A stretch of DNA of 63,055 nt, counting the filler, from Circinaria calcarea (taxonomy: Eukaryota), in NCBI GenBank assembly GCA_051942165.1. It is 2 parts of 2 records of this genome, joined end to end, with 100 filler letters (N's around TTAATTAATTAA, not from the genome) between each part and the next. Parts side by side here need not be neighbours in the genome. Positions count along the whole stretch, not along the records: positions 1 to 31,673 come from JAVECS010000040.1; 1 more part is not named here. One strand, written 5' to 3'. Both the position numbers and the translations under genes were made by a program. Positions 1 to 63,055 of this stretch are shown piece after piece; positions within the stretch are counted from its first letter, which is position 1; every line of letters starts with the position of its first letter. The notes beneath the pieces are model-generated. The model did no database searches. It was not told where the DNA came from and was given only the letters and a program-made list of their open reading frames with translations.

Positions 1-1171
1 CGACGAGTGCACCGCCCATGGCAGCGAATGGGATCAGGATCAGGACCGTAGGTAACAACTGAACACCAGAGCGTCCTGGACTCGAGCCGAGCACGCCTTG
101 AAAGTAAACGGGAAGGAAGTAGAGGACCCATATAGTGACAACGCTGTGGAGAAAGGTAAGGATGAAGGCTGTTAAGGATGTTCGATTCGAGAAGAGATGG
201 ATAGGCATGGTTGGCTCAACACAAAATCTAGATCCTTCATAGAAGAGAAAGCCAACAAGTCCAAGAAGACCCAGAATCAGCGGTAGGATGATCCGGAACG
301 ACGACCACGGATATACTGTGTTCGCCCACGATAAAGCAATCAAGATCGAAACGACGGATGCTACAAAGATGGCGTTCCCGACCCAGTCGATCCTCTTTAA
401 CGAGGTCGTCCATTTTGTCTGCTCCTTGTAGTTGACCTGCAGGAACAAGATCAAGAGGACCAGGGCGGCGCCTCCAACCGGCAAATTGATGTAGAAAACC
501 CAGCGCCAAGAAATGTCTTGAACGATCAGGCCACCAAACACCGGTCCCAGTGCAGTCCCAAGGGCGATCAAGCCAAAGATCAAAGCCAGGTAGTTCCCTC
601 GCTCTCTCAGGGGCACCAGATCACACACGACAATTTCGACCAGGACGTTAACACCACCAGCACCGATGCCCTGGATCGCTCGTCCAGCAATCAACATGTT
701 AATGTTACTGGCCCCGCCGCAGATGCCGCTGCCCAGAGTAAAGATGGCCGTGGCGACAATGATCGGATAGCGTCGTCCGAAAACATTGGCCAACTGTCCA
801 TAAAGAGGCTGAAAGGCAGTCCTGTTGCGATTCACTAATTAGTTTGACAGCTCGAAAAGGAAGGGGGATTGGATGTCTGACGTGGTCAGGAAGTAAACGT
901 TGATCACCCAGATATAGAGGTCTGCGCCACCGAGAGCGGCGATAATAGTCGGCAATGCAGTCGATGTGATGGTCGCCTCGAGAGCTGTCAGAAGGCCCGT
1001 CACGGCAAGGGCAAAGATGATGGCCCAGAAGCGTAGTCCTTTCTTCTTTGGGGGCTCTGCTACTTTGGTGTTGGTGTTGCTATCGGGAGATTCCTCGCTC
1101 TTATCTGCAATCGCTCGCGTATCTGCCTGGTCAGAGTACATAGGGCCTTGGTTATGGTCCAACGGGTCCAT
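1..1171 (-). CDS. MFS drug:H+ antiporter (DHA2/14-TMS type), 3' end outside window
   Basis: Starts MDPLDH..., then RFWAIIFALAVTGLLTALEATITSTALPTI...LYIWVINVYFLT. GT..AG intron at about 822-881. The frame continues with FQPLYGQLANVFGRR-type motif A and hydrophobic helices, open to the window edge. Confidence 0.9.
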
Positions 1172-1853
1172 GGTTGAGTGTGAACGGGGCTGCTGAGCTT
1201 AGCCAATTTCCGGCAGATAGATGGGATCTTACCACACGTTTGGGGAGGAGTATGAATCTCACAATGACTAACTAGGCTGCGGGCGAGCGTGTGGCAGGAA
1301 CGGGGGACTTTCAAATGCTCGTACCGCAGAGTAGTTCAAGTAGAAATAGTAAACAAGCAGACTTACAGCCGCGTGGAATGAATGGGCAGGTGGGCTTTAT
1401 ACAACAGCATCCGCAAGGCAAGCGAGTTGCGAAGGCCGATGCATACCTGGCACCCCTGATACCCGAATTCTGGCATTATCTGCGGCCAAGTAGGAGGCAA
1501 TCTGAATGCGGCATCGAATCACACCTTTCCACCGCAGTTGTGCAAATCAATATTGGGGGCATCCGACAGACCCTGGAGCGTGATGGAAATCCCCGTCGGC
1601 TGCGTTCCGATCCGAACAGTTTTATACCCTCTCAATGTCGTGAATTATCCACCACCGAGGAAAGAGACAACCCGAGGCAGAGGGGTCACCTTTACCTTAT
1701 CGACGAGCCTCTGCCTAGCACGACGCTCGGAGATGACACTTGAGCCTGGTGATAATAATCACCTTCGACCAGCTTTTAAAACATGTCTTATAATCCGGTT
1801 GGGGATTTTCTCGCATTGCTTTTCGCCTACTGTTCTGTGTTTGTTTACGTGGC

Positions 1854-3449
1854 CTAGGTCTGGTCTAGCATTTTTTTTAGTTTCCGGATTTCCTCTCTGA
1901 ACGCCTTGATGCCACCACCGTGGGTGCCCTGTTCATTCAGTTCCTCCTCCCTCATCACCAAATCCATCAACTTTGGCGTCACTACCTCGTTCACAAAGGC
2001 TTCCTCGTCCCTCTGACCACCGCTGATGCTGTAACCTTTCGGGTAGCCCATGGAGCTACCAATACGGTCAAGCATGCAAATCACAACCTGGATAAGAACC
2101 AGAATTTGGAGGTTGCCGTCTTGCTGGAGTGAGATTCCGCTGATCTGAAGATCAGACAGTGTTGCGAAGACGGCTTGGTGGTCGAGGGTGAGCAGACAGC
2201 GGCGGATGGTGGAGAAGACACTGCGGCACAGGCGCACTAGGTTGATGTAGCAGGTGATAACGAGGAGGCTTGTCGGAAGGTCGAGCTGATGCATCCGAGC
2301 CCGCCTGTCCTTACTCGGAGAGGGGGGACTGACGGCACTTGGTACAACTGAGTCGCCTGAGGTTGAGGTAGTATACGAACGGCTTCTGGCAGCTGATGAG
2401 AACAGCGAGTTGCAGCTCCCGCTCCCAGTTGACCCCGCCGAGTGACTAGCAGCTGAATGCCTGTGTTGCCTTGAAAGGTCTGCGAGAGCAAAGGCGGGCT
2501 CATGCGAGATTGACGCAGTGCGGAGAGCCTCACTAGCGTAATACCTGCTGTGGGAGCTTAGACAGTCCTGAAGCAAATTTTGGAATCTCTGCAAACCACG
2601 GATCATAACGGCAATAGGTAGCAGGGGCTCGTGTTCATTCCGAGTCGAGGAGTTGGAGAATCGGTCCAAACATGAGGCTGGATCCACTATTGTGCCGGTT
2701 AGTCTTAGCTGTCGATAGAGCTCCATATTAAGCTTCGACAACTGGTCCACATATACTTGATGTGTATCCAGTAGCTTGTGCAGATCCGTAGACTCTTTTT
2801 CGCTATTGGAATTGGTGCCCGTCGACAGAGAGCTATCTACGGTCTCTTCAGAGTTCAACTGGAATTCCTGTGTCGTCCCAGTTGAACCCAGAGAGGCATG
2901 CGGTGGATTACTGTACGAGAAACCGAGCAGAGTCTCATGAGAAACAAAGTCAGGATCGTCACCATAAGAAGCGGTAGATCCAAAAAAATCGGATTCATTT
3001 GGTTCGATGATGACGGAATCGTCAAGATTGAGGGTGCTATGATATAACCAACTCATGGAGTCTGCTCTTTCGGTAGCATTCGCTGCATCTGCATGCTCTA
3101 TCAGAGAAAGGTCATTGTCGACGCTGCTTGTCGGTTGCAGACGGGAAGGCTTCTCGATTGAATTGGAGCCGGTGGACAGAGGGCGTTCTCGCCGCCGCTT
3201 GGTCGACCTCCTGCCTTGCGGGGAGTTTTCGGCACCCACCGGCCTACCCATCCGCATCGTGGGACTAATAATGCAGACGGCGCTGGCTCGCTCGCAGCGA
3301 TTACATGATACCTGGCTGCTCTGGTTGCGGATGCATCGTAATTTCTGACCCCGGCACCGGTCGCAGGCTGAATGCTTGAGTGATTCTCCAACGGCGGCAT
3401 CGGCAGCATCAACATTGGAGCGCGGCGTGTTGGGCTGCGAGCTGGTCAT
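1854..3449 (-). CDS. Zn(II)2Cys6 cluster-specific transcription factor
   Basis: 531-aa ORF with CDRCRGQKLRC-x7-CNRCERASAVC binuclear cluster near the N-terminus and a Ser-rich middle region. Confidence 0.93.
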   Translation of the reverse strand: MTSSQPNTPRSNVDAADAAVGESLKHSACDRCRGQKLRCIRNQSSQVSCNRCERASAVCIISPTMRMGRPVGAENSPQGRRSTKRRRERPLSTGSNSIEKPSRLQPTSSVDNDLSLIEHADAANATERADSMSWLYHSTLNLDDSVIIEPNESDFFGSTASYGDDPDFVSHETLLGFSYSNPPHASLGSTGTTQEFQLNSEETVDSSLSTGTNSNSEKESTDLHKLLDTHQVYVDQLSKLNMELYRQLRLTGTIVDPASCLDRFSNSSTRNEHEPLLPIAVMIRGLQRFQNLLQDCLSSHSRYYASEALRTASISHEPAFALADLSRQHRHSAASHSAGSTGSGSCNSLFSSAARSRSYTTSTSGDSVVPSAVSPPSPSKDRRARMHQLDLPTSLLVITCYINLVRLCRSVFSTIRRCLLTLDHQAVFATLSDLQISGISLQQDGNLQILVLIQVVICMLDRIGSSMGYPKGYSISGGQRDEEAFVNEVVTPKLMDLVMREEELNEQGTHGGGIKAFREEIRKLKKMLDQT

Positions 3450-4124
3450 AGTGCAATCGCTAGGCTAAGATGTTGGCCAGGAGGAGAAGCTGTAGCATGT
3501 ATTCGGTTTTTACAGCTTGCATATATGACAGACCACGAGACTTAACACTCTTGTTACGGCTCTGCGTGGAAATAGCACGGAATATAGTTTATTACGTCGT
3601 ACGGAGTGACTACGCCGTGACAACAACATGGCAAAGGGAGGGTATCGATGTATCCCAACAATCGCATGTCCTCCTCTGCGATAGGTTCCGCCAAGACACG
3701 TGTGATGCTGCGGGGAATATACTATAGTAATAGCATTGGAGCGTCCACCATATTCCGCAGACATATACGCAGGGTCTTAAATCCCATGTGATGATCGACC
3801 GATCCAGGGCCCGTTACTGAGCCACTAATGTAGATCACCAATCTGTCATATCTCGAAGGGGCCGCGTACCGTAGCCGTCATTGGCCTCATAAAAGCCTCA
3901 CTTGCATAAAACCGTTCCACGTGCAGACGGACATGCAACGAATAATTCCCCGAATCTGCAAATCACGGCTAATCTTGATCATGCCGGCGAAATCCATTGC
4001 AGCCTTCAAGTACTGTGGTAGGAGTACGGAGTATGGCTTTTTCTAATATGCAGCCAAGTGCTGGTATATATTTTTATAAATATAATTGGATGCCAGGGAT
4101 ATACTTCCTCAATACTATTAGATT

Positions 4125-6644
4125 TTAATGACTGGCCGAGTCAGCTCCGTGCAAGGCCGAATCAACTCCGGGCGTCAAGTTATTGGTGAAAGCACAATCA
4201 CGAAGACGATAGACCAACTTTGATCCCCATACCTTACCTTTCCGGACCCGGTCTAGGCCATCAATCACGCCTGCGAATCCTCCAGGCCTTTCTTCATGTG
4301 GATGCGGGATGATTGCCCCGTCATCGATCAGCCCCTGTGCAACCTGGAACCAGCGCTCAGCAAATTCGCGGTCTTTAGGCTGCGGGTCCCTCTGGAACGG
4401 CTTCTGCCAGTTAATGGGCTTGTTAAACATCGTAAACATTATCATCCAATCCGGTTTAATGTCCCGACGGGTGTGAGCGCGAACGGGAAATGGATCAAGG
4501 GCCATGTATTGGCCGCCGTTTTTACCAATAGCTGTGTAACAGATCTTCATAGACTCGGTGTCACTAATGCAGTCGAGGGCGTATTCAAGCGAGTTCTTTG
4601 TGTACGCCAAGATGTCAGCTCCGCATGTGGCTAAGTGGTAATCAAACGCTCCGGCCGCCCCCAAGGATTTCACCAGACTAAAATTGCGGGGAGAGCACGT
4701 TGTGACCGGGACCATGCCAGATCTGCAAGTACATGTCAGCGTTACATTCCAATATAAGATGAGTGCCATGTCGAGCATGTCCCTCAGCCTTGGGTTCACC
4801 TTACAGGCGGATTGTCTGTATCGCGAGGGTCCCGGTAGCAGTGCCTCCTCCGTAAACCAAGACAAAGCGTGGCTCACTTGCTGGCATGCGTGCTGGCGAA
4901 CGAGGAAGCGGTAGCCTTAGACCATGATACAGCGCCATCCCTACTGTCGCCATGCCGAGCGCCAGCGTTGCTGCTGTTTGAAAAGACATATCGGGTGGGA
5001 GTTTGAAAACCAAGTCTCCCGGAACCGCGACAAACTCGGCGAAAGCTCCATTGTCACGCTCGTTTGGGTTGTTTCCGAAAACGCAGCCGCATACACGATC
5101 ACCAATCGACAGACTTTTCTTCACAGCGCGACCGATTGTGACCACCTCTCCAGAAAAGTCACATCCCGAAGTTGCTCCTAGGCTGGGAGATAAGTCCGAC
5201 GACTTACTATCGTATGGGTTAAGTGCAACACAGCAAACTCGCACAAGAACTTCATCGTCTTGAGTCCGAGGAATTGGCAAAGAGCCAGCTAGGCCCATTT
5301 TCCCTGGTCCTCGTATCTTGAGCCCTTTCTGTGTGGTTGGCACCGACGAGATGTTGATGGGCAGGTCTCCATTCTTTCCCACTTTTTGTGTGCTGAGCTC
5401 TTCTTGTCTGGTTGGCGCAGAAGGCACATTGCAGGAGAGTTCCGAGTTGAACATATAAACCAACTTTTCGCCCGAGACTTCTCGGCGCCGCATCCTATCC
5501 ACTCCCGAAATCACAAACTCGAGTCCACCGTCTTTGACATTCGGCGGATGAGCCTTGATTTTCCCTGCACTTGCCAGTACCTCAAAACGCTTGAACCACT
5601 CGCAACCGAATTCTCGTAGCTCTGGATTAGGTTTGCTGCCATACCCTCCACCCAAAGCGATCTCGGAGCCTGACATGGTAATTCCTAATACCCAGGTAGC
5701 CTTGACCGTCTTCCGCATACCGGCAATCAAGTCATCCGGGATGAGCTCAAACCCGACGTAACGACCGCCAGCACGACCGATGGCTGCGAAACATAGCCTC
5801 AGTGTTTTTGCTTCCGTAATGATATCTATGACATACTGCAAGGTATTTTTGGTGTAGGCGCGTATGTCTTCTGCGCAAGTCGGTGAGTGGTAGTCGAAAG
5901 CCCTCTCCGCGCCATAAGACTCGACCAGCTGGAAATGTCTTGGGGAGCAGGTAGTAACGACCTTGAACCCTGACCTACGAGGGGCGTTATTTGATGGCAA
6001 AGTGCACCGCAGCATTCAAGTATAGATGTGAATTGCGAACAACTTGAATTACGAGTCACTTACAATGTCAGTAACTGTACGGCCATCGTCCCGCTCGCAG
6101 TACTACCGCCATAGACAAGGACATAGGTAGGCTTCTGCACCGGCTGCTCTGGAGTTCCCGGCAGCGCCAGGGAGCGGAACATGGCCAGTCCAAGTGTTCC
6201 AACCACGCACCACCCTATGGCCGCTGCCTGCTCCCATGGCATGCCGTCGGGCACTCTCCAGAGCTGGTCTGCAAACACGGCTATATAGTCGGCGAAAGCT
6301 CCGGAGCGCGGATTGAGAGAATTCGAGGCATGCACGGCGCCTGCGACTCGGTCGCCTATTTGGAGATCGGATGCTACTGCGGAGCCTAGGGCAATTACGG
6401 TGCCGGCGTAGTCGGAACCATCTACCGCACCCGGACACGGAAAATTCATCGGCATCTTCCAGTCACATGGATTCAGAGCGACAGCAACCGTCTGGACGAG
6501 TACCTGACCGGGCAATAAATCTGGGAGGGGACAATCGGCACACAGGATCAGCGAGCCTACCGGTTCCTTCGCCTGTACAATCGCTTTCTGGGAAGCCGGA
6601 AGTGGCCGTGAGGTTAGCGTCCTCGCCATGAAGCGTCTCGACAT
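4125..6644 (-). CDS. Tandem double trans-acting enoyl reductase (two LovC-like MDR domains in one predicted 782-aa polypeptide)
   Basis: Exons 6644-6064, 5974-4805 and 4722-4125, with GT..AG introns at 5975-6063 and 4723-4804. Domain 1: VALNPCDWK...VLVYGGSTASGTMAVQLL|SGFKVVTTCS...SGEKLVY. Domain 2: VALNPYDSK...VLVYGGGTATGTLAIQTIRL|SGMVPVTTCS...GSKLVY. There is no stop between the domains. Confidence 0.85.
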
Positions 6645-6998
6645 GGGATCCTCTTGGGGGTATCAATGGGTCTGGTCTTCCCATCAATTGGAGCCCACGT
6701 AACGTTTATCATCTCTCATTATGGTGCTCTGCCGAGTGGACCCATCGGAGTCCGAACGAGACAACGATTATCTTCGGAGCGCAATGCATAAAGTCCTCCG
6801 AAATAATTGATCGGAAAATCCAAATCATGGGCTTGGGGTTTAGTGGCCGATGTTCGGTTTTCCATGTGGAACATTCGGGGACTTCTGCTCCACAATGCAC
6901 TGAACATATTCGATCCAGCATCGCTATTCTCACTGTCCGCACAAGTTTTTTATCGAATCACTGTTGCTTGGTGGTAGCTGACAAGTCCACGGGAGTGA

Positions 6999-8291
6999 AT
7001 GATGCCCCAAACATTGTCCCTTGTTGTCATCCCACTCATCCTACTTCGTGTTGTCTCAGCACAACAAGTATGGCAACAACCCCTTACGGAGTCATTCGCG
7101 GGGAACTGGGAATATACGTGGGACGAGTCTTGCACCACAAGTCGCATTACTGCCTTCGAGCAAGCTGACGGTCCAGTCAACTTCTCCACGTCCGCGTCTG
7201 ACTATCTGGAGCACCCTAAAATTTCTGCAGTTAATGCCACAGCATGGGAACAATGGGAGTTTGATAGTGTATCTGACTCCGGTCTTGGGGGTATCATGGT
7301 GGGCTTCTCAAGAGACGCGTCCTATGCTTTTTTCGGTCAGGGCAATCTCCGTATCGAATTCTACGTCGTCCTGAGTGACGGTTCGGTGATCCAAGAGCTA
7401 GAATACGTCAGCGAATCCACCCTTGTGGATTGTGGGAACTTTGTAACGGGCACATGGAATAGCACCAGACGTACCTACTCCTTCCAAGTATCCAAGGATA
7501 TGAAGCATGCCAGGTTATACTTTGATTCTCCACGTGTGCAAGGGAGCTTCACCTTAACATCCGTCGCACCGCCACACTTCCCAAATGGCGATCTTTTCCC
7601 CTCGGATAAGGCATCAGCGACGGAATTAGCACCCTGGTTATACATGAATCAGCCTATCCCTGGTGGCCGCGTGGATGCTGATATCACCTTCTCGAAGAAG
7701 CGCGTTCGATTCTCAGGGATGGGGGGACATGTCAGGCTATGGGCTAAGGACAGTTGGTTCAACATCTGTGACGGATGGCATTTTATGCGCGCCATGGCGG
7801 GGCCATACACCATCTCCTACTGGCAGCCCATATCGCGCAAAGATAAAGGCGTCTCATACTACTCTGCTCAGCTTTTCAAGGATGGAAAGAGATTGCTCAC
7901 AACACAGCTCGGGAATGTGTCTGAAACAGACGACTATGTCCTCTTCACCGATGAACTCGACGGCGAACTTCGAGGCTCGCTGGCAGATCACTCGACAGGC
8001 CATGTTCTCGAGTTTGTGGCCCCTGGAAGAGGGAAGAGATGGCATTTCCTCGTTCAACACATGAAGAAGCAGTTTGAAATGGGCCTCGGCGGCGACTCTG
8101 GCTTAACCGGGTTCACGAACCGCGTTACAGGCGGCATGGTAGGCGGGACGCAGTATGAGGGACGCGCGTTGTCTGAGCAAGTTGTTTTGCCAAAGACAAT
8201 CGCGCAATGGCGGATCTGGATTGTCCTCGGGATCGGCTTTTTGAATCGGGGAAAAAGTTTTGTGATGAACCTCGTGGGATACATCTTCTAA
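6999..8291 (+). CDS. Putative pericyclase/Diels-Alderase of the Fsa2/CcsF/PoxQ-like beta-barrel family
   Basis: Intronless 430-aa ORF with NATAWEQWEFDSVS, FSRD, G-x-GGH-x-R-x-W and W-x-F-x-R-A-x-AGPY motifs recognisable from this family. It is transcribed divergently from the trans-ER and has a hydrophobic N-terminus and C-terminal segment. Confidence 0.75.
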   Translation: MMPQTLSLVVIPLILLRVVSAQQVWQQPLTESFAGNWEYTWDESCTTSRITAFEQADGPVNFSTSASDYLEHPKISAVNATAWEQWEFDSVSDSGLGGIMVGFSRDASYAFFGQGNLRIEFYVVLSDGSVIQELEYVSESTLVDCGNFVTGTWNSTRRTYSFQVSKDMKHARLYFDSPRVQGSFTLTSVAPPHFPNGDLFPSDKASATELAPWLYMNQPIPGGRVDADITFSKKRVRFSGMGGHVRLWAKDSWFNICDGWHFMRAMAGPYTISYWQPISRKDKGVSYYSAQLFKDGKRLLTTQLGNVSETDDYVLFTDELDGELRGSLADHSTGHVLEFVAPGRGKRWHFLVQHMKKQFEMGLGGDSGLTGFTNRVTGGMVGGTQYEGRALSEQVVLPKTIAQWRIWIVLGIGFLNRGKSFVMNLVGYIF

Positions 8292-9134
8292 ACATTGACA
8301 CGAAAGACGATACGTGAAAAGCATTGGATTAAATCCTTGATGCTATAGGTATTCATGTGTGCGTGCTCAATCAAGATATTAGACAGAATATCACTAGAAA
8401 TAGATTGGAAGTTCAATCGCGCTGCTTTTTGGCGGTCCCGTGGTTACCCCCTCTTGTCTTGTAAGATAAAAAGGCCTTAATCGACAACCACTAAAATGTT
8501 AAAATGTTAAAATGTCAACTTGTTCATATAGAGTCGGTAAGGATGGCAGAATCAAACGAGAATGTGGAAATAAAGGAAAGCATAGATGGAAAAGTAGTTT
8601 GGGGGAGTGGGAGGGAGAATCCCATATCCAAACGGAATTCTGAAATGAAAGGGAGATTGTAATAGGAAGAACGGGTGATGAGGGGCTATGGGCGGTGGTC
8701 AATTTTTCAGGCCTTCGTACTGTCCCCTCTAATAAGCGCAGGGGTGGAGCGGGCACTAATTACTAAGCTCATAGGCTAACAGGGTAGTGGTTTAGCCCTG
8801 CGCTTAAACTCTACCTTTAAAAAAAAGAAACATTATAAAGAGGGCACTACGCCTCCAATATATGAATAAATACTATGGAACCGCTATAAGATACTGCGTG
8901 TAGAAAATATATACGATGTATTTACAGAAAATTCTCGGGGGATCGTTGAAATATAAAACGAAAGGCGCGCGCCTAATTAACGCTGTTTCCTTGCTTCCTT
9001 CTCCACGCATTCTAACTATAATATTTACTTCGTTTTAGCCCATTTCGGCGAAATCAGTTTTCACGATGTAGTACAGCTCGCCGGGCGCACTTTATTAATG
9101 TTGAGCATAATTAATTAAGATCAGGGCACGCGGG

Positions 9135-9275
9135 GTGACAGAAAAAATGCGACACAACCCATCTATAGCTTAGCGATATCTCGCGCTAACATTAGTGCGG
9201 ATTATCACTAGGCTTGGGGGGTGGGGAAATATCGCTAAGGTGTTACGGGGGCTCTGTCGCATTTTTTTCTGTCAC
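9135..9275. mobile_element. MITE-like element with about 45-bp imperfect terminal inverted repeats
   Basis: GTGACAGAAAAAATGCGACA...CTTAGCGATAT (9135-9179) pairs with ATATCGCTAAG...TGTCGCATTTTTTTCTGTCAC (9229-9275). The element is non-coding and sits in AT-rich DNA. Confidence 0.6.
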
Positions 9276-9660
9276 ATTAGCGAATTCCATAAACGAGGTT
9301 CCTCACGAAACTTAAGCTAGAACCTCAGCCTTTTCGGTGGTGGATAACATTCCTGAAGCATGCTTAAAACGCCTGTCTCCAGACATGGCAGGTCTGGCGA
9401 TGATAGTTTTAAGATATAATATAACCCAAGACATTATTAATCTAGTCATAGATGTCTGTTGTTTGCTTTCTTATATAGTAATAACGAAACTTAGGACTAT
9501 GCGAGGAGGTCCTTAGTTAATATAGATTGCCTAATAGTTCGCAGTATCATATATATAGGCCAAAAGGACTGGTGGGCTATTCGCGGTGTAATAATACTAT
9601 CTAATGGCTTAAACATCTAGCTCGGCCGATAACGACAAAGTGGCCGGTACAAAACAAAGG

Positions 9661-10657
9661 TCACACAGTTCCATGCGACGTGCAGTCATCATGAACAAAT
9701 GGCTCCTCACCTCTTTCTATCCGCCACCGATTCGTCGCCTCTAACGCCCCCGGTAACCCTTTAAACAACCACCCCCATTTCCTCAGAAACCCTTCCGACA
9801 TCTCCCACCCCGTGATGTCCCAGGGTGGCGACCACGCAATAATGCCGCGTCGCTCGATCTCGTCGTCGGGAAAGCCCTCGTACAGCCCGCCGATGCAGTC
9901 GGCCCACAGCTCGTCCTCGTCGAAGGTGCCGGCGGCCCGGATCAGGCGGTCTCGTCCCTCGGGATACGGGAACAGGTCGATCCAGTCGCCGTGCGGCACC
10001 GTTTGTTGAAGGGCGGTGGGCAGGAGTGTTGAAGGGAGTAGTTCGGGCTTGGTAGGGTAGGGGATGACGTGGATAACTTCCTCATCACAGTCGAGCGGCG
10101 TGACGAGGATGCCCGAGATTAGAGTGCGGTTCACGGCCAGGGCGCGGAGGGCGTTGAATTGGAGGAGTGTAATGAGGTGGTCTGAACAGAGGGGGAAGAC
10201 AATATTAAACTGCTCTTTTCTAGATTTATCTGGCAGCAAGGGGTTTCTCGCATTGTATAGTTGCTTGATACGGGATACTGGGAAGATGGAGACGGATTGC
10301 TGCTTAATGTCCCAGCATTCCACCAGCGCTTCTGATTTGATCAGTATCCCGGTTGCAGCACTGGATGCTTCGGCTTTCTTTGCTAGGGCTTTGCGTTTTC
10401 CTACTGGACTGTTAATTTCGATAATTGGGTACCCCTTGATCGGACTGGTCCTGACTCCTGATTTGGACGAAAGAGAAAACAAGGCCTTACTTACGGTATG
10501 CCCTTGTATTGAGTCTGGTCTGTGCCCGTCTACGTGCTGCGGCATCCTTGGTCCCAGTCCAGTCGTCTTCCCTGCTTATCGCCTGTACGCGGTGAGCAAG
10601 TCATGTCGTCTTGGCGATTGAAGGCGGCCTGATACGTACCTCGGCCAATTGTGGCAT
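9661..10657 (-). CDS. bZIP-like basic-region protein with C-terminal DUF3425 domain
   Basis: Spliced model: MPQLAE|intron|AISREDDWTGTKDAAARRRAQTRLNTRAY|intron|RKRKAL..., followed by DHLITLLQFNALRA, LLPTALQQTVPHGDWIDLFP and WSPPWDITGWEMSEGFLRKWGWL, all typical of DUF3425. Confidence 0.82.
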
Positions 10658-10798
10658 CGACGTGAGTTGGATGCGTGGTGCTGTTGAATTTGGAGGCTAA
10701 TACGCATTAATCATGATGCTAGCGGACATAGGGATTGCGGTGATAATAAAAATTGGTGATAATTGATACAAGTTTCTTTGGGCCGGCCAAGGCGCTTT

Positions 10799-11218
10799 AT
10801 GCAGCCTGCTCACAATGACGAGTCTGACGCTCGGGAACGGAGGAATTAATATGTTTATATGTGTACTATTCCGCAGCTGAGGCGCAGACAGACAGGGGTT
10901 AATAATATGGCACGATATCATCGGTCACTAGCACAATGTTTAACTCGAGCAGGTCTAGCGTCATGCAGCCTGCTCACATTATGGATCAGGATTATAAGCT
11001 CCAGTATCACACATGCACCACTTGATTAACAAACGCGACATTAGGTATGATTTCCCGAGGGTGGCTAATCTGGACAGCAGCTAAAGATTCAGCAGTGAGC
11101 CCCACGCTTCATGCAGTTGGCTCACTCGCTCACTCGGAATTCTCCTATCGGTCCATCTCTTCAATATATCCAAGTTAAATGTGACCTGATTAGTTCAAGG
11201 GTCATGCAGCTTGCTCAC
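10799..11218. promoter_or_regulatory. Four same-orientation copies of a 15-bp motif ATGCAGYYKGCTCAC in the divergent bZIP/SDR promoter
   Basis: Copies at 10799-10813 (ATGCAGCCTGCTCAC), 10963-10977 (ATGCAGCCTGCTCAC), 11111-11125 (ATGCAGTTGGCTCAC) and 11204-11218 (ATGCAGCTTGCTCAC). Confidence 0.6.
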
Positions 11219-11419
11219 GATATCTGATGCTCGGAACATCATCTAAGATGCAAGTATCTCGGACATTGTTGGATAAGAGTAATATAAAGATCGTAGCAAC
11301 ACCTCAATTTCGATGCATCTTTTCGTATCATCAAAAACATAGAACTCAATCCAAGACATTAAATCATTTGTTTTTTAGTATTAAGCCTCCACATATTAAC
11401 TTAAGTACTCGTTTTGAAC

Positions 11420-12455
11420 ATGACTTTCCATCCCGACACTCTCCCCGATCTCAAAGGCAAAGTATTTATAGTCACAGGTGGGAATTCCGGCATGTAAGTC
11501 TTCCCTCTTCCCTCTTCCCTCTCCCCTCTCCCCTCTCACCACGAAGCCCGAATCGCTGATGTCACCAAACCACAGAGGCTACTACACCGTAGCCCACCTA
11601 GCAGAACACGGTGCCCACGTTTACATGTGCGCCCGATCCTCAGAGAAGGGCACAGCAGCCATCGCCAACATCAAGAAAATGCACCCCTCAGCCAACATCG
11701 ACCTCCTGCAAATGGATCTTATGGACCTCACCAGCGTCGTCGCGGCCGCCAAGCACTTCCTCACCCTCGAAACAGCTTTGCACGGCCTGGTCAACAACGC
11801 AGGCATCATGGCGACGCCCTTCGAAATGACCAAAGATGGCCACGAGGCCCAGTGGCAGACCAACTACCTCGCGCACTGGGTTTTGACGGAGCACCTGCTT
11901 CCTCTGATGCTGCGGACCGCCAAGACGCTTCCTCCCGGCAGCGTGCGCATCGTCAACCTCACTTCATCGGGCCACTTGGGCGCACCCAAGGGCGGTATTA
12001 ATTTCAAGGACCTATCGCTCAAATATAGCGGCCCATGGCCGCGTTACGGACAGAGCAAGCTCGCCAATATTCTGCACACCAAGACCCTGCACAAGATGTA
12101 CGGGCCCGGCTCTCCCAGTGCGCGGAACGGGGAGAGCGAAATCTGGGTTTCGTCCGTGCATCCGGGTCTGGTTGAGACGAACCTTGCCACGTCGGTGGGG
12201 GAGTCGGGATCGGGCATGATGAGTGTTTTCTCGGTCTTACGCATGTTTGGATTGATATGGCCTGCCGATAAGGGATCATGGACCAGTTTATTGTGTGCGG
12301 CGAGTCGGGATATGAAGGCGGAGCAGAGCGGCACGTATATCGAAAATTTCCGGCGGTTTGGGGAGCCGAGGTGGCAGAGCGGTGCGGCGAAGGATAGGAA
12401 GCTTGCAGAGAGGTTAGAGGAGTGGACTAGGGAGGTGATAAGGAAGCAAGGATGA
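11420..12455 (+). CDS. Short-chain dehydrogenase/reductase (retinol dehydrogenase/WWOX-like)
   Basis: Exon 1 reads MTFHPDTLPDLKGKVFIVTGGNSGI, followed by a CT-rich GT..AG intron. Exon 2 carries NNAGIM, the YGQSK catalytic motif and HPGLVETNL. Confidence 0.92.
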
Positions 12456-13563
12456 ATTCGGTAATGGCGTCAACTGGTTTCGGTCTTTTTTTAATTATAA
12501 TAATAAAATTATTACTTTATATTAGATTAAGCCTGGAATTTATGAACGCCAAGGTTTCATCGAACCCCATATCCCATTCTTGAATACATTCGAATCTATA
12601 CTCAAGGATATTGTTCTTGTTTGAACCCACCTTTTAAGAGAAGAAAGGCACGTCGGTCAGCCGGAAAGGCCAAAAGCCTTAAAGCATGCTTTCGGGCTTA
12701 GATAGAATCAAGCATTTCCACATCTATCTAACAATACGATGTACTCGCGTGACATCCCACCTTTACATTTTCTATTTTACTAGGTACGGTAATTCAGGAA
12801 ATGTTGCCGCGATGGTAAAGCGGTGCTTACCCCGATGCCGATTCAGGGATGGAATCGAATACATATCAAGAATAGGGGGTCCACCCTACGTGGGAACGAA
12901 GGTACGGAGCGGGTCAATTAACCACCGTGATGCATATATAGCAGGAGCTTTCCGCCATGCAATTCTATAGTCAAGTCGATACCAATAAACTAGTACCTAC
13001 CATAGCCAATACAGCCCTGTTCCACCCCCATTATTTTATAGTTTGCAAGGCACTTTTTATAGCGTTTAGTTCTACTCGGAAGCGTTGTAGGCTGCTGCGG
13101 AAGGGTTGAAAGGTATCTGATTGGCTGGATTCTACTTTTTAGGATAAGATTAGTGCTTCTATATGATTAAGGATGCGCTCGAGGCAGTTATGGAGAGGAA
13201 CGATTGGATTGCTAGGAGAGCTTGTGGTTGTACTAAGCTTAAAGTTAGCGTGCGCGAATTAAAAAGCTTTTTTTTATATTATTTTTTATTTATTTTAAAA
13301 CAGACTTCGACAATGGTGCCATTGTAATAATTTTCGATATTAAGCCGGGCATGCCTTATATTATTATAATCAAAGCTGATTACCAGATATAATTTACGCC
13401 AATATTATTATGGTATTGTTTCCTTGGCTTTGAACCTTGTTATTAAGTGGGAAAAGCGCAAAATTTTGAAGATCGACTGGATTAAATCTTTTTATTCACC
13501 TCGTATCTCTCAATTCTTCTGCAGTATTATCGATTCAAGAAAATTTCCTTGCCTTTTGCAAAT

Positions 13564-14432
13564 ATGGCTGTTGGTCTCAAATGGAGGCATGCCTTCGCCT
13601 CTTATTTATTTCCGCTTACAACCCTCATTCTCAATACTCTAATTACCGGCCATGTCTTTCCCCTTGAAGACTCCTCTCTGCAATGAGAGCCTGCTGCGGC
13701 ATATCTCACCTTTACCCTATTCGCTCTCGCACCCTTTGTGTTAACGCGACGAATGAGTTTGGGGACAGCCACCTCCGGTGTCTTTGCTAGCCTCTGTCTC
13801 CGGGAATTGCAGGCAATGATATCTAGACTTGCGAGCAACGCACTGGATGAGTTCTTCGCCAATGCAATGTTCGGGTTCATATTTACCTTCCTGTGGGCGG
13901 TAAAATTCCGTCACATCCAATTGATGGTGGAAAGTCCAGGAATAACAAATCACGACAAGGCATTTCCACTGGTAAGTTATCGGGTCGAATGAAACTCTGA
14001 TGGAATAATATTATTTTTCAGACTAGCCTACCAACATCTTCTCTCTAGGACCCCAAAACACCAGGCTCGTTATTCGATTACAATCACGGCTTCCTCTGCT
14101 TGTTCGCCGTATTCGGACTTCCGGTCTCGCTCTTTATTACCCTGGGCGCTGCGTTCGACGCCTCCACTTTCGGGTCTCCGTGGACCTGGCCCCTCGACTT
14201 CGTCCTCGGCTATTTCGTCTCCCTGTGGTTCGTCTTGACGGTAGCGATTTTTACCATCCTTTTCTACCGAGAGGGCAAGCCGGAGAGAGAAAGGTATGTT
14301 ATATCAGTGCTGACGGATGGGAAAACGGGATCTTACTGTGGGTGTAGTAAATCTGTACAGCGGTCACTCGAGGAGGGAGTGGATGAGGAAGTAGAGAGTC
14401 ATGGTCAGGGGTATAATATCTGTGAGGTATAG
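13564..14432 (+). pseudogene. Possible disrupted gene for an uncharacterised multi-pass membrane protein
   Basis: A hydrophobic frame from ATG 13564 (MAVGLKWRHAFASYLFPL...) is interrupted by an in-frame TGA at 13684 and then continues hydrophobic. A plausible intron lies at about 13972-14048, followed by more TM-like segments. No family was recognised. Confidence 0.3.
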
Positions 14433-16232
14433 CCACTCATTGAGTTGTGGATGAAGTTAATAAAGGTAGACCTAGATTATAGATAGGGGCTGGCTGGCGG
14501 TTAGCCTTCATTATGGTTCGGTTCTTCAAAGCTTGAGAATGAAAACAGTCACGGTTGTTCATATGCACGGGCTCGCGCTTGACAAAAAAATTTGGCACCC
14601 TGGATTATTTCGGCCTAAGTTAAGTCCCTGGCTATAGTGCCTTCCTGGCCTCTAACCCTTGAAGGTCCTCACAAATTTAGTGGTCATAATTAGGCGACAA
14701 ATCACGGTGGTCCATAATATAGCGTGCTAGCCTTTTCATCACCCGCGAGACGGGGTAGCCAAGGCCTTGAAAGAACCAACGAATTAATATTTCCACTAAA
14801 ACCCCATTCAGCAGCCTTAACCGTATCGAATTAATTTATTAAGAAATCTAACCTAACCCAATCGGGTTAAAAGTTTTGGAACTATTTCTTTTGGTGAGAC
14901 TTTTTATAAGATTTCTATTCGTGTTACCATAGCGTCTACTTGATTCTCGACCGAGGTTTTCTGTATTCCTGTCCACATCATCTTTTCATCCCTACCTACT
15001 CTTATTTCTTCCCGCATCTGCATCAGCATAAATTATAATTAGTCGGAGGAAAAAACACTTTTCACAAAGGCATCCCCGGTCTTACAAACATCACCTCTTC
15101 CTTAACCCGTATCCTCAAACCTCATCCCCCTCCTTTCCCCTCTCGCTTTCCCAAATTTGCCTCCTTGCCCTTGCCCATCCGCTTCTACCTTTAGTCTTCC
15201 CTAACCACCCACCAGACCCAGCATCAACCACTTGAGTCTCCCTGCCTTACTGGCCTACCAAAAGATTCCTTCCCTCCTTCTCCCACAAGCACTTCCCCTA
15301 CCAACTCCTGCACAAAGACACCGCCGGCTGGCCAGGAATCGGAGACAGCCATATACCGACGGTCGCGAACGGAGAGGGGTGCTCGATTCGATCCTTGACG
15401 GAGTGATGCGCAGAAGAAAGTCTGGCGGGAGCTGGGACGTGGCTGTCGATATCTCGGCGAAAACAAGGTAAAAGGCGGGAAGGGTGCCGGAGGAGTTTGG
15501 CGAGCGAGGGCGCCGGTCAGTATTTCCCCGCGGGGGCGAGGAAGACTCTAGCTGATAATCGAGGCGTGGCTGACCAGGCGGTGATTGGGGGGACGGAGGC
15601 GGGCGGGCGTCTTCGATGGCTCGACGGTGATGGCGCGGTAGGGAGAGGAGAGCGAGGGATTAGTGAACAGAGGGTGCCCGCCCGGCCCCGAGCGAGGGGG
15701 GGGCTGCAGACTTGTCGAAGTTCTAGATGGTGCATGGTAGCAAATGGACCACGACCGCAATACTATCTAGGACTCTGGGACCTTTTTTTTCTTTTTTTCT
15801 GGATTTTGATTTTTTTTCTGGGGGCCGGACTATTACGCCCTTTCTTGTCAACCCTCTAGTCCCCTCCCCTGCCCGCCGAGGTATGTGTCAGTATATCTGT
15901 TGTACGACGAGGAAGGGGGAAAAGAAAGGGTCATCGACCGTACCCGCCTTGCGGCGTGCGGGTTCGAGGAAGGGGAGGGTGGCTCATGGGGCACCCCTGG
16001 GAGGAGGAGGAGGAGGGGGCAATAGTCCGTTTCTTTAAGTTTATTGAGGAAATATTGAACGATACAAGATAATACAAAAGACATCATCCATGAGATAAAG
16101 TCATACATGATTGATATGGTATGGAGTAGGACGCCCGTGGTGAATGATTTTACAAGGCCCAAAAAGAGCTAGTCGTCAACAAACATTGCCTTGAGAGAGA
16201 AGGACCGTCCCCCCCTCCCCTTCCCAATCAAT

Positions 16233-17526
16233 CTAGTACCCTTTCTTCCGATCCACCACATTGATCAGCTCCTTGCCCTTCTCCCTCTTCACCAGATTCA
16301 CCTCCAGCACCTGGAACGCCCTGTCCACATACAAGACCCCCAAACCACTGATGTGCGGCGTGACGATGCAATTGGGTACATCCCACAACGGACTATCCCG
16401 AGGGAGCGGCTCCGGATCCGTCACGTCCAGCGCCGCGCCTCTCAATCCCCCCTCCTGCTCCGGATCTGCTCCTTTCTTCAACGCGGCGATCAGGTCATCT
16501 TGCTGGAGGATCTGGCCGCGGGAGATGTTGGAGATGAAGGCTTTTTGGCGTCCCAGGATGTCGAACTCTTCTTTGCCGAGGAGATGCGTGGTTTCTTTGG
16601 TCAGCGGGACAGAAACGAGGAGATGGTCGATGTCTTGCGAGAGGAAATGATGGAGGGAGGCTTTATCCGTTCCGCTGAACCAGGCGCTGGGGATCGAGCC
16701 ATCCGCGTCCCCAGTACCGGGGACGATGAAGCCATGATCTTTCTTGCTCTCGGGCGTGGGGCGGGGAGAAGCGGTGTAGGCAATGACATCCGAACCCATG
16801 GCCTTGAAAACTCTCCCAGCCTGCCTTCCGATACTCCCGTACCCGAGGACGCCGAAGCGCTGACCGACGTTATCGCGGATCGTGCGCAGGCGACCCTGTT
16901 GGCCCGTTTGATCCCAGTTGTGCGTCTTTTGCAAGTCGTGTAGCTCGTGGTACCGGTGCGAATGGACGAGGGCTGTCATGAGAACCCATTCCGAGATCTG
17001 AGGGCCGTGGATGCCGGACGAAGTCGTCAGGGTGATATTGGTATCCGTGTAGATGGGGTGGTTGGCGATATGGTTTGTGCCGGCCGAGAGGAAGTGGATC
17101 AGTTCTGTTGGAGGTCGGGGAGAGCGTTAGTCGGCTGCAGGGCAGAAAGTGGGGGATGCGCGGGGAGAGGAGGAATCCCCACCCAGATTGGGGCAGTCTG
17201 ACGGAGAGTGAGGAAGGGCGGCGAGGGTGACTAGAATAGTGGCATCCTTCCAAGTGTCTGTGTAGAGAAGACCAAAGTATCAGCCAATATCTGGCGTGCC
17301 CAGTTTCTCCCTCATGGGGGGGACCAGCAGCCGGATGCCCAGTCCAGAATGCCCTACCGTCGGGAATACCCTGATCCCGTGCAAAGGGGTCTGCAGTCGT
17401 CAAGTTCCTATAGGTGACTTTGATGTTCGGGTGACTGTTCTTGATCCGCTCGATAATAGCCTTTGGTTCGGGGAAGGGCAGGGTGATGAGAAGGTGCTCC
17501 GGTTTGGTGTTGGGTCCACCTCCCAT
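16233..17526 (-). CDS. D-isomer-specific 2-hydroxyacid dehydrogenase
   Basis: Starts MGGGPNTKPEHLLITLP, has two introns, and carries GVLGYGSIG (NAD binding), NISRG, AALDVTDPEPLP and TPHISG motifs. Confidence 0.92.
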
Positions 17527-18394
17527 GGTGAAAGGTGCAAGCTAGCAGTTCCAAGGTATCTAACTGTCTAATTGAGCACCGGCAAACTCAAAGATACGAT
17601 AGTCATCAATGCTAGCTACTGACTAAGTTCTGGGGAACACACAACCCTTATATAGCAGTGCTGTTGGCTACGTTGCTTATCAAACCAACCAGCTATCAAT
17701 CCTATCCCCTATCCAATCCTACGAAACGTCATCGGGTCGAGTAAGCAGACGCGGTAGAGGCAGCAATCTGATCATATTTGGTCCGGATTAGTAATATACA
17801 ATCCTCCATCCGATGCCGTACTTAGCCGAGGACATGATAACAACCCTTCGATGCCCGATATCTGTTCGCATCCAGAAATATTCAAGGTGGGTGATGGTTG
17901 CATTCGGGCAGCGTAAACATGTACAATGGTAGTATATGGCGTGCAGAATGTAGGATATGGATTCAAGGTAGTCATGCGTGGTGGTGGCACCAGGATTATC
18001 AAGCCCAGCAACTAACCTCCAAACGTGGCAATGTAGAACAGTGCCATCGTTGTAATCGAGGTTCTATCGTATCTACACAGACTATCACCAACATCTGCAC
18101 TGTACACCCAAGACCCAGCCAAGCACCACCCGCTCTCAAGTCAGTGAGGGAGGACCGTACAGTCATTATCCCGCTAGAAACATCCCTTGCCATACTTATT
18201 GCCCCCACCTTATCCAGCGCAATGATGCAGTGGTTGCCCCATGAACTCCAAATAATACACAACGCAAGATGCCAGTACTGTAAGCCTGCTCTATGCTTGG
18301 TTGGATTGCCCGTCCAACCACATGCGCATGCTCCCAAGTAAAAAATCAGGGTATCCTGCAAAACACCGTCGTTGTCGAACTCTATCATCATACT

Positions 18395-21300
18395 TCATTC
18401 TGTCGATGATTCAGTCGAACTGCGAAGCGTTACCGTCCTCTGACTCATATCACTTTCGTTTCTGTTCAGGATCCCCTTTCCACGTTTCGGTTTGGAACTC
18501 GACCTGCCTGTAGTCGGACTTCCGAAATTTTCTACCGTACCGGAAAAGCTGCTGTCTCTGGGACCGACTGCCATACTCGAGTCGGAATGCGGACGTGGAG
18601 CCGCATGTGTCATACTCCCTTGCGAAGGTGGACTTTCCACATTCCTCAGTCTGTCGAACTTTTCAATGTTCGCCTCCGTCAGAGCGGCTGCTGGAAGCAT
18701 GGGCCGTGGCGGAGCACCTTGGAAGGAGGCCTGAGGGCTGCTTCGGCGATCGGCCGATTGTGATTCACTGGCGGTAATAAAGAGTTTTTCATCACGTAGC
18801 GAGGTGGCCTTCTCTTCCGCTTCCGCTCGTCGCATTCCCCTATCTCCTTCCGACTCGGGCCCAGGTAAACGACTTCTGTCGGCAATCTCTCGAGCACGAA
18901 TGTTGCTTTCTGCCGTCTGGAATGTTTTAAGTGGTGTCTCCGGTGCATGGGAGCAAGCAGATAAATCATCCTTTTCAAGACATGCTGAGCCATGCGTAGA
19001 TGATCGCGACGTGCGGATATCGTTTCTGTCAGGATTGCGTCTAATTTCCAGCGCCCATTTGACAAGCATCTTTTCCAATGTCTTGGCTTTCACCGGCTTG
19101 GCAAGATAATCATCCATTCCAGCTCGCTGACACTTTTCTCTATCGCCCTGGATTGCAGAGGCGGTCATCGCTACTATCGGAACGGCATGCATCCCTGGCA
19201 AGGAAGAATATGGATCATGATGCCGAATGAGATGCGTCGCACGGTATCCATCGAGAATAGGCATTTGAACGTCCATGAGTATAACATCCGGTTTAGGATG
19301 ATCCGTGGTAGAATCTGCAAGCAGGTAATCGAGAGCTTCCTGGCCGTTCCACACAGCATTGACGGAGAAACCTAGCTTCTTGATTGTCTTGGTCGCAATC
19401 TGCTGATTAATAGGGCTAAATGACAGTCAGATACAAACACGCTAGGGCACTGAACGAGGGTTACGTTACTTGTCCTCGACTACTAAAACGTTCACCGCTT
19501 TGCGGTCAGCCTCCGCTAGGTACCCTCCTTGATCAGCTGCAGGAGCGGTAACCGAAGTTCTAGGTGACCGTGAGTCGGAAGGGTTCTGGCGATGAAGAGT
19601 GAAAGGGCTTGGAGTGTTGCGAGGACTCTGTGGTGGTGTACTACGACGCTCATAGTCCGACGCGCACCCGGAGACTGACAGCTCCGATTGTAACCTATCC
19701 GGGATAGACGCGAGATCGACGGGATGGGCTGAGCCACTCTGAAACTGGGGCTTACTAAAAGGAATTGAGAATGTGGCTTTGGTACCGGTCCCGAGCGTGG
19801 ATTCAAGAGTGATCTCGCCATGCATCAGATCAACCAGCTGTGTCTTGTAAGTATGGTATTGATAGTTATAAGCAGCTCGGTGTATATACGTACATTCTTG
19901 CAGATGGTGAGACCCAACCCTGTGCCACCAAACCGCCGAGCAGTGCTTGAGTCTGCCTGGCTGAACGGTTTGAAGAGTCTTTTTCGTACGTCCTCTTCAA
20001 TACCAATGCCAGTGTCTTCGATCGAAAAGAGTACCTCTATCGAATCTAACGTTTCGTGTTTTGCTTTCACGGCTAGCTTTACATACCCCTCGGAAGTAAA
20101 TTTTATACTGTTAGTTAGTAGATTAGTAAGGATTTGACGAACTCTGCAAACAGAAGTATTTACGTTAGTAGAGTGAATTTCGTTTTTGGTTAGGTGACTG
20201 CATGCTCACCTTCCTGGATCGCCAACGACGATAAGATCGTTATCGACACCAACCTGAATATCACTGTCGAATACCAGGTTCTTCCGTTCCGCTGCATAGG
20301 CTAGCATTTTGCTAACATCACGTATAACAACAGATAGACTGAACTGGACTTCTTCAATGTCCAAATGACCCGATTCGACTTTGGAAAGGTCCAAAATATC
20401 ATTGATTACCGTCAAAAGGCCATTAGCGGACCGCTGGATATTCTCGGCACATTCTCGCTGTTCGGGATCCAGATTTGTATCGATCAAGAGCTCCGACATT
20501 CCAATGACTCCGGCGATAGGTGTTCGAATTTCGTGCGACATATTCGCCAAGAACTGGGACTTCAGCCGACTTGCCTCCTTAGCTGCATTCTCTGCGGAGA
20601 GTAACCTGAGGTTCTCTTTTTCTTGGGACTGCAACTCCGCCTCTCGATCCTTGGACTCTGTCACATCCATACTAACACCAATCACGCCGTCAACCTGACC
20701 GTCGTTAAATGTGGGAACAAAGCGAGTGCGAAACCATCGCCCGTTACCATCGACGTGATGCTCGGAAATCTGTTCCTTTTGTTCTCCACCAAGGATCTCT
20801 TCGATCGGTTTCTTGTAAAGAGGTAGATCAATCTGACCTTGGTATCGCCCAAACACATCATAGATATTTCTTCCTATAGACTCGGATGTGATATCGTTCT
20901 CACTCGCATCCCACATAAGTCTGCCTTCGAGGAATGTTAGATTACGATTACGATCGACTGTCCATACGGTGACTTCGGCGTGCTTGATGACGTTGAGTAG
21001 CTGTTCGCGCGTATTCTTTGCCGTCTGTCGAGCTTCAACCAAGTCATGGATGTCGGTGATAGATCCAAACCACTTTACGATTTTTCCCGTTTTGTGGTCT
21101 CGTAATGGGAGGGCACGCCCTAGCATCCATCGCCAGGCGCCGTCATTCCTCCTGCAGCGATACTCAACCGAAAATTCGTTCCCAGTTTCCACGCAGTGAG
21201 ACCATCTGCTGACTGTTTCGGGTGTGTCATCTGGATGGAAGTGGTTCATCCATCCTTCCCCGAGAGTATCTTCGACCGTCACTCCTGTATACTCGTACCA

Positions 21301-23073
21301 CTGTTGGGAGAACCAGTCTAGAATAATTTAGCGTTTGGGACTTCGAGTTTATGAGTTGAAAGCCCACTCACCGCACAAGCCAGTGGGGCCTGTCGTCCAT
21401 AACTTTGGGAGAGAAGTTAGCGTCGACAAGAGATAATATAGTGGACCCGCCTACCATCTGGGGCATTGTGTGGCAGATCATCTCAAATTGCCTTTCGTTT
21501 TCCTCTGATTGTGTTTTGATTATCTCTGTATACTCCGTGACGTCCTTCAAGGCTACCATCCCCGCCAAGAACTCCCCCGTCTTCTCATCATAGATCCCTT
21601 CTCCACAGAGATCATATCTAAGGCGCTTTTCATCGGCGTCTATAAGTCCGATTCTCCATTTGTCAAATGGTTTCCGGGTACGACACAGCTGGACAATGGG
21701 GAACTCATCGATTTCCAGTGCTCGTTCGAAGTCTTCGGTGTAGACCTTGAAACGGGAGAGGAGATCGTAGACATCATCGGACTTTGAGCCGGTGGCCCGC
21801 TGCATAAGTCGCTTGATTGCTTTGTTGTAATAAGCCAGACTCTCGTCCTCCCACATGGCGAAGGCAGGTAATTCCATTCCATTAATAATTGCATCCTTCA
21901 TCATGAGGGTCTTCTGTAACACAGATGGTGATGTCGTGAGGTTTGTACGGCTTGGCGCTCCGAGCAGAGGGAATGACGAAGGGGAAAGGGACCCATTCGC
22001 AGACGGGAGATGAACGGAAGACGTGGAACCGTCAATCGAGAGTTGATCAGTGCCGTTTGAAGACGACGAGGCAGAGATGATTGACGGCCTTAGCGATGCT
22101 TGCGTTAGACTGCGGTCGAAGCTACTTGGTTGTGAATGCGATGTTTGTGCAGGACTATAAGACGCACTGGTAAAGGATAGGGTATAAAATCTTAGCTTTT
22201 CCATGGTCCAGATTGAGATAATCATCTTTGCTTGTATTGGAGTATCGGATTGTAACGACTTGAAGCTCCTCCCAGAAGCAGCACTTGATCCTTGGGTAAA
22301 TTGAGAATTGATCATAACCTCCACCACTACATCATATAACAAACCTTGGCGGCGAGCCTTGCGGGAAGCATGATTTGAGTTCGGAGAAGTCCCAATTGGC
22401 ATGTTGGACTCCAGACTCGTCGCTGATGATTTAGGCCCTTCACCTTGTTTGCCGAGAGATTTCCCAGCTGTCATGTCTCGATCCAGTTCGTCGGCTAAAC
22501 CATCAAAGAACTTCTGTATTAGAAGATCAGCGGGAGTAACCGTTGCCTCGACTATAATTCTCCCTGCCTTACCTCCCAGCTCACCCAAATAGGCTGACCG
22601 CCCTGCAGCATGTCGATACCGATCTGCGAAAGCGTTCGACCCTGCAGTGTATCCTGTGCTGTCACGCCTTCGCCTTCGGTATTTCCGTTGCCGTCTCCCT
22701 CTTTCCCTTGTGTGTAACCTTCTAATCCCAAGAATCTACCCATTGCTTCGTTCGCAATGATGACGGTTTTTAAGTTCGATAGGACCAGTAAAGGCGTGGG
22801 TAGGTACTGCAGAGCTGCCAAGGCCGTTTCTGCCGCACTTGGGATCTCGGGCATGCTGACGGAGGTTTGAGGACTGGTCCGGTTGGACCTTGGCACTTGC
22901 TCATCTTTCTTCTGTGTTCCGAAGTAGCTTTCGGGGTGGAATTCTTCTTGTTGAAATCCATTTGTTAATGAGGCCGACAGAGATTGCTTGAGGGTTGCAT
23001 AATTGTCCAAATCGCTTGGAGCTGGATTGGCCGGACTAAGGCCGTTGTACGACGGTTGTAACGGTTTTGACAT
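18395..23073 (-). CDS. PAS-domain hybrid histidine kinase (PAS/PAC-HisKA-HATPase-receiver)
   Basis: Multi-exon gene. PAS/PAC: HPDD...EYRCRRNDGAWRW. H-box: FLANMSHEIRTP. G boxes: EDTGIG and FGGTGLGL. Receiver: VLVVED, ILMDVQMP and MDDYLAKP. Confidence 0.93.
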
Positions 23074-23672
23074 AATCAACCACGAACTTTTCTACCTGTC
23101 CGATTTGGTCAATGGCGCGCCCCTCATTGGGAATCCGATCGGAGCTGTAGTGACAGTGGTTAACGACCGACTACATGTAGGTAAGAGAAGCGTCAATAGA
23201 AATGTCCATTAAGCTGTAGAGAGAAGTCGATGGTGGGCTTCCTATGAAGACCTCAACGTCCAAAAACGAAGCCGGGGTCATATAATGAAAAGTCGCCGTT
23301 CTAGACCCGGCCTTCCCATTTGCAGACCAAATCTCGGTCGCTTCGCTGGGAGCGGGGTGTGGCGCCGATCCCGAGGCTAATCAGCCACAAGGGCGGCTTT
23401 TAGTTTAGCCTTCACAACAGTTAAACGCCATTGAAGGGGACCTCATGCTTGAAGGGTCATCACCAACTTCTGTAAATTGGTCATTGAAGGCATGTCCCTT
23501 GCACAACGATGCCCTTTCCCTCACTGGTCTCGTTTCACTCGAATATAAAAAAACTAGCCTTTAAAGACGGTGATGATTGTGCACGCGCGCAGTTGGAGGG
23601 AGATTTATCATAGATTGAAAGTGCTAAAGCTCTCGGCTATCTTCCCTATAGCCACGATTTGTGCCGTGAAGC

Positions 23673-26600
23673 TTAGTCCCTTCCACTTTTGCTCTTCCTC
23701 ATCCCTTGCCTCAGCTTCTTGGCTTCCCGCTTTCCGATCTCCTCGTTATACACCTGCTCTGCCGTTTCACCTTTTCTCTTTGCGCCAAGGGGTATGGCGC
23801 TCTTGACACTTACGGTTGGGACCTGGTCTTTGCGTTTAAAATGAGACTTCATGGAACGCTGGATTTGACCTTCGGCCTCGGTCCAAGAGGGCGGATCGAG
23901 GGGGACTTCATAACTGCAAGGAAATCGTACGTCAGTGAATATCCACAATGGATGGAGGCTTGTTGACTGAATAGGACAGATGTGGTAGGATAGATGGTTA
24001 ATGTGTTATTCTAGAGCTCTGTTAGCTTACCGGTCTAACGGTAGCGCATCAATCAGCGCCCTTTGTTTCTCTCTCAACTCCTTGTTTACCTCCATTCCCC
24101 CCTCCCTCAGTTCTTCTTCCAGCCCTAGCTCTAAAGGTCGAATTTTCGCTGCATTGGTCCCTGTGTTCCCATCCATATCATCCGCCCCTTTTTCACCATT
24201 CTGTTCCTGTGCGCTTACCGAAATCGGCATCCCTTCCATGATAGCTCCCTCCACTAACCCTCTAAAATGACTACTCACTTTTCTAACCACCTTGACAAAC
24301 ATCGCCAACAGTTGACTAGCGTTTACCCCTAATTCCTTCTCCACATCTTCTAGCCCCTTCCTTTGCAGACCTATCGCCAGCAATATCGCGGCCTGCACAC
24401 CGGAAAGCTTCACGGCCGGCTTAAGTTTGCCGATAAAATACAGAGAAGCAATTGTCGGAACCATATCGAGAATGACATGGTAATCTAGCATGTTGTTGGC
24501 ATAGCTGTCCAAACGCTTGAGATCGAATGGGGAGAAGAGGTCATCGAGTTCACCCTTTGTGAGGGATTGCATAGAAGACGAAGTGTCTAGCTTAGCACCT
24601 TGGTTGGCAGATTCATCAATACTGAGAGCCAGTACTGAAGGGAAATTGCGGAATTGGAAGGATAGAAGTGAGAGGAACCGCTTGTGGAAATCTTTTGCAA
24701 AAGCCCCCAACCAGGCCGTGTCGTTACTGCCAGTAGTAAGTGTGCGTAGCATTACGCAAGAATGTTCACCAGTAAGTTCATTGGGTGTCTGGCGTAGGTA
24801 GACAGGTACGAAGGAGGCGCGTTTCCAAAACTTATGTAGTGGAGCAGTAAGGCCAAAAGAAACGCCTATATATTCAAGGGGTTGGGGACGGCGCTCAGAG
24901 AGTTTAGAGAAGAGAGGTGGCATAGTCTGGATGTCACGGACTTTGATATTGTCGGAGAGCAGAGTGGAATTTTGTATATCAGCGTCCGTTACACGTGACA
25001 TGGATTCGGATTGCGAGGGTTCAGTCTCGGAGAGGTTAGCAAACTTACCATCATAAAAGTCCGTCAGCAGCGTTAAGGCTCGGCTACCGTAACTCATACT
25101 GAGATAATCGGGATTGGTAGCTATACGGATGATCCGTGCGCCGGAGAGACTGGCAAAGTCTTCGTCCTGGAACTGTTGGCTAACAAGCCAGGGAATTAAA
25201 TCTCCGCCAGCTCGCTGACCGCGGCTGAGGCTGTTGAGGACGCTTTGCTTGCTAATCTGACCCTCTAGGGCAACCTGAATAACGCAGAGGGGCTCCGGCA
25301 GGCGGAGACTATCGTCATGTACCGGTGGGACAAGGACAAAGAGTTGATGAGCAGGGGCATCACTCATAAGCTGAAGGTCGTTGGGCGAGTTCTTGTAGTG
25401 GCTTGCCACATAAAGCGCCATCATCTGCTGGAGAAATTTCTCTGAAACAGGATGGAAGGAGAACAAAGTATCTCTGTTGACGTGGAGTAGCTGACATTCT
25501 GAAGGATGGGGGCATCCCTGCGTGTTTGTTTTCGAACGTGGTAGTGTAGTATCAAGGCAAAGAACTTTGTTCAACCACTTCTCGACTGCATCCCCTTGAG
25601 CATAACGGATAGACTCCGATAAGGTAATTTCCCGTAATCCCCTTCCACCTGCATAGGGCTGATCGACATTCGTTGCAATTTTGCCGCTAGAACGATCAGC
25701 TATATTGCCATCTCCGCTCGCGTGCGCTTTGCTACCGCCTCGGGACTGTTCCCGTAGCTGCTGAATCAGCTTCAGTGAGAGTGATCGTCCTGTGCCCTCA
25801 TAGCCATTGATAGTGGACGCCATGAAAACTAGATACGGGCCCATCAGTTTTCTCACTAAAGGTAAAGGGATCGCCGCTGCTTCGTCAATAACAACAAGTT
25901 CTGCTTGGCCGAGGGTGTATGCGTCTTGGGGTTGGATGTACTGAATAGTCTGGCGATGCTGACGGTGAACATTGACCCGCACAATAGCCTTGTTGAAATC
26001 AGGGTTCGTAGATTGAATGATGGTGTAATCATGATGATCCAGGTAATTGAGAGAGTCAAACCCTTTGAAAACGAATTCAAAGAGTGTCTTGAGATTCTCT
26101 GGGCTAGGAGAGGTAATGAAGATATTGCTATAGCCATGTGCGATAGCAGCTGCAATCGCAATACCCAATGCCGCAGACTTCCCTCTCCCTCTAGCGGCTG
26201 TAAGCGTAACTGTGCTCCTCAAAGTCTTCTCTGCAATTGCATCCACAAAAGTCAAGAGCGCCTTCGCCTGATCAACCGTCTTAGCAAGCGTTACTAGGGA
26301 GCCAACTGGCTGTGTGTCTATTAGACTTTCTTTAATACGGTCCAGCTCTCTTTTCGCCAGAGAAGTTCCTTCGCTTTCTGTGTCTGGCGGTGGTAATGGC
26401 TTGAGGTTCTTGCCCCCCGAAATAGGCAGAACATTAAGCTCATCATCTACCACTAAGCAAGACTCACAACTGCCTAGGGACAGTATAAATCGTTCATTAA
26501 AGCGAGCAGTGACGTCGTCATGGGCTTCAGTCCGATATCTCGAGTGAATATCCATGGATAGCGTGTACAGCTGCTTCAAACTATTCATTCCTTTGAGTAG

Positions 26601-27231
26601 AATTAGAACCATCCCTCCTCCTTCGACTGTCTCAATGGTCCTGGCAAGGATATTGGGCGTAATTGCCTCAAAGTCCTGCAGTATACACATGCCAAAAGTA
26701 TTCCCTAAGATCTTGTCTGTTTCTTTGTAGTATATATAGCGGATATTATGCAACGTCACGAACAATTCAAAAGGATCTTCTGTATTCGGCTCCCGCTTGC
26801 CTTGCTTTATCTCATTTTTTATTTTATTCTCTCGTTTCTTCCGATGACTGCAAGGCTCTACCTGTCAATCCAGTCCAGCTTATCTCAACGAGGGAGGCCT
26901 CACCTAGTAAACCCCAGAAGATCTTTTTTGTATGCCCATAGTACCGATTTATTCTGTTTTATATCGACGCTTGACATGATGTAGTGCAGGTTGACGATGA
27001 CATCCTTGGCTCGATCACCGACCACCACGATAAAGCTTCGTTTCTTCTCCTGGTTGATTGTGTTAGAAAGTGCTAGCTAGCAGAGATGCGCAGCTTCCAC
27101 ATATCCGCACCTGCACTCCATTGCGGATCAGAGCCGGTATTCTCGAGTCCCTTCATGACGTTAGACCTGGGATTCTATACTCTCTAAATACCGGAGCCTC
27201 AAGAATCAGCATACACAGCTTTTCGAGGCAT
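23673..27231 (-). CDS. KRE33: RNA cytidine acetyltransferase (18S rRNA/tRNA ac4C)
   Basis: N-terminus MPRKA|..DSRIPALIRNG; LQDFEAITPNILARTIETVEGGG; Walker A TAARGRGKSAALG; DEAAAIP; STINGYEGTGRSL; SHYKNSPNDLQ; basic C-terminal tail. This is the NAT10/Kre33 ortholog. Confidence 0.96.
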
Positions 27232-27707
27232 GACGCCTTCCCCGACCTCTCCTCCCTCCTCCGCTAAGTGCCCCGCGGACTTAACACAAGTGTATTATAT
27301 GCCCAATCTCAGCGACTTGTGACCTGAAACATGGCCGTCATGCACAAGAGGTTAAGAAAGCTAGTGTTTCTGAGCTGCGTCTTCCGATGAGAATTTCCTG
27401 CAGTGAACTGAAGAATCTTTTGCTCTCGTCTTAAACTCCAGGCATTCGCTTTTGTGTATGGCAACACCGCCCCCCGAGAAAAATAAGAGCACATCCACGT
27501 CTGAGAGTGATAGTATCTGAAGTACAGCCTTTGAGAGACAAGGCACTTTGGGTATTGATATCTTGGCTTTCGTATGTAACTATTTTCATCGCCAAGAACT
27601 TCCTTCCGTGGCGGATGAAATGGCTGGCCGGACTTCTCGCTTATGATAAGGAGTTAAATATAAGCGCTATCTACTCCGTATACTAAGCGCTAGTAAGCGC
27701 TTACCTA

Positions 27708-27933
27708 CTGTGGTCGCATGGGAAACAAACCATAGCTCGGCACTAGTAGATCAATGCCTGGTTCAATTATACCCCGGAAAAGCTTTATTATTTACTTCTA
27801 GATTTCGTATGCATACCATTTGAGTCGATCAGAATAAGAAATGTAGTTAAAATAGCTGAAAAGTTTTATAGTCTGAGCAGGGATTCTAGTGATTTTAGCG
27901 CCAAGCTATGGTTTGTTTTCCAAGCGACCACAG
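27708..27933. mobile_element. Tc1/mariner-type MITE (226 bp) with TA target-site duplication
   Basis: TA|CTGTGGTCGCATGGGAAACAAACCATAGCTCGGCACTA ... TAGCGCCAAGCTATGGTTTGTTTTCCAAGCGACCACAG|TA. The TIRs are about 38 bp and near-perfect, the interior is AT-rich and non-coding, and TA flanks both ends. Confidence 0.75.
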
Positions 27934-28093
27934 TAGATTTCATGGCTAAACGCGCATGGCGGGAAGGGGAGCATAGCTGTTTGCTTTGCTTGCGACCCAG
28001 GTTCCCTCCACCCTATCCTGTCACGTCATAGAGGTCTAACATTCATATCTACAACTTTCGCGGAGCCTACTTGTAGATTACAGGCTCAATGTC

Positions 28094-31000
28094 ATGGACA
28101 AAGCAAAACTGGCGACACTGGGGTAAGAGTACGAATTGGAGCTTCAGTACCATGGCTACGGCTGATGATATCATAGAGCCTTTGTTGTCGCCACGACGGT
28201 TGTCTCCCTAACATACAATACCTCGTTCGCCGTTGGTAGGATCCTAATCCACGGGCGGGTTTGGTCATTTCTCTGACGACCCGTTATGCAGATCGACCTA
28301 TCCAATCCTCTGTACTAGGTTTTCTCAGTACAGGGCTTTTGTTGGTAATACCTGGATTCTTCTTTCCTAGGGTTATTGGGTTCTACGAACGGAGACCTGG
28401 ATATGCTACTATACCACTGAAAGATCTTCGAGAGCCTTCGGGTTCCAGAGAGTCATGCCCAATCTTCACCCCCGAGCCCAATAAGTTCAACCTCAAGGCC
28501 AATATCTTGGTACTCCTCATCACAGTGATCATAGTTTGCTTACGCGTGGAGGTATTTCGGATGATACTAAAAGATAGGCAATGCACGGTCCCAGGAGTCG
28601 AGGTATGTACTCGCGAAGAACACACTCGATTATCTGCTTAAGATGTTCCATAGGGTCTCATCCCTTTCACCCTATCGATCTATAATTATTGGCGTGATCG
28701 ATCAGATAGAGAGCAGGATGATAATCTACATGGCCCTGGGAATGCCTCGAGAACTTCGAAGAATTATCTCCTCCATTGTCTAAAGTATGTTGGTCCGCCA
28801 GGTCTAATGTCCGCTGCAAACGTTCTTGCTTCTGTTGTGAGCTCCAGCGCAAGGTCAACATACATCTGTCCTGTTGCCACAGGTGCCAGCAAAGCTATAC
28901 CATGTCTGCAGTGGCTAGGACTAATGCTTGATTGCTTCGTTTTCATTTCAATTGAAAACTTGACAAAGATGTGCGATATTAATTCGACGCTGAAAGGAGC
29001 ACCGGCTATAGTCATCTCGGGTTCAATGTTCTTGGTACGTTGCCATATACTTACTTTAGCTGGGTGCTGTGTACTGACCGATGATAGCTTGCGTCGGTAG
29101 TGCTATCAGTTGCCGGAGCGATCGTACTTTTCCAAAAGCCTGAGTACCGAGCTTGGACCTCTGACATTGGTAGCTCTTATTTTCAAAGTCTTGCCTGGCT
29201 AACACTAATTTCCACGGTCATCATAATTTCATCAATCCGCCTAGTACGTTTTCTCCTTACTAACTGAGGACTTGTGGCTTTGCTAATGGTTATTAGTTAT
29301 CAAACATCAGTTCTCTGGCATTGGCGATGATTGTTTCTCTTATGTACATCTCTATTACTAGCTTCAAATCTTTGGAAGCTGCTGCCGATTCATTCCCACC
29401 TACTCTTGGGCTTCCGAGGACGGTTTCTTTAATACTATTGCTCTTTAGTTTTTGGTTATACGTCTTGGTAAATGCAAACATAGGCAACCAGAGGTCTCAG
29501 GTAGCCCAACGTCCTATGATCCGTTCTCGGTTGGCCTTGTATGCACTTTTAACAACGACATCTATACTGGTCATTTTCGCGACGAATTTGAGCGACAACA
29601 TCGACATGCATCCTATAGATATGCTCATTAAAGCGGCCACCGGATATCATGATGACTGGCTTGCCCAAGCTACTACAAGCCAGACACTTGGACAGGCTGT
29701 GCAAGAATATCGCCGTCGATATGCCGGGCGCCCACCACCCGGCTTTGATGAATGGTATAAATATGCTACGGCAAGGAACTCTGTTATTATCGACGATTAC
29801 GATAGTATCCACAATGACCTTCTCCCTTTCTGGGCTTTTGGCCCTCAAGCTATCCGAGAACGCACACGAGACATACTCTCAGATCCGTGGAATGAGGTTG
29901 CTGAAGTCAGTATTCGGTCGGGGATAGCCGAAATCGGACCTAGCGTGTTACCCACCCATCGGTGGATGGTAGAGGGAGCAATCGCAATGCTCCAGGGTTT
30001 TGTGGAATGGTTACCAGACATGGACCTAGCATTTAACATAAATGATGAATCAAGGGTCGCAATCTCGTACGATGTGCTAGAGAGTTATCGAAGCATAGGT
30101 ATGAAAGCTGGGAGTCTTGACGTTGCTAAGCACACACGGTGGAGTAACGACAGAGCACAGTCATGGCCATCCAAAGATGAAGCACCGCCTTCGCAAAGCC
30201 GATTTAAAGACTTTTCTTTCACCAATACCTTTTACAGCCATGGCTCTATTGCTTGTCCGCCTAACTCGCCTGCTCGCCGAGATCACGTATGGGATCCTCG
30301 TCCTCTTTTTAACGCGTATCTCACACCCCATTCCGTTGGTTCATTTGTGAGCAACTGGACTTTAGCAGCTTCTCCGTGCCATCAACCAGACCTTGCCAAC
30401 CTTCACGGATTCTACCTATCTCCTGCCTCTTTCAAAACGGCCACCGACCTCCTCCCCGTATTCTCTCAAAGCAAAGCCCATGGCTATACGGATATCCTTT
30501 ACCCCTCTCCTTGGAACTATATGGAAAAAGTGAAATATGATCCTTTATCCAAGGATCCTTCTCCAAAAGATCTCGATCCACCTTTCTCCCAAAAGAAGAA
30601 CATCCTATTCTGGCGGGGAGCTACCTCCGAAGGCTTGTCGGACTACGGAACATGGAAAGGAATGACGCGCCAACGGCTCGTCCATCTAGCTAACAACGCT
30701 ACGCTCTCCGTCCCTGTCCTTCTTCCTCATAAATCGAAGTATGGGAATTTCCGATATCAATACCTTTCCCCGGCTGCTCTTTCCTCTCACCCTCATCTCT
30801 CAAATCTGACCCTCGATATCTCCATTGTCGATGGTATTGCCCGCTGCCGTGGTCCAGACTGTCTTGATCAAGAGTCCGAGTTCTCCTTCGCTTCTCCCGT
30901 CGAATTTCAGTCTCACTGGCAAAATCGCTACCTCATGGACGTTGATGGCGCTGGCTTCAGTGGACGCTTCCTTCCCTTTCTGCAAAGTAGGAGCTTGCCA

Positions 31001-31300
31001 TTCAAGGCTGCGCTGTTTCGGGAGTGGTACGACAGCCGTATAACCGCCTGGAAGCATTTTGTGCCAATTGATATAAGATTGCACGGTTTGTGGAGTACGC
31101 TAGGCTACTTTGGTGGCGGGTGGGGGGATGGCAGCGAGGACAAAGGATTGAGGGAAGCGGAGAAGATTGCCGAGGCGGGACGGGACTGGGCGGGTAAGAT
31201 GTTAAGAAAGGAAGACATGGAGATTTATTTTTTTCGGCTGTTGCTCGAGTGGGGACGGTTGACAGATGACAGGAGGGATGAGATTGGGTTTGAGCTGTAA
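28094..31300 (+). CDS. Glycosyltransferase family 90 (CAP10/capsule-associated protein-like), membrane-anchored
   Basis: Multi-exon N-terminal TM region, then HPIDMLI, EYRRRYAGRPPPGFDEWY, LPDMDLAFNINDE, FWRGATS, and YLMDVDGAGFSGRFLPFL...REWYDSRI...FVP. The start position is approximate. Confidence 0.88.
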
Positions 31301-31673
31301 GCAATGGGTTTTTGAACCGTACATATGGGTTTTTGAGATTGGATTACTACACCGGCCGGCTTGTTTCCAAATAGTGTGTGTGTGTGTTTGGATTATTGGA
31401 AAAATCCTCGACGAACATGGCCTAATTCTCCCGAACTTTTTTGTATCTATCTTTATCTTTATCCTTTTTCGGTTCCGTTGACAAGGGTTTACTTTTATAT
31501 TTTATATATCCCTGTAAGGCCCGGGGGGGCTTCCCTTCCTTCCTAGAGTTCTTCCATGCACATGGCATCTCGTGGCATGGCATGGCATGTTTTTGTTTTT
31601 TTGCTACCGAAACCGAATCCGAATCCGAAATAATCTTGCCCCCCGAGGAAAGGAGGGGGGAAAGGAAGGGAGG

Positions 31674-31773
31674 NNNNNNNNNNNNNNNNNNNNNNNNNNN
31701 NNNNNNNNNNNNNNNNNTTAATTAATTAANNNNNNNNNNNNNNNNNNNNNNNNNNNNNNNNNNNNNNNNNNNN
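31674..31773. other. Artificial contig-joining spacer (44 N + TTAATTAATTAA + 44 N)
   Basis: Exactly 100 nt and symmetric. The 12-mer at 31718-31729 gives stop codons in all six frames, a design used in pseudomolecule linkers. Confidence 0.92.
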
Positions 31774-32341
31774 TTGAGGAATATGATAAGTCCCGATTGG
31801 TGATAGCACGGTTACATAGGGTGTAGTTGAACTGTTGCCCTAGGCTCAATATGAAAGGAGTATATTGAACTCGTTATGGTTCTATAAGCATGCTATTCTA
31901 AAGAGCGGAAATAGCCTGCTATATATAAGGTACTTGCTCACTCTGCTCTCGCTGCTCACTATCACTGAGCACGCTGAGCATACTGAGCACAGTCCTCCTT
32001 GCTCACCCTGCTTACCTTGCTCATTCCCCATGAGCATCATGAACACACTGAGCAACCGGTCAGGGGTTCCTCCGTTCCGGAGCTAGTCCTTCAGTAGTAT
32101 GGCACGCATGCCATAACACAGCCGTGTATACTAATTGAAAACGTAGTGCCCTCCCTGTGATGCTCCTCCTTTCTGCTCCACGTGAAAAATAGTACACTAC
32201 GCTGAATATAGCAAAACTTTTCTTTATTCGAGTAAGAAACTAGGTCCGCTTGAGCGAAAGACTAAGCCCTTTTAGGCTGATTTTGCTGTCTGTTTTGGTT
32301 CGGAAATATCTTCCTCCTTCGTTTCCGGGCAGGGGCCTGTA

Positions 32342-33554
32342 TCACTCTGTCATCATCGGTTCATCTACTCCCCTCTCACGCTTTAACAGCTCTCGAACAG
32401 GTCCCCAGCTTTTCTCTCTCGCCAATCTCAAACTCTCCGCATCGCCAGTTCTTCTTCTCTCCTCAAACGGGACGATGGCTTTGCCCTTCTTGTCCACCTT
32501 CAGCACCGTGCCACCAGGATAGGCCTTGTCTTGGATCATCTCCATCATCACGGATGCGACTTCCTCAGGCCCGATAGCGACCTCATCCGAGTAGGAGAAC
32601 TGTGCAGCAACCGAGGGGCAAGCGGTCCAGAGGGGACTGTTCACCATGCTGTTGAGGAAAACACGTATCAGCCTCATTCTCCAGAGCTACAATCGGCCGA
32701 TAGGGGGGAGTCATGCCTCCCCGTCCCCACCAGACGGGAGCAGATCAAGTGGGACCATTCACCCGGGACATATCGCCACGACCTTCACACTCTCATCTAC
32801 ATCCGCGTTTCCCATGCTCCTTACAAAACCCACCACCCCATGTTTGCCCGCGCAGTAGAGTGCTGCTGCATAATTCGCAGACATGCTCGCTGTCGAGGCC
32901 ACGACGAGTACGACTCCGGGCTTGTTCCTCCCAAGAAGGGCACGAACGGCGATGCGAGTCAACTTCATTGGGTGGATGAGGTTGACGGAGACGCTTGCAT
33001 AATCGTCGGTTTCGGTGTCCGCCCAGAAATGGGACCATTCCTACGCCTTTCAGCATTGGCTTGGGAAACCGAAAAGGCCACTTTGCACGGCATGAAGTAT
33101 CGAATACGAGAAACTTCCGAAGACATTCTCCCGGGGTTTGATATATAGGAGTCATAGAAACAGGGAAGAGGGGACCAACCGGCTCGAAAACTCCCGCGCC
33201 GGCAACATACGCGTCCGGCACATCATGGAATTTCTCCTCCGAGAGGGAAACCAGTGCCTCCAGGTCTTTCCTCTGCGTGACATCTGTTCTGGCAAAGACA
33301 AGGGATTCAGACGTAAGCCTCTGGAAGAAGTGCTCGGCTTCGGCGGTCAGACGGAGATCAGCAACGATGACTCGCGCTCGAGCTGCTATTGCTTGCTGGA
33401 CGAACGCGAAGTTGATGCCTGGGAGGAAGTTAGTAGGGGAAACACCCAAGGTTCCGATGCCTGAATGCTCGAGTCTGTGATGGTCAAACCGACCTGATCC
33501 TCCTCCAGTGACTACGACTATCTTCCCTGCCAAAAGGAAATTTCCAACAACCAT
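32342..33554 (-). CDS. Short-chain dehydrogenase/reductase (15-hydroxyprostaglandin dehydrogenase-like)
   Basis: Multi-exon gene with VVVTGGGSG|INFAF, AGAGVFEP, the YCAGK catalytic motif, and VAICPG|MVNSPLW. Confidence 0.85.
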
Positions 33555-33989
33555 AACAGGCGTCTGTCTAGGCTTGAGGGGCGGGAGGATAAACTACAGG
33601 TATGAGGAAGAGATGACAGCTGCTTATGCTTACAAGGGAAGCGGGGTGTAACGTTCTGGGATGAGAGATAGTTAGGGAGGCTCATCGATCTTGAAAGAGA
33701 ACCTTTCTAGTGCATTAATGCTCTGAGGTCACTTCAATACTTAATTTAAAAGAGCTACTTAAGCACTTGCTCGGTGTTGGTATCCAATACTATCCTATCC
33801 TATCAATACAAATATGCCGCTACTATAATCAATTACTCATACACCCGCCAACGCTCCCATAATCCCTCACAGCCCTCGGCGCCCTGCTTTCTCGTGGGAT
33901 CCTTTCTCATCTACAAAAACAACCTTCTATACTTTCGTACCAATGCGAGTTCCCAAAGTCTATCCAATCTCCCGCTTGATAACCACAAT

Positions 33990-35930
33990 CTAGTCTTTAG
34001 ACCCAGCAGCGTACGGACTTTTCGCTCTCAGCATCGCACCATACTTCCAGAGAAAAAATGGCGCAGGCACACCCAGTAGCAGGCCGCAAAGCGCCAACAG
34101 GCTGTTTCCCCAACCGTAACCTAACTTCGTGTATAAGTCGGGCGCGAATAACGGAAACGCGAACGCCAAGATACTTCTTAGCAACGCCGCTGCTGCAATA
34201 GCGCTGGCTGCGTACATTGTATACGCATCTACGATATATGTCTGAATACACTGGAAGCCGATGATACCACCGCAGGAATAGATTATTATACCAATATTAG
34301 GCATAATCCACTGGAGATGTTTTTCCGCACTCCAGCCATACCAAATAAGGCCGATTGGCACGAGAAAGGAGCCCGGAACCATAAGGGGGAAGCGGAATTC
34401 CGGGCGGCCTATGCCGCCATTGCGCTTCTTGAGGCGCTTGTAGATACGGTCATTGACAAGAGCCGAGATTTGCGCACCAAGGATGGGCCCTAAGCCAAGG
34501 GAGATGTAATTCAGACCAGCAATTCCAATAGATTCGTTATATCGGGTCGTCCACAATGTTGGGAAGGTGGAAAGAACAAGGTCTAAAAAGGGCTTAGCAG
34601 GGGTATGAGGTAGAAGTTCAAAGAGAGAGCGGCTAACAGAATAGACCATAGAGATAAGCCATGTAAACGGCGAGGACTTGAACGATTGGTTGCGTGCCGA
34701 TGAGAATAAATGGTCTAACAAGGCCGCGTTTCATGGTATCGGCAAAGCTTTGGTCTGGCCTATTATACTCAGTCACCAGTTTATCGTTACCTGTTTCTTT
34801 CCGTAGTTTTGCAACTTTTCTCCCAAGAAGCTTGGGCGGATACGTTTCTTGGAGAAAGTACAAAGCCATAAGTTGAATGAAACCATCTGCAACAGACGGC
34901 GCCCAAAACGTCCATCGCCATGACGTATTTTCGGTGATAAATCCACCGGCTATGGGGCCAACGGCTAACCTTTGTCAGGCCGTATATCTTAAAATGCATA
35001 TTGGGAGTTCTGAGCGGAACTCACCTGGACCAAGAAGCGGCCCTAACGAATAGATGGAGATTGCAGCGGCTAGGAAAATCAGTATCCACGTGCCGAAAGC
35101 AGTTGATTGTCACCAACCTCGCTCTTCAGTGCGCCAGATATCACTAAGCACTCCCCCTCCGATCTATAGCCTGTCAGGGGGTATATTCCGGCGCTGGTAC
35201 TAGTGACAGGACTCACCGCCAAAGGCGCACTCCCACCAAGTCCAGAAAGGAAACGAAAAGCCAGCATTTGCCCCTTATTTTTCGAGAACCCCGCAGCCGT
35301 GTTGAAGACGAGGTAAAACAGATTGGCCAGCTGCAAAACGATATTTCGGCCGTAGATTTCCGAGAGAGGCCCCAAGAAAAGAGGTCCCACCGCATAGGCA
35401 AGGACGAAGACACTGAATACCAGTTGTTGCTCGACTGGTTCCGTGATGTTGAATTCTTTGGAGATGACGTCGATCGCTGGAGCTACTATCGCAGAGGATA
35501 CTGGAGAGATGAAGGTAAAAGAGGCTACGGCCTTTGCAAGCTCCATTAGTCTTGGCTTGCTGTTTGGTGTTATTGTGATCAGGGTGGTACTCACAAACGT
35601 GGCCGCCCATTTATGTGATTTCGTCCAGTTCTTTCACCCCGGATCCAGTCAGCCAACGGAAAGGGCCAAAGCCAGTTTTAGATGGGTGGTCACCTTTGGA
35701 TTCTGAGGGTCGTCTGGTCCATCCCAGGTGATGATGTTCGAGGCATCCTCTGCTTTTTTTTCGCTCTCTGGCCCTAATGATGCCCTTCCTTCTTGATTGC
35801 ATGTCACATCATCAGCTACTGCTGTTTGCTGACTGGCGGTAGCCGCAGAATCATCTGCCTTCTCGTTGACATTATCCTGGACATTCTCAGTGACAGAGAT
35901 TCCAACAGGTTGTGTGGGACTATTTATCAT
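33990..35930 (-). CDS. MFS drug:H+ antiporter (DHA1/12-TMS type)
   Basis: ITWDGPDDPQNPK, GPLFLGPLSEIYGR, FRFLSGLGGSAPL, LQETYPP, PEFRFP and YIVDAYTMYAASA motifs across several introns. Confidence 0.9.
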
Positions 35931-36659
35931 TTCGTCTCGGCTTTGCACATATCTCGAGGTGCGAGAACAGTATGAGGGAGGTAAGTGAGGAATGTTGGGT
36001 TATGTGCAAGGTGGTGGGGGGTTTCTGGTGGAAGTCTTGGTTGAAGTGCTCGAGATATGTGTTAGGATGGCGAAACAGTAACTGATTTCATAAGGAATGA
36101 CAACATAACTTACTCACGATTCCAATTTGATTCGTGTTACATAGAGCAACAACCATAAAGCCGCCCTGTTTCGGGTTCAGGCTTTGACTACTCCGTACTG
36201 GCGGTTTGATATCACGTGGTGCGCTTCTTTCCACTTGACCTGAATGGTTACGTACTTGATCTAAAGGAGATGGACAAGGCGAGTGAGAATTTGGCAGTGG
36301 AAACGCGGAGGGGGAGTGAAGGGAGGTTGGAATGAGGCTGAGGGATACCTCTACGGAGTACTGACCGAGGTTCAAGCCGGATCGTTTATTATGATCACTC
36401 ATCCCGGCGCCCTGGAAGGAGACTTTGCCTCGGCAAGATCGAGGTGGGATAATTCTCATACAACGTCCTGGTGGTAAGCCCTCGATCCTACCAACTTAGT
36501 GCTGTATAAGGTGCCCCTGGCCCTAGCGCGAGGGAAAGCTTGACTGCTCGTTCCGGCACAGCCCGTGCGTACGGAGTACAAGGGCTGTGAGGCTCCTCTA
36601 AGATTCTACGGAGTTAGGCCCGATCTCGGGACGGCGGGGGTACCTGATGTCACACTGCA

Positions 36660-36791
36660 TGGACCCTGCCTGCCACGATTCAGATCAGGCAGGGTCCAAG
36701 GCGTCCAACAAGCTTTGTAGGATCATCGTAGTTAATGCAGTACGGAGGTAACATCAAACAAGCTTTAAAGGATCATCGGACTTAATGCAGT
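36660..36791. repeat. 13-bp perfect inverted repeat followed by a 35-bp direct repeat (50-bp period) in the MFS/P450 divergent promoter
   Basis: TGGACCCTGCCTG (36660-36672) pairs with CAGGCAGGGTCCA (36686-36698). AACAAGCTTTGTAGGATCATCGTAGTTAATGCAGT (36707-36741) matches AACAAGCTTTAAAGGATCATCGGACTTAATGCAGT (36757-36791). Confidence 0.7.
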
Positions 36792-37306
36792 CACCTTAAC
36801 TGCGGGCCGCTAGCCGCCATACCCTAGTTGCCCCACGATACGCCAAGTCCCTGCCGATGGCCCTAAGAGATCTACTTCTACCGGTGCTACGAGTCATGCA
36901 GGATATTGATCTGCTTTGAATCCGCAACCGGATAAGGGATTATGGGCCGATGCACCTAACGTACCATGCCTATCTCACCGAATCTTACGCTTCAGACGGC
37001 AGAGGTCAGCAGAGGCAAGGAATCCTGAAGGATGACCTCTTCTTCTTGGGATGGACACGCGTCCGCAGTCTGAGGGCAAGGGAAGAGTTCGCATGTATGG
37101 GTATGACATCGGTAATGAACAGTGCTCTCTTTTCAGTACGGTATTGAATACCTGAATGCTTCTGCCATGCCTGATTACAGCGAAGCATACGTAGGAGCCT
37201 CTGGGAGTTGGAGCGGGTGATCAGTCATGCTGGGTAGGGTCATGGACCTCGAGTGTTCCTGACAGACAGAAGGCTCTACTCTTGCACTGTCTTCCACTAT
37301 CTCAAG

Positions 37307-39059
37307 ATGACTGTCAAGGAGGAAGAGCCTGTTGCTACCGGGCTGAGCAGCTTCATGAGCTTGACCAGTTTCACTGTCAGCTTTCTCGCATTGGTAAATA
37401 CTTCTTCTTCAGTTAATATCGGCACGTTAGGTCGTCGAACTCATCAGCGTGATAGTATACCTTCTACTGGCTCTGCCGAGCAGTCTATAATGTCTACTTT
37501 CACCCGTTGTCAAATTTTCCGGGTCCGAAGCTGTATGCGGCAACGTTCGTTCCCTACTATTGGGATATGTATACAGGAAACATGTCCACCGTCGCAAAGG
37601 CATTGCATGAGCAGTACGGTGATGCTGTTCGTATAGCGCCGACATCTCTATTGTTCAACACGGCTCAGGCATGGAAAGACATCTATGGCCATCGTCCGGG
37701 CAAAGGGCAGTTACCTAAAGATAGAGACTTCTATTTTGCGCAGAAAGAAGGGCCTTCGATCTTCATCTCCAATGATGCGGACCACAGCCGCATGCGTAGA
37801 TTGCTATCACACTCGTTCTCCGAGAGAGCCTTACAGGAGCAGGCACCTCTCATCAACAAATACTTGGACCTTTTGATTAGTCAATTGCGACAACGGGTGG
37901 AAGGCTGTGCGGCCGGGAAAGTGGATATTGTGATGTGGTGTAAGACTTTCTTATAACTGTCAACTTATCTCGTCCTTTGGCAGTGCTCATGGCTCAAAAT
38001 CGCAGATAACTGTACCACATTCGATATCATTGGTGATCTAGCTTTTGGACAGCCATTCGGAAGTCTGGAGAAGGGCGAGTATCACTTCTGGATCCGGAAT
38101 ATATTCAAGGCTGTGAAGATGACTCAGATGATGAGGATTAGCAATGCCTTTCCAGTCATACGGGTGTATAAGTCCGCCATGGCCCAACTGTATCCAGGGA
38201 GCAGCGAAGCTCGAGCCAAACACGCGAAATACAGCGTGGAGGCTACCGACAAGAGGTTAGCAATGAAGACGCAGAGAAAAGACTTCATGTCGTATATTCT
38301 CCGTTTCAACGATGAGAAAGGTATGTCCGTAGCGGAAATCCGACAAACATCCAAAGTCCTCGTACTTGCAGGCTCGGAAACGACTGCTACCTTGCTTTCT
38401 GGAGCAACCTTTTATCTGTGCCAAAACAGATCTTCACTGGAAATAGTAACTAGAGAAGTCCGAGATACCTATAAGTCCGAGACGGAAATTACACTCAACT
38501 CAATAGCCAAACTGCCCTACCTAAACGCTGTCCTTGAAGAAAGCTTACGGCTGTACCCTCCGGTACCATCCACGCTTCCGAGACGTACTCTACCGTCTGG
38601 CGACACCATTGGCGGTTATGCCGTCCCTGGAGATGTGAGCTGTGCTGTCATTGTAAATGGGGACGAGAATGCTAAGGCAAGCAGATATCGGTGGGAGTCA
38701 ACCAATGGGCGGCCAACCATACCAGTCAGAACTTTCTCGAGCCCGAGCAGTTTATCCCGGAGCGCTGGCTCGATGATGCCAAATACAAGGAAGACAAGCG
38801 AGCGGTCTTGCAACCCTTTTCGCTGGGTCCTCGTGGTTGCTTAGGAGTAAAGTAATTTGGGCACAATCCGCACCGCCTGACAAATGAACTGACTTCAGAC
38901 AGCCTTGCATATGCCGAAATGCGAAGCATCCTCTCGCGTGTCCTCTGGAACTTTGATATGAAGCTGTGCGAGGAGAGCGCTAACTGGACTGATCAGAAAA
39001 CCTTTTTCATGTGGGACAAGCCTGGACTGATGGTTCAGCTGTCGATGCGGGAAAATTAG
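37307..39059 (+). CDS. Cytochrome P450 monooxygenase (CYP65/Tri11-like clan)
   Basis: N-terminal TM, HPLSNFPGP, AGSETTAT (I-helix), EESLRLYPP (ExxR), PERW and PFSLGPRGCLG (heme Cys). Four GT..AG introns restore the frame. Confidence 0.93.
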
Positions 39060-39726
39060 ATGAATAGGATGATATGCATTCGCCGTCTACTTTAAATACC
39101 TTGTATCGTGGTAATACACTGATCTAGATAGGTACTCGATAGATTTTGACGTAGGCTAGATTATTCGTGACCGCAGCAGGCTTATCTCCGGCCAGTGGCT
39201 TTTTATATCCGGTCTTTCCTTCTGCTGCTGCTTTGCCGAGTAGCATCGAAAGCTGGGGAGTTCCAGTGATGGCCTATGGCCTTTGAAATCCGCACTTTGG
39301 CGGCGCGGTGAGGCATCGATGTAAATATATGTCATCGTGCATCCTCGTCGGACAGGCACACCACCACTTCACCCTTAGCCCCACGCATTCCACCCCGGAA
39401 ATAAGATATTCACCAGGTGCAAGACAGACCCTCAGCGATTGATGGTCCGACGAGTGTGGGTGGGGGATCTGGCATCCGATTCCCTCTGTCCCACGTTACA
39501 CAGTATCCTCAGCCCCGAGAGGATAAATACCGAATGCCCTCCTCTTCTTCCTCCTCTCTCTTTCCTCTTCTTTACCTGACATCTTAGTGCACATTCCCCA
39601 TTTTCTGAATCAATCGATCCACGTTCAGACCCTACCAATCCCTCGGGCCAATCCAGCTGTTTCCAGGCTATCTATCTGTCACCTAGACATTGATCGTCAA
39701 TCGGTATCTCCAGCCAGCAAGAAACC

Positions 39727-41026
39727 ATGGCCCAGCACGGTCACAGCGAGGTAGAACCACTTCCCAAATCGCATCTCTTACCCCACTTGCTTTCTCCGCA
39801 TTCTCTAAATCTTCCTCAAGGCATGCTGCAAGACCCCGGTCGCGCAGCACTCCTACAAGGAGACAGGCACCTTTACCGACATCGGCGGACTCAAGACGTG
39901 TAAGCCACTAACCCCTCTTTTAACTCCTTCTCTCCTTCCGTCTGCACTTCACAAATCGGGGGCTTCACGGAGCTAAGGAAGAACTAGACAAAACCGGTGA
40001 TGAGAGCGCCACTTCTGCTATCCTCATCATCTACGACATCTTCGGCTTCGCACCCCAATTGCTACAGGTAATCTTTGCCTCTGTGCTACACACCCTTCCC
40101 GCCAGAATACCGCAACCCTTCAATCTTATCCACTCCGTCGGGGCCATTACTAAGGACCTTCATAGGGCGCCGACATCCTTGCTACCCACGGCAAAACCCC
40201 TTACCAAGTCTTCGTCCCCGATTTCCTCAACGGCCAGTACGCAGATCACACTTGGTTTCCGACCGACACCGCCGAAAAAGGCCAAGCTCTCGGCGCCTAC
40301 TTCCAGGGTCCTGCCGCGCCCGGTCCAGCAGCGGCCAAGGTGCCTACTCTGGTGAAGGAAATCACGGAGAAGTCGGGGGGCAAAATCAAGAAATGGGCCA
40401 GTGTCGGCATGTGCTGGGGCGGGAAGGTCAGTTGTGTTCTTTTTTTCCGCCATCACCCACCGTTATTTCACCCCTTCGTGCCCACTTCTCGGAATATTCC
40501 GTCTTTTTCTAAACACTCTCTAGATTGTTTCCTTTACCTCCGGATCCGACAGTCCCTTCTCCGCCGTGTCTGAGGTCCATCCGGCAATGATCGATGCCGC
40601 CGACGCGGCCCTAGTCGCGCGACCGATCTGTATCCTTGCCTCGGGCGACGAATCAGCCGAGGACGTCCAGAAATTCGGAGAAGCGCTCAAAGTCCCGTCG
40701 CACGTAGAGACGTTCAAGGACCAAGTTCACGGATGGATGGCCGCACGGTAAGTATATATAGAATCCCCTCCCACCCCCTCCGAAAAGTAAAAACGGGGGG
40801 GGGGAAGAGTAGAACAGTAAACATAGCGGGGAAAACCGAGCGAGCTGCTGACTGATTCGTTCTTTCCGGCAGCGGTGATCTCCAGAATCCCAGAAACAAA
40901 GCCGAATATGAGCGCGGATACCAAACCTTGCTCGAGTTCTTGTAAGTCCTACGCCCTTGAACCCCCAGACCGCTGCCGACCGATCCCTGACCACAAAATC
41001 CTCGACGCAGCGCCAAACACTTGTAA
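39727..41026 (+). CDS. Dienelactone hydrolase family protein
   Basis: MAQHGHSE|ACC start, IIYDIFG, GMCWGG nucleophile-Cys motif, HPAM, QVHGWMAAR, ending FAKHL*. Many short exons. Confidence 0.88.
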
Positions 41027-41511
41027 GGCTTTGGGAAACTCTGTGTTTCCGGCTCGTTTATCTGCACCGAGGCAAGGCAGGCACATGGTTGGCGTAGAAC
41101 ACTTTCATCACCCAAAGCTGGCACATCAATCCCCCTTCCCCCGCGGTAAAGAGTCGGGCGAACATATGGCAGTGAAAACTTTCCCGGGGGCGGGACTTTC
41201 ATAACCATTGCGCTAGAATAGGATGTGGCTGCGTTATATTCAAAATATAGCTACTTTATTCCATACTACCCGGTCAAACCTATGCGAAACGATAAGGATG
41301 CAATCGCAAATTGACGCCCAAAATATCAAAATTAAAAGCAGCATTAGGGTTTTTCTTAGTTCCTCCGCTGACTGCCGAGCTCATGCGTAGATAGCAGAAC
41401 ACCACCGTATACCAAAATCAGTAAAAAACCAGTAGCCCAATCCCTTCCGACCGAGAACTAAAGGAGTGATAGGGAAAAGAAATTAAATCATCGCAACCCC
41501 CGGTTGCGTTT

Positions 41512-42585
41512 CTAGGAGGCGTAGGAGGCGGAAAGATTGACCCTGCTCACCCTGCCGCCCTGAGTGAAGTTTCGCGTAATGTAGGCCTCAATGCCGCCGG
41601 TGGAGGTGACATATAAGCTCTGCTGATCGCTCTGTCTCCGCCCGAACTGTGCGCTGGTCGGACCCAAGAGGTCCGAGGTCGAACTCCCGTCACCGGCGAG
41701 CACTTGCGCACTGCCCGGTGTCGGCGATCTCAGCGTGACAAGTTTGTTATTCTGCTGAGCAACGTAGAAGCTACCGAAAGGGTCCGAGGTAAAATCGTCA
41801 CCCGGGACGCTGGTGGCAAGGGTAACGGCGGGGCCAGCAGCAGTCCCGTCAGCCTTCAGAGGGATACGGACAAAGATTGCCTGGTTACTGTTGGTGAAGT
41901 AGAGATTTCCATTGAAGACTCTGAGACCGTTGATACCGATCGGGGCGACAGCGGAATTAGGCGCCATAGTCGGATCTTGAATGACGATCTGCTTGGCACC
42001 AGAGCTGATGCTCAATTTCCAAACGGCGCCAGCTTGGGAATCAGCGATGAGAAGGTTGGAGCTGTCGAGAAGGGTTATGCCATTGAAAAACTGGCTATTC
42101 CCGAAGCTGGCAATGTGGTTGACCACCGGCTTCTGGGTAGCGGAGAAATTGATCATCTGGATCTGGAAGACGTCATATGAGCCTGGCGTGGATTGAAAAG
42201 TCTGAGTGGAATAATTTCCCGCGATGACATAAAAGACATCGGGAGCGCCTTCGACAATACCGAGACAGCCTAGATGGCCGGGAAATCGATAGACTTGGAT
42301 TGCCGCTGAGGCTCCAGCAGGATCGACCTGGTAGACGTCTGGGCTGGTCAACAGCGTCACGAGGACCTCTCCGCTCGGTCTGACAGCGAGATTCTCAACC
42401 CAGGTGTCCTTGGGAAACTCGTAGATGACACCAACAGGGAGGTTAGCAGTGCTCGCGCCTGTTGTAGCTTGGCGGGAGTTGATGTTCTGTAGGGATACTC
42501 CTCGATCGGTAGGCAAGGCGAGAGTGAGTCTGAGGATGGAGAGCAGGAGCAGAGTGGATGTTCTAAATAAGGCGAAGAGCTGCAT
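41512..42585 (-). CDS. Secreted six-bladed beta-propeller (SMP-30/gluconolactonase-like)
   Basis: Intronless. Signal peptide MQLFALFRTSTLLLLSILRLTLA, then WVENLAVRPSG, FFNGIT, LIADS, GINGLR, LYFTNS, GDDF and GPTSAQFGR repeats. Confidence 0.8.
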   Translation of the reverse strand: MQLFALFRTSTLLLLSILRLTLALPTDRGVSLQNINSRQATTGASTANLPVGVIYEFPKDTWVENLAVRPSGEVLVTLLTSPDVYQVDPAGASAAIQVYRFPGHLGCLGIVEGAPDVFYVIAGNYSTQTFQSTPGSYDVFQIQMINFSATQKPVVNHIASFGNSQFFNGITLLDSSNLLIADSQAGAVWKLSISSGAKQIVIQDPTMAPNSAVAPIGINGLRVFNGNLYFTNSNQAIFVRIPLKADGTAAGPAVTLATSVPGDDFTSDPFGSFYVAQQNNKLVTLRSPTPGSAQVLAGDGSSTSDLLGPTSAQFGRRQSDQQSLYVTSTGGIEAYITRNFTQGGRVSRVNLSASYAS

Positions 42586-44562
42586 GCTGCAACCACTTGG
42601 ATTTGGGAATTGGAGATAATTCACGCTCTGTAGGATAAGAAAGTGATCAAAGTATAGCTTGAGGAGCGGAAAAGAATGCAGGGAAAAGATACAGAAACGA
42701 GGTTTTGTGCTGAGAGAGATGGGTTCTATTTATACGAAAGATATAAAAATTCTCAGTCATAGCTGCGACCGAAAAAGGGTTAGATCTAGATCTGTGTAGT
42801 CCAGAAACGGTTTTCTGTAGGCCCAGAAATAAGGATCGTGTGTCATAGCAGTTGGAGCTAGAGGCTCTGAAATACGGGCTGGACAATATCTACTCAGATC
42901 CTTGTCAGACGATGTTCATGGCGGATTGGTTAGTAGCAAGTCGGAAGGTGCCTGTTCGGTCAGCTAAGACTCGACCCAGCCAGTGAAAGGGAGCGGGAGC
43001 CATGATCAGAAACCCTTCAAGTTTCGAGCCCAGGCCAGAGTGGGCGATGAGAGGTTCAAAGTTGGTGCAAATGGCCGAGGTCTTCAATCCTACACTAGAT
43101 GCCTTGATGGTGCTGGAAGGGGAGGCGAGATAAGGTGCAGCCTAAGCCTTCTGTCCCCTATGGGGTCCATGTCATGCCGTGCAATAGGGAATAAAACCGC
43201 GAGTTTCTTGCTATAGGTATCGCCATTTTCATCAGTGGCTGTCTCCGAGATTGGTCAAGATACGAACTGGACAGGAGGACCTAATGAACTCGGGAAATCA
43301 TTTCAAGTACTTTTAAACTGCGTCTTCTCCACGCGCGCTGCTGTGCGGGTTGAGGTACAAATGTCCCACTTACCGTGGTATTGGGAGATACTCTCAGCGA
43401 AGTGAGCCTTGCGTAGCCTGTTGAAAGATGGAAGAATGGGCGTCACTTCCAGTGTCGTGGCGTGCTCAGCTTCAGCTGTGATGATCTTTGGTGCCGTGCC
43501 ATCCTGATCCAGCCGGATACAACATCCAAGTCAGCCTGTCATCTAATATTGTTGGTCCCAGGCCTATGGCCGGCCACGAGGTGGTGAAGCCGATCTGTGC
43601 CCGGCTAGGAGAATTACCTTCATCCGGCGTCTGGAGGCTTAAGCAGACAACGCCATGGCAGTGGCATGGTTCGCAAATGGAACATCGACAGCCCCTGTGG
43701 TTGTTGGTGGTGGAGTGCAAGGAGGATGAAACAGAGTGACTCCGAAATGAATTGCGAAAGTAATCACTCGGGCGTGAAGCGTTGCACTTGTCTCAGAAGT
43801 TCAGACTGCTTTTGCTTCGCTGCCGCGTATTTCTCGGAATGGCTGTATGTAGTTAGTAGATGCTAAAATAGCGTGCGCGCGAAAAAAAAAAGGGTTATGT
43901 AATATCGGATCGGAATAACCTTTTTTACGCGGAGCTAGTACGAAAGAAGTCTGAGGCCTCCGGAGTTTACGGAGGTGGCACTGAGGCAAGCGTTGCACCC
44001 CGTTAGCACGCTTCTCGATCACCCCCCATGTTTTCAGCACCAAGCAGGTATGATTCTAGTAAAAAGGGCGGGGGATATTAACTTTTTTCTTTGGTATATA
44101 TTCAAGTTTCTCGGATATGTCTATGAAGGAAAGTGTGGTCCGGCCTTGCTGTATGGTAATTCTGCCGGGAAAACCCACGTCAGCCATCACTTCCTCGGGG
44201 GACCACGTTGCCCGCGTATTATATAGCACGCTATTCGACCGGGCACATTCCTACAATTACAACCTTTGTCATCGTCAAGAGACTCGAATATGCCACAGGT
44301 CGAGCATTTCAATTCATCAGCGCTAAGCAGGTGCAGTAGAGTGGGCAAGGAAGCCATGGCTGGAAAGCTGCTGGAGGATTCCTTTAGATTTACTGGTCCC
44401 GCCCCAGAGGCCTTTGCTTCCATACTGTTTAGCACGTGAGTGGTGAGTAATTAAGACGAATCATTTTGAGCACGAGATGAGAAAACACGGGAGACTTTGG
44501 TCTAGCCATGTAGAAAGGGAACGAACCATCATTCTAAAGATTAAGGCCACCTGTAGTCATTG

Positions 44563-47500
44563 TCAGCCTCCCTTGGCCGATTCGAGAATGGCCGCGTCGA
44601 CAAGCTTAGACTTCCTCACAATCTTGGTCGATAGCTGAAGCAAGGAGTCGTTCGCCAGCAGCTCGAGAATAGAGATCGTGCTATCCATCTCACGGAAAAG
44701 CCAATTGCGCATCTCCACCGCGACCAGGGAATCGATACCATGCCCAGACATTGGCCTGGCCGCGTTAATATCGTCCAATGGAATCATCAAAAGCGACGAC
44801 ATCTTAGCGATGATGCACGCGCACACGGTCTTGGCCGCCTCCTCGACAGATGTCGCCTGCCGCAAGGCATCCCGCCCTTTTCCAGCCAGATTACCTTCCC
44901 CACTCTCGGTCCGTTCGTTCTTGAGAGCCATTCTCCGGAAGTGTGAAAACATAGGGGACGCAAAGACCGGTTGGAATCCATCGGCTCTCCAAGTGCCAAG
45001 CCCGGTCACCGTCTGTCCTGATCTCCCCGCCCGTAGAGGAGTAATTATAGCGGACTTCAGCATTGCCATCAGCTCTGCTTCGCGGATCCCCTCAAACTGA
45101 AGCTTCTTTAGGCTCTCCATTACCTTTTCGTTCTCGGCTACATAACCCACGTCTAGGATGACACCGAGATCCAGAGTCACAGCAGGCATCCCCAGGCCAT
45201 TTCGGTAATCTGCGAAAGCATCCAGGAAGGTTGACGCAGCTGCATAAGCCGCCTGGCTAGCGTTTCCGAGAATACCGCTGGTGGAAGAAAGCATGATGAA
45301 GAAGTCGAGATCTGTTTTCGAAAGCTTATTGTGGAGATTCCAAGTACCTTGGACTTTAGGTCGAATAGCTTCCATGTAGTTTTCCAGAGTCATATTCGAG
45401 AACAGTGAATCCTAATTTCCTTAGCCTCGTCATACCAACCAAGCCATGGTCTAAACTTACTCGAAGGACCATTGCACCCTGAATTACTCCCCGAATTGCT
45501 GGCATGGTCTTGGAGCTTTCGGCAATCAGATGATCGAGCTCCTCACCCTTGCTGATATCACAGCTGAAGACGGCCACGCGAGCGCCTTCAGCTTCCAATT
45601 GGGCTACAACATCCTTCGCGGCTTGCTTGACAAGACCGCTACGAGATGCGAATATCAGATTTTTGGCTCCATGTCGCATCATCCATCCTGCTACTGCGCG
45701 GCCAATACCCCCGAGTCCTCCAACTAGGAGGTACGAAGCATCCGCTTGAAGGAGTTTGTAGCTGATGTCTTGTGGTATTGCCTGCAGTGGTTAGCTCAAA
45801 GTCACGAGGGCGAAATGTCTCTTACCTGAATCATGTCTTCCGGATCGGCAATTAGGACTAGCTTGCCAAGGTGTTTTCCAGTTTGCATCGTGCGTAAAGC
45901 CTTCTCGGCTTCAGACATCTTGTAAAGAGTAATGGGCTGCGGAGGCCTGACAGCTCCGCTTCGGATCAGTTCTATAACCTCGGCCCACATCTTCAATGTT
46001 TCAAGTGGCCTTTCATCGCATAGTCCAATGAAGTCAACGCATGCGAAGGTAACGTTCCTGGCGAACCGTGCCATTTCCAGTCGCGTGTTGACTACAAAGT
46101 CTCGTTTACCAAGCTCGATAAATCGTCCGAAAGGTGCAATACAGTCCCACGTTAGTCGGAGTTGATCGCCGGCAACGGAATTCATAATAACGTCTATCCC
46201 TTTATCCTTCGTGGTCCTTAGGATGCCCTTGGCGAATGAGCTGTCACGACTTGAGAAGATATGATCTTCAGGAATTTTATAAGTCTTCATTAGGAATTCC
46301 TTTTTCTCCATAGTCCCAACCGTTGCAAAGATTTCTGCCCCAATCATCTGACAGAGCATGATCATCGCTTGGCCGAGGCCACCTGATGCTGCGTGTACCA
46401 GTACCGTTTCACCTTTCTGCACGCGAGCCACTTTGAAGATAGAGTGATAAGCGGTGCAGTATATGATGGGAAGGGTTGTCCCAACCTCAAACGACATATT
46501 GTCCGGAAGCCTCTGTACTGCTTCGGCTTTTTGGCGGACATAGCTTGAGAAGGTACCATACCCATAGGTAACCACCCGATCTCCAACGTTGTGGCCAGTG
46601 ACGGACTTTCCGATTGCGGTGACAATCCCACTACATTCACCTCCAAGGGGCTCGACCTTAATTTGGCCCATGGCCATCATGACATCTCGAAAATTAAGAC
46701 CTGCTGCTTTGATCTTAACTTCCACGGAATCGTTTTCCAGTGGCAACAACATCCTTGCATCGTCGATGAAGTGAATAGTATCCAGGAGTCCAGGAGTTCC
46801 GATTTCCATGGCCAGTGCACGGCCGTGTTGACCGAATGGCTGATTTGTTGGAACGGCGACTCGAATCGTCGAAGATACAAAGGCATTCAAGGCTCTGTCT
46901 TCAAGAATCCGTGGAACCATGAGATGGCCATCTCTCTCGGCGTACTCTGTTTCAGAAAGATTACCTCCCTTGCCTTCTAAGCCAAAATTCGCTTTGAACA
47001 ACTGGAAGACCATCTCTGCTGCGGATTTGCTTGGCAGGGTATTTTGAGAATCGAGATCTAAAGTTATTATTGGAGTGCCACCATTTTCGGACCTCGCGGT
47101 CCGAGCCAGTCCAGTGATAAGATTGGAGAGCGGTGTGTCAGATGCGATGGTAGCGCCTTTGATGACCCACAAGATGCCTTCCCCTTTAAGGAGTACATTC
47201 TTTATGTTATCAAACTGGCCTGAAGATGGATCAGATAGAACAGATTGTGTCAATTCATTTAACACAATACAAACACGACCTGATGGTTTGGCCTTAGCTA
47301 GCGTTGTGATAGTTGTAGTAACATCCGATTCCTTTAAAAGCTCTTGCAGATAGTCGAGATTAACAGGGGATGAGTTTCCGTCAACGATGATTGTTACCTC
47401 TGGATACTTTCTTGGAGTCGTAACTGTCGCTCTGGAGATAATCATGGATCCTTGGTGTTCGGCTTCGTTAATATTGTCCCAAACAGCGGCATCGACTCCG

Positions 47501-50500
47501 GAGTATCCTGTCTCCTTTAGCAAGACATCCCATTCTTGTTCAGTCAACGTAGGTCCTTTCTGCCGAGTCTCCTCTTCCCCTGAGAACTATCAGCAAATAA
47601 TTATGAGACGGGAAATGTGCAACTAACCTGCCCACCACCCGGGAAGGGTACCGAATATAGTGGAAAGAACCATTCTTTCTCTGGTCAACTCGACCAGGAT
47701 TAGTCTTGCTCCGGGTTTAAGAAGCTTTCGTACATGGGCCATGATTTTGTTCATGGAACTGGTGGCGTGAAGAACGTTGGCAGCAATCACAACATCATAA
47801 GACTCCGACTTGAATCCCTGATCCACCGGATCCACTTCCACATCCAGCTTCCGAAACGTGATGAGATTGCCCCACGCCGCGGTTTTCGATCTGGCAGTCT
47901 CAAAAAATCCACTCGAAATATCTGTGAACTCGTAGTTAGTGAATCGAGGCAATTCGCCATTCGCACCCCCCAAAGCCTTCAGTATTGGCATCGTCGCACC
48001 TCCAGTCCCGGCGCCTATTTCAAGAATGTTCAAATGTGGATTCTTATGAGCTAGCATGTTGATATAAGCAGCCGCGTATTGGTAATTGCGGCTCATTCTG
48101 CTGTTGTTCGCATAGTAGTTGTCCAGCCTATTCTCCTCAACCATCAAAGAGAGTGGTTCGATCTCCTTCCTTAATATGGCAGGCAGATTCTGACCGATAT
48201 GACATAGAAGGTTGCCCTCGTCTGACGACAAGCGAACCCGGTCAAGTACCTCGACTTTTCCAGCATCACTTTCATTGAGCCATTCAGAGGTTGAATAGCC
48301 GAGTGAGCCTTCCTTTACCGCGTTGCAGAAAACTTCCATGCATGTGTAAAGCTTTTTATGATGATTATGCATTTTTGCAATCTCAGTAGAAGGAACAAGC
48401 TTTAGGGCGCGTTCCATGTAGTAAAAGCCGGCTTGCTCCAATGCTCGAATCATACCTGCGTCGTCTAAGGGAGCCAGTATGCCACTGCAGATTGCGCCGA
48501 TATCTTTCGAAGAGAGGAAGTCGGCATCTTGCTCCCAGTGCATAGCAAAGCATAGCTTGCGCCCTTCTTGCAGATCTTCACCTCTCACATCTTTTGTCAG
48601 CGCAGTACAAACTAACCCTGTTATCGTGATCATCGGCTCGCAATCACCTTGGTGCGTATTCATAACCGACATAGTGGTACTGTGTTGCCGAAAATCCTTC
48701 TTCTCACTTTTCGCATAGACGACAAATTCCTTTCCGGGTTCATTACTGATCTTCATCGAGACGAAGAGCTCTTCAATATAGGTTGGTACCATGGGCGCGG
48801 TGATAGGTCCTTGTCCTTCGGCGATTGCAACGAATAAGGGATGGAAGCAACTATCGAGAGTCGCAGGATGTAAAATATAAGGAAACTGAAAATTCATGGG
48901 CATCACAGATGCCGTGTCTGGTACAGTGATCTTGGCTACACATGAATTGGGGGATGCGTAAGCCGTGCCCATGTTTGCAAAAGTAGGGCCATAGTCAAGG
49001 CCAATAGCCCTCAAACTCTCGTAAAGTTCCTTTGTGTCAATTTCAGTCTTACACTTAGCCTCCGCGTGGACCATTGTCTCCTTGTATATTTCAGCTTCTT
49101 CTTTGCAGTATCGAGTTCCATTAACTTCGCTTGGATTGGCAATTTTCTGGATTGATATCAGACCGCGGCAATGCTCCATCCAGTTATCATCCTCGGTAAC
49201 TGAAAAGATGCAAAACTCATCCCAAAGATCAGACGGCGCTCGAACGCTTTCATTGAAAGGCCTTAGGGTAACCATGGTCTCCATCTCAGGCTGATAATCG
49301 GGTATCAACAACGCCTGGCCAATCGTCACCTCACGAAGTGTGAATCCTGATATCTGCGCTCCTCGGTCAATGGCACGCTGATGTGCAGCTTCAATTGCCA
49401 TGGTGACAAAGCCTGCAGCTGGATATACCATGCTGGCTTGCACTTTATGATCTCTCACCCAGGGTATTTCCGCGGGCCGAATGATATTCCGCCAACGTGG
49501 TTCCAGAGGATTCGAGTTGCGGTCCAATACACCTAGGAGATCATTCCGTGGGTGCTTCCTGTTACGATATGTCCGGCTAATTCGAGACTCAGCCCATAAG
49601 GGGGTCGAATGATTCCATGCATAGGGTGGTAGATCGACCAATGCTATCTTACTCTCATTTCCGAATGGACGATTCACAGTGGCAGTATTGACGATAAGCC
49701 CCTTTTGAATGAGATGGCACACTAGCTCTTGGGAGGTTGTGACCGCACTCGTGTTTCTTTTGAGAGCGGAAACGTAGCTTATAGCAGCGTCTCTTAGCTT
49801 AGCTTCAGCTCCCAGTATTTGTTTGATCGGACCTGCAAGCGCAGAATGCGGTCCGATCTCAACCAGTACATCAACTGCGGCGCCAGCAGCCCTCTTGCGT
49901 CGTTTCTTGCCAACAGATGATCCAAGACAGAGGTTGCGCAGGGAATCCGAAAACCTGACTTGTCCGACCATATTGGAGACCCAATATTCAGCATCTAAAC
50001 TCGAGGAATCGAGGCGGTCGCCAGTCACGGACGAGTAGAACTCAACTTGCTCTGGTGATTGAAGCTGGAGGCCAGCCAATAATGCTCTGTAGTCATCCGC
50101 GACAAGCTCCATATGATGGGAATGATAAGCAGTGTCAACAGCTAGCTTCCGAGCAAAGATCTTCTTACCCTCAAGCACCATTTGAAGCTCAGAAACAGCA
50201 GCTTCATCGCCAGAGATTGTGACGCTAGAGGGACTGTTTTCGCAAGCAACCTTAGCTATGCCCTGAGTCAATCCGGCAATAAGAACTTCTGCTTCGTTCT
50301 TGGAAGTCCCAACGGCCATCATTGCCCCGCGAGAAGCTGATCGTTTCTGGATTTGGGTCGTGACAATACCCCGATAATAAGAGATAGACATGGCAGACTC
50401 TAAGGTTAAAGCACCTATAGCGTATGCTGCTGCAATCTCGCCAGAGGAATGACCTGTCACCACTGCAGGTCTGATATTCCAAGATATCAAGAGGTCCACC

Positions 50501-52905
50501 AAAGCTATTTGGATAGCAGTACACAGCGGCTGGCTCAACAATGCCATCCCTACTCGTGACGTTTCTGAATCTTTTAATAACTCATCTGCGTATCATCAGT
50601 ATTGCAACAAGCCTAGGCGGGAACATTAAGATATACCCATCAAATCCCAAGTTGCTCCAATCTTCTTCAGGTATTTACCTGCCGTTATGATAACTTCCTT
50701 AAAGATCGGGTAGGCCTGAATTAGTTCGCGACCCATTGCGGACCATTGGGCTCCTTGTCCAGTGAATACATAGCCTAGGGTCGGGACCTTTGCTGCCTTG
50801 AAAAGCCTAAGGTCACCCTCAAGTTTTTCTATTAGATGCGATAGTGAAGTCGCGGATAAAGCTGTTTTCCAAGGCAACATTGATCGGCGTTCGTTAAGAG
50901 TGAAAGCCAAATTATCCAAGTCATCGTATTTGGAACGCCCCTGACGCTTCTGGAGATAAGCGGCCAGATTTTTAGCCTGTTGTTTTCCGGAATTCTCGTC
51001 AAAAGATGACAAGACGTAGACCCGACTGCTACTACAGTCCTCAACGCTAGCAGAACCGTTGGCAGAATTGGGATTGCTCTCATTAGGCATATGGATTTGG
51101 TGGGCACTCTGTTTTAGTTGCAGAGGCAAAGATGAAAGGGAGGATGTCGTCCTATATGATCCTTCGAGACCTCTTGATGTCAAGTAACTCCGAGCGTCAT
51201 CAATAATGACATGTGCATTGGTCCCTCCATAGCCGAAGCTATTGACGGAAGCTCGACGCAAGAAAGAATTCCAAGGCTCAGTGGTTGTTGGAACTCTCAA
51301 TCTCCAGTCGTGCATTGGAATACGCTCGTTGGCCTTCTCAAAGTTGCGATTTGGTAAAATAAGGTCATTTTCGAGCATAAGTACAGTTTTGATAAGGCCG
51401 GCCAAACCACTAGCACCCTCTAAATGCCCCATGTTCGACTTAATAGACCCAATTCTGAGAGGTTTTTCCGCAGGTCGTCCAGGCGCAAAGATCTTGGCGA
51501 TTGCACCGCATTCAATTGGATCTCCAGCTGGAGTCCCAGTGCCGTGTGCCTCTATATAACTCGTCTCTAGAGGGTCAAGGCCAGCGCCTCTGTAAACACT
51601 GGCAATGAGTGCCTCTTGGGCGTCCTTGCTCGGGAGTGTAATACCGGCAGTCTTGCCGTCTTGATTGAGTCCCGTATTCCGAATCACGCCTCGTATGGTG
51701 TCACCGTCCTTCAAGGCGGCTTCCAGGGACTTGAGAACAACACATGCCGCCCCTTCACCACGTGCATAACCATTCGCACGATGATCGAAGGAATAACAAC
51801 GTCCATCAGGAGACAGGAATCTAAAAGCAGAGAATAAACGAACAGAAGAAGGTAATAAGCTAAACATGATAAAGTGCTTACCTCATCATATTCATCGTAA
51901 TCATGATCTCGTGACTCAATATCACATTCGAACCACCAACGATAGCCTGCTTCGACTCGCCGCTCCGAATAGTCTGACTTTAGCGAGCACGAGGGTTAGC
52001 CGCGCATCACGGCGCTGATCGGGAAGAACCTTACCACGCCAGATGGAGCGCGACTAAGCTAGCCGAGCAAGCCGTGTCAACAGAGACACTCGGCCCTTTG
52101 AGGTCAAAGAAATATGACAGCCGATTGGATAAAAAGGCAAGCGAGGGTCCGCCTCCGGTCGCCTGGAAAATAGGCAGGGTCTCGGTGTCTCGGTACATGA
52201 TATCTGTGAAGTCTCGGCAAAAGGAGCCTACAAAGACCGACGTATCAGAGCCGACCAAGTTTTCCATAGGGCACCCGGCTGCACATTGGTTAGCAACGTA
52301 CGAGAAAGTGGAAATATAATCAACCGTTTTCTATCGCTTCATAACATGTCTCGAGTAACAGTCGCTGCTGTGGGTCCAGGGCCTACTGATGTAAGCCTTA
52401 TAAGCAAATAGAAACTGTAGAGCTTGACATACAGCAGCTTCAGTACTCGTCATATTGAAGAACGGTGCATCAAATAGAGCTCGGTCCTCTTTGAGAAAGT
52501 GACCACCGAGGATGTTCGACTGGATGTTCATCAGCAAGTCTTTGTGCCAAATGAATGGGACAATCATACCGTGCCATTTCTACTCGAATCGGGATGATAA
52601 AACGCATCTGCATTGTATTTCTCTTTAGGCATTAGATTCCAAGCTTCTCGTCCTTGAAGAATCATATCCCATAGATTCTCGGGGTTGGTGGCGTCCCCCG
52701 GACAGCGACAGCCAATTCCGACAATTGCTATTGGCATTGTCTTGTCCCCACCGAAATGCCGACTGACGTGGGACGGGTAGCCATTGACCCCGCCGGTATT
52801 ATCATTCATCTGATTTTGACTCCCATGGGCAGTCGAGTAGGTATTGTCCCGTGAAGTCCTATTTACTGGATGAGGTACCCTATTGCTTAGGAACGAAGGC
52901 ATCAT
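44563..52905 (-). CDS. Highly reducing iterative type I polyketide synthase (KS-AT-DH-cMT-ER-KR-ACP)
   Basis: KS: DTACSASL, EAHGTGT, KSNMGHLE. AT: GHSSGE, AYHSHHM. DH: DHKVQASMVYP, HPATLD. cMT: ILEIGAGTGG, NVLHAT. ER: LVHAASGGLG. KR: GGLGGIG, YAAAS. ACP: GIDSLVAVE. No C-terminal release domain. Confidence 0.96.
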
Positions 52906-54484
52906 GGGGTTGAACGTGGGTTCTATAGCATCGGCTATAGAATATAAGCTGCTAGGAAAGGGTTGGGAGTTCTCGATCAATTGAAGTAGAAAGAGAGTAC
53001 TTATAGAGTATATGGTCTCCGTACAGTAGATGCTATAAAGTTATGACAGCTTAGTACTGGAAAGCTTCCGCTGGTTTTTCTGGCTCCAAGCTTTTCCGTC
53101 GACTTAATTGCAAGCAGGCTTTATATTCGACACTAACGTTTACCATAGCCATCCTTGTCAATTGCCAAAACAAAAACTCACCATTACCAAAATAATAATA
53201 CACTAGAATGATCCGCAGTGGAGATAGGAAAACTGTGCATAAGGTTTACTCATGAACAAGTATCCTTGTATCCACCCGTTCCGTCATGCTTGGTAAATGG
53301 CAAGTATGACAGCGGCTGTATATCGCCACCGATAAGCTCTAACTCCTTCACAAGGAACGAAAGCGTGCACTCCGGCTCAAGTGACCGAATATGGTCTAGA
53401 TAGACCCGTTTTATTAGTAAGGAATGGTCTTCTAATGCCCCTGACCTGATCGATCGTCCGCGGGGACTTAATTTGCGCATATGCATATAGCAGTGCGTTA
53501 GGCGTTTCCAATCTCTAATTGAGTAACGAGCTCTTCATATGATGGATCTACCAGGTTGGCAAGATCGAACATGACAAAATTGAACTAAGAGAATAGCCCT
53601 GATGAATACGACTAGCCAATCGGCTTAGGCGGCAAACATGTATCTGAAAATGCCTGCCTTAGGAAAAAGCAAAGAAGATTCAGCTATTAGATATGCATAC
53701 TTTTAACCCTGTACCGGAGCATACGTACACCGCATTACAAATCTCCTCTATGGACGTGTAGGCTTCGCACTATCTACCTTGGTTGATCCTAGTAAAGCTC
53801 CTAGCGTTGTGCAAACCCTCGCTGGATCCTTCGCTAGATCACGCCTATCACCAGCTCACATAATGTTTCGATCTCGTACATGCTCCAGATGAAGTGGATC
53901 GCGGCTGACGGCAGAATTCTATCAGAGACGGCTTTAGGTAGAAGCTGTAAAAAAAGCGGTGAAGATCTGCATTCAAGGCAAAGCAGGCAAATCATTTTCC
54001 ATGGGTAGCGGCAACTGCTTAATCACTCATCTCGGCCTCAGGGCAAGCCTCGGGGAAAATGGACACCGAGCTTACTCCGTACTGGTATGCTGCTCGATGT
54101 CGATAGGAAGTACCGGGTAATGCCCGTCGGAAAACCCTGTTGGTATAATTGCAACTATTCAGCCTCGTCAATAAGCTAAAAGCTCTCGTGCAAACAGCGA
54201 CTACAGTAGCGCGGCTATCATGCAATTTTGGTGCAGATGCCAGGCCCCTTTAAGCCTAGGTGTATGGTAATCAGGCAAATACTAAATACCTAAATTTCCG
54301 GTACTTTTCGGTACCACCTATACGGTACCGCCTCGCTACTTATCCCTAGTATTTTTGATCGAGTTGGGAAACAGGATGCAACATATCTTTATTATTTAAT
54401 TCTTATCATATAATTATCGATATGCTTGCTATGCCCAAAAGTTTGTAGACTTTACTAAGAGCTATTATATTTTAAATTATCAAT

Positions 54485-56091
54485 ATGAGCTTCCTACCAG
54501 GTACTTTTGCAGACACTAACACACCAAGTCTATATGATCAGGTCATAGTTGATATTAAGGACTATGTCTTTCATTACCAGTCCTTTAGTACCAAAGCATG
54601 GGCTTGTGCTCGTACAGCGGTTCTCGATGCTCTTGGATGTGCTATAGAAAGCCTTTATAGCAGTCCCGAGTGTAGACATATGCTTGGGCCTATAGTACCG
54701 GGCAGTTCAGTACCCAATGGCTTTAGATTACCTGGCACAGCATATCAGCTGGATCCAGTAAAAGGAGCATTTGACTTGGGAACATTGATCCGATACCTGG
54801 ATCATAACGATGCATTGGGTGGTGCTGAAGCAGGACATCCATCAGGTAATTTCTGCTCACTCGTCCGAAGCTCCATGTAGCTACTAATCATGACGCTGTG
54901 CTCCCCATAGACAACTTAGGCGCGCTTATCTCTGTGTCAGACTGGCTCTCTCGATCAACCTCAAATAGCGACACCTATCATAAAGGACCGCCGCTGAACA
55001 TACGGACGCTTCTGACCGCTACAATAAAGGCATACGAGATTCAGGGATGTTTCCAGATACGTAATGCCTTCCACGTTCGAGGCCTCGATCATACTATACT
55101 GGTCAAATTAGCCTCAACGGCTGTCGTGTCTTGGCTCCTCGGACTCGGAGAAGAACAGACAATGGCGGCCATCTCTCACATATGGATGGACAGCTCTCCG
55201 TTGCGCGTCTATCGTCACGCTCCCAACACTATCCCGCGCAAAGGATGGGCTGCTGGAGACGCTTGCATGCGTGCGGTGCAGCTTTCACTCCTTGTGCGTT
55301 CTGGTCAACCCGGTGCTCAGACAGTACTATCTGCGTCACGTTGGGGTTTTCTCGCAACCTACTGGAACAACGATACTTTCTCACTTCCTAAGGTTTACGG
55401 AACCTGGGTCGTAGAGAACATCTTTTTCAAGCTGATCCCCGCAGAAGGCCATGGAATATCTGCCATCGAAGCTGCTTTGCAGCAGTCTATCAGACTCCGA
55501 AGTCGGGGACTCGATGCCAGTTGTAACATTCGCCGAGTAAAAGTGCGTACTCATGCAGCAGCTATCAGGATCATTAGTAAGACGGGGGATCTGTATAATG
55601 CCGCCGACCGCGATCATTGCATTGAGTATATGATCGCAGTGACGCTTTTGAAAGGTGCTGTCCCGGAAGTAAAAGATTATAACAACGAAAGCCTCTGGGC
55701 CAAAGATCCTTGTGTCACTGCACTGCGTTCCAAGGTCGAGATTAAAGAAGATGAGCAATTCACGAGAGACTATCTTGATCCAGTCACCAAAAGTGCAGCA
55801 AGCGCGATATCGATTGTCCTGGAGGATGGATCCGAGCTAGAGGAAGTCGCAGTCAAGTACCCGATAGGACACGTCGAGAACAAAGACACTACCTCGCATG
55901 TGCTCGCGAAATTCCGGACGAACATGGCTTTGATGTTTACGGAACAGGAGATCAATGGGATTTTAGCGGCGATTGAAAACGAAGATATGCCTGTCTCCTT
56001 GTTTATGGATTTGTTCGTTCGGCCAAGGGAAAACGATAGTGGCGAGAGGAAAGGGAAGGATAGAGAGGATGGAATGAAGTCTAAGTTGTAA
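54485..56091 (+). CDS. MmgE/PrpD-family 2-methylcitrate-dehydratase-like enzyme (alkylcitrate dehydratase)
   Basis: LDPVKGAFDLGTLIRYLDHND, GHPS|DNLG (one intron), YRHAPNTIPRKGWAAGDA and NAADRDHC motifs. Ends in SKL. Confidence 0.92.
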
Positions 56092-56323
56092 AATAGCGGA
56101 AAGATATTCCAATGGAGCGGTTGTGGCACGTGATACCGATCAAAGCAATGACCTCATTTCCATCCAACCGCCTTATGATCTCTGAGATCGCGGTAGGAGA
56201 CGATTGCTCTGGACGAGGCAAAGTATCTACCATATTGTTATAATGCGAAGTAGATTGCACATCTATCTATCTCGTGTCGATACTATGTCCCGTTCCGCCA
56301 AGTCCATAGGTTATGTTGCCATC

Positions 56324-57288
56324 CTATAACTTTTCAAAGGTCGGGCTTCTTTTCTGAATTCCAGAAAGTAGAGCTTGAGCCACATCGACCGACTGCACGT
56401 ATCCGGCGTTCCAAACACCTGTGTAACGGAGGCCTACCGTGCACATTAGCAGCCAGGCTTTAAATAGCTTTGCCAGAATACTCGCTGTTCTGAATGGTGT
56501 GGTCGCGGCTGTAGTTCAACAACTCCTTGGTACCAATCACGGCAACCGGGCTCTTGCTTGCCAACAGCTTAGCAAGTTTGAGGCCTTCGGTGAGAGCGTC
56601 TGCCTTTGTTTCCATTACCTTATTGACGAAGCCTTCTCGCAGTGCCTCATTGGATCCGAAGGTCCTTGCTGTCAAGCACACCTCTTTGACCCAGCCAAAA
56701 TTGCGGACGATCTTCGGAAGCCGATTGAGTGTTCCCAAGTCAGCTGCGAGGCCTATATCGACTTCTTTCACACTCATTTGTACATCGCTGGAGCACAGTC
56801 GGATATCACAACAGCAGGCGACATCAATCGCAAAACCTATGGAAAAGCCATGGAGGATGCAAATCACGGCTTTCATCTCCAGTCAGCTATCACCCTGTAG
56901 GCCCTAAATGGCAAGATCGGAGAAGGTCTGCGGGATACATACGTTTCTCGCAGCGCTCTATAGAAGTGATGCAATCTTGGATTTCTATAACGACCCTACG
57001 AATCTCGTTGGCTCTCCTTCCTGGGTCCATTCCCCCACTTTGGTCCAGTATCCCACCGGAACTTGCCTCGTTCACGTCGAGTCCAGCAGTGAAGGCTCGG
57101 TCTCCAGCGCCAGAGAGAATTATGCTCCGGACATCCGGGTCATATGACAACTGGTCGAAAATTTTCCTTAATTCCAGCCACATGATCTTTACAAAGGTGT
57201 TCATACGAGTTGTGCCATTGATCTCAACATAAGCGACGAAGGGGCTCGGAAAGTTAACCTTAAAGTAAGTAAGATCGTATGGGGACAT
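56324..57288 (-). CDS. Enoyl-CoA hydratase/isomerase (delta3,5-delta2,4-dienoyl-CoA isomerase-like)
   Basis: SGAGDRAFTAGLD, KEVDIGLAADLGTL, and SKSPVAVIGTKELLNYSRDH motifs. Two introns; the last exon ends RSPTFEKL*. Confidence 0.9.
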
Positions 57289-57600
57289 CTTGCTATATTA
57301 AAAGGAGGGAAGGAGATACTGGCCCAATCCGCACGACCGTCTAATACTAAATATGTAGCCCTCCTTCCCGATGGCAGCCTGACTCAAGGGACAATACGGG
57401 GTTCTACACTGCAGAAGATAAGCTACATGCGTCATAATTAATTGTGGGTCCAAGCAGTCATAACGACGGAATTTCGAGGCAATCTCTTATGGTCTCCCAA
57501 ACATATATATAATGTACTTGTCTCCCATGTTGTCCTACCGATTCTGCTTATCGAAACATACCTCAATTATATCTACTCTTCGTTGAAGCTGATCTAAATA

Positions 57601-58348
57601 ATGCCAAACCTAAGATTTCTGTGTCTACACGGTGCAGGTACAAGTGCAAGCGTAAGTAGTCTGTCTCCTGAACTATTGCTTTCCCAACCTGTCATATCTC
57701 GGAGTCTAACAGGATCAACAGATCATGGAGTCTCAGCTAGGCCCATTGGCTTATGAACATAGCAAAGACAATAGTGCAGAATTCGTGTATCTGGAAGGAG
57801 AGATACCTTCACCGGCCGGCTCTGGTGTCGGAGACGTCTATGAAGGGCCCTACTACAGCTTTTACCCTTGGCCGCCTGAAATGGAGCCAGGCCAATATGA
57901 GAGATCCAGGGAAGAAGCGTACCAACTCATTTACGAAACGATCGAGGAAGATGGCCCCTTTGACGGTATCATTGGATTTTCACAAGGCGCCACCCTCACT
58001 TACTCGTTTTTGCAACATCATGCCAAAACCCACCCGTTTGACCCCCCCTACTCGCCATTCAGGTGTGCAGTCTTCATCTGCGGCCTTCCTCCATTCAGAC
58101 TTGACACGAGGGCCACAATGCTCTTTGACGACATCCAAACCAAGGTTTCGATACCCACGGTACATATTGCGGGTAAGAGTGATGATGTCTTCAAGCATTC
58201 CCTTGCCTTGTACGATATGTGCAAAGCAGAGACGTCTACATTGCTCTGTCACAGCCAGGGTCACACGGTCCCTTGGAACCGTCAGATCACCGTGGCCATG
58301 GCTAATGCGATCCGAAAGCTCGATAGCCAAGCGACTATGGGGGGATAG
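57601..58348 (+). CDS. FSH1/DUF341 serine hydrolase (LovG-like polyketide-releasing esterase)
   Basis: MPNLRFLCLHGAGTSAS|intron, GPFDGIIGFSQGA nucleophile motif, IPTVHIAGKSD and HSQGHTVP. Confidence 0.9.
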
Positions 58349-59515
58349 ATTTTTCCAGCACGGTTGAAAGGGGGAGATTTGCCTTGCTTGCCGAGCTCGT
58401 GATCTCAAGCGGCCGGACGTGTGGTGCCATGGGTAATAGCCGTGGAAGGATTCATCTGCAGAGATGCCCGTTTCTTGAAATCCGTGGAGCATCGGCTGCA
58501 TGGAGAGATAGCGCCAATAATCTAGAATTCAATTTCATACTGCGATGGCTTATGCTGCAAATGATAGCTACCCCCTGCTTCAGCGTGAATGCCTCGGGAG
58601 TAACCCTTGATGACAGCGACGCCTCCAACGGGGGGCTAGCTTAGTCGACTCGTCACCACCCAGACCAGGCGTTTTCTCCGACATCGGGCAAAAGGTACGG
58701 AGTAGCTTCCACAAACCGTCTCGCGATGTCGAGGTTCGAATGAACGATAAAGATGTATCGTGGGATGGTTACCATGATCCCGGATGGCAGGTACGTCAAG
58801 GTGCAGAATCGCTTACCATATCTTAGCGCAGCTTGACGGTTAGTCGGTACCTTAGCCTGCTCAGGCGAAGACGACGGATGTCCGGCAACAAACTGGCTGT
58901 CAGTGGCGGCAAAGATAATGGGACGGCGCGAAGGAAGACGGACCAGCGGGAGGAGAGAGGTTGAGCCGGGTAAAGACCAACTGAGCGGCAAGCCGATGTG
59001 AAATGATTGGTGGTGTGGAATCCAGGTTCTCCCGCTGCTTACTCGGCATCATCCATCGCTTCGATCTTCCTTTCCCATTCCTTCCGTTCGTCCCTGTCGA
59101 TGCTTATCTTCATTCCTAACTGCAGGGCAGGCACACACACACCCCTGCTGCAGGGCCGAGCAAAGCTTAACTCTTGAGGCTCCGGAACCGTTGGAGATCC
59201 CATTTGATCTCCACCACACATGAGTCCTTCGAAGGAGAATGGTGGTTAGGGTAAAACGTCAATATGAGACCGGCAGGTGCGGTCATCAATGCCAGGTCAT
59301 CATGTAACGACGAGCTCTCACCGCTTGATCTGCTCTTCCTTCGCGCCCTCGCATCATTCTCCTGTGCCGCCCACGTCTTTCGGACCGCCTGATGGGTGCA
59401 CCGGCAGCAGCACTGGGTCCCGCAAATCCACCCTACCCTACGAATCAAGACTTCACTCCTCGCCCCAGGCTCTTTTCTGTACAGTGAGGACAATCTCCTG
59501 TTGACTTGGTCAAAG

Positions 59516-61069
59516 ATGTCAGACGGAGTCCTTCACGTTCAGGACTCCCGGACTGCGAAGAGATATGAAATTCCTATCCACCACAACTCGATACGGGCAA
59601 CCAGCTTCAAAGACATCAAAGCCCCAGTTCTATGCTCGCACGCCGCGGACAAGCCCCAGGGCGGACTTCGTATTTACGACCCAGGTCTTCAGAACACGGC
59701 GGTCGTTGAGTCCGAGATAACCTACATGTATGCCGTCGGACTGTTCCCAATCGTACGAGTGTCATTTCCGACTGATAGGTCCTGTTCACCTGCAGAGACG
59801 GAACGAAAGGTATTGTCCAATATCGCGGTCATCGTATCGAGGAACTCTTCCAGACCAGCGAGTACGAGGATCTCTTACATCTTTTCGTCTGGGGCAATCT
59901 GCCATCATCGGAGGAGAAGGCCAACTTGCGGCAGAATCTTGCCGTGGCCACCCAAAATGTCCCTCCGAGTGTCATCGAGACCATTCGGTCATTCCCCCGA
60001 GATGCAGCTCCAGTACCGATGATTATAGCGGGCCTTTCAGCGTACCTCGTGACGGATCCGACAAGCATCCCTAGTGTGATGGGTAGAAATCTCTATCATG
60101 GCATCCCGAAGGCAGTTGATTCTGCCATAATACGGACACTGGGACTCTACTCGGTCGTCATCGGCCTTGTCGCCAGTCACCGAGCTGGCAAACCATTCCG
60201 GTCCGCCGATCCCCGTGGAGGTTTCCTGGAGAACCTCCTTCTCATGATGGGACTTGTCGACCCGCACACTGGACGGCCGGATCCAAAGCACGTAGCAGCA
60301 GTACAGCATACCTGGGTCCTCAGCGCCGAACATGGTTCGACAAACTCCACGTCGGCAATGCTCCTGACAGCATCAACTTTGGCGGATCCAATATCCTGCC
60401 TTATCGGTGCCCTTGCCTCGGGATATGGCCCTCTCCATTTTGGTGCCACCGAGGTTGCCTATAAGGTCATGGCGCAGGTCGGGCATCCCGACAATGTACC
60501 GCAGTTAATTGATCGGGTCAAGGCCGGTGAAGAACGACTGTTCGGCTACGGTCATCGAATGTACAAGACGGTCGATCCGAGGGTTGATTTCGCCAAAGAG
60601 GTACTGGAGGAGTTGAAAGCCGAGAATCCTTTGCTGGCCGTTGCTGTCGAAATCGATCGCATTGCATCTACAGACGAGTACTTCATTTCACGCCACCTCA
60701 ACGCCAACGCAGATTTGTATGGAGTATTTATCTATATTGCACTGTATGCTACTCCCTTCAAATTCGCAATTATATTGTCCCCTTCCCGTCACCCCCGAAG
60801 GGTGAAGCATAATACCAGTACCTAACCCATCCGTTTGATATCTTAGTGAATATCCCCCAGAACTAGTTCCTGTCATGATGATGGCCTCACGATCGGGAGG
60901 CCTGATGGCGCACTGGCGAGAAGCAATGAGTATGTCCCTACCATCCTTCGCTCTACCGTTGCTGTCTCCTGACCCTTTTTTTTGTTCTCTAGATCGACGT
61001 AATGAGATATGGCGGCCACAGCAGATATACACTGGTCCGATTGCCGCTACCTCGAGCCCGAAATTGTGA
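59516..61069 (+). CDS. Citrate synthase-like enzyme (alkylcitrate synthase)
   Basis: MSDGVLHVQDSRT, YDPGLQNTAV, AEHGSTNST, YGPLHFGA, LFGYGHRMYKTVDPR, NANAD and IWRPQQIYTG motifs. No mitochondrial presequence; ends PKL. Confidence 0.92.
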
Positions 61070-61542
61070 TAGTTCTTTGGCGATGGGAGGTCTAAAGATC
61101 TTCACCGGTGTTTCTCTAACCTGTCATGCATGGCTCTAGTTTCAACGTGTCGTGAAGATGAAAATTCAATGACCAAACTTTAAGAGTGCATGCGTATCAC
61201 CCGAGTGATTTTGTAGAGAAGCTTGAATGGTAAATTAGCTATACAACGTAAACGGCCCCTCTTCCTCCTAATAACGTGCCACAATCCCCGGGGGGAGTTC
61301 ACATAGGCAGTTCACGTTCTACCATCCTAGGGATCCGGGTGCTTCCGCCAGAATCTCTCGTCATGCACAGGACATGACCGTTGTAAGAACCACATCACCG
61401 TATTCCGCAACCCTAAATCTGCACCGCACATCCTAGCAAGACCTGGCGAGTAAGCCACCGAGCAGGGTTTAAAACCACGCCCTCACCCCGTGCTTCCACC
61501 TAAAACTCACCCGTGGGTCTTATATCGCGATCGACCATCACC

Positions 61543-63055
61543 ATGACTCCTCCTCGCTCTCCCCAGGACACCGAGCTCCTCAAGTTTGCGGAAGCCGAGG
61601 GTGCAACTCTCAAACTCTGCAACTGGGTCCATTCCGTCACGCTCGATAGCGTTCCCTCCGAAGTGCAGATTCGCGCCAAGTATCTCATCCTGGATGGGCT
61701 GACCGGTGCCATCGTTGGCGCTCACCTGCCATGGTCGGAGATTGCGGCGGAGGCTGTCTTGGGTATGGAAGGAGCGGGGAGTTGCAATGTAATTGGATGG
61801 GAGAAGGTATGTGGTGTATGAGAGGAGGAGCGAGAATTCTTCAAGGACTGATGATTGAATGCGCCCTTATCTCTCTTTTCCTTTGGGGCCCTTGGCCATA
61901 GACTTTTTTCAGCCAGGGACTCCTTTTTCTACCAATTCCCCAGTAGCAGATGATTCTCTGATCGTTTCTGCCGGCAGAAAATTGGTCCTCTAGCCGCCGC
62001 CCTCCTCAATAGCACCTTCATCCAAGGTTTCGAGATAGACGACTACCACAGCGTCGCACCCCTCCACTCAAACGCTATTCTCCTTCCCGCCCTCTTCGCT
62101 GCAGCCGAGCACGTCGCCAATCCCACGAGCATCATTCCTCTCAACGGTTCTTCTCTTCTCCTCGCCACCATAGTTGGATACGAAGTCGGCCCCCGGATCG
62201 GCCTCGCTCTCCACGGCGCAGACATGCTCTCCATGGGCTGGCATTCCGGCGCTGTATTTGGTCCTGCGGCATCAGCTGCCGCTGTCAGCAAGCTGCTAAA
62301 GCTGCCGGTAAAATCTATTGAAGACGCCATCGGGATCGCGAGCACGCAAGCGTGTGGGTTGATGTCGGCACAATTTGGAAGCATGGTGAAGCGTATGCAG
62401 CACGGGTTTGCAGCTCGGAACGGTTTGTTCGCCGCGCTGATGGCCAGGGGCGGCTATACGGGTATCGAACAAGTGCTGGAGCGTCCTTACGGTGGGTTTC
62501 TCAAAACCTTCAGCCAGGGGTCTGGTCGCAAGCCTTCATACCTGGAGGACGAGGTGACCAAGAAGCTGGGCGAAACGTGGCAGATTCACGATATACGGGT
62601 CAAGCCATATGCGGCCATGGCGGCAACACATTCTGCGATTGACTGCGTCGTGGCGTTACAAAGGGACTATCCGCAGCAGATGGAGGACTTGGACGGCATT
62701 ACCCGGGTAGAAATCGAGATGTCAGAGCCGGCGTATAAGCATGGAGGATTTGAGGCTATTCGACCTTTCACGAGTACTACCGCCCAAATGAATGCTGGGT
62801 ATGTCGTGGTGCTTCAAATCCTGGAGAGACAGGTGCAACCTAGGCAATTTCGCCAGAGTCAGCTCGACCGGGACGTCGTCTGGAATCTGTTGGGCAGGAC
62901 CGTCTGCAAGCATAACCCGGAGCTCGACAAGGAGCCATGGACTCAGCGCATCACGATTGATTTCGAAGGGAAGCCATCCCTGACAAGGTCGGTCAAGGCG
63001 CCGAAAGGAGTTGATCCGGCCATGTCCAATCAGGATATTTTGGACAAGTGGAGGA
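61543..63055 (+). CDS. cis-Aconitate decarboxylase-like (CadA/IRG1, MmgE/PrpD fold), 3' end outside window
   Basis: RAKYLILDG...GAHLPWS, intron 61807-61977, LNSTFIQGFEIDDYH, PLHSNAI, GWHSG, QACGLMSAQF and KRMQHGFAARNG. These motifs are characteristic of CadA-like rather than PrpD-like proteins. Confidence 0.88.

What the first reader, a model, noticed from the sequence alone, without database searches (positions are those of the whole stretch)
4125..6644. Two complete trans-enoyl reductase domains fused in one open reading frame
Seen: after domain 1 ends (SGEKLVYMF) the frame stays open through a roughly 35-aa low-structure linker into a second full MDR domain. The linker has no stop and no Met positioned to start domain 2. 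Both halves carry a phase-2 intron at the homologous position (…L|SG…) and keep the NPxDxK lysine, yet they are clearly diverged. Known: LovC/EqxC-type trans-ERs are normally single-domain proteins of about 350-370 aa. Inference: a di-domain trans-ER formed by fusion of paralogs. It might serve two synthases, act at different elongation cycles, or use one domain as a post-assembly reductase.
Basis: partly seen in the sequence, partly recalled or inferred. Interest (0 to 1): 0.82.

Follow-up and report, generated by a model that had tools for sequence, protein, structure and literature searches.

The report
Two enoyl reductases fused in one gene
A lichen-fungus gene next to a Diels-Alderase gene encodes two complete, apparently working polyketide enoyl reductases joined by a floppy linker; the fusion recurs in a dozen other fungal sequences but we found no description of it in print.

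Summary
A minus-strand gene runs from 6644 to 4125. It has three exons and two phase-2 GT..AG introns at the homologous L|SG site. It encodes 782 aa, or 777 aa (83.5 kDa) from the second ATG.

The protein holds two full LovC-type MDR enoyl reductase domains joined by a roughly 34-aa linker with no stop. This is not an artefact. Four full-length gene models, from three lichen fungi and Talaromyces atroroseus, show the same open junction. So do nine uninterrupted ORF fragments from other assemblies (13 of 13).

The halves are 40% identical and lie on opposite sides of the deepest split of a 67-row trans-ER tree:
- D1 groups with MycC/CcsC/XenG-type reductases and is up to 73% identical to free-standing ones.
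- D2 groups with ApdC/LepG-type reductases and is up to 68% identical to free-standing ones.

Both keep the LovC K54 lysine, the glycine-rich NADPH motif and nearly all family-conserved columns (79 of 80 and 104 of 109). AlphaFold folds both domains well. The linker comes out disordered, and pTM is 0.56.

The T. atroroseus copy lies two locus tags from talA, the PKS-NRPS for talaroconvolutin A and ZG-1494alpha. No partner synthase lies in the window.

Verdict: a real, conserved new architectural variant of a known enzyme kind. We found no description of it in print. How the two domains share the work is inferred, not shown.

The parts
4125..6644 (-). Whole di-domain enoyl reductase gene (three exons, two introns, stop TAA at 4125-4127). 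Encodes 782 aa, or 777 aa from the second ATG at 6629.
   Evidence: The spliced translation equals public model P0001.
6064..6644 (-). Exon 1: N-terminal (GroES-like plus start of Rossmann) half of domain 1
   Evidence: Pfam ADH_N, 2.1e-12; sequence
5975..6063 (-). Intron 1 (89 nt, GTAAGT..TAG, phase 2, splits L|SG)
   Evidence: If the intron is retained, a stop follows at codon 194.
4805..5974 (-). Exon 2: C-half of domain 1, linker and N-half of domain 2 in one uninterrupted frame of 390 codons
   Evidence: ADH_zinc_N at residues 2-101, ADH_N at 239-326
4723..4804 (-). Intron 2 (82 nt, GTAAGG..CAG, phase 2, splits L|SG at the column homologous to intron 1)
4125..4722 (-). Exon 3: C-half of domain 2, a disordered 21-aa tail, and the stop codon
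   Evidence: pLDDT below 50 for residues 757-777
5446..6644 (-). Domain 1 (P0001 residues 1-365, includes intron 1): MycC/CcsC/XenG-clade trans-ER
   Evidence: LovC match 9.9e-77. Up to 73% identical to free-standing ERs. Tree. Keeps 79 of 80 family-conserved columns.
5344..5445 (-). Linker (P0001 366-399, 34 aa, S/E/L/N/P-rich): no stop, variable in sequence and length among homologs
   Evidence: pLDDT below 50 for residues 369-396
4191..5343 (-). Domain 2 (P0001 about 400-756, includes intron 2): ApdC/LepG-clade trans-ER
   Evidence: LovC match 7e-82. Up to 68% identical to free-standing ERs. Tree. Keeps 104 of 109 conserved columns.
6456..6458 (-). Codon of K58 (NPCDWK), aligned with LovC K54
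   Evidence: Invariant in 36 of 36 rows of A4.
5203..5205 (-). Codon of K446 (NPYDSK), aligned with LovC K54
   Evidence: K in 3B6Z versus S in 3GQV at this column; 3GQV title reads K54S. Invariant in A5.
6087..6119 (-). Glycine-rich NADPH-binding motif of domain 1 (LVYGGSTASGT)
   Evidence: Aligned to the same motif of LovC; sequence
4828..4860 (-). Glycine-rich NADPH-binding motif of domain 2 (LVYGGGTATGT)
   Evidence: Aligned to the same motif of LovC; sequence
6645..6998 (.). 354-bp head-to-head intergenic region shared with the Diels-Alderase gene. A shared divergent promoter is inferred, not shown.
   Evidence: Free-standing domain-1-type ERs in L001 and L002 show the same head-to-head ER/Diels-Alderase layout.
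6999..8291 (+). Neighbour: Fsa2/CghA/Phm7-family Diels-Alderase (decalin synthase), 430 aa
   Evidence: Pfam DA_N 2e-28 and DA_C 3.5e-42. PDB matches: Fsa2 1e-22, CghA 1.6e-18.
1854..3464 (-). Neighbour: open frame with a weak Zn(2)Cys(6) match. Cluster regulator role is inferred.
   Evidence: Pfam Zn_clus E=7e-4, below the curated cut-off
2..838 (-). Neighbour: MFS/TRI12-type transporter, cut by the window start
   Evidence: Pfam MFS_1 5.5e-27 and TRI12 7e-17

Best explanation
This is one real gene. It encodes two complete, catalytically competent trans-acting enoyl reductases of the LovC type on a single 83.5-kDa chain, joined by a flexible linker of about 34 aa.

It arose by adding an ApdC/LepG-clade reductase (domain 2) to the 3' end of a resident MycC/CcsC-clade reductase gene (domain 1). 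Domain 1 still sits head-to-head with the cluster's Diels-Alderase gene.

Inferred mechanism: like LovC on LovB, the protein docks on the acyltransferase side of a PKS-NRPS whose own ER is inactive. That places two NADPH-dependent ER active sites with different substrate preferences within reach of the carrier protein. The enoyl reductions of different chain-extension cycles would then be divided between the two domains at a fixed 1:1 ratio. The product would be a decalin pyrrolinone or tetramate of the talaroconvolutin/myceliothermophin kind.

Shown: the gene structure, the two intact domains, conservation of the fusion, and the different clade origins.
Inferred: docking on a synthase, division of labour, and product class.

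My confidence is about 0.85 in the architecture and about 0.4 in on-line division of labour. The single figure given, 0.5, is for the statement as a whole.
For: - Gene model and open junction.
- Identity with public model P0001.
- The fusion is conserved. Three other full-length models cover 100% of exon 2 at 60-66% identity. Nine uninterrupted junction-spanning ORFs come from other assemblies. The junction is open in 13 of 13, with variable linkers.
- Both halves are full LovC homologs: searches (7e-82; 9.9e-77), and Foldseek TM 0.92-0.94 to LovC.
- The K54-equivalent lysine and the NADPH motif are present in both halves.
- Columns conserved at 90% or more in 32 free-standing relatives are kept at 79 of 80 (D1) and 104 of 109 (D2), so neither domain shows decay.
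- Different origins: D1 versus D2 is 40% identical. D1 is up to 73% identical to free-standing ERs, with mycC at 63-64%, xenG at 59% and ccsC at 58%. D2 is up to 68% identical, with rows named lepG at 67% and 53% and rows named apdC at 56% and 51%. The tree splits the two groups at 100% SH-aLRT.
- A single origin of the fusion is not rejected: AU p=0.093 for D1 and 0.41 for D2.
- Flexible tether: pLDDT is below 50 for residues 369-396 and pTM is 0.56.
- Pathway context: a Diels-Alderase sits head-to-head. L001 and L002 show the same ER/Diels-Alderase layout followed by an HR-PKS.
- The T. atroroseus homolog UA08_04449 lies two locus tags from talA, UA08_04451. Deleting talA abolishes talaroconvolutin A and ZG-1494alpha (PMC5215926, passages read).
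- LovC docks on the LovB MAT domain through a loop, and that docking is needed for product formation (PMC7870829, section 8 read).
Against: - There is no transcript or protein evidence. No sequencing run was listed for this stretch.
- All four full-length sequences are automated gene models.
- No PKS or PKS-NRPS lies next to the gene in the window. Nothing synthase-like lies between 8.3 and 16 kb. The window's left edge cuts the MFS gene. The only PKS in the window (44.5-53 kb) has its own ER domain and lies beyond housekeeping genes.
- The T. atroroseus model lacks 21 aa that include the NADPH motif of domain 1. This may be a mis-called intron, but it could be real.
- Monophyly of the fused D1 domains is only weakly tolerated (p=0.093; the T. 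atroroseus D1 groups with mycC-type singles). Independent fusions or later fissions cannot be excluded.
- No known pathway I could find needs two trans-ERs. MycC-type enzymes alone suffice for related products (recalled, not tested).
- Nothing here shows that the two domains differ in substrate preference.
Confidence: 0.5

Rival explanations
1. Domain 1 is the only on-line trans-ER of the synthase. Domain 2 is a tailoring ene-reductase that acts on a released intermediate (post-assembly reduction) and is fused only for co-expression.
For: D1 keeps the ancestral head-to-head position with the Diels-Alderase seen for free-standing D1-type ERs. D2 comes from a different clade. The flexible linker and low pTM suggest independent domains.
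Against: The named relatives of D2 (ApdC, LepG, DmbC, LovC-like; names, roles recalled) are on-line trans-ERs, not tailoring enzymes. D2 keeps 104 of 109 columns conserved in those relatives. It also keeps a basic T-R-R loop at the position of the LovC MAT-docking loop T271-M274.
Confidence: 0.2
2. The two domains serve two different synthases, for example a PKS-NRPS and a second ER-less PKS in or near the cluster.
For: The two halves belong to clades that partner different families of PKS-NRPS (names; tree).
Against: No second synthase is visible near the gene. The only PKS in the window has its own ER domain and lies 38 kb away, beyond a histidine kinase and NAT10. None of the 21 related metagenome loci holds two ER genes. 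The region left of the window could not be seen.
Confidence: 0.12
3. One of the domains is a non-catalytic scaffold or docking module (a pseudo-enzyme), as with the inactive ER of LovB itself.
For: The T. atroroseus model lacks the NADPH motif of D1. The inactive ER of LovB plays a structural role (PMC7870829, passages read).
Against: In the window protein and both other lichen models, both domains keep the lysine, the NADPH motif and 95-99% of family-conserved columns. The T. atroroseus gap ends exactly at the conserved intron site, so it looks like an annotation error.
Confidence: 0.1
4. The two halves are made or matured as separate proteins, through an internal transcription start, internal initiation at M415, or cleavage in the linker. 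On this reading the fusion is only a genomic arrangement.
For: The linker is disordered and could be open to proteases. M415 exists in 9 of 13 sequences.
Against: There is no stop in 13 of 13 junctions. M415 is I or V in 4 of 13 and lies inside the first beta-hairpin of D2. Free-standing D2-type proteins start about 6-8 residues before the conserved TQ..LKI strand. An open frame would not need to be kept if the halves were expressed separately.
Confidence: 0.06
5. The fusion is an assembly or sequencing artefact of this metagenome-assembled genome, such as a lost stop or a frameshift.
For: The record is a MAG (name). One open 34-codon linker is not rare by chance (23% of shuffles).
Against: The same architecture occurs in 12 other sequences from independent sources at 54-66% identity.
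Confidence: 0.02

Closest known systems
LovC (Aspergillus terreus lovastatin trans-acting enoyl reductase; PDB 3B6Z, 3B70, 3GQV, 7CPY)
   Same: Both halves align with LovC over its full length (7e-82 and 9.9e-77). Both have the same fold (TM 0.92-0.94), the K54-equivalent lysine and the GGxTAxxT NADPH motif. In both halves the loop matching the LovC MAT-docking loop is basic.
   Different: LovC is a free-standing protein of about 363 aa with one domain. This protein has two such domains on one chain. Identity to LovC is only about 39-40%. The context here is a Diels-Alderase cluster, not a statin cluster.
MycC / CcsC / XenG / PydC-type trans-ERs of PKS-NRPS pathways (myceliothermophin, cytochalasin, xenoacremone, pyrrocidine)
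   Same: Domain 1 falls inside this clade. It is 63-64% identical to proteins named mycC, 59% to xenG, 58% to a ccsC-named protein and 52% to pydC. Free-standing members sit head-to-head with a Diels-Alderase next to the synthase, as domain 1 does here.
   Different: Those enzymes are single-domain. Here a second ER follows in the same frame.
ApdC / LepG / DmbC-type trans-ERs of 2-pyridone and tetramate PKS-NRPS pathways
   Same: Domain 2 falls inside this clade. It is 67% identical to a Lasiodiplodia protein named lepG and 56% and 51% to apdC-named proteins, including A. nidulans AN8409. It is 49% identical to DmbC.
   Different: Those enzymes are single-domain and start with their own Met. 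Domain 2 has no conserved start and is preceded by a linker and domain 1.
Talaromyces atroroseus UA08_04449 (uncharacterised; two locus tags from talA, the talaroconvolutin A / ZG-1494alpha PKS-NRPS)
   Same: It has the same di-domain architecture and 60% identity over exon 2. It lies near a PKS-NRPS with a known product (PMC5215926).
   Different: The deposited model lacks 21 aa of domain 1, including the NADPH motif. The paper neither mentions nor tests this gene: the term 'enoyl' occurs 0 times in its main text.
ER domains of thraustochytrid PUFA synthases, reported to form a heterodimer
   Same: This is another system in which two distinct ER units work together in one synthase (PMC13311796; title and start of abstract seen in search listings only).
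   Different: It is a different system (PUFA synthases). The paper itself was not read, so no closer comparison is made. It is an analogy only.

Membership tests
LovC-type fungal trans-acting enoyl reductase (MDR superfamily) | MDR fold: GroES-like domain plus Rossmann domain | tested here: met
   Pfam ADH_N and ADH_zinc_N are found in each half, though the ADH_zinc_N matches fall below Pfam's curated cut-off. The AlphaFold model has mean pLDDT 87.8. The top Foldseek matches are LovC, TM 0.92-0.94.
LovC-type fungal trans-acting enoyl reductase (MDR superfamily) | Full-length sequence homology to LovC | tested here: met
   D2 7e-82, residues 401-753 against LovC 9-361. D1 9.9e-77, residues 30-362 against LovC 28-358.
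LovC-type fungal trans-acting enoyl reductase (MDR superfamily) | Active-site lysine equivalent to LovC K54 | tested here: met
   K58 and K446 align with the residue that is K in 3B6Z and S in 3GQV, the 'K54S' entry. It is invariant in A4 and A5.
LovC-type fungal trans-acting enoyl reductase (MDR superfamily) | Glycine-rich NADPH-binding motif | tested here: met
   LVYGGSTASGT (D1) and LVYGGGTATGT (D2) align with LVYGGSTATAT of LovC.
LovC-type fungal trans-acting enoyl reductase (MDR superfamily) | Free-standing single-domain protein of about 350-380 aa | tested here: not met
   The protein is 777-782 aa with two domains. Relatives have a median of 366 aa, though those searches were limited to 426 aa or less. 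In the search with no length limit, 3 of the 150 best representatives span the junction. The other 147 match a single ER unit or part of one, and two of those are longer proteins of 958 and 626 aa. This is the feature that makes the protein a variant.
LovC-type fungal trans-acting enoyl reductase (MDR superfamily) | Encoded beside an HR-PKS or PKS-NRPS whose own ER is inactive | tested here: inconclusive
   No synthase lies next to the gene in the window. The window's left edge is cut and no genome is held. The T. atroroseus homolog lies two locus tags from talA.
LovC-type fungal trans-acting enoyl reductase (MDR superfamily) | NADPH-dependent reduction of ACP-bound enoyl intermediates, and docking on the synthase | not testable with these tools
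   This needs biochemistry. The complex predictor was not available.
Fsa2/MycB-type decalin-forming PKS-NRPS cluster | Diels-Alderase, trans-ER and PKS-NRPS clustered together | tested here: inconclusive
   The Diels-Alderase and the ER are present head-to-head. The PKS-NRPS is not in the window.

The most novel reading that the evidence does not exclude
The fusion hard-wires two trans-ERs of different ancestry onto one PKS-NRPS, so that the enoyl-reduction programme is split between two active sites. Each domain would reduce the chain only at its own set of elongation cycles. That would make the programming of an iterative fungal PKS genetically separable, one lysine at a time, in a tractable producer (T. 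atroroseus).
Probability: 0.35. Interest if true: 0.75.

Novelty: new variant of a known kind. Interest (0 to 1): 0.58.

Why it matters
How iterative fungal polyketide synthases decide at which cycles to reduce the enoyl bond is a long-standing question. The trans-acting ER is one of the gatekeepers.

A natural protein that carries two different, intact trans-ERs suggests that some pathways use two ER specificities. It offers a clean test: knock out each lysine separately, or express each half alone.

The test could be run in an organism with CRISPR tools and a known product, T. atroroseus making talaroconvolutin A and ZG-1494alpha.

The finding also flags these 730-780-aa models as genuine rather than merged gene calls. 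The sequences are in public databases as 'hypothetical protein', and my literature searches found no description of the architecture.

Tried and rejected
- **Sequencing runs:** none was listed for window 4000-6800, RNA or DNA, so no reads were laid.
- **Whole genome:** none is held for this window, so the partner synthase could not be sought.
- **Domain-domain binding:** Complex prediction, intended to test whether the two domains bind each other, was not available.
- **Metagenome scan with the exon-2 alignment:** it returned 21 loci. I first read L001 and L002 as fused because the match covered query residues 1-389. Translation showed free-standing D1-type genes ending in a stop after KLVYLINPK. 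All 21 loci hold one ER copy and none holds a tandem pair. So no DNA of a fused homolog and no unfused tandem 'pre-fusion' state was found.
- **Joint alignment A3:** it placed the D1-type singles on the D2 half. I used separate alignments A4 and A5 for column counts. A3 was still used for the fold, so D1 had shallow alignment depth there.
- **ESM Atlas:** it shows only single-domain clusters among its large clusters. That says nothing about small families.
- **Earlier findings of this scan:** nothing by place, by sequence or by words.
- **LovC crystal-structure paper (Ames 2012):** it is not held. That LovC is monomeric is recalled, not read.
- **Literature searches:**
  - No paper describing a fungal di-domain, tandem or fused trans-ER turned up.
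  - The 'ER didomain' hits had titles on bacterial or modular PKS; I saw titles and abstract starts only.
  - Searches on talaroconvolutin, ZG-1494 and gene clusters found no characterisation of the cluster beyond talA.
  - Subscription journals are not covered.
- **Recent tandem duplication:** considered and rejected. The halves are 40% identical, against 68-73% to free-standing enzymes.
Full report
**Observation**

The feature is a minus-strand gene.
- Exon 1 runs 6644..6064.
- An 89-nt intron runs 6063..5975 (GTAAGT..TAG).
- Exon 2 runs 5974..4805.
- An 82-nt intron runs 4804..4723 (GTAAGG..CAG, with a GCTGAC branch-like site).
- Exon 3 runs 4722..4128 and is followed by TAA at 4127-4125.

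Both introns are phase 2 and cut between L and SG at homologous columns of the two halves. A script that joined the exons gave a 2349-nt frame with one terminal stop (782 aa). From the second ATG (6629) this is identical to a public gene model, P0001. P0001 is 777 aa and 83.5 kDa, and is named as a hypothetical protein of a Circinaria calcarea metagenome-assembled genome.

Pfam finds ADH_N plus ADH_zinc_N twice. Exon 2 is one uninterrupted 390-codon frame. It holds the C-half of domain 1, a 34-aa linker (window 5445..5344) and the N-half of domain 2.

**Is it more than chance or artefact?**

A single open linker is weak evidence: 23% of base shuffles of the 102-nt linker stay open. The comparative evidence decides the matter.
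- A search among long proteins returned 13 hits. Four of them, including the window's own protein, cover 100% of exon 2. They come from Letrouitia sp. (750 aa, 66%), Flavoplaca austrocitrina (748 aa, 60%) and Talaromyces atroroseus UA08_04449 (729 aa, 60%).
- The other nine hits cover 42-49%. They are single ER units joined to other domains such as P450, FAD-binding, Zn-cluster or NRPS-like parts.
- A search of 1.84 billion representatives with no length limit listed 150 best hits. Three of them (P0014, P0015, P0024) run co-linearly through the junction. The rest match a single ER unit, in two permuted stretches or as a partial half; nearly all are 180-470 aa.
- Six more junction-spanning ORFs appeared in the domain-wise searches: P0229, P0233, P0236, P0249, P0259 and P0267.

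When the 13 sequences are aligned, all 13 have an open junction. The linker is 30-50 aa, rich in S, T, P, N and G, and differs in sequence and length. Only one pair of sequences reaches 85% identity. The nine fragments carry no source name and each is one unbroken reading frame, so the junction is open in their DNA without any splice being assumed.

**What the two halves are**

Each half matches LovC over its whole length. D2 scores 7e-82 and D1 scores 9.9e-77. The AlphaFold model's best structural matches are the three LovC entries, with TM 0.92-0.94 and rmsd 2.1-2.2 Å.

K58 and K446 sit at the column where LovC has K54. The mutant entry 3GQV ('K54S') has S there. Both halves carry the glycine-rich NADPH motif aligned with LovC's.

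I compared each half with 32 free-standing relatives. The window protein keeps 79 of 80 columns (D1) and 104 of 109 columns (D2) that are at least 90% conserved in those relatives. The other fused proteins keep 73-78 of 80 and 95-99 of 109. Neither half looks like a decaying pseudo-enzyme.

**Origin**

D1 and D2 are 40% identical over 356 residues. Each is much closer to free-standing enzymes.
- D1 is 73% identical to an Emydomyces protein and 69% to a Coccidioides protein. It is 63-64% identical to proteins named mycC, 59% to xenG, 58% to a ccsC-named protein and 52% to pydC.
- D2 is 68% identical to a Neofusicoccum protein and 67% to a Lasiodiplodia protein named lepG. It is 56% and 51% identical to apdC-named proteins and 49% to DmbC.

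In a 67-row maximum-likelihood tree, the deepest split has 100% SH-aLRT support. It puts all four D2s with the ApdC/LepG/DmbC group (29 rows). It puts all four D1s with the MycC/CcsC/XenG/PydC/PhmE/PyiC/CheB group (38 rows). So this is a fusion of anciently diverged paralogs, not a recent tandem duplication.

In the free tree the fused domains are interleaved with free-standing ones. The T. atroroseus D1 sits with mycC-type proteins. AU tests do not reject one clade for the fused D1s (p=0.093, delta lnL 24.8) or the fused D2s (p=0.41, delta lnL 2.5). One fusion event is therefore compatible with the data but not demonstrated.

The L|SG intron is an old family feature. It is present in a free-standing D1-type gene (L001). 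It is left unspliced in a free-standing D2-type model (P0314). In 12 of 21 metagenome loci the match splits into two pieces near that site, as an intron there would cause.

**Context**

The gene sits head-to-head with an Fsa2/CghA/Phm7-family Diels-Alderase, separated by a 354-bp intergenic region. Downstream of the ER gene lie an open frame with a weak, sub-threshold Zn(2)Cys(6) match and an MFS transporter that the window edge cuts.

Two metagenome contigs, L001 and L002, carry a free-standing D1-type ER at 53-55% identity. They show the same head-to-head ER/Diels-Alderase pair, followed directly by a highly reducing PKS. This suggests that D1 is the resident cluster ER and that D2 was appended at its 3' end.

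In the window no synthase follows the Diels-Alderase. Nothing PKS-like lies between 8.3 and 16 kb. From about 16 kb on the genes look like housekeeping genes: a 2-hydroxyacid dehydrogenase, a histidine kinase and NAT10. If a partner synthase exists, it lies left of the window, which I could not see.

The T. atroroseus homolog UA08_04449 is two locus tags from UA08_04451 (talA). That is a PKS-NRPS whose deletion abolished talaroconvolutin A and ZG-1494alpha (PMC5215926, passages read). These are decalin pyrrolinones with an extended polyketide chain (PMC9055775, passages read). That paper does not mention the reductase.

**How it probably works**

AlphaFold folds both domains with confidence (mean pLDDT 87.8). 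It leaves residues 369-396 and 757-777 below pLDDT 50, and pTM is only 0.56. The picture is two independent domains on a flexible tether, not a rigid pseudo-dimer. The alignment depth for D1 was shallow, so this is weak evidence.

LovC docks on the MAT domain of LovB through the loop T271-M274, and that docking is required for product formation. The LovB-LovC complex is about 294 Å wide, with one LovC on each side (PMC7870829, section 8 and passages read). Both halves here have a basic loop at the aligned position.

A 34-residue tether is too short to bridge the two sides of such a dimer. This is my inference from those dimensions. The likeliest picture is one domain docked and the other held near the same reaction chamber. 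The carrier protein would then have two ER active sites of different ancestry, and presumably different substrate preference, at a fixed 1:1 ratio.

I put about 0.85 on the architecture being real and expressed as one protein. I put about 0.4 on on-line division of labour. The rivals are:
- D2 as a post-assembly reductase (0.2).
- Two different synthases (0.12).
- One domain as a scaffold (0.1).
- Separate expression or cleavage (0.06).
- Artefact (0.02).

**Comparison with what is known, and novelty**

By fold, full-length homology, catalytic lysine and cofactor motif, each half is a member of the LovC-type trans-ER family. The one family trait not met is being a free-standing single-domain protein. 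Association with an ER-less synthase is inconclusive for this window.

Three full-text searches for di-domain, tandem, fused or second trans-ERs found no fungal case. Searches on the talaroconvolutin cluster found nothing beyond talA. Subscription journals are not covered by these searches.

The sequences themselves are already public as hypothetical proteins. I therefore rate this a new variant of a known kind. It is of moderate to good interest because it is conserved and apparently unreported. It is also directly testable in T. atroroseus, a CRISPR-tractable producer.

**Limits**

There is no RNA or protein evidence. No DNA of any fused homolog was seen. The partner synthase was not seen. 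That LovC is monomeric, and the roles of MycC, ApdC and LepG as on-line trans-ERs, are recalled rather than read here. The clade labels rest on names that sources gave to database entries.

Noticed in passing
window 44566-53040 (-) and 54850-63054 (+): There is a second, unrelated biosynthetic cluster. It holds a highly reducing PKS with its own ER (KS, AT, DH, C-methyltransferase, ER, KR and ACP pieces). It also holds two MmgE/PrpD-family genes, a citrate synthase and an FSH1 serine hydrolase. This gene set is typical of alkylcitrate or maleidride-type pathways; that product guess is recalled, not tested.
   Followed up: partly
window 16236-26864: The genes here look like housekeeping genes and probably mark the right border of the ER/Diels-Alderase cluster. 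They are a D-2-hydroxyacid dehydrogenase, a hybrid histidine kinase (PAS, HisKA and response-regulator pieces, 18398-22735) and a NAT10/TmcA-type RNA cytidine acetyltransferase (24030-26864).
   Followed up: partly
P0004 (T. atroroseus UA08_04449), alignment A1 columns 170-190: The deposited model lacks 21 aa of domain 1, including the NADPH-binding motif. The gap ends exactly at the conserved L|SG intron site, so it is probably a mis-called splice donor. I could not check it without the DNA.
   Followed up: partly
L001 6711-9665 and L002 8195-11157: These metagenome contigs show the canonical layout. A free-standing D1-type ER sits head-to-head with a Diels-Alderase, which is followed by an HR-PKS (KS-AT-DH-CMeT...). 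The ER gene has an intron at the same L|SG site.
   Followed up: yes
proteins P0005-P0012: Other long models join a single trans-ER unit to a P450, an FAD-binding domain, a Zn-cluster domain or NRPS-like parts. They could be merged gene calls or further real fusions. I did not examine them.
   Followed up: no
P0314 (Letrouitia sp., free-standing D2-type ER): This gene model appears to read through an unspliced intron at the L|SG site: an odd 30-aa insert sits before SGLKPIATCSP. The same lichen genome also encodes a fused di-ER (P0002).
   Followed up: partly
window 9664-10575 (-), 11472-12452 (+), 37456-38841 (+): A DUF3425 protein and a short-chain dehydrogenase lie just right of the Diels-Alderase and could belong to the cluster. 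A P450 split over two frames lies at 37.5-38.8 kb.
   Followed up: no
linker columns of the 13 fused sequences: Several linkers share a loose NG-x-NG..KP element. P0015 carries a repeated NGV(A/T)KTNG insert. The meaning of this is unknown.
   Followed up: no

What the first reader, a model, noticed from the sequence alone, without database searches (positions are those of the whole stretch)
44563..63055. HR-PKS-primed alkylcitrate cluster with a CadA-like decarboxylase: candidate alkylitaconate/paraconic-acid pathway
Seen: six contiguous genes encoding HR-PKS, PrpD-like dehydratase, enoyl-CoA isomerase, DUF341 hydrolase, citrate-synthase-like enzyme and CadA-like decarboxylase. Known: HR-PKS + DUF341 hydrolase + alkylcitrate synthase + dehydratase is the maleidride core (byssochlamic acid type). 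Synthase + dehydratase + decarboxylase giving alkylitaconates is known from the oryzine and sporothriolide clusters, which use dedicated fatty acid synthases. Inference: this locus mixes both logics (polyketide acyl chain to alkylcitrate, alkyl-cis-aconitate, then alkylitaconate). It could make itaconate or alpha-methylene-butyrolactone (paraconic-acid-like) products by a route I do not recognise as characterised.
Basis: partly seen in the sequence, partly recalled or inferred. Interest (0 to 1): 0.88.

Follow-up and report, generated by a model that had tools for sequence, protein, structure and literature searches.

The report
Polyketide alkylcitrate cluster with CadA-like decarboxylase
A lichen fungus carries an intact gene cluster that joins the polyketide machinery of the maleidride family to an itaconate-type decarboxylase, a pairing I could not find described, but the assembly ends before the product class can be settled.

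Summary
All six genes are present and look intact: HR-PKS (44563-52902, -), true 2-methylcitrate dehydratase, crotonase-type isomerase (minus strand), FSH1/DUF341 hydrolase, citrate synthase, and a second MmgE/PrpD protein of the fungal CadA family, cut about 41 residues short.

The window is two contigs joined by an artificial spacer (31674-31773). The cluster contig is 31774-63055 and 63055 is an assembly end. It matches a public Circinaria calcarea (lichen) MAG.

The cluster is larger than reported. Upstream lie an SDR, MFS transporter, P450, dienelactone hydrolase and a secreted six-bladed beta-propeller. The last three also occur in cornexistin-type maleidride clusters.

The PKS and citrate synthase group with PKS-linked (maleidride-type) enzymes. 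The decarboxylase groups with CadA-like proteins that sit beside citrate synthases elsewhere. One other contig repeats the pairing.

No KSI-like or PEBP gene is on the contig, but both ends are open. The nearest PKS-synthase clusters (Lachnellula, a second Cadophora locus) were not among published cyclase-containing clusters.

My lean is enzymatic decarboxylation to alkylitaconate-type monomers, with a truncated maleidride cluster as a serious rival. It is a new variant of known kinds, of moderate to high interest.

The parts
31674..31773 (.). Artificial contig spacer (N44-TTAATTAATTAA-N44). Everything left of it is a different contig with no known physical link to the cluster.
   Evidence: contig length 31282 given for P0242/P0122/P0001
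32342..33593 (-). Short-chain dehydrogenase (three exons, approximate limits). Possible tailoring enzyme at the left contig end.
   Evidence: adh_short hits; translations
33990..35999 (-). MFS transporter (several exons). It is 31-37% identical to the MFS genes next to the CAD-CS-MCDH cassettes in L001/L002 and L009.
37456..39056 (+). Cytochrome P450 (at least three exons). By eye its C-terminal exon resembles the P450 of the Imshaugia aleurites orphan maleidride cluster printed in the Williams 2022 supplement.
   Evidence: p450 Pfam 4.4e-33; translation; compared by eye, no alignment run
39809..40751 (+). Dienelactone hydrolase (about four exons, limits approximate).
   Evidence: Pfam DLH 6.9e-06 on exon 40166-40570; translations
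41512..42585 (-). Secreted six-bladed beta-propeller protein of the PvL7/AsR5/EupfF family, with a signal-peptide-like N-terminus.
   Evidence: ESM Atlas 0.97 to 'six-bladed beta-propeller-like' clusters; PDB EupfF 3.3e-24 and PycR1 3.4e-22; no Pfam hit even at E 5
44563..52902 (-). Highly reducing PKS, KS-AT-DH-CMeT-ER-KR-ACP, 2627 aa. Motifs DTACS, GHSSG, LEIGAGTGG and GIDS are all present.
   Evidence: (P0242, 100%)
54485..56091 (+). Alkylcitrate (2-methylcitrate-type) dehydratase, a true PrpD, with one intron.
   Evidence: (E 1.8e-94 to 1szq)
56460..57288 (-). Crotonase-fold enoyl-CoA isomerase-like protein with one intron (GTATGT...AAAG, which restores ...CEK-PVICILHG).
   Evidence: ECH_1 1.3e-15 and 1.5e-09; best PDB match delta3,5-delta2,4-dienoyl-CoA isomerase, 4e-32; junction
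57601..58348 (+). FSH1/DUF341 serine hydrolase (AlnB/BfL1-type chain-release hydrolase) with one intron.
   Evidence: FSH1 6e-31; junction
59516..61066 (+). Alkylcitrate synthase. NCBI model P0122 stops at 60822, but a further exon from 60839 carries the citrate-synthase C-terminus.
   Evidence: Citrate_synt 1.1e-69; tree
61543..63055 (+). CadA-family (MmgE/PrpD) putative alkyl-cis-aconitate decarboxylase. Intron 61807-61977. Cut by the contig end about 41 residues before the C-terminus.

Best explanation
**What it is.** This is a PKS-primed alkylcitrate biosynthetic cluster of a lichen-forming fungus. It spans at least 11 genes on a 31.3-kb contig.

**Proposed route.**
1. The HR-PKS builds a reduced (possibly methylated or enoyl) acyl chain.
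2. The FSH1 hydrolase releases the chain.
3. The crotonase-type isomerase sets the double-bond position or geometry of the acyl-CoA.
4. The alkylcitrate synthase condenses it with oxaloacetate.
5. The PrpD-type dehydratase gives an alkyl-cis-aconitate.
6. The adjacent CadA-family enzyme removes the CH2-COOH carboxyl with an allylic shift. The product is a 2-methylene-3-alkylsuccinate (alkylitaconate) rather than a stable maleic anhydride monomer.
7. The P450, SDR, dienelactone hydrolase and beta-propeller then oxidise and lactonise or hydrolyse this monomer, and the MFS pump exports it.

**Expected product.** I lean towards monomeric itaconate or alpha-methylene-lactone (paraconic-type) acids rather than dimeric maleidrides.

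**Shown.** Gene content, gene integrity, family membership, phylogenetic placement, and conserved linkage of the decarboxylase family to citrate synthases.

**Inferred.** Every catalytic step, the substrate, and the end product.
For: - All six core genes plus five neighbours are intact.
- The last protein is 55-65% identical to a large fungal family: 2279 proteins at E<=1e-10 among the 7998 candidates scored.
- That family includes the probable OryM/HadA group. P0077 of A. coremiiformis is 59% identical, and its accession is two steps from a citrate synthase. The same spacing holds in Pleurostoma.
- OryM is reported as 55% identical to A. terreus CadA (Wasil 2018 table).
- SpoK acts with SpoE and SpoL to give octylitaconate (Tian 2020 passages).
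- Overexpressing hadA shifts hexylaconitate to hexylitaconate (Palys 2020 abstract and passages).
- The four residues shared by mammalian CAD, A. terreus CAD and IDS epimerase (His103, His159, Lys207, Lys272) align with H118, H177, K226 and K297.
- In the CAD tree the window protein lies in a 20-row clade (SH-aLRT 92). The clade also holds L002 (PEBP-CAD-CS-MCDH-MFS), L009 (CS-CAD-MCDH), L013 (FAS-linked) and P0009.
- P0009 shares its contig length (29551) with P0127, and P0127 is the sister of the window's synthase (97*). The PKS-type synthase plus CAD pairing therefore recurs in a diverged genome.
- No PEBP, SnoaL or NTF2 Pfam hit appears among the 96 small ORFs or the larger ORFs. No unassigned ORF has coding signal.
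- The nearest PKS-synthase relatives are Lachnellula (63%/62%, accessions four apart) and Cadophora PVH89083/PVH89078 (57%/53%). Neither is among the cyclase-containing clusters in Williams 2022, although that study found another cluster in the same Cadophora genome.
- Wasil 2018 argues that an in-cluster aconitate decarboxylase prevents anhydride formation.
Against: - Both contig ends are open, so a dimerising cyclase could lie just outside the contig.
- Pfam may not recognise maleidride cyclases, and I could not search with a known cyclase sequence.
- Eight gene families are shared with the Imshaugia aleurites orphan maleidride cluster, which does have a cyclase: PKS, hydrolase, synthase, dehydratase, isomerase, P450, dienelactone hydrolase and beta-propeller.
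- By eye, the PKS CMeT region and the P450 C-terminus resemble that group (against 36-37).
- The exo-methylene decarboxylated monomer is itself a proposed maleidride dimerisation partner (Williams 2016). Enzymatic decarboxylation therefore does not exclude dimerisation.
- The four conserved residues are also conserved in methylcitrate dehydratase or IDS epimerase, so they do not prove decarboxylase activity.
- The other four hCAD active-site positions: D93 to E, T97 to Y, H277 to M; Y318 is kept as Y341.
- The passages I read of an Ostropomycetidae lichen chemistry review report no itaconate or paraconic-type compound from Circinaria or Aspicilia.
- No expression data could be obtained.
Confidence: 0.45

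Rival explanations
1. This is a cornexistin/Imshaugia-type maleidride cluster cut by the contig ends, with the dimerising cyclase (KSI-like) lying off-contig. The CadA-like enzyme supplies the decarboxylated (type B/C) monomer enzymatically, or helps to remove one anhydride ring. The product is a dimeric maleidride.
For: - The PKS and synthase fall with PKS-linked, maleidride-type enzymes.
- The isomerase is a common maleidride gene.
- The adjacent beta-propeller and dienelactone hydrolase, plus a P450, match the extras of the cornexistin, I. aleurites and T. borbonicus clusters.
- The gene order DLH/propeller-PKS-dehydratase resembles the I. aleurites accession order.
- Oikawa's group invoked an unidentified decarboxylase for a long-chain monomer (Williams 2016 passage).
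Against: - No cyclase or PEBP candidate is present among 11 genes on 31 kb.
- No CadA-like gene is listed for any of the 19 clusters in Williams 2022 Tables S1 and S2, and the main text has 0 occurrences of 'decarboxylase'.
- The closest PKS-synthase clusters were not recovered by that study's cyclase-requiring search.
- The I. aleurites synthase is not among the 120 best hits of the window's synthase, so the two clusters are not close orthologues.
Confidence: 0.27
2. The CadA-like gene is not part of the PKS pathway. It is the first gene of a neighbouring PEBP-CAD-citrate synthase-dehydratase-MFS cassette, whose remainder lies beyond 63055 and which uses primary-metabolism acyl-CoAs.
For: - Its closest relatives with readable context (L001/L002, 65% identical) sit in exactly such a cassette, with no PKS or FAS within 10 kb.
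- Those cassettes use citrate synthases of the other main clade.
- A. terreus and A. ambiguus gene models fuse a PEBP domain to the homologue.
Against: - The gene lies about 480 bp downstream of the PKS-type synthase on the same strand.
- The same pairing (sister synthase P0127 plus CAD-like P0009) appears on another contig of 29551 nt.
- An MFS gene of the cassette type is already on this contig.
Confidence: 0.12
3. The second MmgE/PrpD protein is not a decarboxylase here. It acts instead as an isomerase/epimerase or as a second dehydratase on the alkylcitrate or alkylaconitate.
For: - The MmgE/PrpD superfamily includes dehydratases and IDS epimerase, and the conserved residues are shared among them.
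- IDS epimerase scores as well as CAD in the PDB search.
Against: - Per the papers I read, the characterised fungal members of this family (CadA, SpoK, HadA, and OryM by prediction) are decarboxylases of (alkyl)aconitates.
- A true PrpD dehydratase is already present in the cluster.
Confidence: 0.08

Closest known systems
Maleidride clusters (byssochlamic acid bf, cornexistin pv, scytalidin/zopfiellin; orphan Imshaugia aleurites and T. borbonicus clusters of Williams 2022)
   Same: - HR-PKS, FSH1/AlnB-like hydrolase, alkylcitrate synthase and alkylcitrate dehydratase.
- Enoyl-CoA isomerase, plus the P450, dienelactone hydrolase and six-bladed beta-propeller seen in the cornexistin-like subgroup.
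- The synthase is 48% identical to BfL2 and PvL6 and lies in the same 99* clade.
- The PKS is 52% identical to ScyPKS.
   Different: - No KSI-like cyclase and no PEBP on the contig, though both contig ends are open.
- It carries a CadA-family gene that none of the 19 tabulated clusters lists.
- Its synthase sits in a separate sub-clade with Lachnellula, Aureobasidium and lichen sequences.
Sporothriolide (spo), oryzine (ory) and piliformic acid clusters
   Same: - The sequence alkylcitrate synthase, 2-methylcitrate dehydratase, CadA-like decarboxylase.
- An oxygenase, hydrolase/lactonase-type tailoring enzymes and MFS transporters.
   Different: - The acyl chain comes from dedicated FAS alpha/beta subunits there. 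Here it comes from an HR-PKS with a release hydrolase and an isomerase.
- The oxygenase there is an alpha-KG dioxygenase. Here it is a P450.
- Synthases that sit beside CadA-like genes elsewhere (my proxy for the FAS type) fall in the other main clade.
- The ory lactonases are gluconolactonase-like, whereas the propeller here is nearest to EupfF/PycR1.
Aspergillus niger alkylcitrate (akc) cluster with unlinked hadA
   Same: Synthase, dehydratase and dienelactone hydrolase, with a CadA-family hexylaconitate decarboxylase converting aconitate-type into itaconate-type products.
   Different: It is FAS-based, and the decarboxylase is on another chromosome in A. niger. Here the chain source is a PKS and the decarboxylase is the next gene after the synthase.
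Aspergillus terreus CadA / mammalian IRG1 (ACOD1)
   Same: - The same MmgE/PrpD fold.
- Equivalents of His103, His159, Lys207 and Lys272 are present.
- The fungal family is named after CadA; OryM is 55% identical to CadA.
   Different: - CadA acts on unsubstituted cis-aconitate from primary metabolism.
- Three of the four other hCAD active-site positions differ, as Chen 2019 reports for all four in A. terreus CAD itself.
PEBP-CAD-citrate synthase-dehydratase-MFS cassette (metagenome loci L001/L002; L009 without a detected PEBP)
   Same: It holds the closest CadA-like sequences with readable context (65% and 51%), and has homologous dehydratase (60%) and MFS genes.
   Different: - No PKS, hydrolase or isomerase within 10 kb.
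- Its citrate synthase belongs to the other clade.
- As far as my searches show, it is uncharacterised.

Membership tests
Maleidride biosynthetic gene cluster (core set of Williams 2022) | Iterative highly reducing PKS | tested here: met
   The domain set is KS-AT-DH-CMeT-ER-KR-ACP. Identity is 52% to ScyPKS and 45% to PhiA. Motifs are intact.
Maleidride biosynthetic gene cluster (core set of Williams 2022) | AlnB-like/FSH1 hydrolase, alkylcitrate synthase and alkylcitrate dehydratase | tested here: met
   FSH1 scores 6e-31. The citrate synthase lies in the clade with BfL2 and PvL6 (99*; identities confirmed by accession). The PrpD scores 1.8e-94.
Maleidride biosynthetic gene cluster (core set of Williams 2022) | Maleidride dimerising cyclase (KSI/NTF2-like) | tested here: inconclusive
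   No SnoaL/NTF2-type Pfam hit appears in the 96 small ORFs or the larger ORFs. No unassigned ORF has coding signal. However, Pfam may miss this family, no cyclase sequence was available to search with, and both contig ends are open.
Maleidride biosynthetic gene cluster (core set of Williams 2022) | PEBP-like protein (ancillary; absent from three orphan clusters) | tested here: inconclusive
   No PF01161 hit is found on the contig, but the contig is truncated. PEBP is readily detected by the same scan in L002.
FAS-type alkylitaconate clusters (sporothriolide/oryzine) | Dedicated fungal FAS alpha and beta subunits supplying the acyl chain | tested here: not met
   There are no FAS domains on the contig, and an HR-PKS is present instead. 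FAS beta is detected by the same method in L013.
FAS-type alkylitaconate clusters (sporothriolide/oryzine) | Citrate synthase, 2-methylcitrate dehydratase and CadA-like decarboxylase together | tested here: met
   All three are present within 8.6 kb. The synthase, however, belongs to the PKS-linked clade.
FAS-type alkylitaconate clusters (sporothriolide/oryzine) | Alpha-KG dioxygenase (SpoG/OryG) and gluconolactonase-like lactonases (SpoH/J, OryH/L) | tested here: inconclusive
   There is no TauD-type hit, and a P450 is present instead. A six-bladed propeller is present, but its nearest solved relatives are EupfF and PycR1, not gluconolactonases. I had no SpoH or OryH sequence to compare.
Fungal CadA / cis-aconitate decarboxylase family (protein level) | MmgE/PrpD two-domain fold, closer to IRG1/CAD than to PrpD | tested here: met
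   Both Pfam domains are present. The top PDB matches are IRG1, IDS epimerase and CAD, with no PrpD above threshold. A branch of length 5 separates it from true PrpDs.
Fungal CadA / cis-aconitate decarboxylase family (protein level) | Residues equivalent to hCAD His103, His159, Lys207 and Lys272 | tested here: met
   They align with H118, H177, K226 and K297 of P0001 and are invariant in alignment A1. The residue list comes from Chen 2019. These residues are not unique to decarboxylases.
Fungal CadA / cis-aconitate decarboxylase family (protein level) | Decarboxylation of (alkyl)-cis-aconitate to (alkyl)itaconate | not testable with these tools
   This needs an enzyme assay or heterologous expression.
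Delta3,5-delta2,4-dienoyl-CoA isomerase-like 'maleidride enoyl-CoA isomerase' | Crotonase fold with dienoyl-CoA isomerase as the best characterised relative | tested here: met
   ECH_1 hits on both exons. The best PDB matches are 2vre, 8sk6 and 1dci at about 4e-32, against 1.7e-17 for the next hydratase. Catalytic acid residues were not checked.

The most novel reading that the evidence does not exclude
A maleidride-type polyketide/alkylcitrate core has captured a CadA-family decarboxylase. The pathway is thereby diverted from anhydride dimers to polyketide-derived alkylitaconates and alpha-methylene-gamma-lactone (paraconic-type) acids. This would be the first PKS-primed member of the itaconate/sporothriolide logic, and it is found in a lichen mycobiont. 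Together with the widespread PEBP-CAD-citrate synthase-dehydratase cassette, it would give the first genetic handle on lichen aliphatic and paraconic acids such as protolichesterinic acid.
Probability: 0.4. Interest if true: 0.75.

Novelty: new variant of a known kind. Interest (0 to 1): 0.6.

Why it matters
**Two known families, one untested bridge.** Alkylcitrate-derived fungal metabolites fall into two characterised families. PKS-primed clusters give maleic-anhydride monomers that are dimerised (maleidrides). FAS-primed clusters use a CadA-like decarboxylase and give alkylitaconates and lactones (sporothriolide, oryzines, hexylitaconate). A cluster that places the decarboxylase behind a PKS-type core tests whether that single enzyme is the switch between the two chemistries, as Wasil 2018 proposed. 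It would also open polyketide-branched itaconates and alpha-methylene lactones, a pharmacophore class, to genome mining.

**If the cyclase is present.** If a cyclase does lie off-contig, the cluster would still be of interest. It would supply the first dedicated decarboxylase for maleidride monomers, a step so far treated as spontaneous or adventitious (Williams 2016).

**Lichen acids.** In the library I searched, no gene cluster is linked to lichen paraconic or aliphatic acids. This locus and the related cassette are therefore concrete candidates to test.

Tried and rejected
**Getting sequence beyond 63055**
- No whole genome is held for this window.
- No sequencing run was listed for 60800-63055 ('none was listed', not 'none exists').
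- The metagenome records behind L001, L002, L004, L005 and L009 are not held for handle searches.
- Context of relatives is therefore limited to +/-10 kb in the 80 metagenome loci and to accession order for named NCBI proteins.

**Earlier scan notes**
- Nothing was found by place, sequence or words.

**Beta-propeller**
- Pfam at E<=5 gave nothing. Its family rests on the ESM Atlas and the PDB search.

**Comparisons I could not make**
- I could not compare directly with SpoK, OryM, HadA, CadA, any dimerising cyclase, PvL7, PvL11, or the I. aleurites proteins.
- None was among the stored hits, and I did not type sequences from the paper supplement. Those resemblances are by eye only.

**Mislabelled tree rows**
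- I labelled P0128 (Cadophora) and P0217 (T. atroroseus) as 'maleidride BGC'. Their accessions and the CMeT comparison show they are not the synthases listed in Williams 2022.
- P0167 (Cercospora zeae-maydis) carried the same label and was never checked.
- Only BfL2 and PvL6 are verified maleidride synthases in that tree.

**Ideas rejected**
- The left half of the window (Diels-Alderase, trans-ER-like genes) belongs to the cluster. Rejected: it is a different contig.
- The CadA-like gene is a pseudogene. Rejected: it has one clean intron and no stops.
- The weak PKS_ER hits in L037 and L044 (25-26% identity) are meaningful. Rejected: they are generic dehydrogenase similarity on bacterial-looking contigs.

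**Limits of the contig-length matching**
- It was done by eye on the best 120 rows of each of three searches, so misses are possible.

Full report
**What the window is.** The window is fungal (introns, about 50% GC). It consists of two contigs joined by an artificial spacer, N44-TTAATTAATTAA-N44, at 31674-31773. All three are from a metagenome-assembled genome of the lichen-forming fungus Circinaria calcarea. So 63055 is an assembly end. No whole genome is held, and no sequencing run was listed.

**The six genes.**
- Pfam finds a complete HR-PKS with KS, AT, DH, CMeT, ER, KR and ACP domains. The KS cysteine, AT GHSSG, CMeT LEIGAGTGG and ACP GIDS motifs are all present.
- The first PrpD-family gene (54485-56091) matches E. 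coli 2-methylcitrate dehydratase at E 1.8e-94.
- The crotonase gene lies on the minus strand (56460-57288). Its best solved relatives are delta3,5-delta2,4-dienoyl-CoA isomerases (about 4e-32).
- The hydrolase is FSH1 (6e-31).
- The citrate synthase scores 1.1e-69. It needs one more C-terminal exon than the NCBI model has.
- The last gene has both MmgE/PrpD domains, but its nearest solved relatives are IRG1, IDS epimerase and cis-aconitate decarboxylases (E 1e-19 to 1e-22).
- Introns are canonical and I saw no frame disruptions.
- The last ORF runs to the final base of the contig. Compared with P0005 it lacks about 41 residues.

**The cluster is bigger than reported.** On the same contig, upstream of the PKS, lie five more genes:
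- an SDR,
- an MFS transporter,
- a P450,
- a dienelactone hydrolase (Pfam 6.9e-06),
- a secreted six-bladed beta-propeller (ESM Atlas 0.97; PDB EupfF 3.3e-24 and PycR1 3.4e-22; no Pfam hit).

A scan of 96 small ORFs gave only 2 hits: the DLH and the synthase C-terminus. None was to PEBP, SnoaL or NTF2 families. A codon-usage scan found no further ORF with coding signal.

**Where the parts come from.**
- *PKS.* Its best named relatives are Lachnellula suecica (63%), a Cadophora sp. DSE1049 PKS (57%), ScyPKS of scytalidin (52%) and PhiA (45%).
- *Synthase tree* (42 rows, 39 of the 120 listed hits, quick method). There are two 99* clades.
  - One holds synthases that sit next to CadA-like genes or belong to Aspergillus sections Nigri and Flavi.
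  - The other holds PKS-linked synthases, including BfL2 and PvL6. Their identities were confirmed by accession.
  - The window's enzyme falls in a sub-clade (support 93) with Lachnellula, Aureobasidium and three lichen sequences.
- *CadA-like tree* (48 rows, 34 of the 120 listed hits). The window protein lies in a 20-row clade (support 92) with these members:
  - L002, in a PEBP-CAD-CS-MCDH-MFS cassette;
  - L009, in a CS-CAD-MCDH arrangement;
  - L013, next to a FAS beta subunit;
  - the A. aculeatus, A. coremiiformis and Pleurostoma proteins.
- In A. coremiiformis and Pleurostoma the CadA-like accession is two steps from the citrate-synthase accession. I infer, but did not verify, that this group holds the OryM/HadA orthologues. 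P0077 is 59% identical to the window protein.
- *Conclusion.* The locus combines a PKS-type core with a decarboxylase whose relatives serve non-PKS alkylcitrate modules.

**Is the pairing real?**
- The CadA-like gene starts about 480 bp after the synthase, on the same strand.
- Comparing (by eye) the contig lengths of the 120 best hits of each of the three searches, only the C. calcarea contig holds PKS, synthase and CadA-like hits together.
- One unnamed contig of 29551 nt holds both P0009 (CadA-like, 62%) and P0127, and P0127 is the sister of the window's synthase (97*). Linkage kept at that divergence argues for function rather than accident.
- Lachnellula has the same PKS-to-synthase spacing (accessions four apart, as here). 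It has no CadA-like protein among the 120 best hits. The decarboxylase therefore looks like a lineage-specific addition.

**Function of the decarboxylase.**
- Chen 2019 (passages) lists eight hCAD active-site residues. His103, His159, Lys207 and Lys272 are shared with A. terreus CAD and IDS epimerase.
- In the HMMER alignment these four correspond to H118, H177, K226 and K297, which are invariant in alignment A1.
- The other four positions: D93 to E, T97 to Y and H277 to M, while Y318 stays Y. The paper says all four differ in A. terreus CAD as well.
- The residues are compatible with CAD activity but do not prove it.
- The functional argument is by family, from passages I read:
  - SpoK with SpoE and SpoL gives octylitaconate (Tian 2020);
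  - hadA overexpression shifts hexylaconitate to hexylitaconate (Palys 2020);
  - OryM is 55% identical to CadA (Wasil 2018).

**Maleidride or not?**

*For a maleidride reading.*
- The isomerase is present in 50% of maleidride clusters, and its deletion lowers titres (Williams 2022; RSC Adv 2025).
- The beta-propeller, dienelactone hydrolase and P450 are the extras of the cornexistin, Imshaugia aleurites and T. borbonicus clusters.
- By eye, the CMeT region and the P450 C-terminus resemble that group.
- The exo-methylene decarboxylated monomer is itself a proposed dimerisation partner (Williams 2016).

*Against a maleidride reading.*
- No cyclase or PEBP candidate is on the contig.
- No CadA-like gene is listed in the tables for 19 clusters, and the Williams 2022 main text has 0 occurrences of 'decarboxylase'.
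- Wasil 2018 states that such a decarboxylase is absent from known maleidride clusters and would prevent anhydride formation.
- The Cadophora PKS-synthase pair nearest to this one (PVH89083/PVH89078) is not the Cadophora cluster of Williams 2022 (PVH77194-77207). That study's search required a cyclase and reported only one cluster for that genome.
- This suggests that a family of cyclase-free PKS-alkylcitrate clusters exists, and that this locus belongs to it. It is an argument from absence.

**Likely chemistry (my own reasoning, not a tool result).**
1. Acyl-CoA plus oxaloacetate gives an alkylcitrate.
2. Dehydration gives an alkyl-cis-aconitate.
3. CAD-type loss of the CH2-COOH carboxyl, with an allylic shift, gives a 2-methylene-3-alkylsuccinate.
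4. Hydroxylation at C-1' of the chain, followed by lactonisation, would give an alpha-methylene-gamma-butyrolactone-beta-carboxylic (paraconic) acid. This is the skeleton of methylenolactocin and protolichesterinic acid.

The P450 and the hydrolase-type enzymes could serve steps 3 to 4. Passages of an Ostropomycetidae lichen chemistry review report no such compound from Circinaria or Aspicilia. My searches found no paper linking lichen paraconic or aliphatic acids to genes.

**Verdict.**
- The locus is a new variant that bridges two known alkylcitrate logics.
- My leading reading is enzymatic decarboxylation towards monomeric alkylitaconate or lactone products (0.45).
- The main rival is a truncated cornexistin-like maleidride cluster (0.27).
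- The question is decidable by closing the contig ends and by heterologous expression with and without the decarboxylase.

Noticed in passing
window 31674-31773: An artificial separator (44 N, TTAATTAATTAA, 44 N) joins two unrelated contigs of 31673 and 31282 nt. Gene neighbourhood must not be read across it.
   Followed up: yes
window 1-12452 (other contig): This looks like a fragment of a second secondary-metabolite cluster at a contig start. It holds a TRI12-like MFS pump (2-838), a Zn2Cys6-like protein (1857-3464) and two ADH/enoyl-reductase-like ORF groups (4128-6662). It also holds a Diels-Alderase with DA_N and DA_C domains (6999-8288, E 3.5e-42), a DUF3425 protein (9664-10575) and an SDR (11472-12452). 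The trans-ER plus Diels-Alderase pattern resembles decalin-forming PKS-NRPS clusters. The megasynthase would lie off-contig.
   Followed up: no
window 16236-31297 (other contig): Housekeeping-type genes: a D-2-hydroxyacid dehydrogenase, a hybrid histidine kinase with PAS/HisKA/receiver domains (18398-23091, -), NAT10/Kre33 RNA cytidine acetyltransferase (24030-26864, -) and a GT90 glycosyltransferase (29297-31297).
   Followed up: no
window 60822-61066: The public gene model of the citrate synthase (P0122, 413 aa) ends at an in-intron stop. A further exon from 60839 encodes the conserved citrate-synthase C-terminus (Pfam 0.0074 on the short exon; motif seen in translation).
   Followed up: partly
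L002 8191-17602 (same as L001); L009 2218-13363: A compact cassette (PEBP, CadA-like, citrate synthase, PrpD dehydratase, MFS; no PEBP detected in L009) has no PKS or FAS within 10 kb. Its CadA-like protein is 65% (L002) or 51% (L009) identical to the window's. Public A. terreus (ATEG_08909) and A. ambiguus models fuse a PEBP domain to the homologue, so the PEBP-CAD adjacency is widespread. I found no description of this cassette. It is a candidate route from primary fatty acyl-CoAs to alkylitaconates.
   Followed up: partly
L020, L024, L030, L055, L072 (and many of L014-L080): Intronless homologues at 47-51% identity lie on contigs with 63-68% GC that are densely covered by ORFs, so they look bacterial. 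In the quick tree five of them form a tight long-branch group nested among fungal sequences. This could reflect inter-domain transfer or long-branch attraction.
   Followed up: no
L013 1759-12742: A CadA-like gene (52% identity) lies next to a Zn2Cys6 regulator and a fungal FAS beta subunit. This is a sporothriolide/oryzine-type FAS-primed alkylcitrate cluster in a metagenome contig.
   Followed up: partly
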